A DNA stretch of 64,000 nt from a virus. The position numbers and the translations under genes are program-made. The stretch is taken from positions 1 through 64,000 of IMG/VR virus record IMGVR_UViG_3300027749_000040. One strand, 5' to 3'. The notes below the pieces were generated by a model. It was not told where the DNA came from, ran no database searches, and worked only from the letters and a program-made list of their open reading frames with translations. Positions 1-64,000 of the stretch are shown piece after piece. How positions within the stretch are numbered: position 1 is the stretch's first letter; the number at the start of each line of letters is the position of its first letter.

Positions 1-1027
1 CAAGTATTCCACTATTACCAGAAAAACTAGTTATATAAATCCACGCTTCTATTGTAAAATCACCAGTACCTAAATTTAGGGCAGCATTATTGGCCACACT
101 CAAATAATCTCCTGTGCCATCAAAGTATCCTGACCCACCAATTGTGCTACTACTATAGGCAGCTGAGGGTTCGAATGGACTGAAACGTTGAACTGAAGTA
201 TCACCGTTCTTGGTGATAGCAAATGCATTTGTCGAGTTGTCAATAAATCTGTTGCTTTGGCAGGTCAACAAACTTGTGTTGGTGATTGCTGTTAGTGGTG
301 TGGTACTTGGTGTGAAATTACCGGTGTAAACTACGGTTCCCTTAACTATACGCAGATTGCTCATGTACCCTTTTACAGCACCACTTCCATCATTATCCGC
401 ACCAATTTTTAAAGTAGCACCTGAGTTTGAATTTCCTGTTGCATGTACTGTTCCTGTAGTGCCGACGCCATTTACATACACTGTCGCTGAAGTGCCAGTT
501 CTAGTTGCGGCAATATGATTCCACGTATTAGCAACACACACAGCAGAACTTAATACTAGTGCTTGGTTGGTTCCATTAAAAATACCAAGTCGTGCCGCGC
601 CTGTATCTGTTAGTACAAGCATGTAATCGTATTGAGAATTAGATACAACACCAGTACTATATACTACAGAATATTGATATGCACCTGTTGGCACATAGTA
701 GACCCAATATTCAATTGTAAAATCTGCTGTTGATAAATTCAATGCGGCATTATTGGGCACAGTCAAATAATCCCCAGTACCATCAAAGTAGTTACTCCAA
801 TTACTTCCATATGGACTAAATGTACCTTGAGTGGTATTGCCGTGACGAGTGATGGCAAAGTTATTTGTACTACCATCTAAAAATGTATTATTCTGTGCAA
901 GATTTGTTCCATTACCCGGTAACAACAATGAGTTGTACATGAAATATGGGTCGTTTGCGGCAGCTCCCGAAGGTGCAAACGTCAATCCACCACTAAATGT
1001 TATTCCACCTGTTACTGTTACTGTCAT
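1..1027 (-). CDS. LamG/concanavalin-A-like lectin domain virion protein (runs off the left window edge)
   Basis: Not in the ORF track. Manual translation from ATG 1027 gives MTVTVTGGITFSGGLTFAPSGAAANDPYFMYNSLLLPGNG...FSPYGSNWSNYFDGTGDYL...DFTIEYWVY..., with a second repeat GYFDGTGDYL...FTIEAWIY. AAGGA SD and a late box lie upstream. Confidence 0.8.
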   Translation of the reverse strand, partial: MTVTVTGGITFSGGLTFAPSGAAANDPYFMYNSLLLPGNGTNLAQNNTFLDGSTNNFAITRHGNTTQGTFSPYGSNWSNYFDGTGDYLTVPNNAALNLSTADFTIEYWVYYVPTGAYQYSVVYSTGVVSNSQYDYMLVLTDTGAARLGIFNGTNQALVLSSAVCVANTWNHIAATRTGTSATVYVNGVGTTGTVHATGNSNSGATLKIGADNDGSGAVKGYMSNLRIVKGTVVYTGNFTPSTTPLTAITNTSLLTCQSNRFIDNSTNAFAITKNGDTSVQRFSPFEPSAAYSSSTIGGSGYFDGTGDYLSVANNAALNLGTGDFTIEAWIYITSFSGNSGIL

Positions 1028-1045
1028 ATAAGTAATCCTTTATTT

Positions 1046-1053
1046 TATTTATC
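1046..1053 (-). promoter_or_regulatory. T4-like late promoter box (GATAAATA)
   Basis: Matches the TAAATA core repeated before structural genes; ~20 nt upstream of the LamG ATG. Confidence 0.65.
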
Positions 1054-1060
1054 TAGCCAA

Positions 1061-1124
1061 CAAAAAAGCACTACGAATAGTGCTTGATTGTAACTTCCCA
1101 TCCCTTTGAGATATTGTATTTATG
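1061..1124 (-). ncRNA. Candidate ~50-nt late small RNA (late box, GGA hairpin, terminator)
   Basis: CATAAATA at 1124-1117, then TCTCA-AAGGGA-TGGGA hairpin, then terminator, with no meaningful ORF. Confidence 0.35.
1062..1085 (-). terminator. Rho-independent terminator
   Basis: Minus strand AAGCACTA-TTCG-TAGTGCTT-TTTT: stem, UUCG loop, U tract. Confidence 0.75.
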
Positions 1125-1169
1125 CTATCTTACGCTTTTTGCCACCAAGTTGCCAACCATCCCTTAAAC

Positions 1170-1195
1170 AAAAAAGGGCACTTTCGTGCCCCTTT
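1170..1195 (-). terminator. Rho-independent terminator after the major capsid gene
   Basis: Minus strand GGGCAC-GAAA-GTGCCC-TTTTTT, ~40 nt after the gp23 stop. Confidence 0.85.
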
Positions 1196-1236
1196 GTGTT
1201 GATAATATCAGTAAAGATATTAAAGTGTGGTGAATT

Positions 1237-2433
1237 TCACTGGAAGGTGAGATTTTGTACGGCAATTTCACCAACGTAGTCCGCGGCATTCCCGAATGAA
1301 CTTGCGGTGTTGGTTAATTCAATGTATCCGTAACGTGTCATAAATGATACGACTGGTTCGAATGTTGATGGATCTAGAACAACTCCACTGCTCATCAATG
1401 GAATGTATGGGCAATAGAATGCTGCCGCGTCAGTTTCGCTTGAACCTTTATAACCAACCAATACTGGAATAGTATCAGCGGCATAACTGTCAACGAACAC
1501 ACGCATAGCGCCGTTCAATGTACCAACGAACTTGGTGTTAGTTGGAGCTTCAAAAGTACCTTCTGTTGTACGTGCAAAAGCACTAGTAGTTGCAGATTGC
1601 AATACTGTCAATGCCGCACTTGATACAACAGCCCAGTTACCTGCGCCACGACGTGTACGTTGGGCGATCAAGTTAGCAACACGGTTGATTAGAACAGCTA
1701 AGGCAGCGTGTTCGTCACCAACATAAGTAGCTGTACCTGATACAGTAGCTTGGTTGTATGTGTACTCAGTTGTAGCTAAAGTACGTAGACTCAATAGAAT
1801 CTCTTGGTCAATCTCAGCAGTAATTTCTTGTGCTAATGCTGCCATGATTTCTGCTTCAACGTCAATACCATGTTGGCTTTGAGCGTCTTGAGCCGCTTCG
1901 AATGTCCAACGTGCTTGCAACTTACGTGACTTAGCTTCAACAGCTTGACGCAAGATTTGAACAGAAATCTGACGACCTCCGTTACCTTCAAGAGCCGCAG
2001 TGTTGTTACCTGTGTAACCTGTTGCAGTTGCATCGTTAGATGGCTGACGTGAATATGCCTGAGCAATAGTGAATGGGCTTAAAGCTTCTTGACCAGCAGT
2101 AACGCTAGTATTAGCTAAAGATTGGTCCACTAAGTTTTGTGCATAGCGTACACGTAGTGTATGAATCTGACCCACTGGGCCAGTCATTGGCTGAACGCCA
2201 ACCAACTCGTTAGCGATAACAGTTGGCATAACACGACGGATAACTGGAAGAATCACACGGTTTAATGTAGCGATGTTACCAGCTGTAGTTGTTCCTGCTG
2301 TAGATTCAGCAAGTAGTTGTTTCTTAGTATTTTCTAAGATAACACCCATAGTTGAGCGGCGAGTGCCTTTTAAGCCTTCCAACAGAGCTTCTTTGGTCTC
2401 GTCCCAACGGCTTTCTAATAGAACTTTTGACAT
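1237..2433 (-). CDS. gp23: Major capsid protein (T4 gp23-like)
   Basis: Motifs GVQPMTGPVGQI, KSRKLQARWTFEAAQD..HGIDVEAE..EITAEIDQE, FYCPYIPL, F.P...FMTRYG; downstream of scaffold and protease. Confidence 0.96.
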   Translation of the reverse strand: MSKVLLESRWDETKEALLEGLKGTRRSTMGVILENTKKQLLAESTAGTTTAGNIATLNRVILPVIRRVMPTVIANELVGVQPMTGPVGQIHTLRVRYAQNLVDQSLANTSVTAGQEALSPFTIAQAYSRQPSNDATATGYTGNNTAALEGNGGRQISVQILRQAVEAKSRKLQARWTFEAAQDAQSQHGIDVEAEIMAALAQEITAEIDQEILLSLRTLATTEYTYNQATVSGTATYVGDEHAALAVLINRVANLIAQRTRRGAGNWAVVSSAALTVLQSATTSAFARTTEGTFEAPTNTKFVGTLNGAMRVFVDSYAADTIPVLVGYKGSSETDAAAFYCPYIPLMSSGVVLDPSTFEPVVSFMTRYGYIELTNTASSFGNAADYVGEIAVQNLTFQ

Positions 2434-2462
2434 TTATATTTCTCCTAAATTATGTCTTTGAT

Positions 2463-3563
2463 TTAAAGCCCTGCCAGACGCTTGAGATCGATAACATTAT
2501 TATTGTGTTCGATTTCAATTTCTTGTTTGGCAGCTTTATCACCAGTTACTTCTGAAATTCTTGCTTCTGTTAGTGAGGCTTTTTGAGCCTTTTTATCAGT
2601 GCCAGTATTCAGTACTGCTGGTAGATACTTGTCGAAAGTAGCTTGCAGTTTACCTGTTTGCACACCTTCTAGTAAGCTCTGCATTGTCGTTGCTTTTTCC
2701 TCATTTAATGATCCAAGCAAGTCACCCATCAATTTTTCACGTTGATTAGATTCTTTGATAATGCGAACTTCACGTTCTTTTGACTCTACTAATTTCTTAG
2801 TGTTGTCGATTTCTTTTTGTGATTCGGCTAATTGTGTTTCTTTATTAGCTAATGCTTGCATTAGCTTACGTGTTTCTTGTTTCTCACTTAGGTGAGTAAC
2901 ACTGAATTCACTTGCGAAACTTTCAAAGATACGGCGACCAAAGTTATTTTCTTTAGCTACTTTAATATCTTCTTTCAATTGGCTCATTTCACCCTTTAAC
3001 TGTCCTGCTACAGCGATAGACAATTTTTTAGCAGATTCGGTCACGAAACGTGCCTTCAATGCTTCTAATTGTTTACGACCTTCTGCAACTAACTTAACCT
3101 TAGCTTCAACAACTGCTTGTTTGTCTTGTGCGAATTCTTTAATTTCGCGGGCTAGTGCATGAACAATAAATTGTTCTAGCTTTTGCTGACTTTCTTTAGC
3201 AACTATACGGTCACTACGCAATTCTTTAATTTCTTCGGCTAGTTTAGTAACCATAAAGTTATTGAATTTTGTTGCTGATTCATGTAGTTTTTGTTGTGCT
3301 TTTACACGGTCTTCGTTCATTGCTTGCTTCTCAGAACGAAATTCTTCAATTTCTTCTGATAAGCTGTCTGTAACCATCTTGTCAAGGGCTTCAACCATCA
3401 CGATTCTGTCATGTTCATAACGTTGTGCAAATTCTTCATGTAATTCTGCACGAACTTGTTGGCGAGCTTCATTCAATTTTAATTCCCATGCTTCATTTAA
3501 CTGAGCACCGACTTCATCATTGATAAGTCCACTTTCAAGTAATGGCTTGATAGCATCAAACAT
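2463..3563 (-). CDS. gp22: Prohead scaffold/core protein (gp22-like)
   Basis: Long Glu/Lys-rich coiled coil between protease and capsid genes; GRRIFESF..EF motif; T4 synteny. Confidence 0.75.
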   Translation of the reverse strand: MFDAIKPLLESGLINDEVGAQLNEAWELKLNEARQQVRAELHEEFAQRYEHDRIVMVEALDKMVTDSLSEEIEEFRSEKQAMNEDRVKAQQKLHESATKFNNFMVTKLAEEIKELRSDRIVAKESQQKLEQFIVHALAREIKEFAQDKQAVVEAKVKLVAEGRKQLEALKARFVTESAKKLSIAVAGQLKGEMSQLKEDIKVAKENNFGRRIFESFASEFSVTHLSEKQETRKLMQALANKETQLAESQKEIDNTKKLVESKEREVRIIKESNQREKLMGDLLGSLNEEKATTMQSLLEGVQTGKLQATFDKYLPAVLNTGTDKKAQKASLTEARISEVTGDKAAKQEIEIEHNNNVIDLKRLAGL

Positions 3564-3575
3564 GCTGTTTCCCCT

Positions 3576-4211
3576 TTATTTGATTTTGAGATCCTTGATG
3601 AGGCGCATTACTTCCTCCTTCAAGTACTTCTCTACTTTTTTATTGCCTTGTGCGTCTTTTGCAATATCCAACAATCTATGACCATGTTTCATATTCATCA
3701 TGCCTTCATAAATTGCCTTAGGATACGCATTGGGTGCGCTTGGTTGGGCAACAATATCCACAGTGACTATTTCAAAGTCACTCACTTTGCCATCATAGTC
3801 ATTCACGTTTCCGCTACCACGACTAGACACGCCTAGTTTCACACCCGAATCCAACATAGTAGCAACTAGTTGCCCCATTGGAGTCGGTAAAATCTTTAAT
3901 TTACCAAAGCCATTAGCGCCATCCATCCACATGCTTGTAATCATATGTGATACACGGTCTAAATTAATCTTTAAATCATCTGGATGGTCAACTTCGCCTA
4001 ATACGGAATGACCTTCTGCAATTTGTTCGTTTAGGGTTTGTACAGCAGTTTCAATTTCGGAAACAGGGTAAACACGCTCATTAGCGTTCTTTACCCCGCC
4101 CTGGATAAAAATCCCCTTCATATAAAGGGACTTTTTGCTACCTTCACCTTCACTCTCAACCACCATACCTGCACGGTCAAATGAAAGGTGTTCTTTAAGA
4201 TACAAAGCCAT
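3576..4211 (-). CDS. gp21: Prohead core protease (T4 gp21-like)
   Basis: GIFIQ..KNANERVYP, LGEVDHP, SHMI, GVSSRGSG, DIVAQPSAPNA. ATG 4211 preferred over TTG 4220. Confidence 0.95.
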   Translation of the reverse strand: MALYLKEHLSFDRAGMVVESEGEGSKKSLYMKGIFIQGGVKNANERVYPVSEIETAVQTLNEQIAEGHSVLGEVDHPDDLKINLDRVSHMITSMWMDGANGFGKLKILPTPMGQLVATMLDSGVKLGVSSRGSGNVNDYDGKVSDFEIVTVDIVAQPSAPNAYPKAIYEGMMNMKHGHRLLDIAKDAQGNKKVEKYLKEEVMRLIKDLKIK

Positions 4212-4225
4212 TGCTCTCAAATTCC

Positions 4226-5053
4226 TTAAATACGTCTTTTAGTAGGAGTTCTACGTGACTCTGCTACTGGGCTACGAACTTTACCTGCTTCGTCTTTAGT
4301 GACTGGCTTTGGTGCTGATTCTAAGTCTGCATTATTCTGTGCTGGACTATTCTTAAATGATCCTGCACCTTTAACAGATGCTTCACCTTTTGCATATGCA
4401 TTGCTTGGGCCTTTTGGTCCTGTTGGAACTGCTTCGCTAGCACCACTAAACTTAACTGGTCTGCTATCCATTCCAGCTTGACCGCTGTTTGCTAAACTTG
4501 TACTCTTTGTTTGAACACCATTATCGCCGTGTGTAACAGAAATTTTCTTTAATGTGATAGCTTCCATCATTGCATCTTCGTCATCATGACCTTGTTCCAT
4601 GTCATGTGTTAAGTCTGCACCGGCTTCTTCAGCACCGTCATCAAACTCAGCATCAGATTCAGCATCATCACCTGCCATGATATCTTCAAACTCAGCCATC
4701 AATTGGTCTAACTTATCTTCTAGGTCAACTACGCGGTCTTCTAGACCTTCTTCGCCCATTTCGTCACCATATTCATCGTCTTCACCGTCTTCGATATCTA
4801 GTACTTCGTCTTCGTCAGAATCAAAATCTAAATCGTCATCTTCAGCTTCGGACATACCTTGTTCTTCAACATCGATCTCGTCCAGTAGATCACCTACTTG
4901 ACCGCCCATGCCTTCGCCCATTTCTTCATCCATCATAGATTCATAAATCTCGCGGGATTTTTCAACTACGATATCGTGAAATAATGCACGTGCTTGTTCT
5001 TCATTCTCATTGATAATCAAATCAATAAGCGTTTCAAATTTTTTGTTATCCAT
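4226..5053 (-). CDS. Highly acidic prohead core/internal protein (gp67/68 position)
   Basis: Asp/Glu-rich centre with a basic C-terminus; lies between portal and protease; own late box and GGAG SD. Confidence 0.6.
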   Translation of the reverse strand: MDNKKFETLIDLIINENEEQARALFHDIVVEKSREIYESMMDEEMGEGMGGQVGDLLDEIDVEEQGMSEAEDDDLDFDSDEDEVLDIEDGEDDEYGDEMGEEGLEDRVVDLEDKLDQLMAEFEDIMAGDDAESDAEFDDGAEEAGADLTHDMEQGHDDEDAMMEAITLKKISVTHGDNGVQTKSTSLANSGQAGMDSRPVKFSGASEAVPTGPKGPSNAYAKGEASVKGAGSFKNSPAQNNADLESAPKPVTKDEAGKVRSPVAESRRTPTKRRI

Positions 5054-5087
5054 TGTTGTCTCCTGAATGTAAATGGCTTTGTAGAGT

Positions 5088-5095
5088 TATTTAGT
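5088..5095 (-). promoter_or_regulatory. Late promoter box (ACTAAATA) for the core-protease-scaffold-capsid transcript
   Basis: TAAATA core just downstream of a terminator and ~35 nt before ATG 5053. Confidence 0.65.
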
Positions 5096-5104
5096 GTGTA
5101 TCAT

Positions 5105-5134
5105 AAAAAAGAGCACAATATAGTGCTCTTTTTT
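5105..5134. terminator. Bidirectional Rho-independent terminator
   Basis: AAAAAA-GAGCAC-AATATA-GTGCTC-TTTTTT. Confidence 0.8.
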
Positions 5135-5164
5135 GCGTTTTTATCTAAGATAACTAGTACTTAC

Positions 5165-5392
5165 TTAAACAGTTGGTGTTGCACCTTCTGCTTTAGGTCC
5201 ATACTGTTGATGAACCTTCTTTAAGTAATTAACTTTTTCATAATTTCTTACATCATTCATTTTACGTAATTTACGAATCTGCTTTAATGTAAGTTTTGTT
5301 TTTCGACTTTCACGCCATTCAGGCTTAGAGTTATCAGCATTTACATCCTGATACTCAGCTGGAGCTTTGTCAAACATTTCAAACAATTTCAT
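5165..5392 (-). CDS. Small basic head-module protein (hypothetical)
   Basis: 75 aa with RKTKLTLKQIRKLRKMNDVR; late box GATAAATA (5405-5398) lies 5 nt before the ATG. Confidence 0.7.
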   Translation of the reverse strand: MKLFEMFDKAPAEYQDVNADNSKPEWRESRKTKLTLKQIRKLRKMNDVRNYEKVNYLKKVHQQYGPKAEGATPTV

Positions 5393-5408
5393 TTAATTAT
5401 TTATCTAA

Positions 5409-7196
5409 TTACATTCCATTACCACCGGGAGCAGGGGTACTCATTCCTGCTTCAGCCGGTTGCGGTACTTGTGATGCCGCAATGTCTTCTCCGCTAGCCG
5501 GATCTTGTGCACCTAATTCAGCTTCTTCACCGGTTTGAACGTCAGTCTCAATATCTCCTGAACTGATACCAATACTACGCAAATCTTTTCCTTCTGGATT
5601 AATTTCAATCTCTTTATCATTTTCCTCACGCCACATTCTTTCATTTTTGTTGATTTCTTCTTCGCTAAGACCCAAGAAACGTTCTAACATAAAGCGTTTT
5701 GACATATATGGATACTGTTCAACTGACGTAAATGTAGCCACACGTGCTGTATCTAACTCAGTTTGACGATAAGCCGCAAAGTTTTGTGGTGGATTAAACT
5801 CTAATTCAAATAATCCAGAATCAATATTCAATCCTCTCCAACGTAAGAATAGTTTAAATTCTTCGTCAAGTTTACGACAGACATAGTTCTGTAATCGTTC
5901 GCAATATTGATTGAAACGGAACTCTTGAATCATAGCCGTACCAACACGACCGTCGCTTAATGGGGTTGTATTATCATCCGGACCAGTTGGCAAATATGAA
6001 CTCGGAACACGTAGACCACGTGCTAGTCGATTATTAAAGTATTTCAAGTCATCAATCTCACCCAAATTCTGTCCACCGGGTAGTAAGTCAACACTCGAAC
6101 CACGTCCATCAGCAGTAACCGGAAAGAAATAATCTTCGTTCATTGACAAGGGATTATATGTAGCATCAACAATTGCTTGCCCTCCGTACATACTTGGAAT
6201 TCTACGCTGATGAATTTCATTCTTAATGCGCTCAACAAATGCCATAGCCATATGACTTGGCATGTTACCAACGTCAATCTTGAACACTCTACGTTCCGGA
6301 GCACGTTGTACACGATAGATTAATACCGCATCTTCTAATAATTCTTTTTGCTTATAAACTTTAAAAATGTTCTCTAAAATACTCTGACCAAAAGGCCAAA
6401 ATCTATCTAAGCCCTCAGTTAAACTCATATGAACCACGTGCTTAGAATCAATAGCGGCTTCATTAAAGCCCAATGTAAAGCGCGATCCTGTTGTGTTACT
6501 TCCACTTGGCACCGTGTAGCCACCACCTGCACCAGAACCTCCACCTGTGCCACCCATTCCAGTTGCAGGATTAGCGGCAAAGTCTGTATTTGTTTTTTGT
6601 GCTACAGTTAAGTTTTCTAAGTTAATGTTTAAATCTTTAACAACATATTGTTCAGGCTTTTTACCTTCACTTTCGTTAACAATAACTTTAATAACTTTAA
6701 TCATATCTACCCAATATAATTTAAAGTTCTCTGGATCACGTACAAAAACTTGATCTCCGTACTTTAAACAGTTTCTAAATATTTTAAAAATACGTGTTTC
6801 AAATTCGTTTAACTTACACCACTGTTGTAGTTGAGTTTTTAATAATTCAATCTCATGAGGAGTTGGATCATCTTTGAAATTTAAGTTGAATGGAGTCTTA
6901 TTATGTTCATTTTTCTGTGTACTGAATTCAGCTATAATATCTAGACATGCGTTAATTTCAGCATCCACGTCCATCATTTCATACTGATTGTAACGTTCAA
7001 TACGGTTTGGGTGACCTGTGTAAACTTCTGGAAGTCTGCTACGATAGTTCTTGTAACCAAAATCATCGTTAGTATAACCATTAGGTGTATTACCTTGACC
7101 AGCATTACTGTTCCATGAACCGGATAAATTTCCACCACCAAGTGGGCTCATTGTTCCTGCTTGGTTAACTCTGGTGAAATGTTTCTTATATGTCAT
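5409..7196 (-). CDS. gp20: Portal vertex protein (T4 gp20-like)
   Basis: LEDAVLIYRVQRAPERRVFKIDVGNMP, EDYFFP, LPGGQNLGEIDDLKYF, L.VPSS; late box at 7224-7217. Confidence 0.96.
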   Translation of the reverse strand: MTYKKHFTRVNQAGTMSPLGGGNLSGSWNSNAGQGNTPNGYTNDDFGYKNYRSRLPEVYTGHPNRIERYNQYEMMDVDAEINACLDIIAEFSTQKNEHNKTPFNLNFKDDPTPHEIELLKTQLQQWCKLNEFETRIFKIFRNCLKYGDQVFVRDPENFKLYWVDMIKVIKVIVNESEGKKPEQYVVKDLNINLENLTVAQKTNTDFAANPATGMGGTGGGSGAGGGYTVPSGSNTTGSRFTLGFNEAAIDSKHVVHMSLTEGLDRFWPFGQSILENIFKVYKQKELLEDAVLIYRVQRAPERRVFKIDVGNMPSHMAMAFVERIKNEIHQRRIPSMYGGQAIVDATYNPLSMNEDYFFPVTADGRGSSVDLLPGGQNLGEIDDLKYFNNRLARGLRVPSSYLPTGPDDNTTPLSDGRVGTAMIQEFRFNQYCERLQNYVCRKLDEEFKLFLRWRGLNIDSGLFELEFNPPQNFAAYRQTELDTARVATFTSVEQYPYMSKRFMLERFLGLSEEEINKNERMWREENDKEIEINPEGKDLRSIGISSGDIETDVQTGEEAELGAQDPASGEDIAASQVPQPAEAGMSTPAPGGNGM

Positions 7197-7225
7197 ATTA
7201 ATTAGGGCCTATTCTATATTTATCG

Positions 7226-10195
7226 TTATCCCTGTGAATAATTTAATAAATCTGTGTCAACCCTGTTACCAAATTTAATTTTGTCTAATAATTCATCAGT
7301 CTTAGATTCCAACATAACAGTAAACTTCTCTATAATTGAGGAAGAACTATCATCTATATCTTCACTAATTTCTTCTGCATTATCAGATAATAACCCAGTT
7401 TCTTCTACTTTATCAAGCAATTTTTTAATAGCATCAAGTTGATCTTCATTACCTACAAATTCTTTACCATGTAACTGAACAAAGTAACCTTCAGAAGGGC
7501 CACTAAACATTGCACCTTTTTTGGCTGCTTCAAAGTGTACTGGATCTTTTGGAACTGTCTGGAACAATCCTTGTTTATTCATTGCGGCTACTGCATTAGG
7601 ATCTTTGTAATTTTGAATATCAACTGCTAATCCTCGTTCATGCTTACTTCTACCTGGTTTGGCAATAGGCATACCAGAAGGACCTATACCAGGTCTGCCT
7701 GCTTTAACTGACTCGTCCCAAACTCTTTGCTGATCTTCTGGATCACGTTTAGCACTATTAATTGCAATTTTATTACCTGTCATTGAATTAAATGCCTCAG
7801 CTGCCGCAATTATTCTATCCTTGAAGCCGCTAGCAAGTGCATCAAAATTACCCTTACTCCCTGAATTACTACCAAATGATAAAATAGTTGCTGATGATTT
7901 ATTTGATGATCCACTTTCAGAAGTTGTTTGACCTTTTGCAGGTGATTCAGATGAGTTGGAATCTGTTGTTCCAGGAGACATACTTCTTGTTGTAGCACCT
8001 TTTGCAGGTGGCCCGGGAGGTGTAGGTATTGTTGCTCCTGGAGGTAAGTTAGCCGGAGCCGTTTCTTTTTGTTCTTTAGTAACTGTTGTTAATTTTTGTT
8101 CTGTGTTGGCTAAATCTTTATTCATTACTTCTAACTCAGATTTCATTCTAGTAATAAATGCTTTATTAGCTTCTAATTTTGGATCAAGATTTTCAATACT
8201 TTGATTTTTAATTCTAATAGATTCTTTTAATTTTGCAACTTCTTTTTTTAAGTCTAAAGATTGTTCTTCTTTTGAAGCAGGTACTGCAATGCCTTTTTCT
8301 TTTGCCATTTTCTTAGCGGCATCACCAAATAACTCCACAGACTCATTGAATACTTTCATAGCACTTGCCATGGCGAGACCTGCACCGTCCATTTTCTTAG
8401 CGGCATCATCAAGTACCATTGCAGTTTGTTGCTGTTGTTGCGCTACTTCAGCATTTTGTTGAGTAGTTTTATCTTTTGTATTCTTTTTATCGTCTTGTAG
8501 TTTATCCAAATAGTCGCCTACTGACAAACCTTGCTTTGCAGCCTGTTCTTGAAATTCTGCCGATCTTTTAGTAAATTCTTGTGCTTGAGCAAATCCACCA
8601 GTCATTAGTCCACTAGTATCACCACCAAATCTACCTGTGTCTGCCATCATGTTTGCTTGACGCTCGTATCCTTTGGCGGCACGTGTTGTTAACTCTCCGG
8701 TATCTGCACCTTTTTTAATACCCTCAATCAATCCACCTTTACCACCAAATTGATTATATGCTACTGCACTTGCTTGTCCTGTTATACCTTTACCAGCAAA
8801 ATACTCAGCAACTCCAGTTGCTCCTTTAGTATCGCCGGACGCTTGAAGCATTGCGGCTGCTTCATAAGCACGTTTTAATTCTGCTAATCTTGCTTGACCG
8901 GCTGCACTTCTATCTTGCTCAGCCTCAAAAATGGCTGCTCGTAAATTTTCATTAGCCATCACAGTGGCTCTAGCTTCTTCTAATTCTTTTCTGTTTGTGC
9001 CAGTTATCATTGATAGTTTATCCAAATTATCAATATATTTTTTGGCACCGGCAATCTGCTGTTCATCTGACATACCACGAGCAAGACCTAAGCGATCTTC
9101 CTCAGTCATGTATTTCATTATATGTTCACGTTGGGCATCACTATTGATACCCATTAATAAAAATTCTTTATTAAGTTTACTTGTTGGTGCGGCTATAGCA
9201 CTAGCTACTGTTTCAAACTTAGATACACCAATGGCCGCGGTGCCACCGAACAATGCCAAGTTCTTAGAGTTTTCACCTAATAGTTTATTAAACTTTTCTA
9301 TTTCGCCGGCACTTAATCCTACTTTATGAAGCGAATCATAAAGACCGTTCATTCCTTTTGCAGTAGTTAAACCCTTTTCACTTAATGTACCATACGATTT
9401 GTATAAGTCATCATTAAGTTTAGCACCCATCTCAATAAGTTTAGTAGCACCCTCCATTGCGGCGGCGGCTATTGCTAAGGCCGCGCCCACAATCTTCAAC
9501 ATTGGGCCAAGTGGTAATATTAGTAAGGCTGCGCCAATGCCGTATACGGCTTTAGTTACAGAGTCACTGAATTCTTTTGCTCCTTTTGCACCTACACTGG
9601 CACCGCGTTCACCTTTGTAAATAGCTTCTGACATTGCACCAAAAGCCTTTGTTACTCCAGTTAATGCGGCAATAGTTCCTTGTAATGCTACAGCACCACC
9701 AACACTCTTGCCGGTCATCTCAAACATTTTGTCTTGTAACTTCTCAAAGACTCCGCTAAAACTGTTTACCCCGCCTGCTAGTGCTCTAAATTGTTCGACC
9801 GGTTTGTCAGTCGCTTGTACTAGTGCAGATTCTTTAGCAATAGATTTATCTAATTTTGCTAATAATTCTTGCTGACTTATAGAAAGTTCTTCATCAACTT
9901 TAACTTCTTTACCACTTTGGTCAGTAATATATCCGCGGCGTTGAAGTTGTTGCTGATAAAGTGCTTGTTGTTTATCTGCTAACTGTTTAGTTTTACTATA
10001 GGAATTTTCTAATTGATTAGTGACCCCGTCCTGATCTGCGGCAGCTTGGCTATTTTCTTTCATCAGGCTGTCTCTAATTTGAACAGCCATAGGACCTAAA
10101 ACATCTAAGAATGTTTGGTCAGTTTGACGTACAGCAGTGTTTAAATCCGTAAGACCATTGTCTAACTCTCTGACTGTTTGAGGATCCATTGCCAT
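7226..10195 (-). CDS. Tape-measure-like protein with C-terminal M15 (VanY/L,D-endopeptidase-type) peptidase domain
   Basis: Long Ala/Gly-rich helical protein with a hydrophobic segment (GIGAALLILPLG...), a Pro/Ser linker, then NSAKR...SKHERGLAVD...DPVHFE zinc-peptidase motifs. Confidence 0.75.
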   Translation of the reverse strand: MAMDPQTVRELDNGLTDLNTAVRQTDQTFLDVLGPMAVQIRDSLMKENSQAAADQDGVTNQLENSYSKTKQLADKQQALYQQQLQRRGYITDQSGKEVKVDEELSISQQELLAKLDKSIAKESALVQATDKPVEQFRALAGGVNSFSGVFEKLQDKMFEMTGKSVGGAVALQGTIAALTGVTKAFGAMSEAIYKGERGASVGAKGAKEFSDSVTKAVYGIGAALLILPLGPMLKIVGAALAIAAAAMEGATKLIEMGAKLNDDLYKSYGTLSEKGLTTAKGMNGLYDSLHKVGLSAGEIEKFNKLLGENSKNLALFGGTAAIGVSKFETVASAIAAPTSKLNKEFLLMGINSDAQREHIMKYMTEEDRLGLARGMSDEQQIAGAKKYIDNLDKLSMITGTNRKELEEARATVMANENLRAAIFEAEQDRSAAGQARLAELKRAYEAAAMLQASGDTKGATGVAEYFAGKGITGQASAVAYNQFGGKGGLIEGIKKGADTGELTTRAAKGYERQANMMADTGRFGGDTSGLMTGGFAQAQEFTKRSAEFQEQAAKQGLSVGDYLDKLQDDKKNTKDKTTQQNAEVAQQQQQTAMVLDDAAKKMDGAGLAMASAMKVFNESVELFGDAAKKMAKEKGIAVPASKEEQSLDLKKEVAKLKESIRIKNQSIENLDPKLEANKAFITRMKSELEVMNKDLANTEQKLTTVTKEQKETAPANLPPGATIPTPPGPPAKGATTRSMSPGTTDSNSSESPAKGQTTSESGSSNKSSATILSFGSNSGSKGNFDALASGFKDRIIAAAEAFNSMTGNKIAINSAKRDPEDQQRVWDESVKAGRPGIGPSGMPIAKPGRSKHERGLAVDIQNYKDPNAVAAMNKQGLFQTVPKDPVHFEAAKKGAMFSGPSEGYFVQLHGKEFVGNEDQLDAIKKLLDKVEETGLLSDNAEEISEDIDDSSSSIIEKFTVMLESKTDELLDKIKFGNRVDTDLLNYSQG

Positions 10196-10221
10196 ATTAT
10201 ATTTTTGCCCTATTTTTTACC

Positions 10222-10247
10222 ACTAAATATCTTCTAATGTATTTATG
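10222..10247. promoter_or_regulatory. Face-to-face late promoter boxes: ACTAAATA (+, 10222-10229) and CATAAATA (-, 10247-10240)
   Basis: Both lie in the 87-bp gap between the divergent tape-measure and gp26 genes. Confidence 0.6.
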
Positions 10248-10282
10248 AATTAATAAAGTACACACATTTTGGAGAAACTCAC

Positions 10283-11107
10283 ATGGATAATAACCCACTA
10301 AAGCAATATTTTCGTAGACCAGCAATTTATTTAAAACTTCCTAGCGGGGGCAATTATTATCCGCAAGATTCAGTTGATATACCGGTTAACGGAGAAGTTG
10401 CGGTATATCCAATGACAGCAGTTGATGAAATTACTACTAAAACTCCGGACGCATTGTTCAATGGTAGTGCTGTTGTTGAGATTATTAAAAGTTGTATTCC
10501 ATCAATCAAAGATCCTTGGGAAATTCCATTAATGGATCTAGATCCTATACTAGTTGCTATCAGAACTGCAACAAACGGAAATAATATGGATATTACTAGC
10601 AAATGTCCTGCATGTGAAGAAGAAGCAAGTTATGGTATTAATTTGGGCAATCTACTAGGTACATTACAAAAAGGTAAATATGATGAGCCTTTAATTCTAC
10701 AAGACTTGTCATTCAAGTTTAAACCACTAGCATATAAACAAATCAATCGTATTAATCAAACTCAGTTTGAGATACAAACAGTTGTAATGGGATTAGATAA
10801 TATTGAAGATGAAAATCTAAGAAAACAAAAATCAACTGAAACAATGCAAAAACTAAATCAATTAAGTGTTTCATTGGTATCCGAAACTATTGAGAGCATT
10901 ACTACTCCGAGTGCTGTAGTCACTGAAAAAGAATTTATCATTGATTTTTTAAAGAATTGTGAAAAACAGACATTTGAAGCACTACGTAATTATGCTATTA
11001 AGATGCGTGAGGCTAGTGAAATCAAACCATTAAAGATGACATGCATTCACTGTCAGCACGATTACGACCAAAGCTTAATACTTAACCCTACAGATTTTTT
11101 CGTATAA
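10283..11107 (+). CDS. gp26: Baseplate hub assembly protein / tail chaperone (T4 gp26-like)
   Basis: YLKLPSGG, PMTAVDE, D...ILVAIR, two CxxC motifs (CPAC, CIHC), C-terminal DFF; GGAG SD. Confidence 0.85.
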   Translation: MDNNPLKQYFRRPAIYLKLPSGGNYYPQDSVDIPVNGEVAVYPMTAVDEITTKTPDALFNGSAVVEIIKSCIPSIKDPWEIPLMDLDPILVAIRTATNGNNMDITSKCPACEEEASYGINLGNLLGTLQKGKYDEPLILQDLSFKFKPLAYKQINRINQTQFEIQTVVMGLDNIEDENLRKQKSTETMQKLNQLSVSLVSETIESITTPSAVVTEKEFIIDFLKNCEKQTFEALRNYAIKMREASEIKPLKMTCIHCQHDYDQSLILNPTDFFV

Positions 11108-11143
11108 GGCTTCTTACGTTAGATCCTAGCGGAGTACAGAAGC
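11095..11143 (+). promoter_or_regulatory. Putative -1 programmed ribosomal frameshift signal
   Basis: Slippery heptamer T-TTT-TTC (11095-11101), 7-nt spacer, then a bulged hairpin at 11109-11143. Confidence 0.65.
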
Positions 11144-11331
11144 TCATTGATAACTTAGATAAAGAGTCTGAAGATATCAAAAGATCCGCTATCAAACTAT
11201 CTTGGTATATGCGCGGTGGTGCAACCTATGATGACATTATGAATATGTCTGACTTTGAACGAAAGTGTGTGTTGGAATTAGTAGAAGAAAACTTAGAAAC
11301 AACTAAGAAGTCAGGAATGGCTTTCTTTTAA
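11101..11331 (+). CDS. gp51-like domain in the -1 frame of gp26 (probable frameshift extension)
   Basis: Open frame RIRLLTLDPSGVQKLIDNLDKESEDIKRSAIKLSWYMRGGATYDDIMNMSDFERKCVLELVEENLETTKKSGMAFF*. The first ATG is at 11209 with no SD. Missed by the ORF track. Confidence 0.7.
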   Translation, partial: RIRLLTLDPSGVQKLIDNLDKESEDIKRSAIKLSWYMRGGATYDDIMNMSDFERKCVLELVEENLETTKKSGMAFF

Positions 11332-11376
11332 CTATATCCATAATTATTCATTTATCACATCGGGTGTCTCTTGTAA

Positions 11377-11418
11377 AGATGAACTTCGTTCATCTAAGAA
11401 CTCACTTCGTTCGTTCTT
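11377..11418 (-). repeat. Two adjacent GAA-triloop hairpins (likely ssDNA structure)
   Basis: Minus strand AAGAAC-GA-AC-GAA-GT-GA-GTTCTT directly followed by AGATGAAC-GAA-GTTCATCT. Confidence 0.55.
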
Positions 11419-11454
11419 TGTTTTTACGGTAATCAATTCTTTTTATTCTAATCT

Positions 11455-11822
11455 TATACGGATATCATTGCCGATTTGAAGCCATGGTAGTGCAAATTTG
11501 CACTACCCTTGGTGAATGGTTGTTTTGCACGACCGTCATCCATTAGTTGTCTATCCTCATACAATTAGCTATTTCTGCTATCATATGCTACCGGTTACCC
11601 TGTAAAGTTTATAGGCTGTAGTGAAGTCTGTCAATTATCTTTCAATTGACGCTTCGGTAACGCACATTCTGTATCATCAAGACAAAGTAGATACAGACTT
11701 GTTGAAGGTTCGCTTTTGTCGATTGCCTTCTCGGTATTCCATATACATAAATGTATATGCTTGCTCCAGATCCATCAGCTATCTTTCAAGCATCTTCAAG
11801 GAGGTCTGACAAACTCAGACAA
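11455..11822 (-). ncRNA. Candidate large structured non-coding RNA
   Basis: No credible ORF; at least seven hairpins plus a long-range helix (see findings). Family not recognised. Confidence 0.5.
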
Positions 11823-11839
11823 CAAATTTTTACTATATA

Positions 11840-12394
11840 TTAGGTATTGATTGTGAGGATATTATTTGGTTTTGACGTTGTGTCTGTTGATATTGAATAT
11901 GTTTTTAGTAGTTCTGTGTTTAGAGCAAAGAATGAATCAAATTCAAAAATTGTCCAATCACCGTGTTTTTTAGAGGTATAATACACGAAATTATCACTAA
12001 CCCATGTTAGTTTGCTTTGTACAGCAACATAGCGACCTTTGCGGTTAAACTTCATAAACAAAAGATTAACATCATGCGGATCAGCTACATCCATGAGTTG
12101 GTCTATCCAAGCATCGATTACTTTACAATCCCCTGTAAGTAACAAATGAAACGGAAAATCAGCATAAAATTTGCACTCTATATTCATTCGTTTAAATGAT
12201 TGACCGGGTACAACATCGCCCTTGAAAGAACGAATCTGACCTTCATGTAAAAATTCTGTACGCTTTTGATTTTTACCGCCCACATATGCGCCAGATCCAG
12301 GGGCACGAATGAAACTTTCACCATACTTCTCTGAGAGATATTTAGCGATTTCTCGCTCGAAACCTGAACCTTTATTTTTCTGTGGACTTGACAT
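11840..12394 (-). CDS. Holliday junction resolvase (Hjc-like PD-(D/E)xK nuclease)
   Basis: KNKGSGFEREIA..L, F.R.PGSGA, GDVV, NIECKFY. Late-type box GATAAGTA (12409-12402) lies 7 nt before ATG 12394. Confidence 0.8.
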   Translation of the reverse strand: MSSPQKNKGSGFEREIAKYLSEKYGESFIRAPGSGAYVGGKNQKRTEFLHEGQIRSFKGDVVPGQSFKRMNIECKFYADFPFHLLLTGDCKVIDAWIDQLMDVADPHDVNLLFMKFNRKGRYVAVQSKLTWVSDNFVYYTSKKHGDWTIFEFDSFFALNTELLKTYSISTDTTSKPNNILTINT

Positions 12395-12430
12395 AGACAT
12401 ATACTTATCGTGTATTTTTATATCCGTAAT

Positions 12431-14503
12431 TTATTCTACGTCTACCGCAGTGTTGTATTGCGTAAAACCGTTTTCTTTAATTACCTTCAGAACGTTAGGT
12501 ACACGACCTGCTAGTTCCTCTCTGTGTGAAACAAGCCAAATAGATTTTTGTCTACGACGGCTCATGTCTTTGAGAATTGCTAGACTGTTCTCAACACCCA
12601 TAGTGTCAAGACCACTGTCAATCAATTCGTCAATGAACAGCGTGTTTATTGGGCTATACAATGATTCCCAAACATCACGGAAAGCAAAACTTAGTCCAAG
12701 GATCAGTCTGTTGCGTTCACCACGTGAAAGATTATCAAAGTCAAGCTCACGACCCAATTCAGTAATTTCAACTTGCAAGTCATTCTTAAAGATAACCTGA
12801 TGCGGTAAACCAATTTTATCTAGGTAGTGAGTTAATCGTGCATTCAGATAACTTAAATTTTGGTCAATAATCTTCTTACGAACAAAGCTATCTTTGCTGG
12901 TCAATAGGTCAAGTAAAAACTTTTGATGTTCCATCGTTCGTGTTAACTTGTTGATAGCCTCAAAGTCAATTGCTTGTAATGCTTGAGTTTCCATTTCAAT
13001 TACTTGTTCACTATATGGATCAGTCTCTTGTGACTTGTTGTCAATTTGATTTAGAATGTTAGCAATTTCGCTTGAATGCTTTACAGCCTCTATTTCTGTA
13101 TCATAATGAGTAACGGGCTGTGACCCTAAAACAACAGTAGTCAATTCATTTAGTTGTTCACTGAATGGATTAGACTCTTGTTTTTTATCTTCCCATACCT
13201 TCTTCAAGTTAGATACATCACCACTGTGCCGAATAGCTTCTGCTTCTGTTTTATATTTTGGAGTAGGCTTAAGACCCAATTCAACTATCAATGATTGATT
13301 GATTGACAATTTATTTTCAAGATCAACCAAATCAGCACGGGCATTCTCAAGCAGTGTAGTTTTTTCTGTTGTAACTTCTAAATGTTTGTCATCATGGAAG
13401 TCTTGACCACACGCATAACACTTGTGATCTTCTAGTTCTTTAACCTCCCGAAATAATTTATCAATTAATTTTTTTTCTTTTGTGATACTTTTATTTAGGG
13501 TATCGATTATTGTTGCAATAGATTTTTGTTCAGTCTCATCAGCTATCCAATCTTTTAAGTTAGACCATGCTTGTAATTCAGCATCAATGTCATATTCGTT
13601 TTTCAACAAGTAGGCTTTATGTGCTACTGAAACGTCACTATTGTGTTTTTGTTGCCAAGCAGTAGAACGTGCTACTAGTGCATTATAAGTATCCTGTGCT
13701 TCCTTCTGTTTAAGCCAAACACTCAAGTCTTTATGTGCTTGCAGTTCGGCAGTAATATCAATCTTACTTAGTTCATCGTACTGTAGAGCCAAGCTAATTA
13801 AGTCATCATCATGCTTCTTCAACCATAATGTTTGTCTGCGCTTTAATGCATCAATCTGTTCTTTAACACGTTTGTTGGCCTCTTCAATAGCTTTAACAAG
13901 AAATTCTTCACTTTGAATATCATCTTTGCTTTTACGAATCATTTCTTTAATGATCTCAGCTTTTTCAGAAAGCAAAGTGATGCCCATCAATTGTTCAATA
14001 ATATCTTTTTGTTCGTTGTTTTTCAATGCTAAGAATGGTTCGCTATATGTATTCAATACAACGATGTGACGGAACATGTCTGCTGACATATTGATAACTT
14101 TCTCAATCGCAACCTGTGTTTCTTTGTTCTCACCTTGTTGATCCTCAGTAGTTTTTGACTGAACATCATTAACATAGAATTTGAGAATGTTGGGTTTACG
14201 ACCACGCTCAATTTTATAGTTTGTACCATTAACATTGAATGTCAGTGTAACAAGCATGCCTTTACCATTTGTACGATTAACTAAATTATCTTTACGAATG
14301 TTGTTAATGGGGGTACCAAACAAGGCATAGGATAGTCCTTGAATCAATGTAGTCTTACCAGTACCATTACGAGCACCGTCACCACCTAAATCTAAGTTCT
14401 CACCTAAAATAAGTGTTAAGTCTTTCTTGTCAAAGTCTACTGCTTGTGTTACTGCGCCGATACTTAAAAAATTGCGTAATGTTATGTCTTGGAGGGTAAT
14501 CAT
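12431..14503 (-). CDS. gp46: Recombination ATPase subunit, SbcC/Rad50-like (T4 gp46)
   Basis: NFLSIG, Walker A NGTGKTT, CYAC zinc hook, signature LSRGE, Walker B FIDE..DSGLD, VSH. Confidence 0.95.
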   Translation of the reverse strand: MITLQDITLRNFLSIGAVTQAVDFDKKDLTLILGENLDLGGDGARNGTGKTTLIQGLSYALFGTPINNIRKDNLVNRTNGKGMLVTLTFNVNGTNYKIERGRKPNILKFYVNDVQSKTTEDQQGENKETQVAIEKVINMSADMFRHIVVLNTYSEPFLALKNNEQKDIIEQLMGITLLSEKAEIIKEMIRKSKDDIQSEEFLVKAIEEANKRVKEQIDALKRRQTLWLKKHDDDLISLALQYDELSKIDITAELQAHKDLSVWLKQKEAQDTYNALVARSTAWQQKHNSDVSVAHKAYLLKNEYDIDAELQAWSNLKDWIADETEQKSIATIIDTLNKSITKEKKLIDKLFREVKELEDHKCYACGQDFHDDKHLEVTTEKTTLLENARADLVDLENKLSINQSLIVELGLKPTPKYKTEAEAIRHSGDVSNLKKVWEDKKQESNPFSEQLNELTTVVLGSQPVTHYDTEIEAVKHSSEIANILNQIDNKSQETDPYSEQVIEMETQALQAIDFEAINKLTRTMEHQKFLLDLLTSKDSFVRKKIIDQNLSYLNARLTHYLDKIGLPHQVIFKNDLQVEITELGRELDFDNLSRGERNRLILGLSFAFRDVWESLYSPINTLFIDELIDSGLDTMGVENSLAILKDMSRRRQKSIWLVSHREELAGRVPNVLKVIKENGFTQYNTAVDVE

Positions 14504-15516
14504 AGGTTGTTATAAATGTCCAAAAGAATCTTCTTATCAAAATTATTTGATTCAATACTGTTAATTTGGTCAATGATGATTTGATCTACACTTTCAAACT
14601 TTAACCCATCTGCTGTTTGACCATTTTCATTTGTTTCTAATTTCATTGGTATCAATGCCATCTCTCTTAGTTTATGTTCTGGTATCCATGTCTCACGCAA
14701 GAAGTTTGCTTCCTCATATGAGATTTCAATATCAAGATGTACTCTAACATGACTGTCAATCAATAGCAAGCCCTCAGGGTTTTCTAATATATCACTTAGT
14801 TTGTGTACACGAAAAACAGGCTGTCTAGGCCATGTATGAAAAACGGGTTCACTACCCCATTCTAGTATCATCATACCACGTGCATCATCACCTGCATCAG
14901 CATAGTTATGTGGGAAAGCATTACCGATGTACCAAATGTTCTTTCGTGCTTGGCGTTTGTGAAAGTGACCTGAGAATACTTTTTCAAAACCACTCAATTG
15001 ATTTTCATTAATCTCACCGTGATCGGGCATTTCAATCATAGCGTTCATATGAAAATAAGGTAGTTCAAAATGACCAAACATATATTTGCCACTCATCTTT
15101 TGTAGTTTCTTATAATCATCTTGTACGAGCCAGGGTGCAATGACTACATCTCCTTCTTTGAAGAAGTCATTGATGATCTTAACGTTTGGTAAATGTTTAG
15201 CCCACTCAACACTATGAATGTCCCTACGGTCACGATAATAAAGATCGTGATTGCCTGGTATAAAATATACAGTATCAAAGCTAGCATTTAGTTTTTCCAG
15301 GGCCTGTAGCCCAAATTGTAATGTATGAATATTAATACTTGCACGATGATGGTTGTAATCGCCCAAGAAGAAACAAGTTTCACATCCCTCACTCTTTGCT
15401 TTTTTGATGAACCAATCTACAAAATCGGAACAGTCTTGGTTGTGTTGTAAGCTGTTAGACTTCAATCCAAAATGAATATCAGTGAACACAGCGGCTTTTT
15501 TGAATAGGTTGTTCAT
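14500..15516 (-). CDS. gp47: Recombination nuclease subunit, SbcD/Mre11-like (T4 gp47)
   Basis: Metallophosphoesterase motifs DIHFG, GD, GNHD, GHFE, SGHFH. Confidence 0.95.
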   Translation of the reverse strand: MNNLFKKAAVFTDIHFGLKSNSLQHNQDCSDFVDWFIKKAKSEGCETCFFLGDYNHHRASINIHTLQFGLQALEKLNASFDTVYFIPGNHDLYYRDRRDIHSVEWAKHLPNVKIINDFFKEGDVVIAPWLVQDDYKKLQKMSGKYMFGHFELPYFHMNAMIEMPDHGEINENQLSGFEKVFSGHFHKRQARKNIWYIGNAFPHNYADAGDDARGMMILEWGSEPVFHTWPRQPVFRVHKLSDILENPEGLLLIDSHVRVHLDIEISYEEANFLRETWIPEHKLREMALIPMKLETNENGQTADGLKFESVDQIIIDQINSIESNNFDKKILLDIYNNL

Positions 15517-15522
15517 TCGTAT

Positions 15523-15551
15523 ATTATAGTGTTTAAATTTTGTTAAATCAA
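15523..15551 (-). promoter_or_regulatory. Sigma70-type promoter immediately upstream of gp47
   Basis: TTGATT-17 nt-TATAAT; the ATG lies 6 nt after the -10 box. Confidence 0.55.
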
Positions 15552-16163
15552 ATCTTTTGGTATAATCTTAGGGAAGACATGGTAATGAAATAAAATTGGT
15601 TTTTTTGTAATGTCACTGGTGATAGTGTATTCTGTTGTACCTTCACCCTCATATAATTTTTTTGTATTACTCAATGGATGTTTATCTACTATGCCTAATA
15701 GATTATCACAAAATAAATGATAATTTTTTTCTAATACACTTAAATCGGTAGTGTAGGTGTCTATTAACGCATCATATATAATTTGATGTTTGGGTGTACA
15801 CCCAATAAAACCATTAAATATAGTTGGTCTTACAGTATTAATGACACAAAATAAATCACAATCATTTACAATCTCATCTAATGAACATCGCAACATTGCA
15901 TCAGAGTCTATAAAAACACCACCGTTAATATATAAAAAATAATAACGAAATAGGTCTGCTTTGTGTTGTCCAATTACAAAACTATCAAAAACTTTCTCTA
16001 TTTTAGGAAACGCATCTAATGGATTTTTTCTGAAAAATTCTTTTATGTCATTATCATTAAAATACAAATAAGTCCATTCGTCACTGATGTATTTTTTTAA
16101 TTTGTCAGTGACATATGATTCAATTGGTTTATATGATGTTTGAAATAATATTTTTGGTATCAT
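15543..16163 (-). CDS. Glycosyltransferase, GT32/OCH1-like (DxD sugar-binding)
   Basis: IPKILFQT, KADLFRYYFLYINGGVFIDSD, NGFIG..PKH. Confidence 0.85.
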   Translation of the reverse strand: MIPKILFQTSYKPIESYVTDKLKKYISDEWTYLYFNDNDIKEFFRKNPLDAFPKIEKVFDSFVIGQHKADLFRYYFLYINGGVFIDSDAMLRCSLDEIVNDCDLFCVINTVRPTIFNGFIGCTPKHQIIYDALIDTYTTDLSVLEKNYHLFCDNLLGIVDKHPLSNTKKLYEGEGTTEYTITSDITKKPILFHYHVFPKIIPKDLI

Positions 16164-17068
16164 TCTTCATAAACCTTAGATACCGCCGCACCAGATCCTT
16201 GGCGACTCCAACTTGGATTGAGACCATTCATTTCTAGTATATCATCTCTGATATTTTGATTGCGCTTTTCTGTGTTCAAAACACGGCAAAAACTATTTGT
16301 TATAGCGGCTGTGTAGTAAGCAAATGGATTTGCACTTTTAGCTTCATTGAATCTTAATCCAACATATGTTAATTGTAAGATAGCACTGTTACGCATCTCA
16401 TCATTGTATGTATACCCACGCCAATTATACTTCATTGCGTATTTTTCACACATCATAATATACATGCGGGCTAATTTGTTTGTGACTTGACCATGATCTT
16501 TGTTAAAACTTCCAGTTTCTAAGTCACCTTCCCAATGACTTTTCCCTACACAATAGAATGTATTGTTTGAGTCAATTTTGTAATGTTGGAATGGGGGAAA
16601 GTTAACTTTGACATGAACCATGTCATCTACTTCAGCTTTGGTTGTTTTATCCTCTAGATCAGCAAAAATTTCATCTGGATCAACTTCTTCAAAGTCAAAT
16701 ATATCTTTTGCTGTTTTCTTTTTAACGGTTTTACGGGGTTGTTTTGGTGCGACCGGAACATGGTCCCAATTCATTACACGAAAAATTAAATCTGTAACAT
16801 CTATTGACTCTGGGCTAACTGCATCTTTAGAACCCTGCTCTAAACTAAGACGTAACGCACGTGTTTCTTTTGCCTGCTGAATAGATTCTGGCTTGAAAGC
16901 ATACTCTAAACTTTCAGCTATTGGGGCTTGAGGCATGTCTACTATAAAGTCGTAGCGATGATATTCCGGTTGTGAAAAGTGACAATAAGTAGTTTTGCTT
17001 TCGTGAATTTCTTTTAGAATGTCTTTATTATTTAGGTAATTGACAGGTTTTCTTGATGGTAGGCTCAT
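16160..17068 (-). CDS. gp55: Late-transcription sigma factor (T4 gp55-like) with a large insertion
   Basis: NYLNNKDIL, NWRGYTYNDEM, RFNEAKSANPFAYYT..ITNSF.R.LN.EK; upstream of gp47/gp46 as in T4-like phages. Confidence 0.85.
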   Translation of the reverse strand: MSLPSRKPVNYLNNKDILKEIHESKTTYCHFSQPEYHRYDFIVDMPQAPIAESLEYAFKPESIQQAKETRALRLSLEQGSKDAVSPESIDVTDLIFRVMNWDHVPVAPKQPRKTVKKKTAKDIFDFEEVDPDEIFADLEDKTTKAEVDDMVHVKVNFPPFQHYKIDSNNTFYCVGKSHWEGDLETGSFNKDHGQVTNKLARMYIMMCEKYAMKYNWRGYTYNDEMRNSAILQLTYVGLRFNEAKSANPFAYYTAAITNSFCRVLNTEKRNQNIRDDILEMNGLNPSWSRQGSGAAVSKVYEE

Positions 17069-17092
17069 AGTTCTCCGTTGTTATGTTGATTG

Positions 17093-17121
17093 ATTATAGC
17101 ATGACTGTTGCAGAATAGCAA
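17093..17121 (-). promoter_or_regulatory. Sigma70 promoter with extended -10 for the gp55 operon
   Basis: TTGCTA-17 nt-TATAAT with TG at -15/-14 (TGCTATAAT); GGAG SD before the gp55 ATG. Confidence 0.7.
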
Positions 17122-17156
17122 CTATTTTTTGATTGAAAGGGTAAAAACAGCACTTT

Positions 17157-17172
17157 TATTTAGTGCTAAATA
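17157..17172. promoter_or_regulatory. Back-to-back late promoter boxes (TATTTAG-TG-CTAAATA)
   Basis: Inverted pair; the plus box precedes the baseplate operon and the minus box points toward gp55. Confidence 0.6.
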
Positions 17173-17194
17173 TAAGTAAGGATAACAACATATT

Positions 17195-18436
17195 ATGGCA
17201 TCACAAGCTCAATTAGAAGCCGATATTGCTTTGGCAAAGGCTCAAGTAGCATCATTAGAACTTCAATTAGACGCAGCCTCAGGTTCACCACAGCCTGACC
17301 CCGCAGTAATTGCCGATTTGGAAAGACAACTACAGATAGCAAAAAATGCTCTAATACTACTTCAAAATGAGTTGAATAATCTTCTTGTCGCATCCGACCC
17401 CAATACAAATATTGGAACAGCGGGACAACTACCAAGCGCACAAAAAACGTTACCTGATAGTAGCCCAACTGGGCCGGCACGTGATGACAATGGTAATTTA
17501 ATGCCCGGTTGGAATGAAGATGAATTTGGAACACCTTATTATGTAGGTAATGGATTTGTTGCCCCAACAACTCAAGCAAGTGCCAACACTACAACACAAG
17601 GCATTACTGCTAATTTAGCAAATACTCAAGGTAACGCTACTAATCAAGATGCGGTTAGTTTCGAAAAAGCAAAAGATTGGCGTGTTAGATTAAGTCTAGC
17701 ACCAAGTGCAAATTATTTGTATAAAGCAGAAAAAGGTAAAATAGGTATATTAGCACCATTGGCGGTAACAAATGGTGTGATCTTCCCCTACACACCATCT
17801 GTTAGTGTTGTATATGCTGCCTCATATGATTCGTCTGAATTAGTACATAGTAACTATAAGATTTATAACTATAAGAACAGTGCAGTTGATACTGTTACTA
17901 TTACGGGTGATTTTACTGCACAGGATACAAATGAAGCCAACTACTTATTGGCTGTAATTCATTTTTTTAAATCAGTCACAAAAATGTTTTATGGGCAAGA
18001 TCAAAATCCAAGAAACGGTACTCCTCCGCCATTAGTTTATATGAGTGGATTGGGAACATTCCAGTTTGATAATCATCCATTAGTTGTAAGCAACTTTACA
18101 TATAGCTTACCAAATGAAGTAGATTACATTCGTTCAGGTAGTGTAACAACCGAACCCGGAAGTTCTACAACTGGTCAAAACACAGTAAATAATACAGATA
18201 ACGCATCAAATGCAAGAATTCAGTCCTCTGGGTTAGGGGCCAAAATACCTAACTTTCAGAGACAGCAAGCAACGATTAACAGCAACGCAACATACGTACC
18301 TACAAAAATGCAAATAGTAATAACATGTATACCAATTGTCACTCGTAATGACATCAGCAATAATTTCAGTCTCAGAGATTATGCAACCGGTGCATTGTTG
18401 CAAGGTAGCAAACGCAATGGCGGAGGTATTTGGTAA
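17195..18436 (+). CDS. Baseplate/tail-tube initiator-like protein (gp48/gp54 or CIS tube-like)
   Basis: IFPYTP.V...Y, ITGDFTAQ, PPPLVYM.G.G, V.NFTYSLP.EVDY, YVPT; directly upstream of the gp53-like gene. Confidence 0.6.
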   Translation: MASQAQLEADIALAKAQVASLELQLDAASGSPQPDPAVIADLERQLQIAKNALILLQNELNNLLVASDPNTNIGTAGQLPSAQKTLPDSSPTGPARDDNGNLMPGWNEDEFGTPYYVGNGFVAPTTQASANTTTQGITANLANTQGNATNQDAVSFEKAKDWRVRLSLAPSANYLYKAEKGKIGILAPLAVTNGVIFPYTPSVSVVYAASYDSSELVHSNYKIYNYKNSAVDTVTITGDFTAQDTNEANYLLAVIHFFKSVTKMFYGQDQNPRNGTPPPLVYMSGLGTFQFDNHPLVVSNFTYSLPNEVDYIRSGSVTTEPGSSTTGQNTVNNTDNASNARIQSSGLGAKIPNFQRQQATINSNATYVPTKMQIVITCIPIVTRNDISNNFSLRDYATGALLQGSKRNGGGIW

Positions 18437-18747
18437 TGGCACTCAACAGTTTATATCCAGCAACAAGTCCATACTATACTACGGGTGTAGTTAATAACAA
18501 ATTTTTAGATGTTATGGTAGATAGACCTATTCCTAAATTAGGTAGTGATAGATACTGGACTATTACACAACAATATAATCTACGTCCTGATATGTTAGCA
18601 TATGACTTGTATGCTAATCCTAAACTATGGTGGGTGTTTGCTAGTAGAAACCCAAACGCACTAGCAGACCCATTCTTTGACTTTACTACTGGTACGTCAA
18701 TATATCTTCCAGAAAACTCTACATTGATTTCAGTATTAGGATTATAA
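18436..18747 (+). CDS. gp53: Baseplate wedge LysM-like protein (gp53-like)
   Basis: RPDMLAYDLYANPKLWWVFA..N...IYLP; TAATG coupling with the upstream gene. Confidence 0.75.
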   Translation: MALNSLYPATSPYYTTGVVNNKFLDVMVDRPIPKLGSDRYWTITQQYNLRPDMLAYDLYANPKLWWVFASRNPNALADPFFDFTTGTSIYLPENSTLISVLGL

Positions 18748-18748
18748 A

Positions 18749-21670
18749 ATGGCAGTACAAGCATCAGCATCACAAACAATTGATGGCTATAACATAATTG
18801 CCACATACAGTGCAAGTTCCGGTTCTATTGGCTATACTGTTAATAAACCTGACGGAAGTGAACTATTCAGAGCCGGCTCAAGTTTTGGTCTAACTGCTGG
18901 CTTTAGTAATTTAGCAAGAATGGCTGAAGAGGCAGGTAACACTGAACTAGCAAACACGTACCGTAGTATAAATTCACAGGCATCAAGCGTGGTACCTGTA
19001 TTAGATAAAGAAGTACAAGATCAACTAAATGCTGTACAACCTCCCCCGCCTACTGAACCAGTTCCTCCTGTAACTCAAAATACTCCTAATACAAACGCCG
19101 CAGGTAACTCACCTGCAAACGATGACAGTAAAAACGATTCAAAAGCCGCGTCACAAATTGCTAACCAAGCTAATTTACCAACTGTAACAGGTAGCGCAAA
19201 TCTTGCTGTTACAAATGCTTCTTTTGCCAGTACAACGCAAGCAGGCTCATCTAACACAACAAATTCCGAACCTACAAAAAAGAATGTAGGTTTAGACCCA
19301 AAGCCAGGCACACGATTAAAAAACCCACTAGGTAATTTTAGTAGTTACACATACCAACTTAGTTTATATATGATAACACCTGATGCACATACTGCGTTTG
19401 TTGCAAATGGAAGAAAAGATATCAATGCTTTTGCAAAATCCGGTGCTAACTCTGGTAGTGGAGGTGCATATTTAATTCTTCAAAGCGGAGGTGTTAATAA
19501 TACATTAAATCAACGTCCTCCTGGAATGACATATGATTACTATATTGATGATTTAAGAATCACTAATGTAGTATCAACAAAACAAACGGCTACGTCAAGT
19601 AATATTACAAAAATCACTTTTAATATTGTTGAACCAGTTGGATTTTCATTTACTACTAAATTGAAACGTGCCCGTGAAGCATTACTAAAAACTAGTAAAA
19701 TACCAAATATTGAAAAAGCAACAAATGCAAGTAAGCAATTCTTTGTATTAGGTATACGATTTCAAGGATATGATGTAAATGGAGAAATAGCAAATGCTAG
19801 TAAGTATTTTAGTGACGATACATTTAATGCCGCACCTGATGCAAGTGGTGTGTATGAAAGATTCTATGATATATTATTTGAAAAAGTTACTTTTAAATTA
19901 ACCGGCGGTTCAACTGTTTATTCAGTTACAGCTAAAAATATTGCATCTGAGGTAGGATTACATGTCGCTAGAGGCACAGTTGACGCAAATATTGAAGTGG
20001 TATCAGATACAGTTGGCGGCGCCATAGACGGTTCGGGACAAGGAGTAACTAGTTTATTTCAAACGATGAATAATAACATGGCAAAAGCTAAAGATGCTAA
20101 AAATAGAGAATATCCTGATGAATATTATGTTAGATTTGCTGGTTTGGGGTCAGATATTATCAAAGATTCACAACTAAAAAGTGTGGCAGATATGGACAAG
20201 AAAAATTCAGCCCCCGGCCCCGCAAATAATGCAAGTGAAGTTAATGATGCAACTGGTCAAAGTGTTGCATATGATAAACAAAAAATAAAAATTAGCATTA
20301 CTCAAGGTATGAGTGTACTACAGGCAATTGAAAAGATAATTAAACAAAGTACATACATGACAGATGCATTGAACACTTTGTTTAAGAGTGAAGAAACTCC
20401 TAATGCTAATACTGCATCTACTGATAAAGTTGAACAAAAAACCCCTCCAAGATTACGCTGGTATAACGTAAGCCCTGAAATTGAAGTACTTGGATTTGAC
20501 ACAAAGATAAATGATTTTGGTTATAAAATTACATATGTGATTCAACCATACGATACGCCGGCTTCGGTGAGCCCTTATGGTAGAGCCGCAAAGTATTACG
20601 GCCCGCATAAACGATATGATTACTGGTACACTGGTAAAAACAGTGAAATATTAAGTTATGAGCAACAACTTGACAATGCATTCTTTAACATAACATTTAA
20701 TCCTAATGGAGATCCAGCCGCATCAGGTGGAAATGCTAAAGTTGCACAGTTGGGAAATAAAAAGACCGGTCAAGATGCAACTGGTAAACTTAATCCTGGT
20801 CAAGAAGCACAGAATACTTATATGACTAGTTTGTTTGACCCGGGCTCATATGCATCTGCACGAATTCAAATTTTAGGTGATCCTGATTATTTAATGCGTG
20901 AAACTGCCGCTGGTATTAACGAAGTGTATAAACAATTTTATCAAAGTGATAATTTTACTATCAATCCAAACGGTGGGCAAGTTTTTATTGAAATTGCATT
21001 CAATGAAGGTATTGATTATGGTGCTACGATTAATGGTGTCAATGTTGATCCTAAAGATAATGGCACCGGTGTTATGACTATTAACGATAGTATTTTCTTT
21101 TGGGATTATCCTGATAGTGTAAAAACTGGACCTAACGCAATTAAAGGTGTTAGTTACCAAGTACGTGAGGTCGAAAGTGTATTTAAGGGTGGTAAGTTTA
21201 CTCAGACATTACAATTAAACATTAACGAAATGCCGGACGCAATTGAAGCTGCCGAAGCTGCCGCAACTGGCACACGTGAGACCCCGGCTACCGGTACAGT
21301 TAACTCACCGTTACGACCACTTAACAATGAACGTACTGGATTATCACAAGCCGGGGATAGTCCTACTCCGGGCACAAATGTTAACAACTCATCTTCTAAT
21401 ACAGGTTTACAAAGTTTTACATTAACTAAACCGGGTAATAATTTACAAACAGTACCGGACGCTTATCCCATATCTCCATTAACCGGAACTACTACGACTA
21501 GATCAATTATTACCGGTAATACTAACAACCCAACTGTAGCTGATGATGATACTGTTGCAAATGCGGGTAGCACTACTTCCGGATCTGCAAACACAACTAG
21601 TAATGAGGGTAGAGAAATTTCTACCACAAATAATACCACTTTAACTGACACCCGCACGGGTATTGTATAA
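18749..21670 (+). CDS. Baseplate hub protein (gp27/gpD-like)
   Basis: Between the gp53-like and gp5-like genes; NPL...SYTY.LSL, IQILGDPDYL, Y.V..VES.F.GGKFTQ.L; low-complexity termini. Confidence 0.6.
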   Translation: MAVQASASQTIDGYNIIATYSASSGSIGYTVNKPDGSELFRAGSSFGLTAGFSNLARMAEEAGNTELANTYRSINSQASSVVPVLDKEVQDQLNAVQPPPPTEPVPPVTQNTPNTNAAGNSPANDDSKNDSKAASQIANQANLPTVTGSANLAVTNASFASTTQAGSSNTTNSEPTKKNVGLDPKPGTRLKNPLGNFSSYTYQLSLYMITPDAHTAFVANGRKDINAFAKSGANSGSGGAYLILQSGGVNNTLNQRPPGMTYDYYIDDLRITNVVSTKQTATSSNITKITFNIVEPVGFSFTTKLKRAREALLKTSKIPNIEKATNASKQFFVLGIRFQGYDVNGEIANASKYFSDDTFNAAPDASGVYERFYDILFEKVTFKLTGGSTVYSVTAKNIASEVGLHVARGTVDANIEVVSDTVGGAIDGSGQGVTSLFQTMNNNMAKAKDAKNREYPDEYYVRFAGLGSDIIKDSQLKSVADMDKKNSAPGPANNASEVNDATGQSVAYDKQKIKISITQGMSVLQAIEKIIKQSTYMTDALNTLFKSEETPNANTASTDKVEQKTPPRLRWYNVSPEIEVLGFDTKINDFGYKITYVIQPYDTPASVSPYGRAAKYYGPHKRYDYWYTGKNSEILSYEQQLDNAFFNITFNPNGDPAASGGNAKVAQLGNKKTGQDATGKLNPGQEAQNTYMTSLFDPGSYASARIQILGDPDYLMRETAAGINEVYKQFYQSDNFTINPNGGQVFIEIAFNEGIDYGATINGVNVDPKDNGTGVMTINDSIFFWDYPDSVKTGPNAIKGVSYQVREVESVFKGGKFTQTLQLNINEMPDAIEAAEAAATGTRETPATGTVNSPLRPLNNERTGLSQAGDSPTPGTNVNNSSSNTGLQSFTLTKPGNNLQTVPDAYPISPLTGTTTTRSIITGNTNNPTVADDDTVANAGSTTSGSANTTSNEGREISTTNNTTLTDTRTGIV

Positions 21671-21684
21671 AAAGAGAATAAAAT

Positions 21685-24600
21685 ATGGCAACTAATGTAT
21701 TCAAACCTAGAGGCGCAACAAGTGCATCAAAACCTGATGCAGGTGGAGCCGTATTACGCTCTGTACCTGTATTTGGTGTAGTCAAAGATAACATCGACCC
21801 CATACGTTCTGGTCGACTGCGTGTGTATATTGCAGACATGGGCGGCGCTGACCCTAATGACGCTGAATCATGGATTACCGTTAACTATATGACACCTTTT
21901 TATGGTTTAACTCAGGGTGATGCACCCAAAGAAGGTTATGGAACATATTTACAGAATCAAAGTGCATATGGTATGTGGTTTGCACAGCCGGATATTGATA
22001 CAACAGTAGTCTGTGTGTTTATCAATGGTGATCCTGAATATGGTTATTGGATTGGGTGTGTGCCTGAACCAGAGGCATTGTATACCGTGCCTGCTATGGG
22101 TTCTGCTGAAACAGTTGTTGTTAATGAGAATGAGGGTACCAGTTACGGCGGCGCAACAAAATTACCAGTAGCAAACATTAATAAAAACAATCAAGCAATC
22201 AATGAATCACCTACTTTTTTTAATCAGCCAAAACCAGTGCATAGCTATCTTGCCGGCGTGTTGAATCAACAAGGTTTAATTAGAGATACGATTAGAGGCA
22301 CAATAGGCACATCAGCGCAACGTGAAACACCAAGTAGAGTTGGTTGGGGCGTAAGTAGTCCCGGACGTCCAATCTATGAAGGCGGATTTACAGACGAAAC
22401 TATAGCGGATGCGGCAAATCAAGGTAGTAAACAACCGGCTTTAAGAGTAGTAGCACGTAGAGCAGGTCATTCTATTGTAATGGATGATGGTGATTTGATT
22501 GGTCGTGACCAATTAATAAGATTGCGTACTAGTTTAGGACATCAAATATTAATGAGTGATGATGGTCAATGTTTACACATCATTCATGCTAACGGACAAA
22601 GTTGGATAGAGTTAGGTAAAGAAGGCACGATTGATATGTACGCCACCAACTCAGTTAATATCAGAACACAGGGTGATTTGAATTTACATGCTGATAACAA
22701 TATCAATATGCATGCCAAAAAAGATTTAAACATCTATGCTGAAAATATTACAACCAATAGTGATAAGAAAACTAATATCAAAGTAGGTACTGATTATGCT
22801 ACGTCTGTAAATGGTAAAACAACATTGAAGTCAACGGGCGCAATGAGTTTGAAATCATCAGGTGAAGCTAGCTTTGCCAGCACAAATAATACATTCATTA
22901 ATGGTAAAAAGATAAACTTAAATACTGGTGAGGCTTCAACTATACCAGAAGATGTTAAGCCATTACCAACTAACGCACATACTGATTCACTGTACGATTC
23001 ACAAAAAGGTTGGGCGGCAGCACCGGCTGCATTATTAAGTATTACAAGTAGAGCACCTGCACATGCACCTTGGGCAGCCGCAAATCAAGGAGTTGATGTA
23101 AAAATTAACAATGATGCTGATGCAAACTTTCCAAACAATCCGGCTCCTGCAATTCAAGCGGCAAACAATTCAACAACTACTCCGGCAACACCAGTTAATG
23201 CTAGTGTAGCATCAACTGTTCCTGTTACCGGTGCTATAAGTGGAGCATTGGATAAGAATTCAACAACAGCTATGGTAGGACAAGTTGCAACAATTGCACA
23301 ATCTGTTCCTAATGTGGCTGCCGCTATTAAAAGTGGTGCCGGAGTAGTATCTTCAACAGTTAATGGTGCAATACAGAATATAGCGGCAATTGGTAAAATG
23401 GCGCAATCACCACAACAACTTGAGGCGTCAGGCGTTCTTAAAGCAGGTGCAGGTTTACTTGTTGCTAATTTAGTTCAAGGTGGCAAGACTGTACAGCAAG
23501 CACTAACTAATAATTTGTTTGCAGGCAAACCCGGTGCAGAGAATCTAACAAACTATTTAAATAATCCAACAGCTCAAGTGGCAACACAAGTTGCTAATTT
23601 TCAACAAGCACAAACTCAATTAACTAACGCAGGATTACTTACAGGTAAAGAAAGTGCAGGACAACTTGCGGGTATCGTAACCGCCGGTGCATTAGCAGGG
23701 CCAACTGCCGCTGTCAATGCAATTAAGTCAGCGGCAGGCGCATTAGGATCAACAATTACAGGACCAATAGCCGCACTAGGCGGAGCCGCAAACAGTTTGT
23801 TAGGTAGTGCAGCCAGTCAATTAGGAGCAGGTAATTTTGCAGGTAATTTAGCGAGCACAGTAACAGGAGGACTAAGTTCTATTGCCGGATCATTGAATGG
23901 GCTAGCAAAAAGTCTAACCGGTGGTGCAGAGAGTTTATTAAATTCTGCTAAAGGTATTGCAGGAAGTGCTTTTGCGGCAATTAAGAACTCATTTCCTAAA
24001 TTAACAGCAGGTATACCTCAAAATCTTAAACAAATTGCTGATAAGGCTACAGCAGCCGCACAAAATGCTACCACTGAATTACAAGCAAGCGTTACCCAGG
24101 CAGCAAATGCGTTTAATGTATCAGGCGCAAACGCGGCTTCAGTTGCCTCAGGTGCCGCAAGTTCTGCTGTTAACGGCGCGGCATCTAGTGTAAATAATTT
24201 AGTATCTAGTGCAGGTGCAGCCGCTACTACTGCGGCAGGTTTGGTGACAGCAGGATTAACTAATGGTGCAAATTCATTATTACCAGCATCAGTCTCTACT
24301 GGATTAGGCTTTCTACCGGGAGCACAAAAGGCAGTTGCTTCTATTGTTAATAATGCAAAAGGTGCATTAAACAATATTCCCGGTACTGCTGGAATATCAA
24401 CAGCATTAAGTCAAGTTACTGCGGCACTAAGCTCAGGTGGACCATTGGGAAATATAGCTTCTGATTTAATTACCAAATTAAAAAATCCGGGTGAATCACT
24501 ACAAGCGTTGGCCAGCATCGGATTGCCCGCTGGCGCCGCGGCGCAATTGAATTCTGCAATTAGCTCTTTAAATTCGGGTGGTGCAATACCAATCAAACTA

Positions 24601-25020
24601 CCTGTCATCAGTGTTAATACAGTCGATAGAACAGCAATTACAGCACAGATTGGTGCAGTATTCGGTAGTACAAAGATTCCTGTACCAAACTATAGCGGAA
24701 ACCCCGCTTCAACAGGAGAAACTGCATCAACCACTGCGGCTGAAAAACTTGTACAAAAAGAAGAAAAAATTAAAGAATTTGATGCTAGATTTGCTGTTGT
24801 TCTTAATAAAGCAAAAGCAAAGAGAGTGGAATTTGACGCGGCAGTAGAAGCATATGTAGAGGCAAAAAATAACTTACCAGCAGGTGATCCGGCAATTGGT
24901 GATGCTTATAATATAGCAAAAGCTTTGGCAGCAGAATTGAAAGATCTAAAATTAGAAGGCACCAAAATATTAGATGAAAAAGTAGATTTCCTAATTCAGA
25001 AGTCAAGAGAAACAGCATAA
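21685..25020 (+). CDS. gp5: Baseplate central spike (gp5/VgrG-like) with long C-terminal extension
   Basis: N-terminal OB fold (GVVKDNIDP.RSGRLRV, YGMWF..PDIDT.V.C.F), beta-helix repeats (GHSIVMDD, GHQILMSD, NGQSWIEL), PAHAPW motif, then ~600 aa of Ala/Gly-rich sequence. Confidence 0.85.
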   Translation: MATNVFKPRGATSASKPDAGGAVLRSVPVFGVVKDNIDPIRSGRLRVYIADMGGADPNDAESWITVNYMTPFYGLTQGDAPKEGYGTYLQNQSAYGMWFAQPDIDTTVVCVFINGDPEYGYWIGCVPEPEALYTVPAMGSAETVVVNENEGTSYGGATKLPVANINKNNQAINESPTFFNQPKPVHSYLAGVLNQQGLIRDTIRGTIGTSAQRETPSRVGWGVSSPGRPIYEGGFTDETIADAANQGSKQPALRVVARRAGHSIVMDDGDLIGRDQLIRLRTSLGHQILMSDDGQCLHIIHANGQSWIELGKEGTIDMYATNSVNIRTQGDLNLHADNNINMHAKKDLNIYAENITTNSDKKTNIKVGTDYATSVNGKTTLKSTGAMSLKSSGEASFASTNNTFINGKKINLNTGEASTIPEDVKPLPTNAHTDSLYDSQKGWAAAPAALLSITSRAPAHAPWAAANQGVDVKINNDADANFPNNPAPAIQAANNSTTTPATPVNASVASTVPVTGAISGALDKNSTTAMVGQVATIAQSVPNVAAAIKSGAGVVSSTVNGAIQNIAAIGKMAQSPQQLEASGVLKAGAGLLVANLVQGGKTVQQALTNNLFAGKPGAENLTNYLNNPTAQVATQVANFQQAQTQLTNAGLLTGKESAGQLAGIVTAGALAGPTAAVNAIKSAAGALGSTITGPIAALGGAANSLLGSAASQLGAGNFAGNLASTVTGGLSSIAGSLNGLAKSLTGGAESLLNSAKGIAGSAFAAIKNSFPKLTAGIPQNLKQIADKATAAAQNATTELQASVTQAANAFNVSGANAASVASGAASSAVNGAASSVNNLVSSAGAAATTAAGLVTAGLTNGANSLLPASVSTGLGFLPGAQKAVASIVNNAKGALNNIPGTAGISTALSQVTAALSSGGPLGNIASDLITKLKNPGESLQALASIGLPAGAAAQLNSAISSLNSGGAIPIKLPVISVNTVDRTAITAQIGAVFGSTKIPVPNYSGNPASTGETASTTAAEKLVQKEEKIKEFDARFAVVLNKAKAKRVEFDAAVEAYVEAKNNLPAGDPAIGDAYNIAKALAAELKDLKLEGTKILDEKVDFLIQKSRETA

Positions 25021-25039
25021 ATATCATATAGGATAAAAT

Positions 25040-25492
25040 ATGTCAACATATATAGGTTTTTCAACAGTAAATGCTAATAGACCCAGAACTACTAGAGCCC
25101 CTGGGGGCAGTGCCGGCGGTACGGGTAGTATGATAGATCCTACTATTCCTGGTAAAAAATTCAGAATGGTTGACGGCCCGTTGGTATTAAGAGATTTTAT
25201 TAATGCACTTAATATTAACAAAGGTGAAAAAGTGGGTCAACCCGGCTATGGAACAGATATCTGGAGTTACATTTTTGAGCCTAACGATGCCGACACGCAA
25301 TTCAAAATTCAAACTGAAATACAACGTGTTGCTAGCTCGGATCCTAGAATACTATTAAACTCGGTTAAATCGTTTGTTCAACAAAATGGAATACTTTTAG
25401 AAGTAGAAGTTGCTATTCAACCCTTCAACGATGCTTCTATAGTCAACGTATTTTTCAACAACATTACTAATCAAGCTACCCTCAACCCTTAA
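25040..25492 (+). CDS. gp25: Baseplate wedge subunit (gp25-like)
   Basis: D.INAL....GEKV.QP.YGT.IW.YIFEP, I..DPRI; late box at 25016-25023. Confidence 0.88.
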   Translation: MSTYIGFSTVNANRPRTTRAPGGSAGGTGSMIDPTIPGKKFRMVDGPLVLRDFINALNINKGEKVGQPGYGTDIWSYIFEPNDADTQFKIQTEIQRVASSDPRILLNSVKSFVQQNGILLEVEVAIQPFNDASIVNVFFNNITNQATLNP

Positions 25493-25537
25493 AAACCGTT
25501 GTTTTCAGTTAAGATAAATACTTAAAAGAGAACAACT

Positions 25538-28500
25538 ATGGCCACCAGTTCAAGACAATCAGCATTATTTGGCGTTAACGATTGGCAAGCAATCTACCAA
25601 ACGTTTCGTGAAGCCGACTTCAGAAGTTATGATTATGAAACCCTGCGTAAGAGTTTCATCGATTATTTACGTGCATACTATCCTGAAACATTCAATGATT
25701 ATATTGACAGTTCAGAATTTATTGCCCTCATGGACGTTATGGCGTTTATGGGACAGGGCCTATCTTTCCGCAATGATTTAAACACCCGTGAAAACTTTAT
25801 CGATACTGCTGAACGCCGTGATAGTGTTATCAAACTTGCTAACTTAGTTAGCTATAATCCAAAAAGAAACGATACAGGTCAAGGTTATATTAAGGTAACA
25901 AGCATTCGCACTACTGAAAATATAACCGATATGAACGGTTATAATTTAAGTAATCAGATTATTCTTTGGAATGACCCGGCTAACGTAAATTTTTTAGAAC
26001 AATTCAATACAGTGGTTAATGCCACATTGATTAACAGTCAGCGTGTTGGTCGACCAGGTAACTCAGCAGATTTGCTAGGAGTTAAAACAGACGAATACAG
26101 TATTAACATTCCACCTAATAGTTTGCCCATTGCTCCTTTTAGTTCAGTGGTTGACACAATTAACATGAACTTTGAACTAGTTTCTGTAACCAGTGTCAAT
26201 GAAGATTATGTTTATGAGATTCCACCCGCACCAAGTGGTAGATTTAACATGGTTTATCGTAATGATAAATTAGGGTATGGTAGTCCAAACACAGGATTCT
26301 TTTTCTATTTTAAACAGGGTGGATTACAATCATACGATTTTAACTTAGCGCAACAAATTTCAAACCAAGTAGTAGATATTGATATTCAAGGTATCAATAA
26401 TACAGATACATGGTTATATCAACTAAACACTGACAACGGTGGCACAACACTTTGGAAACAAGTTGAAAGTGTTTATGCTAACGCTCAACTTCAAACTGAA
26501 ACAAGTAGAAAGAAAATCTTCTCAGTTGTTTCACGTTTCAATGATCAAGTTAGTTATGCTTTTGGTGATGGAGTATTTTCGGAAGCACCAGTTGGAACTT
26601 TCAGAGCATATGTTCGTGCAGGTAATGCATTGACATATACTATTGCTCCCTCTGAGATGCAAGGTATTCAAGTAACGTTTCAGTATATTAGTCGATTAGG
26701 TAGAACAGAGGCACTTACAGTAGGATTAGAATTACAATCAACAGTATCAACAGCACAGGCTAGAGAAACTTTAGCAAACATTAAATTACGTGCTCCTGCT
26801 CGATATTATACACAAAACAGAATGGTTAATGGAGAAGATTATAACAACTTCCCATATACGCTATACAACTCAATTGTTAAAAGCAAAGCAATTAACCGAA
26901 GTTCTGTTGGTGTATCTAAAAACTTAGACCTACTTGACCCTACTGGAAAATACTCCAGCACTAATTCATTTGCAAACGACGGTGGAGTATATCAAAATAG
27001 TAATAATGGTTACCTATTATTGACTATTACAAACACCGGCAATATTATTCAGTTCCTGACTGACACACTAGCGGCTTCATTGTCAGACACCAGAGCAAAA
27101 CAATATTACTTACAAAATTATACACGATATAATATAAACGCCGCATCCGGTGATGGAACAGTTTATTGGAATACTAGCACAGTTAACGCTAATAGCATCA
27201 CTGGTTATTTCTATAATATATCTGGATCAGCGGATGTTCCAATTGCAATTGGTACATACTCAACACATAATGTAAAGTATATTACAAAGGGCGCAATGAT
27301 AAAAGTTACTGCACCAAGTGGCTATTACTTTGATATAAACAACAGATTAGTATCTGGCATTGCAAGCCCAAGCGATACTACATATTATTGGACAACTGCA
27401 TTAGCAATTGTAGGTGACGGATATAATAACGGTCAAGGTAATTTCAGTAATGGCACAGGCCCGGTAACATTGAATGGTTATGTACCGAGCGGAGCAATCA
27501 TTACTCAAGTAATTCCTGCATTTAGCAACACTTTACCTAATCTTGTATTACAAGAATGTATTACCAGAATGGAATTAAATCAAGATTTCAGCTTAGTGTT
27601 TAATAATTCATTATTAGTAACACAAAATCGCTGGTCGGTTGAAAATTATAATACTTCTAATTGGTTTGTTAATTTTCAAAGCACCGGTGATAATACTTAT
27701 AGAATTTATTATAGAGCATTGCGTTATTATTTTGGTAGCGTGTCGGATACTCGTTTTTGGTATGAAACAGGTAAGCTTGTTTATGATCCTTTTACTGGTA
27801 AAATTTTAGCAGACAATGTTAAAATGCTAGCAACAAACACACAACCAAGTAGTAATTATCCATTGGCAAAACCAGTTGATGTGGCAGTTATTGGTCAGAC
27901 AGTAGAGTCAGATGGATATGTGAACGATTTTGAAGTAGAAGTCTCTAGTGTAGATGTTAACAATACTGAAATCATTCTTGACCCTGACTTCTTTCAAACA
28001 GTAACCGGTTATGTAACAGGCTCGACTAATATTGGTATATATGCATTCTTTGAATTGATTCAAGATGCAGTGAATTTATCACGTTACCAATTAATTGATT
28101 CAGCTAATGTAGCATATCAATATTCAAACCAATCTTTGATTGAAGTCGTTAAGTATGAGTATCCGTTAGGACAATTGTTTTATGCATATAGCGAGAACAC
28201 ATTCTACACAACTGTACAAGATACTACAGTTACAACTCCGTACTATATTGTTACCCCACAACCACAATATTTAATGCAACCAGGTCGTCAAGGTTTACAG
28301 TTCCAGTATAAGCACAACAGTAACAATACAACACGGATTGATCCTGCTACTACGAATATCATTGATTTGTATTTGGTAACACAGGCATATTATACCGCTT
28401 ACCAAAACTGGATACAAGATACAACAAATACTGTCCCCAAACCGGCAGTGCCAACTATTAACGAGTTACAACAAGCATATGGTAAGATTGATGACTATAA

Positions 28501-28909
28501 GATGTTGACAGATAGTGTAGTAATGAATAGCGTCCGTTTTGTTCCACTGTTTGGGTCTAAAGCACCTGAGCAATTACGAGGTACTGTTAAAGTTATACCA
28601 TCACCAAATAGTAGCGCAAGTAACAGTGAAATTCGTAGTGCAGTATTATCTGCTATGAATAGCTATTTTAATATTAATAATTGGAATTTTGGTGACACGT
28701 TCTACTTCTCTGAGTTGAGTGCATACTTGCATACACAATTGGGTGACTTAGTAAGTTCAATAGTTTTAGTTCCAAATAATCCCACAATGTCATTTGGTGA
28801 TTTGTATGAAATCAAATCAGCACCGTTTGAAATTTTTGTTAACGGTGCGACAGCAAATGATGTGGTAGTAATTGCAGCCTTGACACCCGTGCAATTACAA
28901 ATAAGATAA
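25538..28909 (+). CDS. gp6: Baseplate wedge subunit (gp6-like)
   Basis: FNDYIDSSEF, ENFIDTAERRDSV..LA....YNP, FGDGVF, ETL..IK.RAP..Y.TQNRMV..EDY; late box at 25513-25520. Confidence 0.88.
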   Translation: MATSSRQSALFGVNDWQAIYQTFREADFRSYDYETLRKSFIDYLRAYYPETFNDYIDSSEFIALMDVMAFMGQGLSFRNDLNTRENFIDTAERRDSVIKLANLVSYNPKRNDTGQGYIKVTSIRTTENITDMNGYNLSNQIILWNDPANVNFLEQFNTVVNATLINSQRVGRPGNSADLLGVKTDEYSINIPPNSLPIAPFSSVVDTINMNFELVSVTSVNEDYVYEIPPAPSGRFNMVYRNDKLGYGSPNTGFFFYFKQGGLQSYDFNLAQQISNQVVDIDIQGINNTDTWLYQLNTDNGGTTLWKQVESVYANAQLQTETSRKKIFSVVSRFNDQVSYAFGDGVFSEAPVGTFRAYVRAGNALTYTIAPSEMQGIQVTFQYISRLGRTEALTVGLELQSTVSTAQARETLANIKLRAPARYYTQNRMVNGEDYNNFPYTLYNSIVKSKAINRSSVGVSKNLDLLDPTGKYSSTNSFANDGGVYQNSNNGYLLLTITNTGNIIQFLTDTLAASLSDTRAKQYYLQNYTRYNINAASGDGTVYWNTSTVNANSITGYFYNISGSADVPIAIGTYSTHNVKYITKGAMIKVTAPSGYYFDINNRLVSGIASPSDTTYYWTTALAIVGDGYNNGQGNFSNGTGPVTLNGYVPSGAIITQVIPAFSNTLPNLVLQECITRMELNQDFSLVFNNSLLVTQNRWSVENYNTSNWFVNFQSTGDNTYRIYYRALRYYFGSVSDTRFWYETGKLVYDPFTGKILADNVKMLATNTQPSSNYPLAKPVDVAVIGQTVESDGYVNDFEVEVSSVDVNNTEIILDPDFFQTVTGYVTGSTNIGIYAFFELIQDAVNLSRYQLIDSANVAYQYSNQSLIEVVKYEYPLGQLFYAYSENTFYTTVQDTTVTTPYYIVTPQPQYLMQPGRQGLQFQYKHNSNNTTRIDPATTNIIDLYLVTQAYYTAYQNWIQDTTNTVPKPAVPTINELQQAYGKIDDYKMLTDSVVMNSVRFVPLFGSKAPEQLRGTVKVIPSPNSSASNSEIRSAVLSAMNSYFNINNWNFGDTFYFSELSAYLHTQLGDLVSSIVLVPNNPTMSFGDLYEIKSAPFEIFVNGATANDVVVIAALTPVQLQIR

Positions 28910-28933
28910 GTATATAACAACTAGAGAGTTATA

Positions 28934-31900
28934 ATGGCAGCAAGAATTAGAACTTTAAATTTTTTACCTGAAGTATTCAGAACTCCTACTAATGCACAAT
29001 TTTTAGGAGCCACATTAGATCAACTTGTAGACCAACCAAATACAATGCGTATTCAGGGCTATATTGGTAGTAAATTTGGATATGGTATAAATGCTAAAGA
29101 CAAATATGTAATAGAACCTACAAAAGTTCGTACGGATTATCAGTTAGATCCGGGAGTAGTATTTACTAAGACAAATACTTCCACAGCTACAGATTTCATC
29201 ACGTATCCTGGCATCATTGATGCATTAAAATTAAACGGTGCTGTTACTGATAATAACGATAGATTGTTTAATAGTCAATTCTATTCATGGGATCCGTTTG
29301 TTGATTTAGATAAAGTAATCAACTTTAACCAATACTATTGGTTGCCATTAGGACCACCTTCGGTAACAGTAGCAACGGATATAGTGTATAACGCACAAGA
29401 TTATAATGTTCAAGATGATCCTAATGCTTATATCATTTCAAGTGATATTAATCCAGATGGTTCCGCTAACCCAACATTAACTCTTATCCGCGGTGGCACT
29501 TATACTTTTACCGTAAATCAAAATAGTCCCTTCTGGATTCAAGGTCAACCTGGTGTTACTGGATATGATCCAAATCAACCAAATCTATTAACTCGTGACG
29601 TATTAGGAGTTACTAACAACGGAGCAGAGACTGGCATTGTAGAATTTATTGTTCCTTATAAAAATGCACAGGATGAGTATAATTTTCCTGGCAACAATTT
29701 AGTTGACGTAGTATCATCTGCACCGTTTGATGACATTGAGGGTAGATTATTAAGTGATGTTGTTGACATTGACGGAGTTACTGCTCTTGAAGGTTTAACG
29801 GTAATGTTCTACAATACCGGTGTTCCCGATGAACAAGGTTTTATAGGTCAATATTATGATACTACTTTATATGATGAAGAAACAAATGAGTCTGCACCCA
29901 ATGAAGGTGGCGCACCATATGTATTTCCCGGTACAATCATAAATGATGCTAATTATGAAGGTGGTTATTATACTAATGTATCTGCAACATTTTACAGAGT
30001 AACATATGTAGGTGATCCTACTAATCCCGTTATCAAATTAATACCTGCTTCAAGTATTCCTACTAATGAAAAAATTACTGCAAATTATGGCACACAATGG
30101 AAAGCACGTAATTTTTATAGAAATGTTCAAGGTAATATTAATATAGTTCCTTATCTAAGCAGTTTGTTAGATACATTATATTATCAAGATGGCACTGTTT
30201 CAAATAAAGTAGGCGTTATCAGGTTGATTAATAGTAATATTACTAATCAAATCAACGTACTTGAAATTTTAGGTCAACCAAATTATACCGCACCAAACGG
30301 TATAGTATTCACTAATGGATTAAAAGTTACCTTCAACGGTGATATTTATCCTACCAGTTATAAGACAGGTGAATACTACGTACAAGGTGTTGGTACTGCA
30401 ATTGAATTAATCAACACTATTGACTTGATAGTTCCAGAATCATTTACTGAGGGAACGTACAATCCTTGGGATACATTACCATACGACATTGGTAACTATG
30501 ATGTTACATTATATATTCCTGTAAAACAAGATTACATTACAATTGCTAGAAATAGTATAGATAGAAATCCATGGTCACGAAGCAATCGATGGTTCCATAT
30601 TGATGTTATCAATGCCACTGCAACATATAATAATAATCCAAGTATTGCCACAACATATGCAACACAGGATAACAAGGCAAAACGCCCAATTATTGAATTT
30701 TATCCAAATTTAAAATTGTTTGATAATTGTATAGTTGGTAAACAACCTATAGACTTCTTTGATGTGAGAACAACTGATGCATTCACTCAAGTCGCCGGTC
30801 AATATAATTACTATCCTGATGTAGAAGTTTATACTACTGCAAATGCTACTATTGCCACAGCCTCATCAGCTACATCTACCACAATTTCAATACTTGCAAG
30901 TAATGTTTCAAAAGGTGCGTTTCAAGTAGGACAATTTATTACTGACTCTGCAGGAAAATTACCTAGAAATTCTCAAATTACTTCCATTAATGGAACTACA
31001 ACATTAACACTTACAGTTGGATGGAGTAACCCCACATCATTCATTGGTGTGTCAAATGTATCATTGGTTGCTAATGATATATCTAATGATAATTATGCAT
31101 TGTACGATGGTGCTAGAATTGTATTCTCAATTGATAATGATGCTAATGTTAGAAATAAAATTTATGTAGCTCGTTTTTCAAGTATTCACGGAACAACTCC
31201 TGTCATAACATTAACTGAAGCAGACGATGGTTTGGTGCTACAGAATGAAGGCACAGTAGTATATAAGGGTTATTATAATCAAGGTAAAGATTTTTACTAT
31301 TATTTTAACAATGATCCAACTGTATTAGAAAATGAATGGCAAGAAGGCCAACAAAAAACAACTGTTAATCAAGCACCATTGTTTGATGTGTTTGATGATG
31401 CCGGCGTAAGTTTTGGTGATAAGGAAATTTACATTGGTTCATCATTTAAGGGTAATAAATTATTCAGTTATGGCATTGGATCAGGAATCAATGATATTGT
31501 ATTAGGATTCCCACTTCGGTATAGTTCCGTTAATAATGTAGGCGATATTAGTTTTGATGTGCCGTTAAATTCTAAAACATTTAATTATGTTCGAGGAACA
31601 ACTCCTATTACTAGAAAAGTTAACACAGGCTATGTACACAACTATAGTGATTTAAATACAAGAACCAGAGCATTAGGTTGGCAGACGGCTGTTGCAGAAA
31701 GTCGCCAATATCAAATATTCTCATTTAACTATGTAGGTAACAGTGGTGTCACAACTTATATTTGTGATATAGGCGCAGCCACAAATACAGTTTGGCCTAA
31801 CATCCAAGTTTATGTAAACAATGTATTACAAGACACCAACACTTACACCTATACTATTAATCCAACAACTACAGTAGTTAATTTTACAGTACCTAATACG

Positions 31901-34900
31901 CTAGTAGACACAGTAGTTGAAATTACATTATTGAGTGACCAAGTAAGTAAGACTGCTTATTATCAGATACCTAATAATTTACAGAATAACCCCTTCAACA
32001 CTGATATAACAACAGCTAACGTAGGTGATATTCGTGGACAGTATCAAAGTATTTTCTACAATAATCCAAATACAACCGGTACAGTATTTGGCGCAAATAA
32101 TTATCGTGATTTGGGTAATCTTGTACCATGGGGTAATAAAATTATTCAGAATAGTGCATCATTGGTGTTGCCCGGCACCTTTTTAAGAAAGCCAGGAGTC
32201 AATTTATACGACTCATTGCAGTATAATAGTAATCAATATATTTCATTCAAAACTTTACTAATAGATACTGTTAATAAAACAGAATATAATGTATATCAAT
32301 CTTCGGCAGTAATGCTAGATGATGCACTGGATCAAATCACCATATCTAAAGTAGATAGCGCGCCGTTCTTCTGGAGTGATATGCTACCTAGTAAATCACC
32401 TTATGCTAGCAACTCATATACTTTTGCAAATTCATTAGATGTTAGTAGATATCCATTAACCAGAATTTATAATTTTGATACTGCAAACTATTATGGAGTA
32501 TTGGTATATCTAACACGTACTGTACAAGGTTATACTAGTATTACTCAATTGGTTATTGGAATTGATTATACTATCAGCGCAACAAGCCCGGCACTAACAG
32601 TTGAGACTGATTTGTTACCCGGAGATATTATTACAGTTAATGAATATTATCAAACCTACGGATCGTATGTTCCAAATACCCCTACAAAATTAGGCTTGTA
32701 CCCATCATTCATTCCTGAAGTAATACTAGATGAAAACTATACTAACCCTACATACTTTATTCGCGGACATGATGGGTCTTATACAAAATTATATGGAGAT
32801 TATATTGACGGGCATCTCGTAGACTTTAGAGATAAAGTCTTGCTTGAGTTTGAAACTCGAATCTATAATAATTTAAAATTAAGTAATATTATTCCTATAA
32901 GAGATTATGATGTTGTTCCTGGATTTTTCAGAACTACTGATTATTCTTATGATGAATTCTTATCAATTTATTCTCAGTTTTTCTTAAACTGGGTTGGACA
33001 AAATCGGGTTGAGTATAAACAACAAATTGGATATACTCCTACTAACCAATTTTCATACAACTACAGCCAATCTGGCAATAAAATTAACAATGCTCAAATT
33101 CAACAAGGATACTGGAGGGGTATATATCAATACTACTATGACACATCACAGCCTGATGTAGCACCTTGGGAAATGATAGGATTTACTAGTCAACCTGCAT
33201 GGTGGACAACACGTTATGGTCCTGCACCATATACCAGTGATAACTTAGTATTATGGGGTGATTTAGCCGCAGGTCTTAATTGGAATAACGGAGATCCTGT
33301 TATAGTAACACAATGTATTAGACCACAGCTACTACAAGTATTACCTGTTGATAGTAACGGTAATCTAGTATCACCGTTTGACGCAATTGTAGGTAATTAT
33401 GACGGTAGAAGTTTCCGCAATGATTGGAAAGTTGGGGACGTTGCATCAACAGAATTTTCGTATCGTAGAAGTAGTTCATGGCCGTTTGACTTAATGAAAA
33501 TATTAGCATTAACTAAACCTGCTGAGTTTTACAACTTAGGCGTTGATGTTGACAATTACAAATACAATAGTGAATTCAATCAATTCTTAGTCAATGATAG
33601 AAGCCATTTAGTAATTGCAGATGTTCAAATTTATGGTGATGGCATTGCCAAAACAAGCTATATCAACTGGATTGTTGATTATGAAAAACAAGTTGGTATC
33701 GATTCAACACAAACAACTATAGATTTATTAGCCAACTTAGATGTTCGATTAATATATCGTGTTGCTGGCTTTACTGATAAAACTCTTGTTAACTTTTATG
33801 TTGAAAAAGGATCGCCTAATAGCAACAACGCATCACTGTTGATACCCTCTGAAAGTCTGAATGTATTATTATATGATAATATTCCCTTCAATAAAATTAT
33901 ATACAGTGGTGTTATTATACAAAATTCCGGTACTGGCTGGAAAGTATATGGTAACTCACAAACAAAAGCATATTTTACGGTAAGTAAACCAAAAATCAAT
34001 GGTAACTATAATTTAGTGACAGTTGAAGGTGAATCAGTACAAGTTGCTAAAGATTATTTTGAAAACACAGAAATATTAATACCGTATGGTACTGAGTTTG
34101 TATCTAAACAAGATTTGGCTCAATTTATTGGAAGTTATAGTAATTATTTAACAACACAGGGTGTATTGTTTAAAGAAATAGAATCTGGAATAGATGTTAA
34201 CTGGAATCAAATGATTGCAGAATATTTATATTGGACTCAATCTGGTTGGGGGAAAGGTAGTTTACTTAATTTAAACCCGGCAGCCAATTTGATTACTATT
34301 CAGAAAGATAGTTGTGTAGTACAACCATTGACACTACAACGTCAAAACTTTATATTAAATCAAAATTTATATCCAATTCAATCTGTTGATTTAGCAGTAG
34401 TGCGAGATGACACACTATTTACTGCTACACCTCTTAATCAAGGTGATACCGTTGCGTATGGTCAGTTTAATATTAGTAACTTTGAACACGGTGTTGTATT
34501 CAACAACGTTACATTATTCAACGATGTGATTTATAATTTGATTACCGGACTACGGCAGAATCGTATTATAACTCGTGGTACAAAAACTGCTGACTGGAAC
34601 GGCACTATTGATGCACAGGGTTTTATCCTTAATCAAGATAATATACAAGAATGGAATAATATAACCAAATATACTAAAGGCGTTATTGTAAAATATAAAA
34701 ATAAATATTGGGTTTCATTAAGAGTATTAGAACCAAGTATGACATTCGACGGTAGGTACTGGAAAGAAACAGACTATAATGAAATTCAAAAGGGATTACT
34801 ACCAAACCCAAGTACACGTAGTTATGAAAGTGTATTATATTACAATACAAACACTCCTAACTTAAGTAAAGATGCTGACTTATTAAGTTGGTCATTGGTT

Positions 34901-37900
34901 GGATACCGCCCTCGCGATTACATGGCTCTGGCTGACCTAACTGATATTACTCAAATCAATGTTTACAAAAACTTGATTAAAGAAAAAGGCACAAAGATTG
35001 CCGCAGAAAACTTTAAAGGTATTAATTTACCACAAGGTGGCATTGATTATGATATCTATGACAACTGGGCCATTAAGACCGGCGAGTTTGGTGGCGTGTT
35101 AGATAATAACTTTATTGACTTTAAATTAAATCAAAATGAATTGACCGGAAATCCTTCTATAGTTGGATTAACAACAGGCACCTACACAGACGGGGTACAA
35201 CAAGAAGTCCCATTGTATTCTGTATTCAATTACGGCAGACCTATTACTAATCCTAATGTTTTACCAACGATTCCCGCAAATACACCTAACAGATTATATC
35301 CGGATGCAGGTTATGTTAATTTTAATGACATAACTACGTATGGCTATTACTATAATGATTTGAATCTTGCACAAACACCTTTGTCAAAATTATATGTAGG
35401 TGAATATGTTTGGGTCGCTGACTATAACGGCACTTGGCAAGTATATACGCCTATTTCAAATGGTAACTTGATTCAAGTATTAAACAATTTGAATGGGACT
35501 GTTACACTACAATTTGCTGAACCACATGGATTAACAAAGTATCAAACTATTGCAATCATTAACTTTGATGACGCGGTTAACGGTTATAGAATTGTACAAG
35601 CAGTTGTAGATAATTATAGAGTTACGATTGCACTATCATTAGTTTCTACTATAGCAAGATTGACTAACACCAATAGTATTGTAATGCGTTTCCAGTCACA
35701 GCGTGTAAGCCAACCAAGTGATATTGTTAACTTACCTTTATTGAATACTGAATTTGTTAAAAACAAAGTATGGGTAGATACTAATACTGACGGTGATTGG
35801 GCTGTATATCGTAAAAGCATTAATTATCAACTAGACTTAGAGTTATTAAAGACCGGATCAGAAACATTTGGTAGTGCAGTTGCAACTACAAGTGATTTAG
35901 GTTATTTAATTGGTGATGCTGATTTAGGTGTAGCATATCGTTACACATATAACCCTGTATTCGAACGCTATGACCTAGCACAAACACTAACTGGTTCTGC
36001 TAGTTTTGGTTCATCAATAGGATACACCGGTTCAACTTTTGCTATTAGTCAACCTACGGGAACATTACTTGCAGATAGAAAAATAAAAATATACACATTG
36101 ATAAGCACACTTCAAGTTAATGAGTTACAATTTTTACAAACAATTCAAGCACCAACTGGCATAACAAATTGGGGAACTAAAACAGAATTTTCTGGAGATG
36201 GCAACTGGTTATTCATTAGTGCATATGAACAAAATGCATTCTATGTATATCGTAAATCTCAAGTTACTGGTTTGTATGAATATAACACTATTATAACATT
36301 GGGTAGTCTTGTTACCGGTGATAATTTCTCATATGCATTGGCAACTAACTATTATGGTAATACATTAGTAGTTGGCGCACCCGGAGTTGACACCGGTGTT
36401 ACTAATAATACAGGCACATCTTATATATTTGAACGAGTGATGCAAAACTTTGAAGTGAGGTTTACTAGTCAGCCATTCGTGCCGCAAACATTTAATTTAG
36501 TAGCCGGTCCTTTAACTAGGACAGCAATCGGAAGTTCTATTAACTCTAGCAATGCCATTACATTGTCATCAGTTGCAGGACTGTCAGATGGAGTGAATGG
36601 AACACCAATTGTATTTACAGGTAACGTATTTGGTGGTATATCACTAAATCAAGTTTATTATGTTAAATTAATTTCTGGTTCAACAATCACTCTTTCATTG
36701 ACAAGAAACGGAACAACATTGGTGTTAGCAAACACACCATCTGGTACAATGACCATGGTTGCACAAACATCACCAATCTATGTTAGTGTCAATGGAACAT
36801 TAATAGATGACAATAACTATGCTGTAATTGGATCATTGTTAAATGTATATCAATCATTAAACGCAGGTGATATACTAACAGTTAGTGGATCTACCTTTGT
36901 GTTGATACAACAATTTACCGCAACTGACACTATTACAATTGGCGAGCAATATGGTTATAGTGCAGACTTGGATACATATGGTAATGAACTTTTAATTGGC
37001 GCCCCTTTCCAAATTAATTCACAAAACAAAGAAGGCACAATTTATCGTTATACTGATGGCGGCGGAAGTTATGGTATTATTACTGGTACGATTGATTGTC
37101 AAGTCACCACACCAACGACTATTTTATTGAATGGTTATGCTGTTGCTATACCTGTAGGTAATGCATCAGTGGTTGCGGCAGCAATAGCAGGATCAAATAT
37201 TACTAATGTAACCGCAACATCAATAGATAATAAACTTGTCATATCGTTGATTAACATAGAATTAGCAACAATCAATGACAAGTTAGATATTATTACACTT
37301 ACTGGTAATGCAATGTATCAATTGGGTATTTCAAAATACACATTTACACAAACTATCACTGACCCGCATACCGCCGGTAGAACTCAATTTGGTACTGTTA
37401 TCAAATTTAATGATAATGGTTCATTTGTAGCAAGTGCACCGGCATCAGCACGTTATGAAGCAACTACATTCGATTCAACCGATGATGATAATTATAACAA
37501 TGATACATTGTTTGATAATAATACAACACAGTTTGTAGATATCGCAAGAAACGCCGGCGCAGTTTACATGTTTGACTATGCTGAAAATTATAATGAAAAT
37601 TTAACAAATGTTGGTCAATTCATATACGCTCAAAGTGTAAACGCATTGAATATAGACTATGGTGCACAACCATACTATGGTACTGCGTTAGACTTTAATG
37701 ATAATACGGTAGTAGTTGGTACGCCTGGCTTTAGACCGGGATATAACAATGGTCAAGTAATTATCTACACAAACTCATCTGGTCTAGCGGATTGGTCTGT
37801 ATATCGTCAACCAGAAATAGCAGTCGATGTTAACGGCATTCAAAACGCACAACTATACAGTGCATCAACTAACAACACATTAATAAACTTAGATTACTTT

Positions 37901-40900
37901 GATCCATTACAAGGAAAAATATTAGGCGTAGTATCAGAAAACTTAGATATAATTTCTAATGCTGATCCTGCATCATATAATAGTCCTAATACAACTATAT
38001 CTGGATCTAGTGTTTGGGGCACTAAACAATTAGGTAAGTTGTGGTTCAATACAAGTTCTACTAAATTTGTTAACTATCATCAGTATAATGATGTAGTATA
38101 TAATAGCAAATGGTGGGGTCGTGTATTCCCTGGTAGTCAAGTTACAATTTACAGTTGGATTACAAGTGATGTGGTTCCGGCCGAATATACAGCTACCGGT
38201 ACTCCATTGAACTTAACAGATTATGCTATTGAATATGTATTAAATTCAACCGGAGCTATTACCCCTGTATATTTCTACTGGGTAAGAAATACTAATATCA
38301 TCTTCAACCAGATAGGTAAAACATTAAGTGATACTATATGTGAGGCATATATTAGTGCACCACAGGCATCTGGAATCGCTTACTTTGCACCTATACAATC
38401 TAATGTAATGGGTTTGTATAATACAAGTGAGTATGTCAATTCAACTGATACAGTAATGCATATTGGTTTTGCTACTGGTACAAATGATGATGATTCGCAT
38501 AGTATTTACAGTTTGATTCGTTCAAACTATGTAGATGATTTCTTACCCGGATTGCCTGCATTAACAAGTTTACCTCCCCTATCATTATATGATAGAATGT
38601 TAGATAGTATGAGTGGAGTAGATGAATCAGGTGCCATTGTTCCTGATCCATACTTACCAAAACCAGTACAGAGTGGTATATTAGTTCGTCCTCGTCAAGG
38701 CTTCTTCTATTCACGCTTTGGTGCATTAAAGAATTACTTAACACTTGCTAACCAAGAATTAGCACAGATTCCGTTTACAGAAACTCAATCTAGTAAATTT
38801 TTATACACCGTTGGACCTATAAATCCAAGTACAGGATTACCATTCTATGAAACAACTGACTACTGGGAATATATAAACTGGTGGCAACCCGGCTATAATG
38901 ATAATACTAAATCTGCTATGTTAGTAGAATCATATTTTCAATTAGCAACTATTAATGCACAGAATGGATTAATTGTAACTGTTAATAAAAACGGTGCCGG
39001 CTTCCAAGAAACATACAGATATGATAGCACGGTATCTACTTGGGTCCGTATAGGATTACAAAATGGAACAATTCAATTTAAGAGTTCATTGTGGGATTAT
39101 GAAACAGCACGATTAGGGTTTGGTGATAATTTCTTTGACACAACACCATTCGACACATATCCAAGTCAAGAAACACGCTCTATCACTCGATTCTTAAATG
39201 AAGAATTACCGAGTGAAATATTTGCTTTCAGAAATCAAGGATTGATTTTATTGTTTAACTATATAATGAGTGAAACAATAGAGAGTCAAAATTATCTGCC
39301 ATGGTTAAACAAGACATCATTTATTGATGTAGCACACACGATCCGTGAATTACTTCCTTTAGAAGTATTTCAAAGTGATAATCAAGATTTCTTGTCTGGA
39401 TACATCAATGAAATTAAGCCGTATCATGTAGTTGTTAAAGATTTCTTATTCAAGTACACTGGTACAAACTTATGGGCCGGCAATATTACTGACTTTGATT
39501 TACCAGCACAATATAACACAAATTTACAGAAATATATAACACCTGAATTAGTATATGCTAATCCAAGCGGCGACAGTCAATATTTACCAACAGATGCTAT
39601 ATGGCAAGACCCTGCATATACAAATTGGTTTAACAATTACGGCGTGAGTATAACCGGAGTCAATGCTTATCCAATAACTACCTTAGCATCATATTTAACA
39701 TTGAATAGTAATTCAATGGTAGTAGATAACATTTATGGTTTTCCAATTAACGGAACAATTAAGATTTATGATCCCACTGATCCTGAAACAGATTTAAGTA
39801 AAAAAACATTTGAAATAATTGCTTACTCAAGTGTTGACAGAGCATATAGTACATTAAGTGGATTGACTCGCGGAGTTAATGATACACCTGTATCAAATCA
39901 TTTACCCGGTCAACAACTTTACATTGATCTACCTGCAATATTAGTATTAGATGGTGGTCGTGGTTATGCTAACCCTCCTAAAGTTACTGCATATATAGAT
40001 ACATCAATTTATCCAGCACCTAGAACTGAGGCTATTTTGCAACCAGTGATGAATTTGGATCAACTATTACGCATTGATGTTATCAATCCAGGTGATGGCT
40101 ATGTAGTGTTACCGCAAATAATAATTGAACCTAGTTCAGTTATTACATTTGCAAGTTCAGAAGTTGATTTATTAACCAACACTATTGCTATTCAAAATCA
40201 ACTTATACAAACTGGTGATTTGGTTCGTTACTACACCGGTACTGATACGACCGCAATTGGCGGCGTAAAAAATGACCAATACTATTATGTTAATGTCTTA
40301 GAGTCAGTACCTGCATATGTTCTTGCATTATATACTACCTATGCTGATGCATTACAAGATCGTGACAGAGTAGTATTTTTAAGTACAGGTACCGGGGAGA
40401 ACAATAATTTAGCTGTCAGTGCAAGAGCAAGTTGTGTAACTAGTTCTCGCCCTATTCGTGAAAACATAATGACACTACGCTATGACAGAACTACATATAA
40501 TTCTCAAGTTACTGAGTGGACTAAAAATAATTTCTATGGAAGTTTCTACGCTGGCTCGTTTAAAAATACTGAGCAAATTGCAAGCTCTGCACTAAGTTTA
40601 GAATCTTCACAGCCTGCAATTGATACTATTTTGGCAAGTGCTCAGGGAGCAATTTTTGAAATTCAAAATATACGAAATGATGAAGTTGTAAAATGGTCAT
40701 CTAGAACCCGTACGGTTACTAACACAACAACTAGTACTAATTTAATAACAATTACACCTAGTATTGGTGGAACACCTGATGAAGGTTTTGTAGGACCCAC
40801 TACTGGTTTCTATGTAGGCATGCCAATTAAATTTGCAGGGGCAGTATTTGGTGGATTAGCGGATAACACAGTTTATTATATTAAAGAAATAGTAAGTCTA

Positions 40901-43900
40901 ACACAATTTAGTATTAGTACCACAGTAGGCGGACTAGTGGTGCCACTATCAACTGCGGTAACTACTGCAGGATTAGACGCAATCATCGGAGAAGTCACAA
41001 ATACTGCTGTCATTTCAATTCAGTATCCCGGTATATTGACATCAACTGCAACATCACAAACAACAAACTTTGTAACAATACCATTGAATCCAAGTGGCAT
41101 TTGTGGAACAACTGGTTTCTATACAGGCATACCAATATTCTTCACGGGTAATGTTTTTGGTGGAGTCATTGAAAATGAAAATTATTATGTAATGACGGTA
41201 ATTGATGACCAGACATTTACAATGTCAACAACTAATAATCCCACAATTGTAACAGTTGAGGCAACTGAAAATGCAGGAGATTATGTTGTATTAAATGAAA
41301 TTGGTGATTTAAATATCAATACACCAATAATTATCACCGGCACAACATTTGGTGGAATTATTGCTGGACAATTATATTATATTGCTTCTATTGATTACAG
41401 TACAAATAAAGTTACACTGTCTAATACAATTAATGGTGGTACAGTTGCATTAACTTCTGCAATCGGTACTGCAACATTAACAAGCCAAGCAAATGCAGTT
41501 CAATTAACTACTGCAACAGGATCAATGACCTGTAATATTGGTTTACCAATCAGCCCGGGGCAAATCACTGGCCAAGAATTTACATTCTATAATACATCCG
41601 GCGAATTTACTAATGGTGGCTCTGGATACTCAGGTACAAATAGTAATTTAATTACTAGAAGTACAGTGGCAACAGTGACTGGTTCTAATTATATGTATTT
41701 GAATTTGTTGGGTGGCGGCTTAACTAATATGTATGTAAACATGCCATTTAGATTATCTACATCAGTCGGTGGTCTATCAGCAGCCACAACATATTATGTT
41801 AAGTCTATGGGCACCGTAGTGGTCGATGTTACAAGTTCAAATGCAGGAACAGAAGAATATACCTGCGCAAGTACAACAGGATTCTACGCGGGAATGCCGA
41901 TATCATTCACCGGTGGTGTGTTTGGTGGAGTTGTTGAATTAGTGACATATTATGTTCGCACTGTTACAGGGCTTACTACATTTACTATAAGTGAAACACC
42001 AAGTGGTAGCACCTTTAACTTAACCGGTGATAATGGATTGATGACATTGACTGCCGATAATCCGTTTATCACGGTTAGTTTAACTGCGGGAGGAACAACA
42101 ATATCATTAACTGATAATTTCTCACCGGCATCTACACTAACACAATACCCAACATCAGCCCCAACATTCTTTGTTAGCTATATGTTAGGTGGATATTCTG
42201 TTGTGATTAACACTGCGGGCACAGGCTTTGCATACAATAATAATATTACACTTCAAGGTGGTCAGGATGATCTGCCCGGTGTAAATGGTATAAATGATAT
42301 TGTAATCAATGTCAGTGGTATCAGTGCCACTGGTGCGATAACATCTACAATTATTTCTGGTACTCCACCTGGATTGACAGAACAATACTACTTAAAAGTT
42401 ATTAGTGCAACTGAATTAGAAGTATATGCTAACCCACTGATGACAGTTCCAGTCAATGGTGATACATTAGGGTTAACATACACGGGAGTTACATCAACCA
42501 ATGTTACTGCTGTTACGGCTGCTAATGATAGATTAACAGTAACTAATTCAGACGACTTTGAATTAAATGATCCAGTTGTATTTACTGGAAGTGTATATAG
42601 TGAATTGACTTTGGGTCAGACTTATTATATTAAAACAAAACCATCGACAACTACAGTTACTATTTCAACTACAATAGGTGGTGGTACATTTAACTTTACT
42701 GGTACCATAGCAGATTTAGAATTTACTATGGCCAAGTCAGGTGATTATGTTTATTTACCAGAACCATTCTACTTCACTCAGAGCATTGTTCGTTATAATA
42801 ATAGACTATACCAATGTATTGTCAGCAACAACGATGCTGATTTCATATTGGGTAAGTGGGAATTGCTAGACAGCGGCGATAGAAAACTCAACGAATTAGA
42901 TCGTATTGTTGGGTACTATAACCCAACAGCAAACATGCCTGGCAGAGACTTAACTCAGCTTGTTACTGGAATTACTTATCCGGGTTCAGTATACATGGAT
43001 AATGCATTTCCTCCGGCAGAAGAATTTTTGCTTGATACTGAATTACAAGACCAACCGTTCTACCCAGCAACAATTAATAATATGTCTGTGGTATGGGACG
43101 GTATCCGTTATGTAACAATATCAACATCACCTACTTATTCTGCACTATTAACAAGTACTACAGGTGATAATTGGGCATTGAGTAAACTAAGCAACAACCC
43201 TGTTGGATTGTCAGATATTTACTACGATGGTAATAGATATGTAATCACTACAACTAATTCAGCAACGCCAATTTATACTAGCACAGATGGGTTAGTATAT
43301 ACAACAGGCCAAACATTGTCAGTGCCTTCTAATACATTAAACCGTGTTTATAATAGCAATGATGTTTGGATAGCAGTTGGTGAAAATGTGATAAAAAGTC
43401 TAGATACTATATCATGGGTAAACTCATTTGCATTATCTAGTCCCGGGTCTTTCTCAGATGTAACATATACCACTGCAGGCTACACTGGATGGTTAGTAAT
43501 TGGTAATCAAACTATCAATGGTGTCGATCAAACCTTAATTATTAGAAGTACGAATGACGGCACTACCTGGAATATTGTTAATGATGGTATTACTACTGTA
43601 ATTACTTCAGCATATGTAAATGCAATTACAAGCAGTAATAGTTTAGTTGTCATTGTAAGTGATGCAGGGCAAATATTTACTAGTACTGACGGTGCTCAAA
43701 CTAATGTAGAGCAAACATCAGGTACAAGTGAAAACTTAGTAGATGTTACTTATGGTAATGGTAAATTTATTGCAGTGGGAGACAATGGCACGATTGTAAC
43801 AAGTAGTGACGGCGTAACATGGACTATAGAAACGTCAACCACAACCAATAACCTAAATAGTGTTGCATATAATGATACTGATTCTAAATTCATTATAGTT

Positions 43901-46900
43901 GGTGACAATAACACTATTTTAACAAGTAGTAATGGATCTACGTGGACTACAAGTGCATTGTTTATACAAGAAGAACCAGTGTATACTGTTCAAGGTGATT
44001 CATTTGCCGAAGGTTACGGACCAGAAGAATTGGTCCCCGGCGTAGTTACTGATAATCTAACTATGATTACAACGACACGTCCCGGTACTAACTGGGCAGT
44101 TGGCGAATACGGTCATACAGGGTTCAATGTTGTATCAATTGAAATTACACCATCTTATCCGCAATATGAATATTCATTCTTAAATGTTGTACAGAACCCA
44201 GTGTTTATAGTAATATATGATATTAATCCAGTAATCGGTACAAGTACTAGAATTTATGAGACATATGATTACACGGTAGATTGGGTTCTAAAAACAATCA
44301 CATTGAATACTACATTAGCTCCTAACCATACATTAGGCATTGAATTATGCGAAGTGGGTAACGGTGATCAGTTACAACGATCAAATTCACAGGCGGTACC
44401 ATTTATTGACAATCCTGATACAGGATTTGTTGAAATGCCACTGAACTGTAATTATTCTGCTAGTAAATTCAATGGCAACGGAGTCATAAGACCAGGAACA
44501 GAACCTGTACAGGTAGAATGCACAAAAACTGAAGCACTCATTGATTCTATAACATGCTCTAGTGTATCTAATTTTGCACTCAATCAATCGGTACAATTCC
44601 AAGGCAATGTATTTGGTGGTATTGAATTGGATCAGACATATTATATTAAAACTATTAGTTATATAACTAATAAAATTACAGTATCACTTCCTCCTCTAGT
44701 GAATGGTATTGCGGGACCAACATATCAATTAAGCAATGATACTGGATCTATGCAAATAATCAGTCAACCGGGTACGGGTCTTGTTTGGACTGACCCACTA
44801 GTAGTACATAATGGTACTAAATTGATACTTGGTGAAACTAGTGTGGTAACTCAAACAAAGAGTTCTACAAATTCAATAGTTGTTAATACATCGTTGACTG
44901 TTGACATAAACGATCCAATTGTATTCAGCGATTATATATTTGGTGGATTGGCCCCTCACACAACTTACTACATTAGTTCAATTGTTGACCTTAATGAATT
45001 TACGGTATCTACCTCATTGGGAGGTAGCATTGTACCATTAACAGATGCATCCGGACTTGCAAGTTTTGTCACGAATGATTTTGCAATTTCTATAGCAAGT
45101 GTAGGACCTACTGCAAAGTTAGTGTTTGCTAATAACTACACAAACACTGAAGACTTTGTTACTTTTGCAGTATTTGGAGAAACAGATCCTATACAATATT
45201 CATATAGTATCCCAATTACACAGATTTATATGTCAACTGGTGGCGAGACACAATTACTGTTGACTAATTATATAGGCGGCACTAATCCTGAAAATGCAGT
45301 AGTAGAAGTTAATGGACTGCGCTTGACAAACACATCGGAATATACTATTGATTTAGTTACTCAAACATTGTATTTGACATTTAGTTTAATTGCGGGCGAT
45401 ATTTTAGCAGTTACTACATATAACAGCACTAACAGACAATACTTACATACCACACTAGGTGGAACCTACAGTGGCTCAGCAAGTATCACATTAAATATAG
45501 GATCAACCACACACTTCCCCGGATACGATGGATCTCCGTACGGAGGCGGTCTTCAGACAGCAGCCGGAAGTTTCTCAATAGGACAAGGTTATACTATTAC
45601 TACTATCAATGATGGTGTAGGTGGCCCAAATACAAATTTCACTTCAATTGGCGCATTGAATAATAACATAGGAACATTCTTTATTGCATCTGGAATTGGT
45701 GCTGGATCTGGTAGTGCATTAGAATCTACTGGTGAAGAGTTCTCGCCTGGACCAGACTATTTAACATTATCATCTGGATCTACGGTTGGTTTAGAACTAA
45801 ACACAGCTATAATATTTGCATCACCAATTGGTGGTATTGTTGCAGGTACGATCTATTACATTGCAGAAATATTAACACCGGGAACAACAAACTTTACGGT
45901 ATCGTTAACACCAGGTGGACCAAGTATACCATTAATTACTGATACGGGCTCTATGCTTGGATTTATTAATCCTCCTAGAGTTTCTAATATTACAGCTATC
46001 AATAATAATATTTCAGCACCGTTAGCAAGAACTAATGTTACACAAACAACAGCCCCAAATACTATTACTGCATCTAGTACTGCTGGGTTCGTAATTGGTC
46101 AACCAATCTTGTTTAAAGGCCTAACAACGACCGGTTTCGGTGGGCTATCAGCAGACGGTACTGTATATTGGATTAATTACATTGATGCAAATGGAATTGA
46201 TTTTAAAGTTTCTGAAACACAGAGTGGTAGTGCATACATAGTTACTAATGCATCAGGTTCAATGTATGCTTATGTAGGTGGAAATGAAGCAGTAACATTA
46301 ACTACCGGTGTTGCTCACAACCTAGTTGAAAATGATATTGTGCGTATTGATGGTGTGGTTGGCTCAGTACAATTGAACAATAATTCTTATTACGCAAAGA
46401 TAATTACTGATACTCAAATTGCTTTGTATCTATCACCATATCAACCACAAAGTTATGCAACGAATGACCCGGTAACTACTGTTTCTTCTTATGTAAGCGG
46501 CGGTTATGTTTGGTTAGATAAGCAATTTACATTAATTGACACCACTGCTACTGCAAGTTCAGCAATTGATAATACTATCACAGTGAACTCTGTTAGTCAA
46601 ATAGTAATTGATACACCTGTATACTTCTCTGGTACAGTGTTTGGAGGAATAGTTGAAGGTACTAAGTACTATGTCAAGTCTATTGATGTACTGAATAGTA
46701 AGATAACACTATCATCAACTTATCAAGGTAGTGAAATAGCAATAACCGCATATGCAGGCACAGATACCATGGGTGTCACAATGTGGGAACAAACTAATGT
46801 TGATAGAATTTGGGTGACAGTAAATGGATATCGAGTTCCATCAAGCTCGCTTGTTATCAATCCAAACAACAATCTAGGTATATTGACAACAATTGTACCA

Positions 46901-47593
46901 GGAGATGTGGTAATAATTACTAACATGATACCTACATCTACTCCTGACGAATTAATATATATTAACAATGTCAATAAGTATAATATACCTACCGTGTATC
47001 GTGCAACATCATTGAGTACAACTTGGTTAACACAATCGTTATCATATACCGATAGTACAATTTATGTTGAAGATGTGACAAAAATCACAACCAATGTAGT
47101 GCAAAATGAAACTGCACCGGCGGCAGTTGATGGAGTTTATATTATTGGATTGGATGTTGATAAAAGAATTATTAGTCAAGTTATTGTTGTAAATAATTCA
47201 ACATCTACCACATTACCTAGCTCTGCTTATAGTGTTCAGATAGTAGATATTGCGCCCGTACTTGAAATCACATCCGGCGTATCAGTGGGGCAAAGTTTGA
47301 CAATTACTATAATTTTAGGTAATCTAATTTATGTTGCAGGTGAGCAAATCAAGTTCACAACTGTAGATTTTGACACTAATACATTGACAGGATTACAACG
47401 TGGTACTAATGGTACGGGAGAAAGATACTATATTCCAGCATATGAAAAAGTATATGGAATACTATCTACTAATCAACTATCAGAAGTTGACTATAAGTTG
47501 ACATGGAATTCATATAATTATAATCCTATTATAGGTGATCCTCTACAGATTAGCGACACAGCGGCTGCAAATTTCTTAAATGCGGAGTTCTAA
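28934..47593 (+). CDS. Giant (6219 aa) multidomain baseplate/virion structural protein (gp7 position)
   Basis: Uninterrupted ORF after gp6; IKPYHV motif; FG-GAP-like propeller repeats (VVGAPG, LIGAP, GAVYMF); BNR-like repeats (S.DG.TWT); ~13 FGG...YY(V/I) repeats; box GATAAGTA at 28905-28912. Confidence 0.8.
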   Translation: MAARIRTLNFLPEVFRTPTNAQFLGATLDQLVDQPNTMRIQGYIGSKFGYGINAKDKYVIEPTKVRTDYQLDPGVVFTKTNTSTATDFITYPGIIDALKLNGAVTDNNDRLFNSQFYSWDPFVDLDKVINFNQYYWLPLGPPSVTVATDIVYNAQDYNVQDDPNAYIISSDINPDGSANPTLTLIRGGTYTFTVNQNSPFWIQGQPGVTGYDPNQPNLLTRDVLGVTNNGAETGIVEFIVPYKNAQDEYNFPGNNLVDVVSSAPFDDIEGRLLSDVVDIDGVTALEGLTVMFYNTGVPDEQGFIGQYYDTTLYDEETNESAPNEGGAPYVFPGTIINDANYEGGYYTNVSATFYRVTYVGDPTNPVIKLIPASSIPTNEKITANYGTQWKARNFYRNVQGNINIVPYLSSLLDTLYYQDGTVSNKVGVIRLINSNITNQINVLEILGQPNYTAPNGIVFTNGLKVTFNGDIYPTSYKTGEYYVQGVGTAIELINTIDLIVPESFTEGTYNPWDTLPYDIGNYDVTLYIPVKQDYITIARNSIDRNPWSRSNRWFHIDVINATATYNNNPSIATTYATQDNKAKRPIIEFYPNLKLFDNCIVGKQPIDFFDVRTTDAFTQVAGQYNYYPDVEVYTTANATIATASSATSTTISILASNVSKGAFQVGQFITDSAGKLPRNSQITSINGTTTLTLTVGWSNPTSFIGVSNVSLVANDISNDNYALYDGARIVFSIDNDANVRNKIYVARFSSIHGTTPVITLTEADDGLVLQNEGTVVYKGYYNQGKDFYYYFNNDPTVLENEWQEGQQKTTVNQAPLFDVFDDAGVSFGDKEIYIGSSFKGNKLFSYGIGSGINDIVLGFPLRYSSVNNVGDISFDVPLNSKTFNYVRGTTPITRKVNTGYVHNYSDLNTRTRALGWQTAVAESRQYQIFSFNYVGNSGVTTYICDIGAATNTVWPNIQVYVNNVLQDTNTYTYTINPTTTVVNFTVPNTLVDTVVEITLLSDQVSKTAYYQIPNNLQNNPFNTDITTANVGDIRGQYQSIFYNNPNTTGTVFGANNYRDLGNLVPWGNKIIQNSASLVLPGTFLRKPGVNLYDSLQYNSNQYISFKTLLIDTVNKTEYNVYQSSAVMLDDALDQITISKVDSAPFFWSDMLPSKSPYASNSYTFANSLDVSRYPLTRIYNFDTANYYGVLVYLTRTVQGYTSITQLVIGIDYTISATSPALTVETDLLPGDIITVNEYYQTYGSYVPNTPTKLGLYPSFIPEVILDENYTNPTYFIRGHDGSYTKLYGDYIDGHLVDFRDKVLLEFETRIYNNLKLSNIIPIRDYDVVPGFFRTTDYSYDEFLSIYSQFFLNWVGQNRVEYKQQIGYTPTNQFSYNYSQSGNKINNAQIQQGYWRGIYQYYYDTSQPDVAPWEMIGFTSQPAWWTTRYGPAPYTSDNLVLWGDLAAGLNWNNGDPVIVTQCIRPQLLQVLPVDSNGNLVSPFDAIVGNYDGRSFRNDWKVGDVASTEFSYRRSSSWPFDLMKILALTKPAEFYNLGVDVDNYKYNSEFNQFLVNDRSHLVIADVQIYGDGIAKTSYINWIVDYEKQVGIDSTQTTIDLLANLDVRLIYRVAGFTDKTLVNFYVEKGSPNSNNASLLIPSESLNVLLYDNIPFNKIIYSGVIIQNSGTGWKVYGNSQTKAYFTVSKPKINGNYNLVTVEGESVQVAKDYFENTEILIPYGTEFVSKQDLAQFIGSYSNYLTTQGVLFKEIESGIDVNWNQMIAEYLYWTQSGWGKGSLLNLNPAANLITIQKDSCVVQPLTLQRQNFILNQNLYPIQSVDLAVVRDDTLFTATPLNQGDTVAYGQFNISNFEHGVVFNNVTLFNDVIYNLITGLRQNRIITRGTKTADWNGTIDAQGFILNQDNIQEWNNITKYTKGVIVKYKNKYWVSLRVLEPSMTFDGRYWKETDYNEIQKGLLPNPSTRSYESVLYYNTNTPNLSKDADLLSWSLVGYRPRDYMALADLTDITQINVYKNLIKEKGTKIAAENFKGINLPQGGIDYDIYDNWAIKTGEFGGVLDNNFIDFKLNQNELTGNPSIVGLTTGTYTDGVQQEVPLYSVFNYGRPITNPNVLPTIPANTPNRLYPDAGYVNFNDITTYGYYYNDLNLAQTPLSKLYVGEYVWVADYNGTWQVYTPISNGNLIQVLNNLNGTVTLQFAEPHGLTKYQTIAIINFDDAVNGYRIVQAVVDNYRVTIALSLVSTIARLTNTNSIVMRFQSQRVSQPSDIVNLPLLNTEFVKNKVWVDTNTDGDWAVYRKSINYQLDLELLKTGSETFGSAVATTSDLGYLIGDADLGVAYRYTYNPVFERYDLAQTLTGSASFGSSIGYTGSTFAISQPTGTLLADRKIKIYTLISTLQVNELQFLQTIQAPTGITNWGTKTEFSGDGNWLFISAYEQNAFYVYRKSQVTGLYEYNTIITLGSLVTGDNFSYALATNYYGNTLVVGAPGVDTGVTNNTGTSYIFERVMQNFEVRFTSQPFVPQTFNLVAGPLTRTAIGSSINSSNAITLSSVAGLSDGVNGTPIVFTGNVFGGISLNQVYYVKLISGSTITLSLTRNGTTLVLANTPSGTMTMVAQTSPIYVSVNGTLIDDNNYAVIGSLLNVYQSLNAGDILTVSGSTFVLIQQFTATDTITIGEQYGYSADLDTYGNELLIGAPFQINSQNKEGTIYRYTDGGGSYGIITGTIDCQVTTPTTILLNGYAVAIPVGNASVVAAAIAGSNITNVTATSIDNKLVISLINIELATINDKLDIITLTGNAMYQLGISKYTFTQTITDPHTAGRTQFGTVIKFNDNGSFVASAPASARYEATTFDSTDDDNYNNDTLFDNNTTQFVDIARNAGAVYMFDYAENYNENLTNVGQFIYAQSVNALNIDYGAQPYYGTALDFNDNTVVVGTPGFRPGYNNGQVIIYTNSSGLADWSVYRQPEIAVDVNGIQNAQLYSASTNNTLINLDYFDPLQGKILGVVSENLDIISNADPASYNSPNTTISGSSVWGTKQLGKLWFNTSSTKFVNYHQYNDVVYNSKWWGRVFPGSQVTIYSWITSDVVPAEYTATGTPLNLTDYAIEYVLNSTGAITPVYFYWVRNTNIIFNQIGKTLSDTICEAYISAPQASGIAYFAPIQSNVMGLYNTSEYVNSTDTVMHIGFATGTNDDDSHSIYSLIRSNYVDDFLPGLPALTSLPPLSLYDRMLDSMSGVDESGAIVPDPYLPKPVQSGILVRPRQGFFYSRFGALKNYLTLANQELAQIPFTETQSSKFLYTVGPINPSTGLPFYETTDYWEYINWWQPGYNDNTKSAMLVESYFQLATINAQNGLIVTVNKNGAGFQETYRYDSTVSTWVRIGLQNGTIQFKSSLWDYETARLGFGDNFFDTTPFDTYPSQETRSITRFLNEELPSEIFAFRNQGLILLFNYIMSETIESQNYLPWLNKTSFIDVAHTIRELLPLEVFQSDNQDFLSGYINEIKPYHVVVKDFLFKYTGTNLWAGNITDFDLPAQYNTNLQKYITPELVYANPSGDSQYLPTDAIWQDPAYTNWFNNYGVSITGVNAYPITTLASYLTLNSNSMVVDNIYGFPINGTIKIYDPTDPETDLSKKTFEIIAYSSVDRAYSTLSGLTRGVNDTPVSNHLPGQQLYIDLPAILVLDGGRGYANPPKVTAYIDTSIYPAPRTEAILQPVMNLDQLLRIDVINPGDGYVVLPQIIIEPSSVITFASSEVDLLTNTIAIQNQLIQTGDLVRYYTGTDTTAIGGVKNDQYYYVNVLESVPAYVLALYTTYADALQDRDRVVFLSTGTGENNNLAVSARASCVTSSRPIRENIMTLRYDRTTYNSQVTEWTKNNFYGSFYAGSFKNTEQIASSALSLESSQPAIDTILASAQGAIFEIQNIRNDEVVKWSSRTRTVTNTTTSTNLITITPSIGGTPDEGFVGPTTGFYVGMPIKFAGAVFGGLADNTVYYIKEIVSLTQFSISTTVGGLVVPLSTAVTTAGLDAIIGEVTNTAVISIQYPGILTSTATSQTTNFVTIPLNPSGICGTTGFYTGIPIFFTGNVFGGVIENENYYVMTVIDDQTFTMSTTNNPTIVTVEATENAGDYVVLNEIGDLNINTPIIITGTTFGGIIAGQLYYIASIDYSTNKVTLSNTINGGTVALTSAIGTATLTSQANAVQLTTATGSMTCNIGLPISPGQITGQEFTFYNTSGEFTNGGSGYSGTNSNLITRSTVATVTGSNYMYLNLLGGGLTNMYVNMPFRLSTSVGGLSAATTYYVKSMGTVVVDVTSSNAGTEEYTCASTTGFYAGMPISFTGGVFGGVVELVTYYVRTVTGLTTFTISETPSGSTFNLTGDNGLMTLTADNPFITVSLTAGGTTISLTDNFSPASTLTQYPTSAPTFFVSYMLGGYSVVINTAGTGFAYNNNITLQGGQDDLPGVNGINDIVINVSGISATGAITSTIISGTPPGLTEQYYLKVISATELEVYANPLMTVPVNGDTLGLTYTGVTSTNVTAVTAANDRLTVTNSDDFELNDPVVFTGSVYSELTLGQTYYIKTKPSTTTVTISTTIGGGTFNFTGTIADLEFTMAKSGDYVYLPEPFYFTQSIVRYNNRLYQCIVSNNDADFILGKWELLDSGDRKLNELDRIVGYYNPTANMPGRDLTQLVTGITYPGSVYMDNAFPPAEEFLLDTELQDQPFYPATINNMSVVWDGIRYVTISTSPTYSALLTSTTGDNWALSKLSNNPVGLSDIYYDGNRYVITTTNSATPIYTSTDGLVYTTGQTLSVPSNTLNRVYNSNDVWIAVGENVIKSLDTISWVNSFALSSPGSFSDVTYTTAGYTGWLVIGNQTINGVDQTLIIRSTNDGTTWNIVNDGITTVITSAYVNAITSSNSLVVIVSDAGQIFTSTDGAQTNVEQTSGTSENLVDVTYGNGKFIAVGDNGTIVTSSDGVTWTIETSTTTNNLNSVAYNDTDSKFIIVGDNNTILTSSNGSTWTTSALFIQEEPVYTVQGDSFAEGYGPEELVPGVVTDNLTMITTTRPGTNWAVGEYGHTGFNVVSIEITPSYPQYEYSFLNVVQNPVFIVIYDINPVIGTSTRIYETYDYTVDWVLKTITLNTTLAPNHTLGIELCEVGNGDQLQRSNSQAVPFIDNPDTGFVEMPLNCNYSASKFNGNGVIRPGTEPVQVECTKTEALIDSITCSSVSNFALNQSVQFQGNVFGGIELDQTYYIKTISYITNKITVSLPPLVNGIAGPTYQLSNDTGSMQIISQPGTGLVWTDPLVVHNGTKLILGETSVVTQTKSSTNSIVVNTSLTVDINDPIVFSDYIFGGLAPHTTYYISSIVDLNEFTVSTSLGGSIVPLTDASGLASFVTNDFAISIASVGPTAKLVFANNYTNTEDFVTFAVFGETDPIQYSYSIPITQIYMSTGGETQLLLTNYIGGTNPENAVVEVNGLRLTNTSEYTIDLVTQTLYLTFSLIAGDILAVTTYNSTNRQYLHTTLGGTYSGSASITLNIGSTTHFPGYDGSPYGGGLQTAAGSFSIGQGYTITTINDGVGGPNTNFTSIGALNNNIGTFFIASGIGAGSGSALESTGEEFSPGPDYLTLSSGSTVGLELNTAIIFASPIGGIVAGTIYYIAEILTPGTTNFTVSLTPGGPSIPLITDTGSMLGFINPPRVSNITAINNNISAPLARTNVTQTTAPNTITASSTAGFVIGQPILFKGLTTTGFGGLSADGTVYWINYIDANGIDFKVSETQSGSAYIVTNASGSMYAYVGGNEAVTLTTGVAHNLVENDIVRIDGVVGSVQLNNNSYYAKIITDTQIALYLSPYQPQSYATNDPVTTVSSYVSGGYVWLDKQFTLIDTTATASSAIDNTITVNSVSQIVIDTPVYFSGTVFGGIVEGTKYYVKSIDVLNSKITLSSTYQGSEIAITAYAGTDTMGVTMWEQTNVDRIWVTVNGYRVPSSSLVINPNNNLGILTTIVPGDVVIITNMIPTSTPDELIYINNVNKYNIPTVYRATSLSTTWLTQSLSYTDSTIYVEDVTKITTNVVQNETAPAAVDGVYIIGLDVDKRIISQVIVVNNSTSTTLPSSAYSVQIVDIAPVLEITSGVSVGQSLTITIILGNLIYVAGEQIKFTTVDFDTNTLTGLQRGTNGTGERYYIPAYEKVYGILSTNQLSEVDYKLTWNSYNYNPIIGDPLQISDTAAANFLNAEF

Positions 47594-47611
47594 GTAATGA
47601 TAAATAATACT

Positions 47612-47764
47612 ATGAATAATCAGGAAAATAATAAAAAACCACAATTAACAGAAGAATATGGCTCAACGCCGGACGAGTCTGGTGGTTTCTATTTTTCATC
47701 TTTTTTGAAAATAACTGATCCAAATACCAAAGAAATTTTAGTCGAAACACGGGGCGATAACTAA
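47612..47764 (+). CDS. Small hypothetical protein (50 aa)
   Basis: MNNQENNKKPQLTEEYGSTPDESGGFYFSSFLKITDPNTKEILVETRGDN*; late box at 47599-47606; TAATG coupling to the next gene; below the ORF-track cutoff. Confidence 0.7.
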   Translation: MNNQENNKKPQLTEEYGSTPDESGGFYFSSFLKITDPNTKEILVETRGDN

Positions 47765-48384
47765 TGTCAGGAATACAATTAACATACAAAATTGAAGGCT
47801 TTTTGAAAGTCTACGATCCCAATAACGGGGAAGTTTTTGTAGACAAGCATAATGCAATCAATTATGAGAACATGTCAGAGGCAATTGCTGACACATTAAG
47901 CAGCCGAGGGTACGGAGAAATCTATCAAATGGCTTTTGGTAACGGGGGCGCAAGCGTAGATGAAACCGGGGTTATTACATATCTACCTCCAAACACAACT
48001 GGTCAAAATGCGGCATTATATAATCAAACTTACGCTAAAATTGTTGACGATACAAGTGTTTTTAATTTAGACCCTACACGGAACAAAATGACAGTTTCAC
48101 ACACTACAGGTCGTGTTTATACTGACATTTTGGTCCAATGTCTATTAGACTACGGAGAGCCCTCAGGCCAAAATGCGTTTGATAACAGCACACAAACTGA
48201 TTCTAGCTACATTTTTGATGAGCTAGGATTATTAGCAAATTACGGAACAGACGAAATGGGTAATGTCATTACTAGACTATTGACACATGTAATTTTCCAT
48301 CCTGTCCAAAAATCTTTAAATAGACAAATACAAATTGATTATACTGTCAGAATTCAAGCTCTGACGAACTTAGTTACAATTTAA
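47764..48384 (+). CDS. Baseplate/fibre-attachment structural protein
   Basis: MAFGNGG, FDELGL, LLTHVIFHPVQK..NR.I.IDYTVRI; resembles tail-collar/fibre N-terminal folds; located between the giant protein and fibres. Confidence 0.55.
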   Translation: MSGIQLTYKIEGFLKVYDPNNGEVFVDKHNAINYENMSEAIADTLSSRGYGEIYQMAFGNGGASVDETGVITYLPPNTTGQNAALYNQTYAKIVDDTSVFNLDPTRNKMTVSHTTGRVYTDILVQCLLDYGEPSGQNAFDNSTQTDSSYIFDELGLLANYGTDEMGNVITRLLTHVIFHPVQKSLNRQIQIDYTVRIQALTNLVTI

Positions 48385-48415
48385 GATAAATAAACAAGAC
48401 CCGGAGTGATTTGAA

Positions 48416-49639
48416 ATGGCATATACAATTGTTAAAAGTGATGGTACAGTACTAACAACCATCGCTGATGGAACTATTAATACTACTAGTACAAGTTTGG
48501 GCTTGCCTGGTAGAAACTTTGCAGGATATGGACAAACTGTAGACACAAACTTTGTGCACCAGCTTGAAAATTATGCGGCAAACACACCACCTGCTAACCC
48601 ATTACGTGGTCAATTATGGTATGATCTTAATTCTAGTTTATTAAAAGTATGCCCAACAGACGGATTATCAAACGCAAATGCTTGGGTTTCATTAGCAGTT
48701 AGTTCAGGAACATCTACAACAACATTTGGTTCAGTTTCAGTCACTGGTAATTTACAAGCAAACAACATTACTGCTGTAAATGCTATCGTTGGGGACACAA
48801 TTACAGTTCGTTTAGCTACAGTATCAGCAAATGCTACAATTGCTAATGCATCAATCACAACTGGTAATATTGGCACATTAAATACACAAATTATTACGAC
48901 AGGTGGTAATGGTACAGGTGGTACAATAACCGGTACCTGGACTGCAAATGGTTCTGCAAACTCGTTTGTTATTGGTTCAGGTAACATTTATGTTTCTAAC
49001 ATAGGTAATGTTTGGGGTGTTAAAACAGACAAATATATGTATGCTAATGGAGATCCTATCAGTTTTGCAGGTACATATAATAATAGCAATGTTTCTGATT
49101 ATCTAGTAGGAGCAAATTCAGTAGTTCAATTTACTGGAAATATTGCCCCAGGAAGAGTAACAACTCAAGTGATCACTGCCGGTGCAAACACCACAACAGC
49201 TAATATTACAGGTAACTGGTCTCTAACTGCAGGATCAAGACTCAATGCAACATATGCTGACTTGGCAGAACGTTTTGCGGCTGATGAGGTATATGATGCA
49301 GGAACAGTTGTTGAATTAGGCGGTGAGCAAGAAATTACTGCTGTTCAATATGAATTAAGTGAAGATGTGTTTGGGGTAGTGTCTGACACAGCGGCATATC
49401 TAATGAACTCAGACGCCGGCCCAGATGCTACGCATCCTCCAATTGCGGTTGGTGGTCGAGTACAGGTTAAAGTTATAGGTAAAGTACGTAAAGGTCAGCG
49501 TCTTGTTTCTGCAGGAAATGGCATAGCACGTGCGGCAAAAGATGATGAAGCAACAGCCTTCAACACAATTGGAAGAGCATTGGCTCACAAAACTGACGAC
49601 GGTGTCGGTACAGTAGAAGCATTCGTATCAATAAAATAA
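48416..49639 (+). CDS. Tail fibre with C-terminal intramolecular chaperone/autocleavage domain
   Basis: N-terminal NFVHQLENYA..TPP.NPL.GQLWYD; Thr/Gly/Asn-rich shaft; C-terminal YADLAERF..D..Y..GTVV..GG...GRV.VKVIG; late box at 48385-48392. Confidence 0.75.
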   Translation: MAYTIVKSDGTVLTTIADGTINTTSTSLGLPGRNFAGYGQTVDTNFVHQLENYAANTPPANPLRGQLWYDLNSSLLKVCPTDGLSNANAWVSLAVSSGTSTTTFGSVSVTGNLQANNITAVNAIVGDTITVRLATVSANATIANASITTGNIGTLNTQIITTGGNGTGGTITGTWTANGSANSFVIGSGNIYVSNIGNVWGVKTDKYMYANGDPISFAGTYNNSNVSDYLVGANSVVQFTGNIAPGRVTTQVITAGANTTTANITGNWSLTAGSRLNATYADLAERFAADEVYDAGTVVELGGEQEITAVQYELSEDVFGVVSDTAAYLMNSDAGPDATHPPIAVGGRVQVKVIGKVRKGQRLVSAGNGIARAAKDDEATAFNTIGRALAHKTDDGVGTVEAFVSIK

Positions 49640-49649
49640 GGATAAAAAA

Positions 49650-50603
49650 ATGAGTTACGCACAATATGGATCAATAGCGGCATCAGACTTTAATGGTTTA
49701 GTTGGCGCCAACCCCGGAAGCACAATAAATGTGTTAAACACAACATGGGCCATTGGAGCTGCCGCAGCCGGTTATGGTCAAACGGCTGAAGCCAACGTTG
49801 CATCAGGTGATTTAATTACTGCTTCAAAGTGGGCAAACTTAGTTAATAAAACAGCAAATGCCGCAACACATCAGGGTTCGTCAATCACTGCTGTTACAGC
49901 ACCGGTTGCCGGCGGCACAATTACTTATTTGTCTGCGATACCCACAAACTTAACAACAATCTATACAAATAGAAAAAATGCAGCCACACAGGGATCCACA
50001 ACATCAAATGCAGTAGCAGCCGCATCAACTTGGTCTAGTATTGCAACGTTTACTCACACAGCAACATTTGCTAATGGTGACGCCGCACGTTACTTTTTTA
50101 ATTCAGGCGGTCAATTGGCAATTACAGTAGCTAATGCTAATAATGCAGCCGGCATCAACTTATTATTAAACAACTTATGTTCTAATGTTGGTACTGTAGT
50201 ATTGTCATCACCTACGTCAGGTACAGCAACTATTGCGGGTACATCATACAGCGGTGTAACTAAAATAGGTGGTGGCGGCAACTCACCAACAATTGCAACT
50301 AATACTGGCTACTATGCATTGACAACTGCCAATGCAAACGCTTTTTATCAAACCGCATCAACTGGTCCTTCTGGATATCTGTCAACCAACATTAATATCT
50401 TTATCAAGTCAAACGGTACAGTAGGTAGTAATGGTGATGTGGGTAATGTGATTACCATATATACAGTTTGGGATGAAATTCCAAATGGTTTAACAGTTGG
50501 TACAGGATCAACAACTACACTAACTGTACGTCCACCAGAAGTTACTAATCTTGCTAATACTTGGGGCACGATCACATTGGCTGGCTCAGTAGTAGTATCT
50601 TAA
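49650..50603 (+). CDS. Fibre/virion structural protein
   Basis: Thr/Ala/Gly-rich; GYGQT, ITA..W..L, ARYFFNSGG; adjacent to the fibre gene. Confidence 0.6.
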   Translation: MSYAQYGSIAASDFNGLVGANPGSTINVLNTTWAIGAAAAGYGQTAEANVASGDLITASKWANLVNKTANAATHQGSSITAVTAPVAGGTITYLSAIPTNLTTIYTNRKNAATQGSTTSNAVAAASTWSSIATFTHTATFANGDAARYFFNSGGQLAITVANANNAAGINLLLNNLCSNVGTVVLSSPTSGTATIAGTSYSGVTKIGGGGNSPTIATNTGYYALTTANANAFYQTASTGPSGYLSTNINIFIKSNGTVGSNGDVGNVITIYTVWDEIPNGLTVGTGSTTTLTVRPPEVTNLANTWGTITLAGSVVVS

Positions 50604-50625
50604 TTTTTCAATACATTGGTATCTA

Positions 50626-50633
50626 TCTAAATA
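50626..50633 (+). promoter_or_regulatory. Late promoter box (TCTAAATA) heading the modification-enzyme operon
   Basis: TAAATA core, AGGAG SD, ATG at 50650. Confidence 0.65.
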
Positions 50634-50649
50634 CTCTTAGGAGTTACAG

Positions 50650-50958
50650 ATGGATACCAAAACCTTAATCAGCGAGGCGAGAGCCAGATTTAATCATAAC
50701 GCTGCCAAAGCTCAATTAAAAGACAAATATGATGGCAAATTTATTGTTGCCGAACAAGGGGGACTTTGGAAAGCAACCCCTGAATTCATTGCATTTTTAA
50801 GTGCATTATCAGATGATAACTTTGTTATATTAATTGATACCTTTGACAACCCAGTAGAAGTTAAGCGTGAACAACTACTAACAATACTAAAAGCTACTTA
50901 TAGTAAAGTCATGCTTGATTGGCACAAAGAATGGAAAGAACTAGAGTCAAAACGATGA
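50650..50958 (+). CDS. Hypothetical protein (first gene of the enzyme operon)
   Basis: 102 aa with strong SD; LID.FDNP motif; ATGA overlap with the next gene. Confidence 0.75.
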   Translation: MDTKTLISEARARFNHNAAKAQLKDKYDGKFIVAEQGGLWKATPEFIAFLSALSDDNFVILIDTFDNPVEVKREQLLTILKATYSKVMLDWHKEWKELESKR

Positions 50959-51758
50959 GTAGAGGAGCAATATTATTTGCATTCAACTCGCCTAAGTTTG
51001 ATTACTACAAAATGGCAGTTGCTACTGCAAAAAGAATTAATCATTTTTTGGATATGCCTGTCACAGTTGTGACAGATGAATCTTCTGTGTCCAATGACCC
51101 TTATAAATTTGACAACACTATATTAGTTGAACCTGATAAAAGCAACTCTAGAGATTGGGGCATGTGGATCAACAAGGGTCGATATCAAGCATATGAACTA
51201 AGCCCATATGATGAAACATTATTACTTGATACTGACTATATGGTCAATTCAAATAAGATATTAGACATATTCAATTATTATGATGACTTTTGCTGTCATA
51301 ATAAAACAAGTTATTTGATGCAACCTGGATTAGTACAAGAAGTTCTTAGCGTTTATAGTTTTGAAACACTATGGGCAACAGTAGTTGCATTTAAAAAATC
51401 AAATCGTACTAAGCAAATATTTGAATGTTTAGAAATGGTTCAGAAAAACTTTGAACATTACAGTAACTTGCATGGATTTGTTGCGGGAACATTTAGAAAT
51501 GATTACGCATTAACCTTAGCACTTAGAATTGCTAATGGTCATTCATTTGCTAAACAAGACTTTATCCCATGGAACTTAGTTCATTTGGGCCAAAAGAATG
51601 TACATATCTATAAAAATAATGATGATGAATTTAACACAGAATATACTGTACTACATGATAATTGGCAACGTGGTAAAATCAAAAAAGAATATACAACAAT
51701 CAAAGACATGGATTTTCATGTGATGAACAAACTTAACTTTATGGAATTAATAGCATGA
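50955..51758 (+). CDS. GT-A glycosyltransferase (GT8/GT71-like)
   Basis: G..LFA, YELSPYDETLLLDTDY (DxD), WATVVAFKK, RNDYA; ATG 50955 overlaps the upstream TGA. Confidence 0.7.
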   Translation: MSRGAILFAFNSPKFDYYKMAVATAKRINHFLDMPVTVVTDESSVSNDPYKFDNTILVEPDKSNSRDWGMWINKGRYQAYELSPYDETLLLDTDYMVNSNKILDIFNYYDDFCCHNKTSYLMQPGLVQEVLSVYSFETLWATVVAFKKSNRTKQIFECLEMVQKNFEHYSNLHGFVAGTFRNDYALTLALRIANGHSFAKQDFIPWNLVHLGQKNVHIYKNNDDEFNTEYTVLHDNWQRGKIKKEYTTIKDMDFHVMNKLNFMELIA

Positions 51759-52531
51759 CTAGAGGTTTTGTAATTATGGCACAGAACACGGAAAAAACTG
51801 ACTATGTAAAGTGTGCTAAAGCATTAGAGTTGAGTATCAAGCGGGTAATGCCAGATGCTAATGTAACTATTATCACAACTGATATTTTGCCACACGGAGA
51901 TCAAGCACCTGATAGTGATTGGAAACTTATTAATGACTGGCAAGTATATGAAGCTAGTCCATATGATGAGACAATCAAGTTAGAAGCTGATATGTTTTTA
52001 CCACGTAGTATTGAGCATTGGTTTGATATTATGTCAATCAATGATGTAACATTGTGTACAAAGATACGAAATTATAAGGGTGAGATTTCTACAGTAAGAG
52101 TTTATAGGAAGTTTATTGATGACAACAATCTACCTGATGTATACAATGCTATTACTTATTTTAAAAAGTCTGAAATGGCAAAACAATTTTTTGATATAGT
52201 AAGAGATGTGTTTGAAAATTGGGAAATATATAAAACAATACTGAAATGTAACCCAACAGAAAAAGCAACAACTGATTGGGTATATGCAATAGCAAGTCAT
52301 ATAATAGGTGTAGAAAAAACAACATTACCTAGTTTTAATGAATTGTCTATGACACATATGAAACAATTTATTTCCGGAACTCCCACTGAAAATTGGACGG
52401 ATACATTGGTGTATGAATTATTGCCAGATGTTTTACGAGTACACACTTATTCACAAGAGTATCCGTTTCACTATCATTCAAAGTCATTTAGTGATAAAAT
52501 AATAGAAAGCTACAAATGGAACACGTATTAA
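51755..52531 (+). CDS. GT-A glycosyltransferase paralog (ExD variant)
   Basis: RGFVIMA, YEASPYDETIKLEADM, YNAITYFKKS, PFHYH.K; clear paralog of the upstream gene. Confidence 0.7.
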   Translation: MTRGFVIMAQNTEKTDYVKCAKALELSIKRVMPDANVTIITTDILPHGDQAPDSDWKLINDWQVYEASPYDETIKLEADMFLPRSIEHWFDIMSINDVTLCTKIRNYKGEISTVRVYRKFIDDNNLPDVYNAITYFKKSEMAKQFFDIVRDVFENWEIYKTILKCNPTEKATTDWVYAIASHIIGVEKTTLPSFNELSMTHMKQFISGTPTENWTDTLVYELLPDVLRVHTYSQEYPFHYHSKSFSDKIIESYKWNTY

Positions 52532-52848
52532 TTTGGGAACCGGTACCATTAGTAAAGCCTGAATTCAGGCTTTACTATGATGACAAAGGTAAAGTTCTTT
52601 TCTATTCATGTGAAAAACTTGAGGGTAATTACATTGTTATAGATGCTACTACATATTCAATTGGTCGACCGGACTTACGAGTTATTGACGGTAAAATTTC
52701 TACAGCAGTACCTAGTTTGGTTGTTTCAAAATTAATGCCAAATAGTGAAGGTATTGCTTGTACTGAAGAAGATATTAGTATTGTAGTAGATAAAAAATAC
52801 AAAGGTAAAACTATTAATTGGAATTTAATAACGTATGAACTCGAATGA
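52516..52848 (+). CDS. Hypothetical protein
   Basis: 110 aa overlapping both neighbours within the operon. Confidence 0.65.
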   Translation: MEHVLIWEPVPLVKPEFRLYYDDKGKVLFYSCEKLEGNYIVIDATTYSIGRPDLRVIDGKISTAVPSLVVSKLMPNSEGIACTEEDISIVVDKKYKGKTINWNLITYELE

Positions 52849-53788
52849 TATTATTGATGTAGCAGATTTAGATTGCATTTATCTAAGTTACGATGAACCG
52901 CAAAAAGAAGAATTTTGGCTTAAAGTCAAACACATGGTGCCATGGGCAAAGCGTGTTGACAATGTTAAAGGTAGTGATGCGGCACACAAAGCCGCAGGTG
53001 AAGCAAGTGATACAGAACGTTTCATTTTAATTGATGGTGATAACATGCCAGAAGAAAGTTTCTTCAACATTCAATTAGATTTTACAGACAAAGACAAAAC
53101 ATTCAGAAAAGCACAGTTTAGATGGAAAGCAATTAACAGTATCAATGGCTTGCGCTATGGTAATGGTGGTATGAGCAGTTGGACAAAGACTTACGTGCGT
53201 GAAATGCAAACGCATGAGCATCAAACGGAGGGTGATGTTTCACGTATAGCTGACTTTTGTTTAGACAGCAAAGATAATCTATATTGGGCGATGCATGATT
53301 GTTACAGTACAACATATCCTAACTATACAAGTTTTCAAGCGTGGCGTGCAGGTTTCCGTGAAGGTGTTAAAATGAGTTTGAATCGAGGCGTGCGCCCAAC
53401 GGTAGATGAATTCAAAGAAACAGTTGCAAGCAGAAATCTAAACAACTTGACTATCTGGCAGAACGTGGGAATGGATGTAGAGAACGGTGAGTGGGCGATC
53501 ATGGGAGCACGTATGGGAACTCATATGACTATGCTAACTGATTGGGACGTACATAATGTTCAATGGTTTGATAACTATCCTGCAATGTGGGAGACAGTTA
53601 AAGATGAAGACCCACTAGAACTATCAGAAACATATGGTGTTGAACTAAGCACTAAGCTAGGCTTACCAATGTGTGCGTTAGATAGTAAACAGAGTAAGTT
53701 TTTCAAGCGACACTATGGATCAAATTTTCATAACAAAGGTCCACTAGTAACTGAGATGGAAGTGATTCGTGAGATTGAAGGTTGGTAA
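52835..53788 (+). CDS. GT-A-fold nucleotide-sugar transferase-like protein
   Basis: IYLSYDEP, AAHKAA, FILIDGDN (DxD), NGLRYGNGG, AWRAGFREGVKM. Confidence 0.6.
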   Translation: MNSNDIIDVADLDCIYLSYDEPQKEEFWLKVKHMVPWAKRVDNVKGSDAAHKAAGEASDTERFILIDGDNMPEESFFNIQLDFTDKDKTFRKAQFRWKAINSINGLRYGNGGMSSWTKTYVREMQTHEHQTEGDVSRIADFCLDSKDNLYWAMHDCYSTTYPNYTSFQAWRAGFREGVKMSLNRGVRPTVDEFKETVASRNLNNLTIWQNVGMDVENGEWAIMGARMGTHMTMLTDWDVHNVQWFDNYPAMWETVKDEDPLELSETYGVELSTKLGLPMCALDSKQSKFFKRHYGSNFHNKGPLVTEMEVIREIEGW

Positions 53789-54450
53789 TGCAATTATATG
53801 ATCCATCTAAGAAAGGCACAATTGTAGTTGGACATATGCGTTCAGGTTCTCAATATTTATTGAGTCTAGTTAAAATAGAATTGCAAAAAAATAATGTTGA
53901 ATTTGATGACAACGGAGAATACTTTAAAGATATATTCAGTGCCATTAGATATACTGATAATAGTTACTCATTCTTAAATATTATTGACAAAATAAAAAAA
54001 CAGGACATTAGTACTAATTATAGTGTGGGTACAATCGTCTATCCTAATAGCTTAGATATGATTAGTCAGCATAAGTCAAATTATAATTATTTTTCTAATA
54101 ATTATCATCTTATTAAAATGATTAGAAAAGATGTTATGGCACAATTTATGTCATACATGGTATTTATTGAATCAAAGGCACTACATAGCGGTATAAAATC
54201 AATGGACGAAGTTAAAATAAATACTCCTTATACAGCAGGCAGACTTCATATAATACATTATCTAAATAAACTATTAGAATTAGAAAGATTTAAGGCTGAC
54301 ACAACTGTATACTATGAAGATTTACCGCACTTACCCATACCAGGTCTAACAAAAAATAATTATAATATGACCCCTAAAGAATTTTTTAAAAATTACGATG
54401 ATATTGTAAATCAAATTAACGAATTAAATATAACACATTATGAGCGGTGA
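53788..54450 (+). CDS. Sulfotransferase-like protein (Stf0-type PAPS-binding P-loop)
   Basis: 5'-PSB-like MRSGSQYL, 3'-PB-like RKDVMAQFMS, C-terminal YEDL. Confidence 0.6.
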   Translation: MQLYDPSKKGTIVVGHMRSGSQYLLSLVKIELQKNNVEFDDNGEYFKDIFSAIRYTDNSYSFLNIIDKIKKQDISTNYSVGTIVYPNSLDMISQHKSNYNYFSNNYHLIKMIRKDVMAQFMSYMVFIESKALHSGIKSMDEVKINTPYTAGRLHIIHYLNKLLELERFKADTTVYYEDLPHLPIPGLTKNNYNMTPKEFFKNYDDIVNQINELNITHYER

Positions 54451-56005
54451 ATACGATCAATTCGCTAGAGATATGCGTGACCGCTTGAATGCGGTTAGTC
54501 CATCACTATGTTTGGCAAAGTGGCAACAAGTCTCTATTCACTTACCTAGTGGATTGACTCAAAGTTGCTATCATCCACCAACACATAAGATACCTCTAGA
54601 ATTACTCAAAGACAATCCTAGCGTATTACACAACACCCCAATCAAAATACATGAACGTAAGCAAATGCTTGAGGGCAAACGACCAGAAGGTTGTAGTTAT
54701 TGCTGGAAAGTAGAAGACGCTAAGAGCGAAGACCCTAAAGGTCATATGAGTGACAGACACTATCGCAGTAGCGAATGGTGGAACGCACCCACGTTTGAAG
54801 AAGTCACACAAAACAAGTTTGATTATGATGTTGTACCTCGGTATGTAGAAGTTAACTTTAATCAGGCATGTAACTTTAAATGTATGTATTGTAGTCCTCA
54901 TCTTTCTAGTAGTTGGGAAGAAGAAGTTAAAAAGCATGGTGGTTATCAATTAACCGGTATGATACATAATAACTTAAAAGCACTAGAACAAAAAGGAATG
55001 ATGCCACTCAAGGTTGCAAATAAAGACAACCCCTATGTTGAAGCATTCTGGCAATGGTTTCCTGAAATATATCGTAAACTACGTGTGTTTAGAATGACCG
55101 GTGGCGAGCCACTTATGGACAAGAACACATTCAAAGTGTTAGACTATGTAAACAAAAACCCACACGGTCAACTTGAATTATCTATCACAAGCAACATGTG
55201 CCCGCCCGATCAGAAATTATTTGACAAATTTGTTGAAAAAGTCAAAGCAATTGAGACACTACGCACATATGAAGACACAGAAAACTTCAATGTACATAGC
55301 GGTAACAACTGGTATGTAGACAAAGGATTCAAACACTTTTGGTTGTTTGTATCACTAGATGGTTTTGGTGAGCAAGCAGAATATATGAGAACTGGATTAG
55401 AGTTTGAACGCATGTTGAATAACGTAAGAACTTTTTTACGTGAAACAAAATATTCTACTGTGAGTTTTATAAACACATTCAATATCATGTCTATTCCAAG
55501 TTTACATAAGTTCTTAGAAATGGTATTAGAATTACGTGCTGAGTTTGGTGGAAGAAGTCAAGTTGAGTTTGAGATTAGTCCTGACCAAACTGAAACAGAA
55601 AAAGAAAATAACATTGTTCACAAGGTTTATACTCAAAAGAAATATCAACGTGTGTTCTTTGATATTCCAATATTACGTTACCCGCCGTGGTTTAATATTC
55701 AAAACAGCGGACAATATGGAATTGATGAAGTAGAACGTTGCTTGAAGTATATGGAAGACAATGTACAGGGTGATGACTATTTGGAAACATTTGAGGGATT
55801 TAAACCGTATGAGATATTGAAAATTAAGCGAGACCTTGCTATAATGAAAGAATCTCTACCCCCGGACCAACTTTTACTAAATAAAAAGAACTTCTACATG
55901 TTTATTACAGAATATGATAGACGCAGACAAACGAATTTTATGGAAACCTTTCCGGAACTAAAGAGCTACTGGAGAGAATGTATCAAAGCGCACACTAAAC
56001 ATTAA
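54440..56005 (+). CDS. Radical SAM enzyme 1 with N-terminal twitch/SPASM-like module
   Basis: CLAKW..SCYHP..CSYC; CNFKCMYC; GGEP; C-terminal YDRRR..NF..TFPEL. Confidence 0.9.
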   Translation: MSGEYDQFARDMRDRLNAVSPSLCLAKWQQVSIHLPSGLTQSCYHPPTHKIPLELLKDNPSVLHNTPIKIHERKQMLEGKRPEGCSYCWKVEDAKSEDPKGHMSDRHYRSSEWWNAPTFEEVTQNKFDYDVVPRYVEVNFNQACNFKCMYCSPHLSSSWEEEVKKHGGYQLTGMIHNNLKALEQKGMMPLKVANKDNPYVEAFWQWFPEIYRKLRVFRMTGGEPLMDKNTFKVLDYVNKNPHGQLELSITSNMCPPDQKLFDKFVEKVKAIETLRTYEDTENFNVHSGNNWYVDKGFKHFWLFVSLDGFGEQAEYMRTGLEFERMLNNVRTFLRETKYSTVSFINTFNIMSIPSLHKFLEMVLELRAEFGGRSQVEFEISPDQTETEKENNIVHKVYTQKKYQRVFFDIPILRYPPWFNIQNSGQYGIDEVERCLKYMEDNVQGDDYLETFEGFKPYEILKIKRDLAIMKESLPPDQLLLNKKNFYMFITEYDRRRQTNFMETFPELKSYWRECIKAHTKH

Positions 56006-56013
56006 GGAATAAA

Positions 56014-57540
56014 ATGGCAGGCAAGAAACACGAAGAATCATTTGCACAATACAAATCACGACTTATCGACCCCATTAGCGATAGCTATTGTGCCGCTAAG
56101 TGGCTAAATGCTACTATCTGGTTAGGCAACGGACAAACAACCAGTTGTCACCACCCATTAGGTCATCAAATTGATGTCAATGAACTAGCCACAAATCCTT
56201 CAGCAATTCATAATACTCCGCACAAGAAACTAATGCGTAAAATGATGCAAGAAGGACAACGCCCGCAAGAGTGTGAATACTGCTGGAAGATTGAAGATAT
56301 TGGTCGTGATAACATGAGTGATCGTGTTTATAAAACTGCTGTGTTTGAAGAATCAGATATTCTTAAAACTGCCAAAGCAGATTGGCAAGAGAATACAATG
56401 TTGAAGACATTAGAAGTTTCTTTTGACCGTACATGTAATTTTGCTTGTAGTTATTGTAATCCAAGTTTCAGTACAACATGGGTTAAAGATATTCACAAGT
56501 TTGGTCCTTATCGTAACATTGACGGTGATGCACGTAGTCACTTTATCAATGAAGCTGACCATGCTAAACCACTAGCGGACGATATTAATCCATATTCACA
56601 GGCATTTTGGCGCTGGTGGGAAGAAGGACTTGCTGACAACTTAGAAGAAATTCGCATTACGGGTGGTGAACCATTAATGGCTCCGGGTGTATGGAAGTTG
56701 TTTGAATGGTTTCGTAATAATCAAGAACGTGCGACAAATCGTCCAGACGGTAAGGTATTGCGCTATGCTATCAACAGTAACTTAGTTCCCAAAGATGATA
56801 TCATGGACAAGTTAATTGAGTATAGCAAATTTGTTCCCTATATGGAAGTATATACAAGTTGTGAAGCTTTTGGTGCTCATGCTGAATATATCCGTGATGG
56901 TTTTGAATGGAACAAATGGATTCATAACCTAGGTAGATTGCACACTGAAGGCAATATCAAAAAGACACACATGATGATGACTATCAATAGTTTGTGTTTG
57001 GCTAGTATTGTTGAGTTCATGGATCAAATGATGGAATTCAAAAAGATTCACAACACGATGTATCCTACAATGAGTTTAAACATCTTGCGTTTCCCTAGCT
57101 TTCAAAGTTGTGCTATGTTGCCAACTGAGATTCGCCAAAAGTATAAAGACAAACTACAGGTATGGTTAGACAATCAGATTGCTATGGATTTCCGTACTAG
57201 TGAAGGTGCACCAATGTTGATGAGTATTGAGCGTGAACAAACACAACGATTGATTGATTACCTTGACGTTGTTAAAACACCACACAAGAATGTTAAAGAC
57301 ATTCCGCAGAATCATAGAGACTTTAAACAGTTCTATGCTCAATATGATGTCCGTCGTGGTAAGAGTTTCCGTAATACTTTTCCACCAGAGTTTGTTGCAT
57401 TCTATGATAGTATTCAAACAGAATTGCCAACAGCAGATGAAATTATTACACAAAATTACCGTCAAGGTGTTGATTTGATTCCGGAGCATCCACCTGAAGA
57501 TCCAAGCAAAGATGTATTTTTTAACCAAGATTTACAATGA
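56014..57540 (+). CDS. Radical SAM enzyme 2 with N-terminal twitch/SPASM-like module
   Basis: CAAKW..SCHHP..CEYC; CNFACSYC; GGEP; YDVRRG.SF..TFP. Confidence 0.9.
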   Translation: MAGKKHEESFAQYKSRLIDPISDSYCAAKWLNATIWLGNGQTTSCHHPLGHQIDVNELATNPSAIHNTPHKKLMRKMMQEGQRPQECEYCWKIEDIGRDNMSDRVYKTAVFEESDILKTAKADWQENTMLKTLEVSFDRTCNFACSYCNPSFSTTWVKDIHKFGPYRNIDGDARSHFINEADHAKPLADDINPYSQAFWRWWEEGLADNLEEIRITGGEPLMAPGVWKLFEWFRNNQERATNRPDGKVLRYAINSNLVPKDDIMDKLIEYSKFVPYMEVYTSCEAFGAHAEYIRDGFEWNKWIHNLGRLHTEGNIKKTHMMMTINSLCLASIVEFMDQMMEFKKIHNTMYPTMSLNILRFPSFQSCAMLPTEIRQKYKDKLQVWLDNQIAMDFRTSEGAPMLMSIEREQTQRLIDYLDVVKTPHKNVKDIPQNHRDFKQFYAQYDVRRGKSFRNTFPPEFVAFYDSIQTELPTADEIITQNYRQGVDLIPEHPPEDPSKDVFFNQDLQ

Positions 57541-58934
57541 CGAATAAAATCATTCCATTATGGGAACACGCAAAGCCCCATAAAGATAGTAAGAACAAGG
57601 TGTTCTGTATGGCACCCTGGACTCACACTTATATCAGTCCGCAATCTGAAAGACGATTGTGCTGTGCCTCACGTGAAGAACATTCGTTCCAGAAACAATA
57701 CATTGATAGTAGTAATGATTCAAAGTACGGAACTGTAACTGAAAGTAAGACAGCATTAGATGACTATCAACCGGTAAGTTTGAAAGAACATTGGAATAGT
57801 GAATACATGAAAGACATTCGTGTGAAGCTAATGCGCGGTGAAGAAATTCCTCAATGTGATGTATGTAATAAGAACCTATTGATGGAGGGCTATTCATACC
57901 GTGGTTGGTTTACTGGATCATTGTTTAAAGATAAGATACAAGAAGCATTTGATAAGACAGATGATACCGGTCACACTACAATGGAACCAATAAGTTTTGA
58001 TTATCGTTTTAGTAATCTATGTAACTTTAAGTGCCGCATGTGCGGTGAGCAATTGTCTAGTTCATGGGAAACTGAAAAGAAAGTTCATAACTTGTGGAAC
58101 GAGAAGAATCAGCCATTCATGGTTCCTGAAATCAAGTCAGCTATGAAGACTTTTCAAGAAGAAGTTGTTGAAGTTGAATTTCGTGATGCAGTAAGTCGCG
58201 GTATTGTGGAAGAAATGTATTGGGTCGGTGGTGAGCCATTAATGTATGACGTTCACTGGTGGACGCTAGAAGAAATGTTAAAGAACGGTAGTAACAAGAA
58301 TTGCTATATGCGTTATAACAGCAACTTAAGTAGGGTACAGTTTGGTAAAAAGAACTTATATGACTATCTTCCATTGTACAAAGACTGGATGATGTGCGCT
58401 AGTATTGATGGTACTGGAGAGATTGTAGAATACATTCGCACAGGTATCAAGTGGGATGTGTGGCTTGAGAACTTTAAGAAAGGTCTTGAGTTACCTAATG
58501 GTAAAGACAAGATGATTCTTGATCTAACATTAACTGCACCGGGCATGTTTAGTTTGAAAGAACTATTTGACTTGAGTATTGAATTAGATGTTAAGATTGA
58601 AACTAAAACAACGTTTGGCTTTCATGCTGACATTATGTGGACACCATTAAGTTGGCCACGTGAGGTACTAGATGAAATGATTGATGACATACTTGCTTAT
58701 ATTCAACCACGTGCTACTTGGAAGCAAGCAACGTTGATTGGTAATTTAGAAGCATTGAAGAATACACGGAAGACTCATGCAGAAGAATGGCCCGATACTT
58801 ATAAGCAAGCCGCATTGAATGGTAAAAATTGGGTTAAAAGATTAGAAAATATTCGTGAAGACACTGCCGTTACCATGCGTAGCATTTATAGTCGAAATCC
58901 TAAACTACTAGAATGGTGGGATAACATAGGATGA
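57537..58934 (+). CDS. Radical SAM enzyme 3 with N-terminal twitch/SPASM-like module
   Basis: CMAPW..LCC..CDVC; CNFKCRMC; GGEP; SIDG. Confidence 0.9.
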   Translation: MTNKIIPLWEHAKPHKDSKNKVFCMAPWTHTYISPQSERRLCCASREEHSFQKQYIDSSNDSKYGTVTESKTALDDYQPVSLKEHWNSEYMKDIRVKLMRGEEIPQCDVCNKNLLMEGYSYRGWFTGSLFKDKIQEAFDKTDDTGHTTMEPISFDYRFSNLCNFKCRMCGEQLSSSWETEKKVHNLWNEKNQPFMVPEIKSAMKTFQEEVVEVEFRDAVSRGIVEEMYWVGGEPLMYDVHWWTLEEMLKNGSNKNCYMRYNSNLSRVQFGKKNLYDYLPLYKDWMMCASIDGTGEIVEYIRTGIKWDVWLENFKKGLELPNGKDKMILDLTLTAPGMFSLKELFDLSIELDVKIETKTTFGFHADIMWTPLSWPREVLDEMIDDILAYIQPRATWKQATLIGNLEALKNTRKTHAEEWPDTYKQAALNGKNWVKRLENIREDTAVTMRSIYSRNPKLLEWWDNIG

Positions 58935-60160
58935 ATAGTTTGATAAGCCCTACATATTGCGTATTGCCATGGTCTCATCTGTATGCAGGGCCAGATGGAA
59001 ATATAGCACCATGTTGTGTGGGTAAAAAATTAGGAAAATATGAAGAAACTACATTAAAAGAAGCTTGGAATACTAGTGAAATGAAACAGTTGCGTTTAGA
59101 TATGATAGCAGGTGAGAAGAATGATATATGTAATGTATGTTATAATCATGAAAATGGTGGTTTCAAATCAATGCGACAAGCTTTCATCAATGAAATGCCA
59201 GATGTTACAAAAAATGTAGTAGAGATGACAAATGTAGATGGTTCTTTGTCGGATTTCAAATTATATCATTTAGATTTACGATTTAATAATCTTTGTAATT
59301 TTAAATGCAGAACATGTGGACCAAGCTTTAGTAGTTCTATTGCAATTGAATCTATACAAAATCCTAAATTAAATTTTAAAAACTTTCCTGCTTTTAAGGG
59401 ATTTAGCCAAAATCAAGGGCTTATGTCAGAGATTGAAAAACACTATCCTTATGTAAAAAGTATTTATTTTGCAGGTGGTGAACCAATGATGCAAGAAGAA
59501 CACTGGGACATATTACAACATTTTACCGAGAACGATACAGCAAAAAATGTGCACCTAATATATTCTACAAATACTAGTAAGACATCATACAAAAACAAAT
59601 CAGTATTTGATTATTGGAAATACTTCAAAGATGTTCATGTTCAAATGAGTATTGACGCTGAAGGCAAGCGGGCAGAATATTGGCGTGATGGTACGGATTG
59701 GGAAACAGTATATAACAATATTAAGCTCATTAGTTCTAGCGGAGTATATTGTACTGTGCATAGCGTCATCTCATGGATGAACATTTATAGTTATATAGAA
59801 TTAGTTAAAAAACTACTTGAAGAAAAAATAATACCTGCTAATAAGTTTACTATATGGTGCCTAGCTGACACTGAAAAAGAAGAATATTCACTACAAATAT
59901 TACCTGACTTTAAAAAACAAGAAATATCACTGGCATTAAATGATTTTATCTTATATTTGCAAAAGTGTGATAACTCACTTTATCCTAAAATAGATCATAT
60001 CATAAAAAATATAGAAAACATAAAAACTTTTATGTTTGCTAAATCACTGACTATTACCAATGAAATATTTAAAAGAAACAATATGTTAGATGAAATTAGA
60101 AATAAAGATTTTTTTGAATATTTTCCAGAACACGAAAATATGAGAGAGTATATTAAATGA
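58931..60160 (+). CDS. Radical SAM enzyme 4 with N-terminal twitch/SPASM-like module
   Basis: CVLPW..PCC..CNVC; CNFKCRTC; GGEP. Confidence 0.9.
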   Translation: MNSLISPTYCVLPWSHLYAGPDGNIAPCCVGKKLGKYEETTLKEAWNTSEMKQLRLDMIAGEKNDICNVCYNHENGGFKSMRQAFINEMPDVTKNVVEMTNVDGSLSDFKLYHLDLRFNNLCNFKCRTCGPSFSSSIAIESIQNPKLNFKNFPAFKGFSQNQGLMSEIEKHYPYVKSIYFAGGEPMMQEEHWDILQHFTENDTAKNVHLIYSTNTSKTSYKNKSVFDYWKYFKDVHVQMSIDAEGKRAEYWRDGTDWETVYNNIKLISSSGVYCTVHSVISWMNIYSYIELVKKLLEEKIIPANKFTIWCLADTEKEEYSLQILPDFKKQEISLALNDFILYLQKCDNSLYPKIDHIIKNIENIKTFMFAKSLTITNEIFKRNNMLDEIRNKDFFEYFPEHENMREYIK

Positions 60161-61335
60161 GTAACACACTATGCGTATTACCTTGGATGCATTTAGCAAC
60201 TCATCCAAACGGGGGTGCTAGCCTGTGTTGCCGTAGTAATCACACAGATGCAATTAGTTGGGCAAAAAAGAAAGACAGTAATAGTCTTGTCATGCTAGAT
60301 AATGATAGCGTAGAAGATATAATGAACAGTGAAAAGTTTGTTGAAGTCAGGCAAGCAATGATTGATGGCAAACGTCCAGTTGAATGTGAAGGTTGTTGGA
60401 GTGATGAAGATAAAGGCATAAAAAGTAAACGCCAATATGAGAACGAGCGTTGGGCACACATTATCCCTAAACTTGAACAAAAAGCGAAGCTCAGTGATAT
60501 CAACTTAATATATGTGGAACTACGTTTGGGTAATGTGTGCAACAATGCCTGCTTAACTTGTAATAGTTATAGCAGTACAAAGTGGTATCCTGATGAAAAG
60601 AAAATTGCTAACGATTTACCTTGGTTCAAACTACGAGCAATGGAGAACTTCAAGTGGTTTGAGAATGAAGATTTTTATTGGGATTTAGCAAATAAAAGTC
60701 AATCTGTAGAAGAAATCTATATTAATGGTGGAGAGCCTACACTTATTAAGGCTCACTTTGAATACTTAAAGCATTTGATTACATTAGGTACAGCACAGAA
60801 CGTGCATCTTGTTTATAGTTTGAATATGATGGACATCCCTGACAGGTTAATTGAGTTGTGGAAAGAATTTAAACAGGTTACAGTTAATGCTAGTATTGAT
60901 GATTTAGGAAACCGTAACTATTACATTCGTTATCCTACACAATGGGAAGAAACGATTGCAAGTATTGAAAAACTGACTAAATTATCAAATTTAAATTGGC
61001 ATGTTACTCAGACTGTTAGTATTTTAAATATCTATCATCTAGCAGAGTTTGGTAATTGGTTAGAAACAAACTATAACAAAACACCGCATCACAACTATGT
61101 ATTGTATCCGGATTATTTAAGCATTGCGGCACTGCCTGATTTCTATAAAGAAGAATTGCGTAGTCATTATGCAAGTAGACTGCATGAGTGGCAGCGCAAA
61201 GATTTGCTTAATAAGTTACATGAACCTTACCAACCAACCTTGCTAAAAAAGGCAAAAGAGTTTATAATAGCAGTTGACAAGGCACGTGGTTTAGATTATA
61301 ATAATTATATACCAGAATTAAAAGAAATATTATGA
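60157..61335 (+). CDS. Radical SAM enzyme 5 with N-terminal twitch/SPASM-like module
   Basis: CVLPW..LCC..CEGC; CNNACLTC; GGEP. Confidence 0.9.
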   Translation: MSNTLCVLPWMHLATHPNGGASLCCRSNHTDAISWAKKKDSNSLVMLDNDSVEDIMNSEKFVEVRQAMIDGKRPVECEGCWSDEDKGIKSKRQYENERWAHIIPKLEQKAKLSDINLIYVELRLGNVCNNACLTCNSYSSTKWYPDEKKIANDLPWFKLRAMENFKWFENEDFYWDLANKSQSVEEIYINGGEPTLIKAHFEYLKHLITLGTAQNVHLVYSLNMMDIPDRLIELWKEFKQVTVNASIDDLGNRNYYIRYPTQWEETIASIEKLTKLSNLNWHVTQTVSILNIYHLAEFGNWLETNYNKTPHHNYVLYPDYLSIAALPDFYKEELRSHYASRLHEWQRKDLLNKLHEPYQPTLLKKAKEFIIAVDKARGLDYNNYIPELKEIL

Positions 61336-62618
61336 TACCAATTATACCCGATAAAATTAAAGACTCATTCTGTTCAGCTAAATGGCTGATGGCTACCATG
61401 CACTTTGGCATGGGCGAGAATCACAGTTGTTACCACCCGCCAATTCATCGTTGGAACTTAGAAGATGTTCAGCGTGATCCTAGTATGCTACACAATACAC
61501 AACACAAGATTGAACAGCGTAGACAAATGATGAATGGTGAGAAGCCAAAAGAATGCTATTACTGCTTTGATATGGAAGCAATCAATCCTGATGTGATTAG
61601 CGATAGAAAGCGTTTTACTAACGAACCTTATGCGATTGAACGCAGACAGGAATTAATTGACGCACCATTTGACAAACACGTTAATCCAAGTTACTTAGAA
61701 TTAAGCTTCAGCAATGTGTGTAATTTTGGTTGTAGTTATTGCAGTCCTGGACAAAGTAGTAAGTGGGAGAATGAAGTACGTAAGTATGGTAGTTATCCCG
61801 TAGAAGATCCAACTGTGCATAAAGACAAGATGCATGACATGCTCCCTGAAGATAATAATCCATACATTGATGCATTTTGGAAGTGGTTACCTGATGCATA
61901 TAAAGATTTAAAGTATTTACGTATTACAGGTGGCGAGCCATTAGCAACACGAAACTTTATGAGACTTCTAGACTTTGTAGCAGAGAATCATAACCCTAAC
62001 TTAACATTAGTTGTTAATACTAACTTATGTGTGCCTGACAAGAACTTGAATATGTTTTTTGAGAAGGCAACAACATTATTAAATGCTAAAACAATTAAAG
62101 GTCTTGAAGTATATACCAGTATGGATACATGGGGACCTCAAGCAGAATACATACGTGACGGTTTAGATATCGCACGTTGGGAAGCAACTGTACGCAAAGT
62201 AAGCACAACATTCCATGTACCTATACGTGTAATGGTTACATTTGGATTGATGAGTATTTTTAACTTCCTTACGTTTGCTGAAAAGGTTATACAGATGCGT
62301 AATGACGGGGTTGACATCATGTTTAACTGTGCCAGACTTGTAGATCCTAAGCAATTTGACCTCAGAATACTACCAGACTACTGCGATAAATACTTCACTA
62401 AGATGAACACGTTTATAATAGATAACAATAATATTACTAATGTTGAAAGAGAAACATGGGCTATGGTCTATGATTTTTGGAAAGCAAGACACGAAACTAT
62501 GACAACTGAAGACCGCGAATGGCGCAGGCAGCAGTTTGCTAAGTTTATTAGCGAATATGATAAGCGTAGAGATAAAAACTTTGAAGAAAACTTCCCAGAA
62601 TTATCAACATGGATTTAA
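61332..62618 (+). CDS. Radical SAM enzyme 6 with N-terminal twitch/SPASM-like module
   Basis: CSAKW..SCYHP..CYYC; CNFGCSYC; GGEP; YDKRR..NF..NFPEL. Confidence 0.9.
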   Translation: MIPIIPDKIKDSFCSAKWLMATMHFGMGENHSCYHPPIHRWNLEDVQRDPSMLHNTQHKIEQRRQMMNGEKPKECYYCFDMEAINPDVISDRKRFTNEPYAIERRQELIDAPFDKHVNPSYLELSFSNVCNFGCSYCSPGQSSKWENEVRKYGSYPVEDPTVHKDKMHDMLPEDNNPYIDAFWKWLPDAYKDLKYLRITGGEPLATRNFMRLLDFVAENHNPNLTLVVNTNLCVPDKNLNMFFEKATTLLNAKTIKGLEVYTSMDTWGPQAEYIRDGLDIARWEATVRKVSTTFHVPIRVMVTFGLMSIFNFLTFAEKVIQMRNDGVDIMFNCARLVDPKQFDLRILPDYCDKYFTKMNTFIIDNNNITNVERETWAMVYDFWKARHETMTTEDREWRRQQFAKFISEYDKRRDKNFEENFPELSTWI

Positions 62619-63817
62619 CACCGTTTAAAGAATGTAGAGCACATAAAAATGCAATCTATATAGGAAATGATGATGCACCATTTAGACCTTGTTGTTGGTT
62701 TGCAGATAAAATTGATGCTACATCATATGAAGAATATCAGGATAAATTATCACATTTAGACATTGAAAAAAATTGTAGATATTGTATTGAGATGGAGTCA
62801 AATGGCGGAGAATGGAGCCATCGCATGAATTTTGCTAAGGCACTGGAAGATCCAGACTGGTATCAGGAATTGGTAGTATCAATATCATTTGATAATTTGT
62901 GCAATTTAAAATGTATTACATGCTCACCTGTAAATAGCTCCCAGTTAGCAATTGAAATTTTAAATCCTGAGATTAGAGAAAAATATACTTCAATACATAA
63001 AAAAGAACCAATTAAGACTGAGTTTTTAAAAAATATGTTATCTAATACTGAATTTAATTATAATACTGAATTTAGTTATAAAACTATTACAGAAGGTAAT
63101 GCTAATTATAGTAACCTTCGTATAGAAATACTAGGCGGAGAACCTTTAATAAATCCTGCAGTATATAATTTTTTAGATTGGTTAGTAGAGCAACCATATG
63201 CGTCAGTAACAGCAGTAAGCATTACTACCAATGGGACTATATTTAATGACAAATTTATAAAATATATAAAACATTTACACCATATCTCTTTGCAATTTAG
63301 TATTGATGGTATAGAAGACACGTTTGAATATATAAGATTTGGTTCAAAATTTTCTACTCTTGAAGAAGTTACTAATAAATTTTATGACCTGCTCGCCCTA
63401 TACCCTGAAAAATTTAAAATGGCAATGCACTACACATTGAGTTGGATGAACTCACTGCACATTAAAGAATTTTTTAATTGGGTTAATGTTAATTATCCTG
63501 AAGTACAATATATATTGGTTACAAAACTTGAGTGGCCAAATAATTATGATATTAATGTTTTGCCAATGGATTTGAGAAAACAAATAGTTGAAGAAATATC
63601 AAACAGTATTGTTGGTTATAATGACGGGGTTCAATTGGGATTTAAATATTATAAACAGCATATGCTTAATACTCCAAATAATACAAAAGTATCTTATAAT
63701 GTACAAAGAGGTATGAACGCTTTAGCTAAAAATGATAAACTTATAAATAGAAATTCAGACTTCAATAAAACTTTTAAACCAATGCTAGATTTACTAAAAA
63801 CAAATAATATTATATGA
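62609..63817 (+). CDS. Radical SAM enzyme 7 with shortened N-terminal Cys module
   Basis: C..PCC..CRYC; CNLKCITC; GGEP; SIDG. Confidence 0.88.
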   Translation: MDLTPFKECRAHKNAIYIGNDDAPFRPCCWFADKIDATSYEEYQDKLSHLDIEKNCRYCIEMESNGGEWSHRMNFAKALEDPDWYQELVVSISFDNLCNLKCITCSPVNSSQLAIEILNPEIREKYTSIHKKEPIKTEFLKNMLSNTEFNYNTEFSYKTITEGNANYSNLRIEILGGEPLINPAVYNFLDWLVEQPYASVTAVSITTNGTIFNDKFIKYIKHLHHISLQFSIDGIEDTFEYIRFGSKFSTLEEVTNKFYDLLALYPEKFKMAMHYTLSWMNSLHIKEFFNWVNVNYPEVQYILVTKLEWPNNYDINVLPMDLRKQIVEEISNSIVGYNDGVQLGFKYYKQHMLNTPNNTKVSYNVQRGMNALAKNDKLINRNSDFNKTFKPMLDLLKTNNII

Positions 63818-64000
63818 TTCCTGCAGAAAAAGCACTAACTAGCAAAACATTTTGTACGTACCCTTGGATACATCAATATGTGGGTCCTGACGGCGAAGTA
63901 AAACCATGCTGTATTTATAAACCCAATGGGTCAGGTGTTGGTAATATCAAAGATGCCCCTTTATCTAAAATATGGAATAACGATAACTCAAAGCAAATGC
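63814..64000 (+). CDS. Radical SAM enzyme 8 (N-terminal twitch module only; runs off the right window edge)
   Basis: ATGA overlap; MIPAEKALTSKTFCTYPWIHQYVGPDGEVKPCCIY...LSKIWN, the same N-terminal motif as enzymes 3-5. Confidence 0.8.
   Translation, partial: MIPAEKALTSKTFCTYPWIHQYVGPDGEVKPCCIYKPNGSGVGNIKDAPLSKIWNNDNSKQM

What the first reader, a model, noticed from the sequence alone, without database searches (positions are those of the whole stretch)
11455..11822. Unrecognised ~370-nt highly structured non-coding element downstream of the resolvase
This is the largest gene-free gap in an otherwise packed window. Minus-strand helices seen: GTCTGA/TCAGAC (11820-11804); CTCC...GGAG enclosing a GAAA-containing arm; CATATACA/TGTATATG (11759-11740); GAAGG..TCG/CGA..CCTTC; TCTGTATC/GATACAGA (11697-11668); GTCAATT/AATTGAC; CATATG..TAGC/GCTA..TGTATG; and the perfect palindrome GGTAGTGCAAATTTGCACTACC (11507-11486). 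A long-range pairing CGTTACCGA/TCGGCAATG could close a multibranch domain. Purine-rich GAAA/GTAA/GCAA loops favour the minus strand. I could not match tRNA, tmRNA, RNase P or group I/II cores. Inference: a large phage ncRNA or ribozyme-like RNA, or an origin-priming RNA.
Basis: partly seen in the sequence, partly recalled or inferred. Interest (0 to 1): 0.7.

Follow-up and report, generated by a model that had tools for sequence, protein, structure and literature searches.

The report
New large knotted jumbo-phage RNA
The gene-free gap behind the resolvase gene of this uncultured giant T4-like water phage encodes a real, intricately folded non-coding RNA of about 360 bases, kept at the same spot in hundreds of related phages and absent from every RNA catalogue searched; its job is unknown.

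Summary
Window 11467-11827, minus strand, encodes a structured RNA of about 360 nt with at least 11 helices and two pseudoknots. I collected 166 distinct homologues (57-96% identical) from IMG/VR and metagenome contigs, fresh water and sea. In the consensus structure 96.2% of pair cells are canonical (column shuffles 82.3%, slid partners 31-42%) and 56 of 86 pairs show compensatory double changes. G-U outnumbers A-C 1005 to 82, which fixes the minus strand. No reading frame is conserved.

No Rfam 15 family matches the window or 18 homologous loci. The RNase P and Polynucleobacter-1 models find nothing in the 174-kb record.

Wherever the flanks were readable the order is the same: PD-(D/E)XK resolvase, then the RNA, then, convergent, a gp26-like hub gene with a conserved -1 frameshift extension.

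A sister clade carries a different large RNA in the same slot. That RNA contains Rfam's Polynucleobacter-1 motif, follows an unrelated GIY-YIG nuclease, and shares only the two-hairpin tail.

Function is unknown. My best guess is a stable trans-acting RNA cut from the 3' end of the recombination operon transcript.

Earlier agents of this scan described the same RNA family on other genomes.

The parts
11467..11827 (-). Whole structured RNA core, about 360 nt, from the 5' AAUU.GUU to the 3' CGGCAAU
   Evidence: Conserved at 57-96% identity in 166 unique homologues. The consensus structure has 86 pairs, 96.2% canonical, 56 with double-sided changes. A profile HMM finds a single copy in the 174-kb record, at 11467-11834.
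11804..11820 (-). H1, the 5' hairpin GUCUGA/UCAGAC
   Evidence: Up to 5 pair types per position, including GU:21.
11764..11803 (-). H2 (CUCC 11800-11803 with GGAG 11764-11767) enclosing the invariant UUGA and a variable hairpin H2a
   Evidence: Near-invariant. The CUCU/AGAG compensatory variant occurs in L005 and in 4 of the 166 sequences.
11740..11759 (-). H3 hairpin; capped by a GNRA tetraloop (GUGA/GCGA/GCAA/GUAA) in most homologues and by UUUA here
11732..11736 (-). H4 5' strand, UACCG (long-range helix closing the central multiloop)
   Evidence: Pairs with 11589-11593. The outer pair covaries: UA 47, AU 10, CG 2.
11704..11730 (-). H5: GAAGG..UCG-loop-CGA..CCUUC with invariant internal-loop bases
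   Evidence: GAAGG/CCUUC changes to GAGGG/CCCUC, GAGUG/CACUC and GUAGG/CCUAC.
11668..11697 (-). H6 hairpin UCUGUAUC/GAUACAGA; its loop holds the 5' strand of PK1 (11680-11685)
   Evidence: All 8 pairs show double-sided changes.
11656..11661 (-). H7 5' strand, GUUACC
   Evidence: Pairs with 11594-11599. GC to AU and CG to UA compensation.
11623..11655 (-). H8, a long hairpin: GAAG..GUCAAUU / AAUUGAC..CUUC
   Evidence: Compensatory changes in the inner and outer stems.
11613..11615 (-). PK2 5' strand, CCU (UCCC in most homologues)
   Evidence: Pairs with 11555-11557. At least 6 compensated variants: UCCC/GGGA, CUCC/GGAG, GCC/GGC, ACC/GGU, UCUC/GAGA, CCU/AGG.
11589..11599 (-). 3' strands of H7 (GGUAAC) and H4 (CGGUA)
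11558..11587 (-). H9 hairpin CAUAUGAUAGC/GCUAAUUGUAUG
   Evidence: 7 of 8 outer pairs show double-sided changes.
11547..11557 (-). 3' strands of PK2 (AGG, 11555-11557) and PK1 (AGACAA, 11547-11552)
   Evidence: PK1 has at least 9 compensated duplex variants, for example UUAUCU/AGAUAA, UCAUUUUU/AAAAAUGA, UCACUU/AAGUGA, CUGCUUU/AAAGCAG.
11518..11534 (-). H10 region (GGAUGACGG, a small hairpin, C[A/G]UG loop)
   Evidence: Invariant GGAUGACGG. The stem is poorly aligned. The loop could pair with CAUG at 11483-11486, but with no double-sided change.
11486..11507 (-). H11: the near-invariant stem GGUAGUGC/GCACUACC with a tetraloop
   Evidence: The closing pair switches UA to AU in half of the sequences. 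The stem sequence is otherwise fixed.
11420..11466 (-). A-rich, poorly conserved spacer
   Evidence: Conservation falls to 0.05-0.6 per column.
11377..11418 (.). Two-hairpin tail (AAGAAC-loop-GUUCUU; AGAUGAAC-GAA-GUUCAUCU). On the + strand, TTGTTTTT follows the 11396-11418 hairpin
   Evidence: Stems covary and loops are near-invariant. This is the only part shared with the Polynucleobacter-1 loci (best E 3.9e-6).
11840..12400 (-). PD-(D/E)XK nuclease ('resolvase'), directly upstream on the same strand
   Evidence: PF24608 at 1.3e-24 and phrog_244. Present upstream of the RNA wherever the contig extends that far.
10283..11331 (+). gp26-like baseplate hub gene plus its -1-frame extension, convergent with the RNA
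   Evidence: PF12322 at 5.7e-18. T_TTT_TTC heptamer at 11095-11101. -1 frame and heptamer found in 161 of 162 unique junctions.

Best explanation
SHOWN. Window 11467-11827 (minus strand) is the gene of a discrete, compactly folded non-coding RNA of about 360 nt. It has at least 11 helices. H4 closes a central multiloop that holds H5, H6 and H7/H8. Two pseudoknots tie the strand after H9 back into that domain. About 100 junction and loop bases are invariant. The RNA founds a family that is in no RNA catalogue I searched and is confined to a clade of uncultured aquatic Rak2-like (distantly T4-like) jumbo phages.

INFERRED. The RNA starts 12 nt after the resolvase stop, with no promoter consensus in front of it. 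I therefore think it is made by read-through of the early/middle gp47-gp46-resolvase operon. It would then be trimmed at the A/U-rich flanks to a stable species, possibly closed by a 5'/3' helix. The mature RNA would act in trans through its three-dimensional fold, as a ribozyme, a ligand or protein-binding core, or a self-assembling 'ornate' RNA like ROOL and GOLLD. It would not act through base-pairing to targets.

MY ODDS. Real functional structured RNA on the minus strand: about 0.97. Trans-acting stable RNA of the kind described: about 0.55. Its molecular activity is not known.
For: Conservation of the whole gap at 70-96% nucleotide identity while the neighbouring gp26 protein falls to 42-55%.

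Covariation: 67 of 97 pairs and 56 of 86 pairs show double-sided changes. Canonical cells are 96.2% against 82.3 +/- 0.2% in shuffles and 31-42% with slid partners.

G-U 1005 against A-C 82.

Two pseudoknots, with at least 9 and at least 6 compensated variants.

No conserved ORF: length mod 3 is 70/53/43, 144 of 166 sequences have stops, and there is no period-3 signal.

GNRA-class conservation of the H3 loop, and invariant junction blocks.

Single copy in the record.

11-mer complementarity to the rest of the record is at chance: 69 against 56 +/- 13.

No sigma-70 promoter or terminator consensus above chance.

The same slot in a sister clade also holds a large structured RNA.
Against: I examined no transcript data, so ends, timing and stability are inferred.

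The 5'/3' closing helix shows no compensatory change and is 85% canonical.

A promoter inside the resolvase 3' end, or a phage-specific promoter type, cannot be excluded.

Nothing computed distinguishes a ribozyme from a ribonucleoprotein scaffold or from a self-assembling RNA.

The fixed position next to a nuclease gene and at a convergent module boundary could instead point to a cis or locus-bound role.
Confidence: 0.85

Rival explanations
1. Cis-acting 3' element of the recombination operon and boundary between convergent transcription units. A bulky folded 3' UTR would protect the gp47-gp46-resolvase mRNA from 3' exonucleases and, with the two-hairpin tail, would keep early/middle and late transcription from running into each other.
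For: It starts 12 nt after the resolvase stop with no promoter consensus. It lies exactly between convergent genes. The conserved two-hairpin tail is followed by a T-run on the + strand. The slot is also filled by an RNA in a sister clade.
Against: A stabiliser or insulator does not need about 100 invariant junction bases and two covarying pseudoknots. The upstream gene differs between clades (PD-(D/E)XK against GIY-YIG, sometimes with an extra ORF between) while a large RNA persists. Cultured relatives do without it.
Confidence: 0.15
2. Origin-priming RNA. A structured pre-primer, as ColE1 RNA II or the T4 oriF/oriG R-loop transcripts, whose 3' A-rich spacer forms a persistent RNA-DNA hybrid that starts leading-strand synthesis.
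For: It sits at the border of the replication/recombination module, and T4 oriF lies near genes 25/26 (background knowledge). An A/T-rich, sequence-variable spacer lies directly 3' of the fold. An earlier scan note reports a related-slot RNA behind RNase HI in another lineage (untested).
Against: There is no skew or composition signal at the locus. rA:dT-rich hybrids are weak (background knowledge). Known R-loop origins do not need an ornate pseudoknotted fold. No origin data exist for these phages.
Confidence: 0.1
3. RNA partner of the adjacent small nuclease: a cofactor, guide or regulator, by analogy with the omega/reRNAs that follow TnpB genes.
For: Same strand, and 12 nt behind a 186-aa nuclease gene in every homologue whose contig reaches that far. 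In the sister clade both the nuclease (GIY-YIG) and the RNA are replaced together while the flanks stay.
Against: This is only one independent swap, confounded by phylogeny. The same nuclease family works without any RNA behind it in SCTP-2, Phosso and PA5oct. In some Polynucleobacter-1 loci another ORF separates nuclease and RNA. The resolvase shows no RNA-binding features. The variable spacer shows no target matches above chance.
Confidence: 0.07
4. A very divergent member of a known RNA family: RNase P RNA, a group I intron, GOLLD/ROOL, or the Polynucleobacter-1 RNA.
For: Its size is that of RNase P RNA. Short look-alike strings exist (GGAAUACCG / ACAG..ACCGGU; GGAUGACG..AUGGCAAAU is shared with Polynucleobacter-1), seen. 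It has the same slot and tail as the Polynucleobacter-1 RNA.
Against: No Rfam model reaches E = 10 on the window or E = 5 on 18 homologous loci. RF00010 and RF01718 find nothing in the record, while both detect their own members in controls. Profile HMMs match only in the tail. Shared k-mers are not collinear. The helix order differs from that of RNase P and group I.
Confidence: 0.06
5. Not an RNA at all: a small protein gene, or a DNA-level element such as palindromic protein-binding sites or a packaging or recombination site.
For: A 62-codon GTG ORF lies on the + strand at 11621-11809. A perfect 22-bp palindrome lies at 11486-11507.
Against: The ORF is not conserved. There is a strand-specific G-U excess and there are pseudoknots.
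Confidence: 0.02

Closest known systems
GOLLD (RF01998), ROOL (RF03087) and OLE RNAs: large 'ornate' bacterial and phage RNAs
   Same: A large, multi-branched, pseudoknotted RNA rich in invariant junction bases. It is carried by phages from lakes (GOLLD was also first found in lake metagenomes), and its biochemical job is unknown. These are the nearest functional analogy (cryo-EM shows RNA-only assemblies, PMC12286853).
   Different: No covariance-model match. It is about 360 nt against about 580-800. It is not next to tRNA genes; none is found in the record. I found no palindromic loop that would suggest self-assembly.
Polynucleobacter-1 RNA motif (RF01718; Weinberg et al. 2010, PMC2864571)
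   Same: It occupies the same genomic slot in a sister clade of the same phage group: downstream of gp46 and a small nuclease gene, convergent with gp26 and its -1 extension, and followed by a homologous two-hairpin tail. It is also of unknown function and, as I found, part of a larger RNA of about 390 nt.
   Different: The cores do not align. RF01718 scores nothing here but 91-120 bits there. Profile HMMs match only in the tail. The helix layout differs. The upstream nuclease is GIY-YIG, not PD-(D/E)XK.
Bacterial RNase P RNA and group I introns (large pseudoknotted ribozymes)
   Same: Similar size, a long-range helix closing a multi-helix core, two pseudoknots, a GNRA loop, and many invariant unpaired bases.
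   Different: No model match. The order of strands differs. It is not inside a host gene. No tRNA genes are found in the record.
ColE1 RNA II and the T4 oriF/oriG R-loop transcripts
   Same: A structured transcript at the edge of the replication/recombination module, followed by an A/T-rich stretch.
   Different: There is no evidence of an origin here, and those RNAs are not known to need conserved pseudoknotted cores.

Membership tests
Polynucleobacter-1 RNA (RF01718) | Match to the Rfam covariance model at or above 37 bits | tested here: not met
   No hit at E <= 10 in the whole 174-kb record. No hit at E <= 5 in 18 homologous loci. Positive control: 6 of 6 sister-clade loci score 91-120 bits.
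Polynucleobacter-1 RNA (RF01718) | Alignable core sequence | tested here: not met
   nhmmer --max in both directions finds only the two-hairpin tail. Shared 7-mers are not collinear.
Polynucleobacter-1 RNA (RF01718) | Genomic context (downstream of a small phage gene, per Weinberg 2010; here: convergent with gp26-ext) | tested here: met
   gp26 and ext lie convergent to RF01718 loci, as they do to this RNA. The upstream gene is GIY-YIG there and PD-(D/E)XK here.
Bacterial RNase P RNA (RF00010 and other RNase P models) | Covariance-model match, with P4 formed by CR-I and CR-V | tested here: not met
   RF00010 has no hit at E <= 10 in the record; 11 of the 14 control genomes gave a match, 8 of them above the family cut-off. 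All Rfam models gave nothing on the window. The look-alike strings are separated by the H7 strand, unlike J2/4-P4 (sequence reading).
Group I intron (RF00028) | Model match; insertion within a gene with flanking exons; P7 5' strand adjacent to P3 3' strand | tested here: not met
   No Rfam hit. It lies between the stops of two convergent genes. The PK1 5' strand sits in the H6 loop, far from the H4 3' strand.
GOLLD / ROOL / OLE / HEARO large RNAs | Covariance-model match | tested here: not met
   Full Rfam 15 scans at gathering and at E <= 10 or E <= 5.
GOLLD / ROOL | Homo-oligomeric RNA-only assembly | not testable with these tools
   Needs cryo-EM or native gels. I saw no conserved palindromic loop.
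tRNA / tmRNA | ARAGORN detection | tested here: not met
   None in the window or in the record.
TnpB/IscB guide RNAs (reRNA, omega RNA) | Adjacent TnpB/IscB-type nuclease and transposon ends | tested here: not met
   The neighbour is a 186-aa PD-(D/E)XK nuclease in a fixed, non-mobile syntenic position. There is no HEARO hit.
Protein-coding gene | Conserved open frame and period-3 substitution pattern | tested here: not met

The most novel reading that the evidence does not exclude
These jumbo phages keep a dedicated 'RNA slot' behind their recombination nucleases, filled in different clades by non-homologous large pseudoknotted RNAs: this one behind a PD-(D/E)XK nuclease, and the Polynucleobacter-1-containing RNA behind a GIY-YIG nuclease. 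On this reading the RNAs are functional analogues with a real biochemical activity. They would be either a new ribozyme or RNA machine needed during infection, or an RNA subunit that works with the swapped nuclease, which would be the smallest RNA-dependent nuclease pairing known.
Probability: 0.15. Interest if true: 0.9.

Novelty: categorically new. Interest (0 to 1): 0.74.

Why it matters
Large RNAs with this density of conserved tertiary-structure signals are rare. Historically they have turned out to be ribozymes, riboswitch-like receptors or, as shown recently for ROOL, GOLLD and OLE, self-assembling RNA architectures.

This RNA is abundant in lake and ocean jumbo phages. It is under stronger constraint than its protein neighbours. 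It also has a non-homologous counterpart in the same genomic slot of a sister clade, which gives a natural comparison for function.

It offers a compact target of about 360 nt, well supported by covariation, for cryo-EM and biochemistry. It also gives the 16-year-old orphan Polynucleobacter-1 motif a genomic home: T4-like jumbo phages, a gp26-convergent slot, and membership of a larger RNA.

Tried and rejected
1. Rfam 15. Scans at gathering on the whole window, at E <= 10 on the region, and at E <= 5 on 18 homologous loci gave only chance snoRNA and miRNA hits.
2. RNase P idea, prompted by GGAAUACCG and ACAG..ACCGGU. RF00010 found nothing, and the strand order differs.
3. Group I idea. The RNA is not in a gene, there is no model hit, and the pseudoknot topology differs.
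4. Polynucleobacter-1 homology, a lead from earlier scan notes. The model and profile tests failed for the core; only the tail is shared.
5. Coding. The + strand 62-codon ORF is not conserved.
6. Antisense regulator. 11-mer complementarity to the record is at chance.
7. Promoter and terminator consensus scans found nothing above chance.
8. Origin signal. Composition and skew are unremarkable.
9. blastn against 50,697 cultured phage records found no match. The closest cultured relatives (SCTP-2, Phosso) have no gap behind the resolvase and no profile hit.
10. The genome contigs pattern scan returned only chance matches among the 120 rows shown.
11. PA5oct RNA-seq paper (PMC7318152). None of its four ncRNAs lies in the equivalent region.
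12. The catalogue of 8,495 IMG/VR candidate motifs of 29-151 nt (PMC10690425) may hold fragments of this RNA. Its supplements are not held here, so I could not check.
13. The 5'/3' closing helix and two further tertiary pairings remain unproven because their partners are invariant.

Full report
**What is there**

The finding lies in the 508-nt gap between two convergent genes. On the minus strand a 186-aa PD-(D/E)XK nuclease (PF24608, 1.3e-24; phrog_244), the 'resolvase', ends at 11840. It follows gp46/gp47-like SbcC/SbcD genes. On the plus strand a gp26-like baseplate hub gene (PF12322) ends at 11107, and a 73-codon -1-frame extension runs to 11331.

The window is the first 64 kb of a 174-kb IMG/VR virus record judged about 50% complete. 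Its closest cultured relatives by protein are Rak2-like jumbo phages: SCTP-2, Phosso, PA5oct, Atu_ph07, 121Q. The gap is the largest internal ORF-free stretch of the window.

**Is it more than chance?**

The single sequence folds better than dinucleotide shuffles on both strands, z = -3.07 (minus) and -3.83 (plus). That alone decides little. The comparative evidence is decisive.

- With the resolvase as bait I fetched 80 IMG/VR loci. blastn shows the whole gap conserved at 70-96% nucleotide identity in essentially all of them.
- Two DNA-pattern scans added at least 120 viral contigs and about 63 metagenome contigs, including Tara and other marine assemblies.
- In total 166 distinct sequences, 57-96% identical to the window, were aligned.
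- Conservation is blockwise. Invariant single-stranded blocks alternate with variable stems. Examples of the blocks are CCUCCUUGA, GAUGGAUCUGGAG, AUACCGAG, AGCGAAC, GUGCGUU, CACUACAG, AACCGGUAGC, GGAUGACGG and CCAUGGCUUCAAA.CGGCAAU.
- The flanking gp26 protein has meanwhile drifted to 42-55% identity.

**Structure**

RNAalifold on 60 sequences gives 97 pairs, 67 of them with compensatory double changes. On 166 sequences the consensus has 86 pairs:

| Measure | Observed | Column shuffles | Partners slid 1-3 columns |
|---|---|---|---|
| Canonical pair cells | 96.2% | 82.3 +/- 0.2% (max 82.7) | 31-42% |
| Pairs with double-sided change | 56 | 42.8 +/- 2.0 (max 48) | 20-33 |

G-U pairs outnumber A-C 1005 to 82, so the folded strand is the window's minus strand.

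The layout, in window coordinates, is as follows.

- A possible 5'/3' closing helix: 11821-11827 with 11467-11473. It is 85% canonical with no compensation.
- H1: 11804-11820.
- H2: CUCC/GGAG, enclosing a variable hairpin.
- H3: 11740-11759, GNRA-capped in most homologues.
- H4: the long-range helix UACCG/CGGUA (11732-11736 with 11589-11593). It closes a multiloop holding H5 (11704-11730), H6 (11668-11697) and H7 (11656-11661 with 11594-11599). H7 in turn encloses H8 (11623-11655).
- H9: 11558-11587.
- A small H10 region, then the near-invariant H11 (11486-11507).

Two pseudoknots are supported by many compensated variants.

- PK1 joins the H6 loop UUGUCU (11680-11685) to AGACAA (11547-11552), with at least nine duplex variants.
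- PK2 joins CCU (11613-11615) to AGG (11555-11557), with at least six variants such as UCCC/GGGA, CUCC/GGAG, ACC/GGU and UCUC/GAGA.

Two further tertiary pairings are fully compatible with the data but involve invariant partners. They are UUG with YRA at 11699-11701, and the H10-loop C[A/G]UG with CAUG.

**Not coding, not a known RNA**

The 62-codon + strand ORF is not conserved. Its length mod 3 is 70/53/43 across homologues, 144 of 166 have in-frame stops, and column variability has no period-3 signal.

- Rfam 15 gives nothing at gathering on the window, nothing relevant at E <= 10 on the region, and nothing at E <= 5 on 18 homologous loci.
- ARAGORN finds no tRNA or tmRNA.
- The RNase P model RF00010 finds nothing in the record, although 11 of the 14 control genomes gave a match, 8 of them above the family cut-off.
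- blastn finds nothing in 50,697 cultured phage records.
- The record holds one copy.

**Context**

Wherever the flanking sequence is on the contig, the order is resolvase (57-95% identity), then the RNA, then, convergent, ext and gp26. The RNA begins 12 nt after the resolvase stop. No sigma-70-type promoter or intrinsic terminator exceeds chance.

After the core comes an A-rich, poorly conserved spacer (11420-11466). Then come two hairpins (11377-11418) whose stems covary and whose loops are nearly fixed. On the + strand, TTGTTTTT follows the second of them.

Cultured relatives with the same nuclease family have no gap and no profile hit behind it.

**The Polynucleobacter-1 link**

Earlier notes of this scan named Rfam's Polynucleobacter-1 motif as the closest known RNA, so I tested that.

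- RF01718 finds nothing in this record at E <= 10.
- A pattern taken from the 2010 alignment fetched 37 IMG/VR contigs. Six of the six I tested are bona fide RF01718, at 91-120 bits.
- In these contigs the motif is the 5' part of a structured RNA of about 390 nt. That RNA sits in the same slot: convergent with a gp26 30-50% identical to ours and with its -1 extension.
- In L451 the upstream genes are gp46, then a radical-SAM gene, then a hypothetical gene, then a 144-aa GIY-YIG (SegE-like) nuclease. The GIY-YIG gene lies upstream in nearly all of the other loci, sometimes with one more ORF between it and the RNA.
- Profile HMMs in both directions, with filters off, match only the two-hairpin tail (best E 3.9e-6). 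They never match the core. Shared 7-mers are not collinear.

So the two clades share the flanks and the tail, but they carry different nucleases and different, or unrecognisably diverged, RNAs. This places the orphan 2010 motif in jumbo phages. It also makes the slot itself interesting.

**How it probably works**

What is shown is a discrete, strongly constrained, doubly pseudoknotted RNA on the minus strand. Everything that follows is inferred.

With no room or consensus for a promoter, and with A/U-rich flanks, the simplest biogenesis is read-through from the recombination operon followed by trimming to a stable core. The density of invariant junction bases, the GNRA loop class and the pseudoknots point to a function exerted through the 3D fold: a ribozyme, a receptor, a ribonucleoprotein core or a self-assembling RNA. 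Antisense pairing looks unlikely, because complementarity to the rest of the record is at chance.

Rivals are:

- a cis-acting 3' end or boundary element (0.15);
- an origin-priming RNA (0.10; no skew signal);
- a partner of the adjacent nuclease (0.07; the joint swap of nuclease and RNA is suggestive, but it is a single event, and the nuclease family works alone elsewhere);
- a divergent known family (0.06);
- a non-RNA reading (0.02).

**Novelty**

No catalogue or paper I could search describes this RNA. A 2023 survey of IMG/VR intergenic motifs reports only 29-151-nt candidates, and its supplements were not available to check.

Within this scan, at least seven earlier follow-up reports on other genomes describe the same family and reach the same verdict. 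My results agree with them on reality, the pseudoknots and the tail. What this report contributes, to my knowledge, is:

- the explicit negative homology tests against Polynucleobacter-1;
- the same-slot, different-nuclease relationship;
- the tail-only homology.

Noticed in passing
window 11095-11331 (and 10283-11107): Conserved -1 programmed frameshift. In 161 of 162 unique gp26/ext junctions from related contigs the 73-codon ORF lies in the -1 frame, and an in-frame T_TTT_TTC heptamer sits within 24 nt of the gp26 stop. This is a G/GT-style extension of a baseplate hub protein.
   Followed up: partly
window 11377-11418: Two-hairpin tail with covarying stems but near-invariant loops (GAACGAAGUGA; GAA). 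It is the only segment homologous between this RNA's loci and the Polynucleobacter-1 loci, where the loop reads GAGCGAUAGCGAAA. The loop conservation is unexplained for a mere terminator.
   Followed up: partly
L445-L481 (for example L451 6770-7250, minus): Rfam's Polynucleobacter-1 motif (RF01718) is the 5' third of a structured RNA of about 390 nt in T4-like jumbo phage contigs. It sits behind a stand-alone 144-aa GIY-YIG nuclease and is convergent with gp26-ext. The 2010 description found it in no purified phage.
   Followed up: partly
L482 5526-7038 (PA5oct, MK797984 about 75.7-77.2 kb); L483 4056-4938 (Atu_ph07): In these cultured relatives the region between gp26 and the resolvase (PA5oct) or gp46 (Atu_ph07) holds only short ORFs: 39-50 codons in PA5oct, 40-112 codons in Atu_ph07. 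It could hide an analogous RNA. The PA5oct RNA-seq paper lists no ncRNA there.
   Followed up: no
window 18073-18087 (+): A 15-nt perfect complement to RNA positions 11536-11550 (ACAACUAAUGGAUGA). Part of it lies in a variable stretch of the family, and the overall count of complementary 11-mers is at chance, so it is probably coincidence.
   Followed up: partly
window 7226-10195 (-): A 989-aa protein with weak VanY-type peptidase (E 3e-5) and tail-fibre (phrog_17582) matches lies just upstream of gp26. It may be a tail-associated lysin.
   Followed up: no

Follow-up and report, generated by a model that had tools for sequence, protein, structure and literature searches.

A glycosyltransferase and N-terminal-twitch radical SAM operon behind the fibre genes of a freshwater giant phage: a candidate pathway for building and editing a virion glycan

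The virion glycosylation systems of mycobacteriophages and of chlorovirus PBCV-1 (A64R) place GT-A glycosyltransferases (GTs) beside structural genes, and to our knowledge radical SAM (rSAM) tailoring is not part of either. The founding twitch rSAM enzyme, BtrN, is a 2-deoxy-scyllo-inosamine dehydrogenase, i.e. it acts with one auxiliary cluster on a carbohydrate-like substrate. In mycobacteriophages, glycosylation of capsid and tail is virus-encoded (Freeman 2023, as cited in PMC12801897).

Previous papers on aquatic T4-like phages have mentioned, in passing only, cassettes of rSAM genes in the host-recognition cluster (PMC5332604, PMC7029224). They describe an environmental T4-like genome with 12 rSAM genes (Nishimura 2017, PMC5332604) and the hypervariable host-recognition cluster of pelagimyophages and cyanomyophages, in which tail fibres and GT8-type GTs are accompanied by rSAM cassettes that differ between close genomes (Zaragoza-Solas 2020, PMC7029224). 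The locus described here combines the same elements. These reports, however, neither make a family assignment nor describe core/accessory anatomy or a bacterial context, and they read the GTs as modifiers of the host O-chain.

A smaller version is found in the Ralstonia jumbo phage RsoM2USA (MG752970), which is a culturable soil phage. Its ORF348-353 comprise two GT8-like genes, a small gene, a homolog of our g08 (41 % identity) and one N-terminal-twitch (N_Twi) rSAM gene in the same order as here, all annotated as hypothetical, and compare with 13 such rSAM genes in our operon. Upstream of the module lie genes whose products MS has confirmed as virion proteins, among them ORF361, the counterpart of the 6219-aa protein described below (PMC8504454); in that study, only abundant gel bands were identified.

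Here, we analysed a window of 64,000 nt, i.e. positions 1 to 64,000 of a 174-kb contig (IMG/VR record IMGVR_UViG_3300027749_000040) from an uncultured freshwater giant phage. As in mycobacteriophages and PBCV-1, GT-A enzymes are encoded beside structural genes; in contrast to those systems, the virion glycan is a predicted product here.

Operon layout and structural context

From 50650 to the window end, ORF calls give 14 genes, all on the + strand and overlapping or nearly abutting, with overlaps of 1-16 nt throughout and a sole 8-nt gap at 56005/56014. They encode two small proteins without family, three GT-A-fold proteins, one sulfotransferase-like protein and eight rSAM enzymes. An earlier note, made from the letters of the window, had described at least 14 co-oriented overlapping genes with one 8-nt gap, had given the same content (two hypotheticals, three GT-A-like, one sulfotransferase-like and at least eight rSAM genes) and had expected the operon to continue past the window. 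Each of these points was reproduced, and the operon was traced to about 82140 (~82.1 kb) on the contig, with 29 genes in total.

The first gene, s4 (50650-50958), encodes a conserved protein of 102 aa with homologs in the same position in relatives. It is followed by g05 (50955-51758), encoding a predicted GT8-like retaining GT-A enzyme, its paralog g06 (51755-52531), s7 (52516-52848), which encodes a conserved protein of 110 aa and is syntenic across most relatives, g08 (52835-53788), encoding a GT2-like protein, and the sulfotransferase-like accessory gene g09 (53788-54450). Profile searches returned no family matches for s4 or s7. Seven complete N_Twi rSAM genes come next (54440-56005, 56014-57540, 57537-58934, 58931-60160, 60157-61335, 61332-62618 and 62609-63817), and an eighth spans 63814-65121 in the contig, with 63814..64000 inside the window.

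Past the window, five more N_Twi genes extend to 70100, where a conventional rSAM/SPASM gene (70100-71272) begins, followed by an SGNH-like gene (71997-72749), another N_Twi gene (72746-74050), a second SGNH-like gene (74135-74959), a NodU/CmcH carbamoyltransferase gene (74956-76452), a gene for a 1565-aa protein with an additional GT-like domain (76463-81160) and a u29-family gene (81157-82140). In addition to the 13 N_Twi genes of the full operon, one further paralog lies outside it (100960-102081), giving 14 in the genome.

Upstream, also on the + strand, a conserved block opens with a giant protein of 6219 aa (28934..47593; phrog_10938 virion structural protein, E 1e-128) and continues with three fibre-like genes, i.e. 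f1 (47764-48384; phrog_11259 match), f2 (48416-49639), whose product resembles a virion structural protein at the N-terminus and carries the intramolecular-chaperone domain Peptidase_G2 at the C-terminus, and f3 (49650-50603), with a Ser+Thr content of 26 %. Baseplate hub and wedge genes also lie upstream of the operon. The operon head itself carries the late-type box TCTAAATA at 50626 and an AGGAG ribosome-binding site (50626..50649, + strand), 16 nt ahead of the first ATG, an arrangement that is also seen at the baseplate genes. The motif [ACT]TAAATA occurs within 40 nt upstream of 25 of the 78 genes that start 15 nt or more after the end of the preceding gene, versus 1.6 % of random 40-mers, and we therefore regard the box as a real promoter-like element, from which late expression of the operon is inferred. 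No convincing + strand terminator was seen inside the operon, which contains a few weak hairpins only (14 versus 8.6 +/- 2.8 in shuffled sequences). The late box with its ribosome-binding site, the missing internal terminator and the structural-gene context, all of them claimed in the earlier note, were thus found again.

The N-terminal-twitch radical SAM array

The rSAM proteins of the array are members of a catalogued family, NF033640 (NCBIfam N_Twi_rSAM). The seven complete paralogs of the window scored 185-346 bits, the eighth 348 bits and all 14 N_Twi ORFs of the genome 179-352 bits, i.e. above the curated cut-off of 170 bits throughout; the conventional rSAM reached just 47-48 bits and has its SPASM domain at the C-terminus instead. 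In the three complete paralogs with both Pfam matches, SPASM (~aa 6-111) precedes Radical_SAM (~aa 119-315), and the eighth paralog likewise shows SPASM at its N-terminus (E 5e-11). The twitch cysteines C10, C29, C67 and C70, the cysteines C122, C126 and C129 of the CNxxCxxC motif and a GGEP motif are invariant across the 14 paralogs. As in the family, all 14 thus carry a four-Cys twitch domain N-terminal to the CxxxCxxC core; unlike the catalogued family alone, 13 members are found here in one phage operon together with GTs. One paralog has more than 1400 homologs, and no paper on the family was found in the literature. The earlier note had known of no characterised pathway of this form, which holds for function, but the enzymes belong to a catalogued family and comparable cassettes have been published (PMC5332604, PMC7029224).

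Among PDB sequences, the N-terminal twitch region aligns to the twitch domain of BtrN (PDB 4M7T, E 2e-6), which is C-terminal in BtrN, so that the domain order is permuted. The rSAM core is not nearer to BtrN than to SkfB, viperin or MoaA, and the peptide maturase SkfB was its second-best PDB match (E 2.5e-11).

Glycosyltransferase core, accessory genes and relatives

The GT-A assignments were not recovered by Pfam, NCBIfam or PHROGs, and are supported by fold-level tests; for g05 and g06, Pfam and NCBIfam (even at E 10) and PDB profile searches gave no match to a curated GT8 model. The AF2 model of g05 (pLDDT 95) has glycogenin and GT6 enzymes as top Foldseek matches in the PDB (prob 1.0, E 2e-7, TM ~0.5), viral GT8 proteins also match, and of its DxD motif D94 is invariant and D92 present in at least 90 % of 72 homologs. 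The GT-A assignment of g06, which matches phrog_1903, follows by paralogy from its match to the g05 family HMM (E 7e-48); it has EAD at the DxD position, i.e. the first Asp is missing and the motif is kept in part. For g08 (AF2 model, pLDDT 82), every top Foldseek match, although weak (E 3e-4 to 1e-2, TM 0.2-0.37), is to a GT-A enzyme of the GT2 type. PBCV-1 A64R is among the structural matches, VIA gave Z 8.8 to B4GALNT1 over aa 3-172 with nucleotidyltransferases nearly equal (Z ~7.5-7.9), hhalign against bacterial GT2 gave 2.6 % probability, and D67-G-D69 is invariant among homologs. With moderate confidence, g08 is regarded as a GT2-like GT-A glycosyltransferase, with the predicted GT-A domain at aa 3-172 and a helical C-terminal half. 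It is the most conserved gene of the module, with at least 8000 homologs (the best 120, as clusters, at an identity of at least 83 %) and occurrence in at least 600 viral contigs.

The Atlas model of g09 resembles the Stf0, NodH and Sulfotransfer_3 clusters (TM 0.65-0.72) and the protein has an RSGS motif, while no sequence match was found in Pfam, NCBIfam, PHROGs or the PDB. The gene is present in one of 80 related loci and missing in the two closest relatives (L018 and L019), i.e. the putative sulfotransferase is a strain-specific extra, and the 'sulfated' product of the earlier note is not supported. The carbamoyltransferase has Carbam_trans_N and Carbam_trans_C domains (E about 1e-33 to 1e-34 and 4e-47) and scores 136 bits on the NodU model, under the equivalog cut-off. 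Both SGNH-like proteins match the SGNH-like family that adjoins bacterial N_Twi genes. Elsewhere in the genome, an SDR epimerase/dehydratase gene adjoins those of a DegT sugar aminotransferase and a short rSAM, with one N_Twi gene in the same region, and an A-type Fe-S carrier is encoded. None of the enzymes of the 29-gene operon has a predicted membrane helix, and neither a flippase nor an exporter was found among them.

The core GT block is syntenic with the fibre genes in all 80 related viral contigs and in RsoM2USA, the order f1-f2-f3 is kept in the 80 loci, and a homolog of the 6219-aa protein precedes the module in most of them. The number of rSAM genes behind this core varies, i.e. from none to at least seven per 10 kb and from 0 to 14 overall, and in the nearest relative identity along the array switches between ~95 % and ~60 %. 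Like cassettes, the rSAM genes have been acquired, lost and swapped between close relatives, all of which retain the GT core.

In bacteria, 24 of 48 N_Twi loci (each of at least 12 kb) have GT2, Wzt, SGNH, PhyH, carbamoyltransferase or WelO5 genes within 5 kb, and the cassette SGNH - N_Twi - PhyH - WelO5 - Wzt recurs in Bacteroidota chromosomes. The neighbourhood analysis suggested in the earlier note thus returned glycan-type neighbours, although in only half of the loci. The Wzt loci, in which N_Twi genes adjoin Wzt, GT2, SGNH and carbamoyltransferase genes, serve ABC-transporter-dependent O-polysaccharides, and their Wzt carries a C-terminal glycan-binding domain; the phage operon, in contrast, has no Wzm/Wzt or any membrane component.

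Substrate, acceptor and biological meaning

Considering the three GT-A folds, the NodU-type carbamoyltransferase, the SGNH-like proteins, the SDR and DegT pair and the bacterial rSAM homologs in polysaccharide loci, a carbohydrate is the likely candidate substrate of the operon, in line with the sugar-directed pathway of the earlier note. We put at about even chances that the operon is a late, structural-module pathway of soluble cytoplasmic enzymes which builds and then radically edits a glycan, probably on virion proteins. The core, i.e. the two GT8-like retaining GT-A enzymes, the GT2-like enzyme and the two small partner proteins, would assemble a short chain of sugars, for which a conserved structural protein from the neighbouring fibre/baseplate block is the most likely acceptor. 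Each N_Twi paralog, using a 5'-deoxyadenosyl radical and one auxiliary [4Fe-4S] cluster, may then abstract a sugar hydrogen and thereby oxidise, epimerise, dehydrate or otherwise rearrange a particular position; the twitch enzyme BtrN performs such radical chemistry on an aminocyclitol. Further groups would be added by the SGNH-like proteins, the NodU-type O-carbamoyltransferase and, in this strain only, the sulfotransferase.

Alternatively, and with considerably lower probability, the phage may remodel an envelope polysaccharide of its host (O-antigen or capsule) during infection, blocking superinfection or the sticking of progeny to debris, as proposed for GT8-rich pelagimyophage clusters with rSAM cassettes (PMC7029224). 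Bacterial N_Twi genes in Wzt-type O-polysaccharide loci agree with this, and an undecaprenyl-linked intermediate on the cytoplasmic face could be the substrate, but the 29 genes include no membrane protein, flippase or exporter, and a late-type promoter would leave little time for surface turnover. Moreover, the core GTs are conserved and tied to fibre genes across very different hosts (including that of the soil Ralstonia phage), and a phage-encoded acceptor therefore fits better than variable host glycans.

It is less probable still that the rSAM enzymes modify protein rather than sugar, i.e. introduce crosslinks, epimerised residues or other changes into the giant fibre or neighbouring structural proteins, with the GTs acting separately. 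SPASM/twitch enzymes are often peptide maturases, as is SkfB, and the array adjoins the 6219-aa virion protein. However, the twitch domain is closest to BtrN, and the number of rSAM genes changes between loci whose structural proteins are conserved. In the operon and in 144 bacterial neighbours, no RiPP precursor, recognition element or protease/exporter was recognised in a screen of all but very short ORFs; instead, the bacterial neighbours are GT2, SGNH, PhyH and Wzt genes, not peptides, proteases or peptide exporters.

A soluble product, such as unusual NDP-sugars or an aminoglycoside-like small molecule, appears improbable. The enzyme palette does resemble aminoglycoside tailoring, in that the phage encodes BtrN-type twitch rSAM enzymes and a TobZ/NodU-type carbamoyltransferase and the bacterial loci include PhyH dioxygenases, and one N_Twi gene shares a region with the SDR/DegT pair, but the invariant core consists of three GT-fold genes fixed in a structural block, and an exporter or resistance gene is absent. 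Hypermodification of phage DNA, in which a base substituent would be glycosylated, carbamoylated or rearranged by radical chemistry, is very improbable. Such pathways can include GTs and rSAM isomerases (PMC5889632, PMC8989533), but this operon is headed by a late-type promoter, belongs to the fibre module and not to the replication genes, has bacterial homologs in polysaccharide loci and contains no hydroxymethylase, kinase, transglycosylase or DNA-binding enzyme among its 29 genes.

Returning to a virion glycan, the phage lineage would carry a variable 'serotype' on a constant scaffold, because the rSAM set is exchanged cassette-like between close relatives. One may go further, though only tentatively, and consider the array a combinatorial glycan-editing system, in which the ancient N_Twi subfamilies would each have a radical sugar reaction of their own, so far undescribed. 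By swapping cassettes on the constant GT scaffold, phages would vary the sugar coat of fibre or particle, and with this virion 'serotype' their host range, their evasion of defences or the survival of the particle. In Bacteroidota and Bdellovibrio-type bacteria, the same set of enzymes would serve to decorate O-polysaccharides.

Giant phages of this kind are abundant in aquatic habitats, and as the module is placed in their hypervariable host-recognition region, its product is probably relevant to host range or to the fitness of the particle. As RsoM2USA can be cultured and has a version with one rSAM, the question is directly testable. If true, phages would tailor a self-made glycan by radical SAM chemistry, a first function would be given to the N_Twi enzymes, a large and catalogued family in which the twitch domain is permuted, and with up to 14 distinct subfamilies several new carbohydrate reactions could come to light.

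Operon structure and genomic setting

The operon starts at 50650 and, as the earlier note had proposed, comprises 14 co-oriented ORFs up to the end of the window. All junctions are overlaps of 1–16 nt apart from a single 8-nt gap and no convincing terminator was found inside the operon, in agreement with that note on both counts. The ATG codons at 50955 (g05) and 53788 (g09, in a TAATG overlap), and not the TTG codons upstream, are the starts of these two genes. Past the window, the genes are equally tightly packed, with one 84-nt gap at 74050, until the operon ends at around 82140 with 29 genes in total.

At the operon head, TCTAAATA is found 16 nt before the ATG, together with AGGAG. The box [ACT]TAAATA was present at most 40 nt upstream of 25 of the 78 genes preceded by a true intergenic gap, compared to 1.6 % of random 40-mers, and its spacing at the operon head matches that at the baseplate genes. 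Enrichment and shared spacing therefore indicate a genuine promoter-like element, and its resemblance to the T4 late box would, by analogy, place the operon among the late-expressed genes.

The IMG/VR record (174,470 bp, its first 64 kb being the window) was judged to be around 50 % complete. Since a syntenic relative of 352 kb was judged complete, the phage is a jumbo myovirus. Upstream of the operon, PHROGs identified a baseplate hub, a baseplate wedge and virion structural proteins, the last of which is a 6219-aa ORF (28934–47593) with a match to a family of virion structural proteins; in almost every related contig it is the first gene of a conserved block. It is followed by three fibre-like genes (47764–50603), one of them with a C-terminal intramolecular-chaperone domain, which is typical of tail fibres and spikes. 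The counterpart of the 6219-aa protein in the Ralstonia jumbo phage RsoM2USA, i.e. ORF361 (>288 kDa), is found in the virion by mass spectrometry (PMC8504454). A megablast search of the operon region against 50,697 phage records gave no match, and tblastn yielded only weak matches to single-copy radical SAM genes of RsoM2USA and KVP40-like Vibrio phages.

Enzymes encoded by the phage

Neither Pfam, NCBIfam nor PHROGs matched any of g04–g09, the genes ahead of the radical SAM array. Given that no database recognized g05, g06, g08 and g09, the earlier calls of GT-A-like and sulfotransferase-like proteins, made from motifs, were good ones, and they are now backed by predicted folds. The g05 product (50955–51758) is predicted to adopt a GT-A fold (pLDDT 95), with glycogenin (GT8) and GT6 transferases as best structural matches (probability 1.0, E 2e-7, TM around 0.5); in its conserved DxD motif, D92 occurs in at least 90 % of 72 homologues and D94 is invariant. 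Its paralogue g06 (51755–52531) follows. The g08 product (52835–53788) has an N-terminal GT-A domain with an invariant DGD motif, the top structural matches of which are all GT2-type enzymes, but weak, and same-fold nucleotidyltransferases score nearly as high; with hhalign, the probability was 2–3 % both for g08 against bacterial GT2 and for g05 against g08, the aligned stretch being the DxD region. The predicted structure of g09 (53788–54450) resembles Stf0/NodH-type carbohydrate sulfotransferases and the RSGS motif is present. PDB sequence and profile searches were uninformative for the g05 family, g09, the 1565-aa protein or the u29 family, the latter two being described below.

The array of radical SAM genes with an N-terminal twitch domain (NF033640, hereafter N_Twi) starts at 54440, and the window covers its first seven genes in full and part of the eighth. 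Across the record, the curated cut-off of 170 bits is exceeded by 14 ORFs (179–352 bits), 13 of them in the operon and the other at 100960–102081. In Pfam, the SPASM/twitch match lies N-terminal to the Radical_SAM match, an order opposite to the usual one. All paralogues retain the four twitch cysteines, CNxxCxxC and GGEP despite pairwise identities of just 20–36 %, and therefore look catalytically intact and old as judged from their sequences. In a profile of the paralogues, N-terminal positions 9–82 align with the twitch domain at the C-terminus of BtrN (E 2e-6), while the core is nearest to the uncharacterized radical SAM protein 8VPO, followed by SkfB, viperin, GDGT-MAS, BlsE and MoaA. Analogy with BtrN suggests oxidation, epimerization or dehydration at sugar carbons as putative radical reactions. 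In a maximum-likelihood tree built from 250 non-redundant sequences, the family falls into two major clades, each with seven paralogues of this phage, and bacterial and viral sequences are interleaved inside the subclades. This pattern identifies the paralogues as distinct subfamilies rather than recent duplicates; recent duplication within the phage was thus set aside, as most paralogues belong to old subfamilies common to bacteria.

Beyond the window, the operon continues with a conventional radical SAM gene with a C-terminal SPASM domain (70100–71272), two genes, g24 and g26 (71997–72749 and 74135–74959), which alone in the operon match an SGNH-like family adjoining bacterial N_Twi genes, and a NodU/CmcH carbamoyltransferase (74956–76452). 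No paralogy between g23 and g24 was detectable by BLASTP; a GDS motif begins both. A 1565-aa protein (76463–81160; L021:12463–17160) carries a g08-like GT domain at aa 1342–1500, and its remaining approximately 1340 residues showed no recognizable family. The last gene (81157–82140; L021:17157–18140) belongs to the u29 family, the members of which (300–510 aa; 61 ORFs in loci L102–L181) are interleaved with radical SAM genes in many relatives and share the motifs LNGR.R.HR and VTET ... TEK..KP, which are reminiscent of fucosyltransferase-type motifs. Pfam, NCBIfam and PHROGs gave no match for the downstream 243-, 250-, 274-, 327- and 1565-aa proteins or the 50-member u29 family, and membrane helices were predicted in none of the operon enzymes.

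Elsewhere in the record, 93963–97106 (L022:1106–3106 and upstream) encodes in a row an SDR NDP-sugar epimerase/dehydratase (93963–94937), directly followed by a DegT/EryC1 sugar aminotransferase, and a short 315-aa radical SAM protein matching another family that adjoins bacterial N_Twi genes (E 5e-41). An A-type Fe-S cluster carrier (132062–132364; PF01521, E 4e-20), of which the complete relative harbours two, is consistent with a heavy load of Fe-S enzymes and in line with Nishimura 2017 (PMC5332604).

Conserved and variable parts among relatives

At least 8000 homologues of g08 were found, the best 120 clusters all being at least 83 % identical to it, and the gene is encoded on at least 600 viral contigs. 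All 80 fetched loci showed the order giant 6219-aa-type protein, three fibre-like genes, s4 (50650–50958 in this phage), two GT8-like genes, s7 (52516–52848) and g08, with occasional single-gene losses or insertions. The 10-kb flank behind this block contains between none and at least seven N_Twi genes, in many cases accompanied by u29 genes and in some by a carbamoyltransferase. The sulfotransferase-like g09 is accessory, occurring in 1 of the 80 loci and missing from both closest relatives (L018 and L019), which counts against the sulfated product proposed earlier. Compared to these two relatives, identity along 54440–70100 alternates by gene between 91–96 % and 44–72 %, which points to recombinational replacement of single radical SAM cassettes.

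Five loci (L023–L027) assigned to MAGs of Haliscomenobacter, Betaproteobacteria TMED41, Legionellales and Verrucomicrobia TMED56 likewise combine the phage GT module and N_Twi genes, L023 also having fibre-like genes, and L023, L024 and L026 a carbamoyltransferase; these are probably phage contigs binned into bacterial MAGs. The sole cultured carrier found was RsoM2USA, with two GT8-like genes, a small gene, a g08 homologue (41 % identity), one N_Twi gene and a second g08-like gene, downstream of proteins placed in the virion by mass spectrometry (PMC8504454).

Among bacteria, N_Twi genes are carried by Bacteroidota, Bdellovibrio-type predators, Elusimicrobia and others, and several copies, up to eight, are often present. 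The most frequent Pfam families among the 144 neighbours in 19 bacterial loci were PhyH (9), GT2 (8), ABC transporters (5, two of them with the Wzt C-terminal glycan-binding domain), additional radical SAM (5) and GDSL/SGNH (5) proteins as well as methyltransferases. Half of the 48 bacterial loci of at least 12 kb (24/48) had at least one glycan-type neighbour within 5 kb, and Wzt was found in 9. A chromosomal cassette recurs in Bacteroidota (L082, L050, L036, L100 and L060), i.e. SGNH, one to three N_Twi genes, one to six PhyH genes, a WelO5-like oxygenase and a Wzt ABC ATPase, accompanied once by a carbamoyltransferase. Its composition is that of ABC-transporter-dependent polysaccharide loci, and three families are common to the phage operon. 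By its gene content, the cassette suggests oxidative and radical tailoring coupled to O-polysaccharide export.

Possible role of the operon

The substrate of the pathway is quite probably a carbohydrate. The conserved GT core, its linkage to fibre genes across phages of freshwater, marine and soil hosts and the lack of export machinery are best explained by a conserved acceptor encoded by the phage itself. Glycosylation of the virion therefore leads, although with the acceptor included we give this reading about an even chance. The main rival is remodelling of the host envelope, which is how similar clusters have been read in the literature (PMC7029224), but which would account less well for a core tied to the phage's own fibre genes. 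Roles in modifying protein or DNA, or in making a soluble product, are less likely.

Two papers (PMC5332604 and PMC7029224) mention, but do not analyse, radical SAM cassettes in the corresponding region of aquatic T4-like phages, and the NF033640 enzyme family is catalogued but unstudied. Established here for this genome are the core and accessory anatomy, including the accessory nature of the sulfotransferase-like gene, the mosaic identity pattern along the radical SAM array, the support from predicted folds for three GT-like proteins, and the Wzt-linked bacterial cassette.
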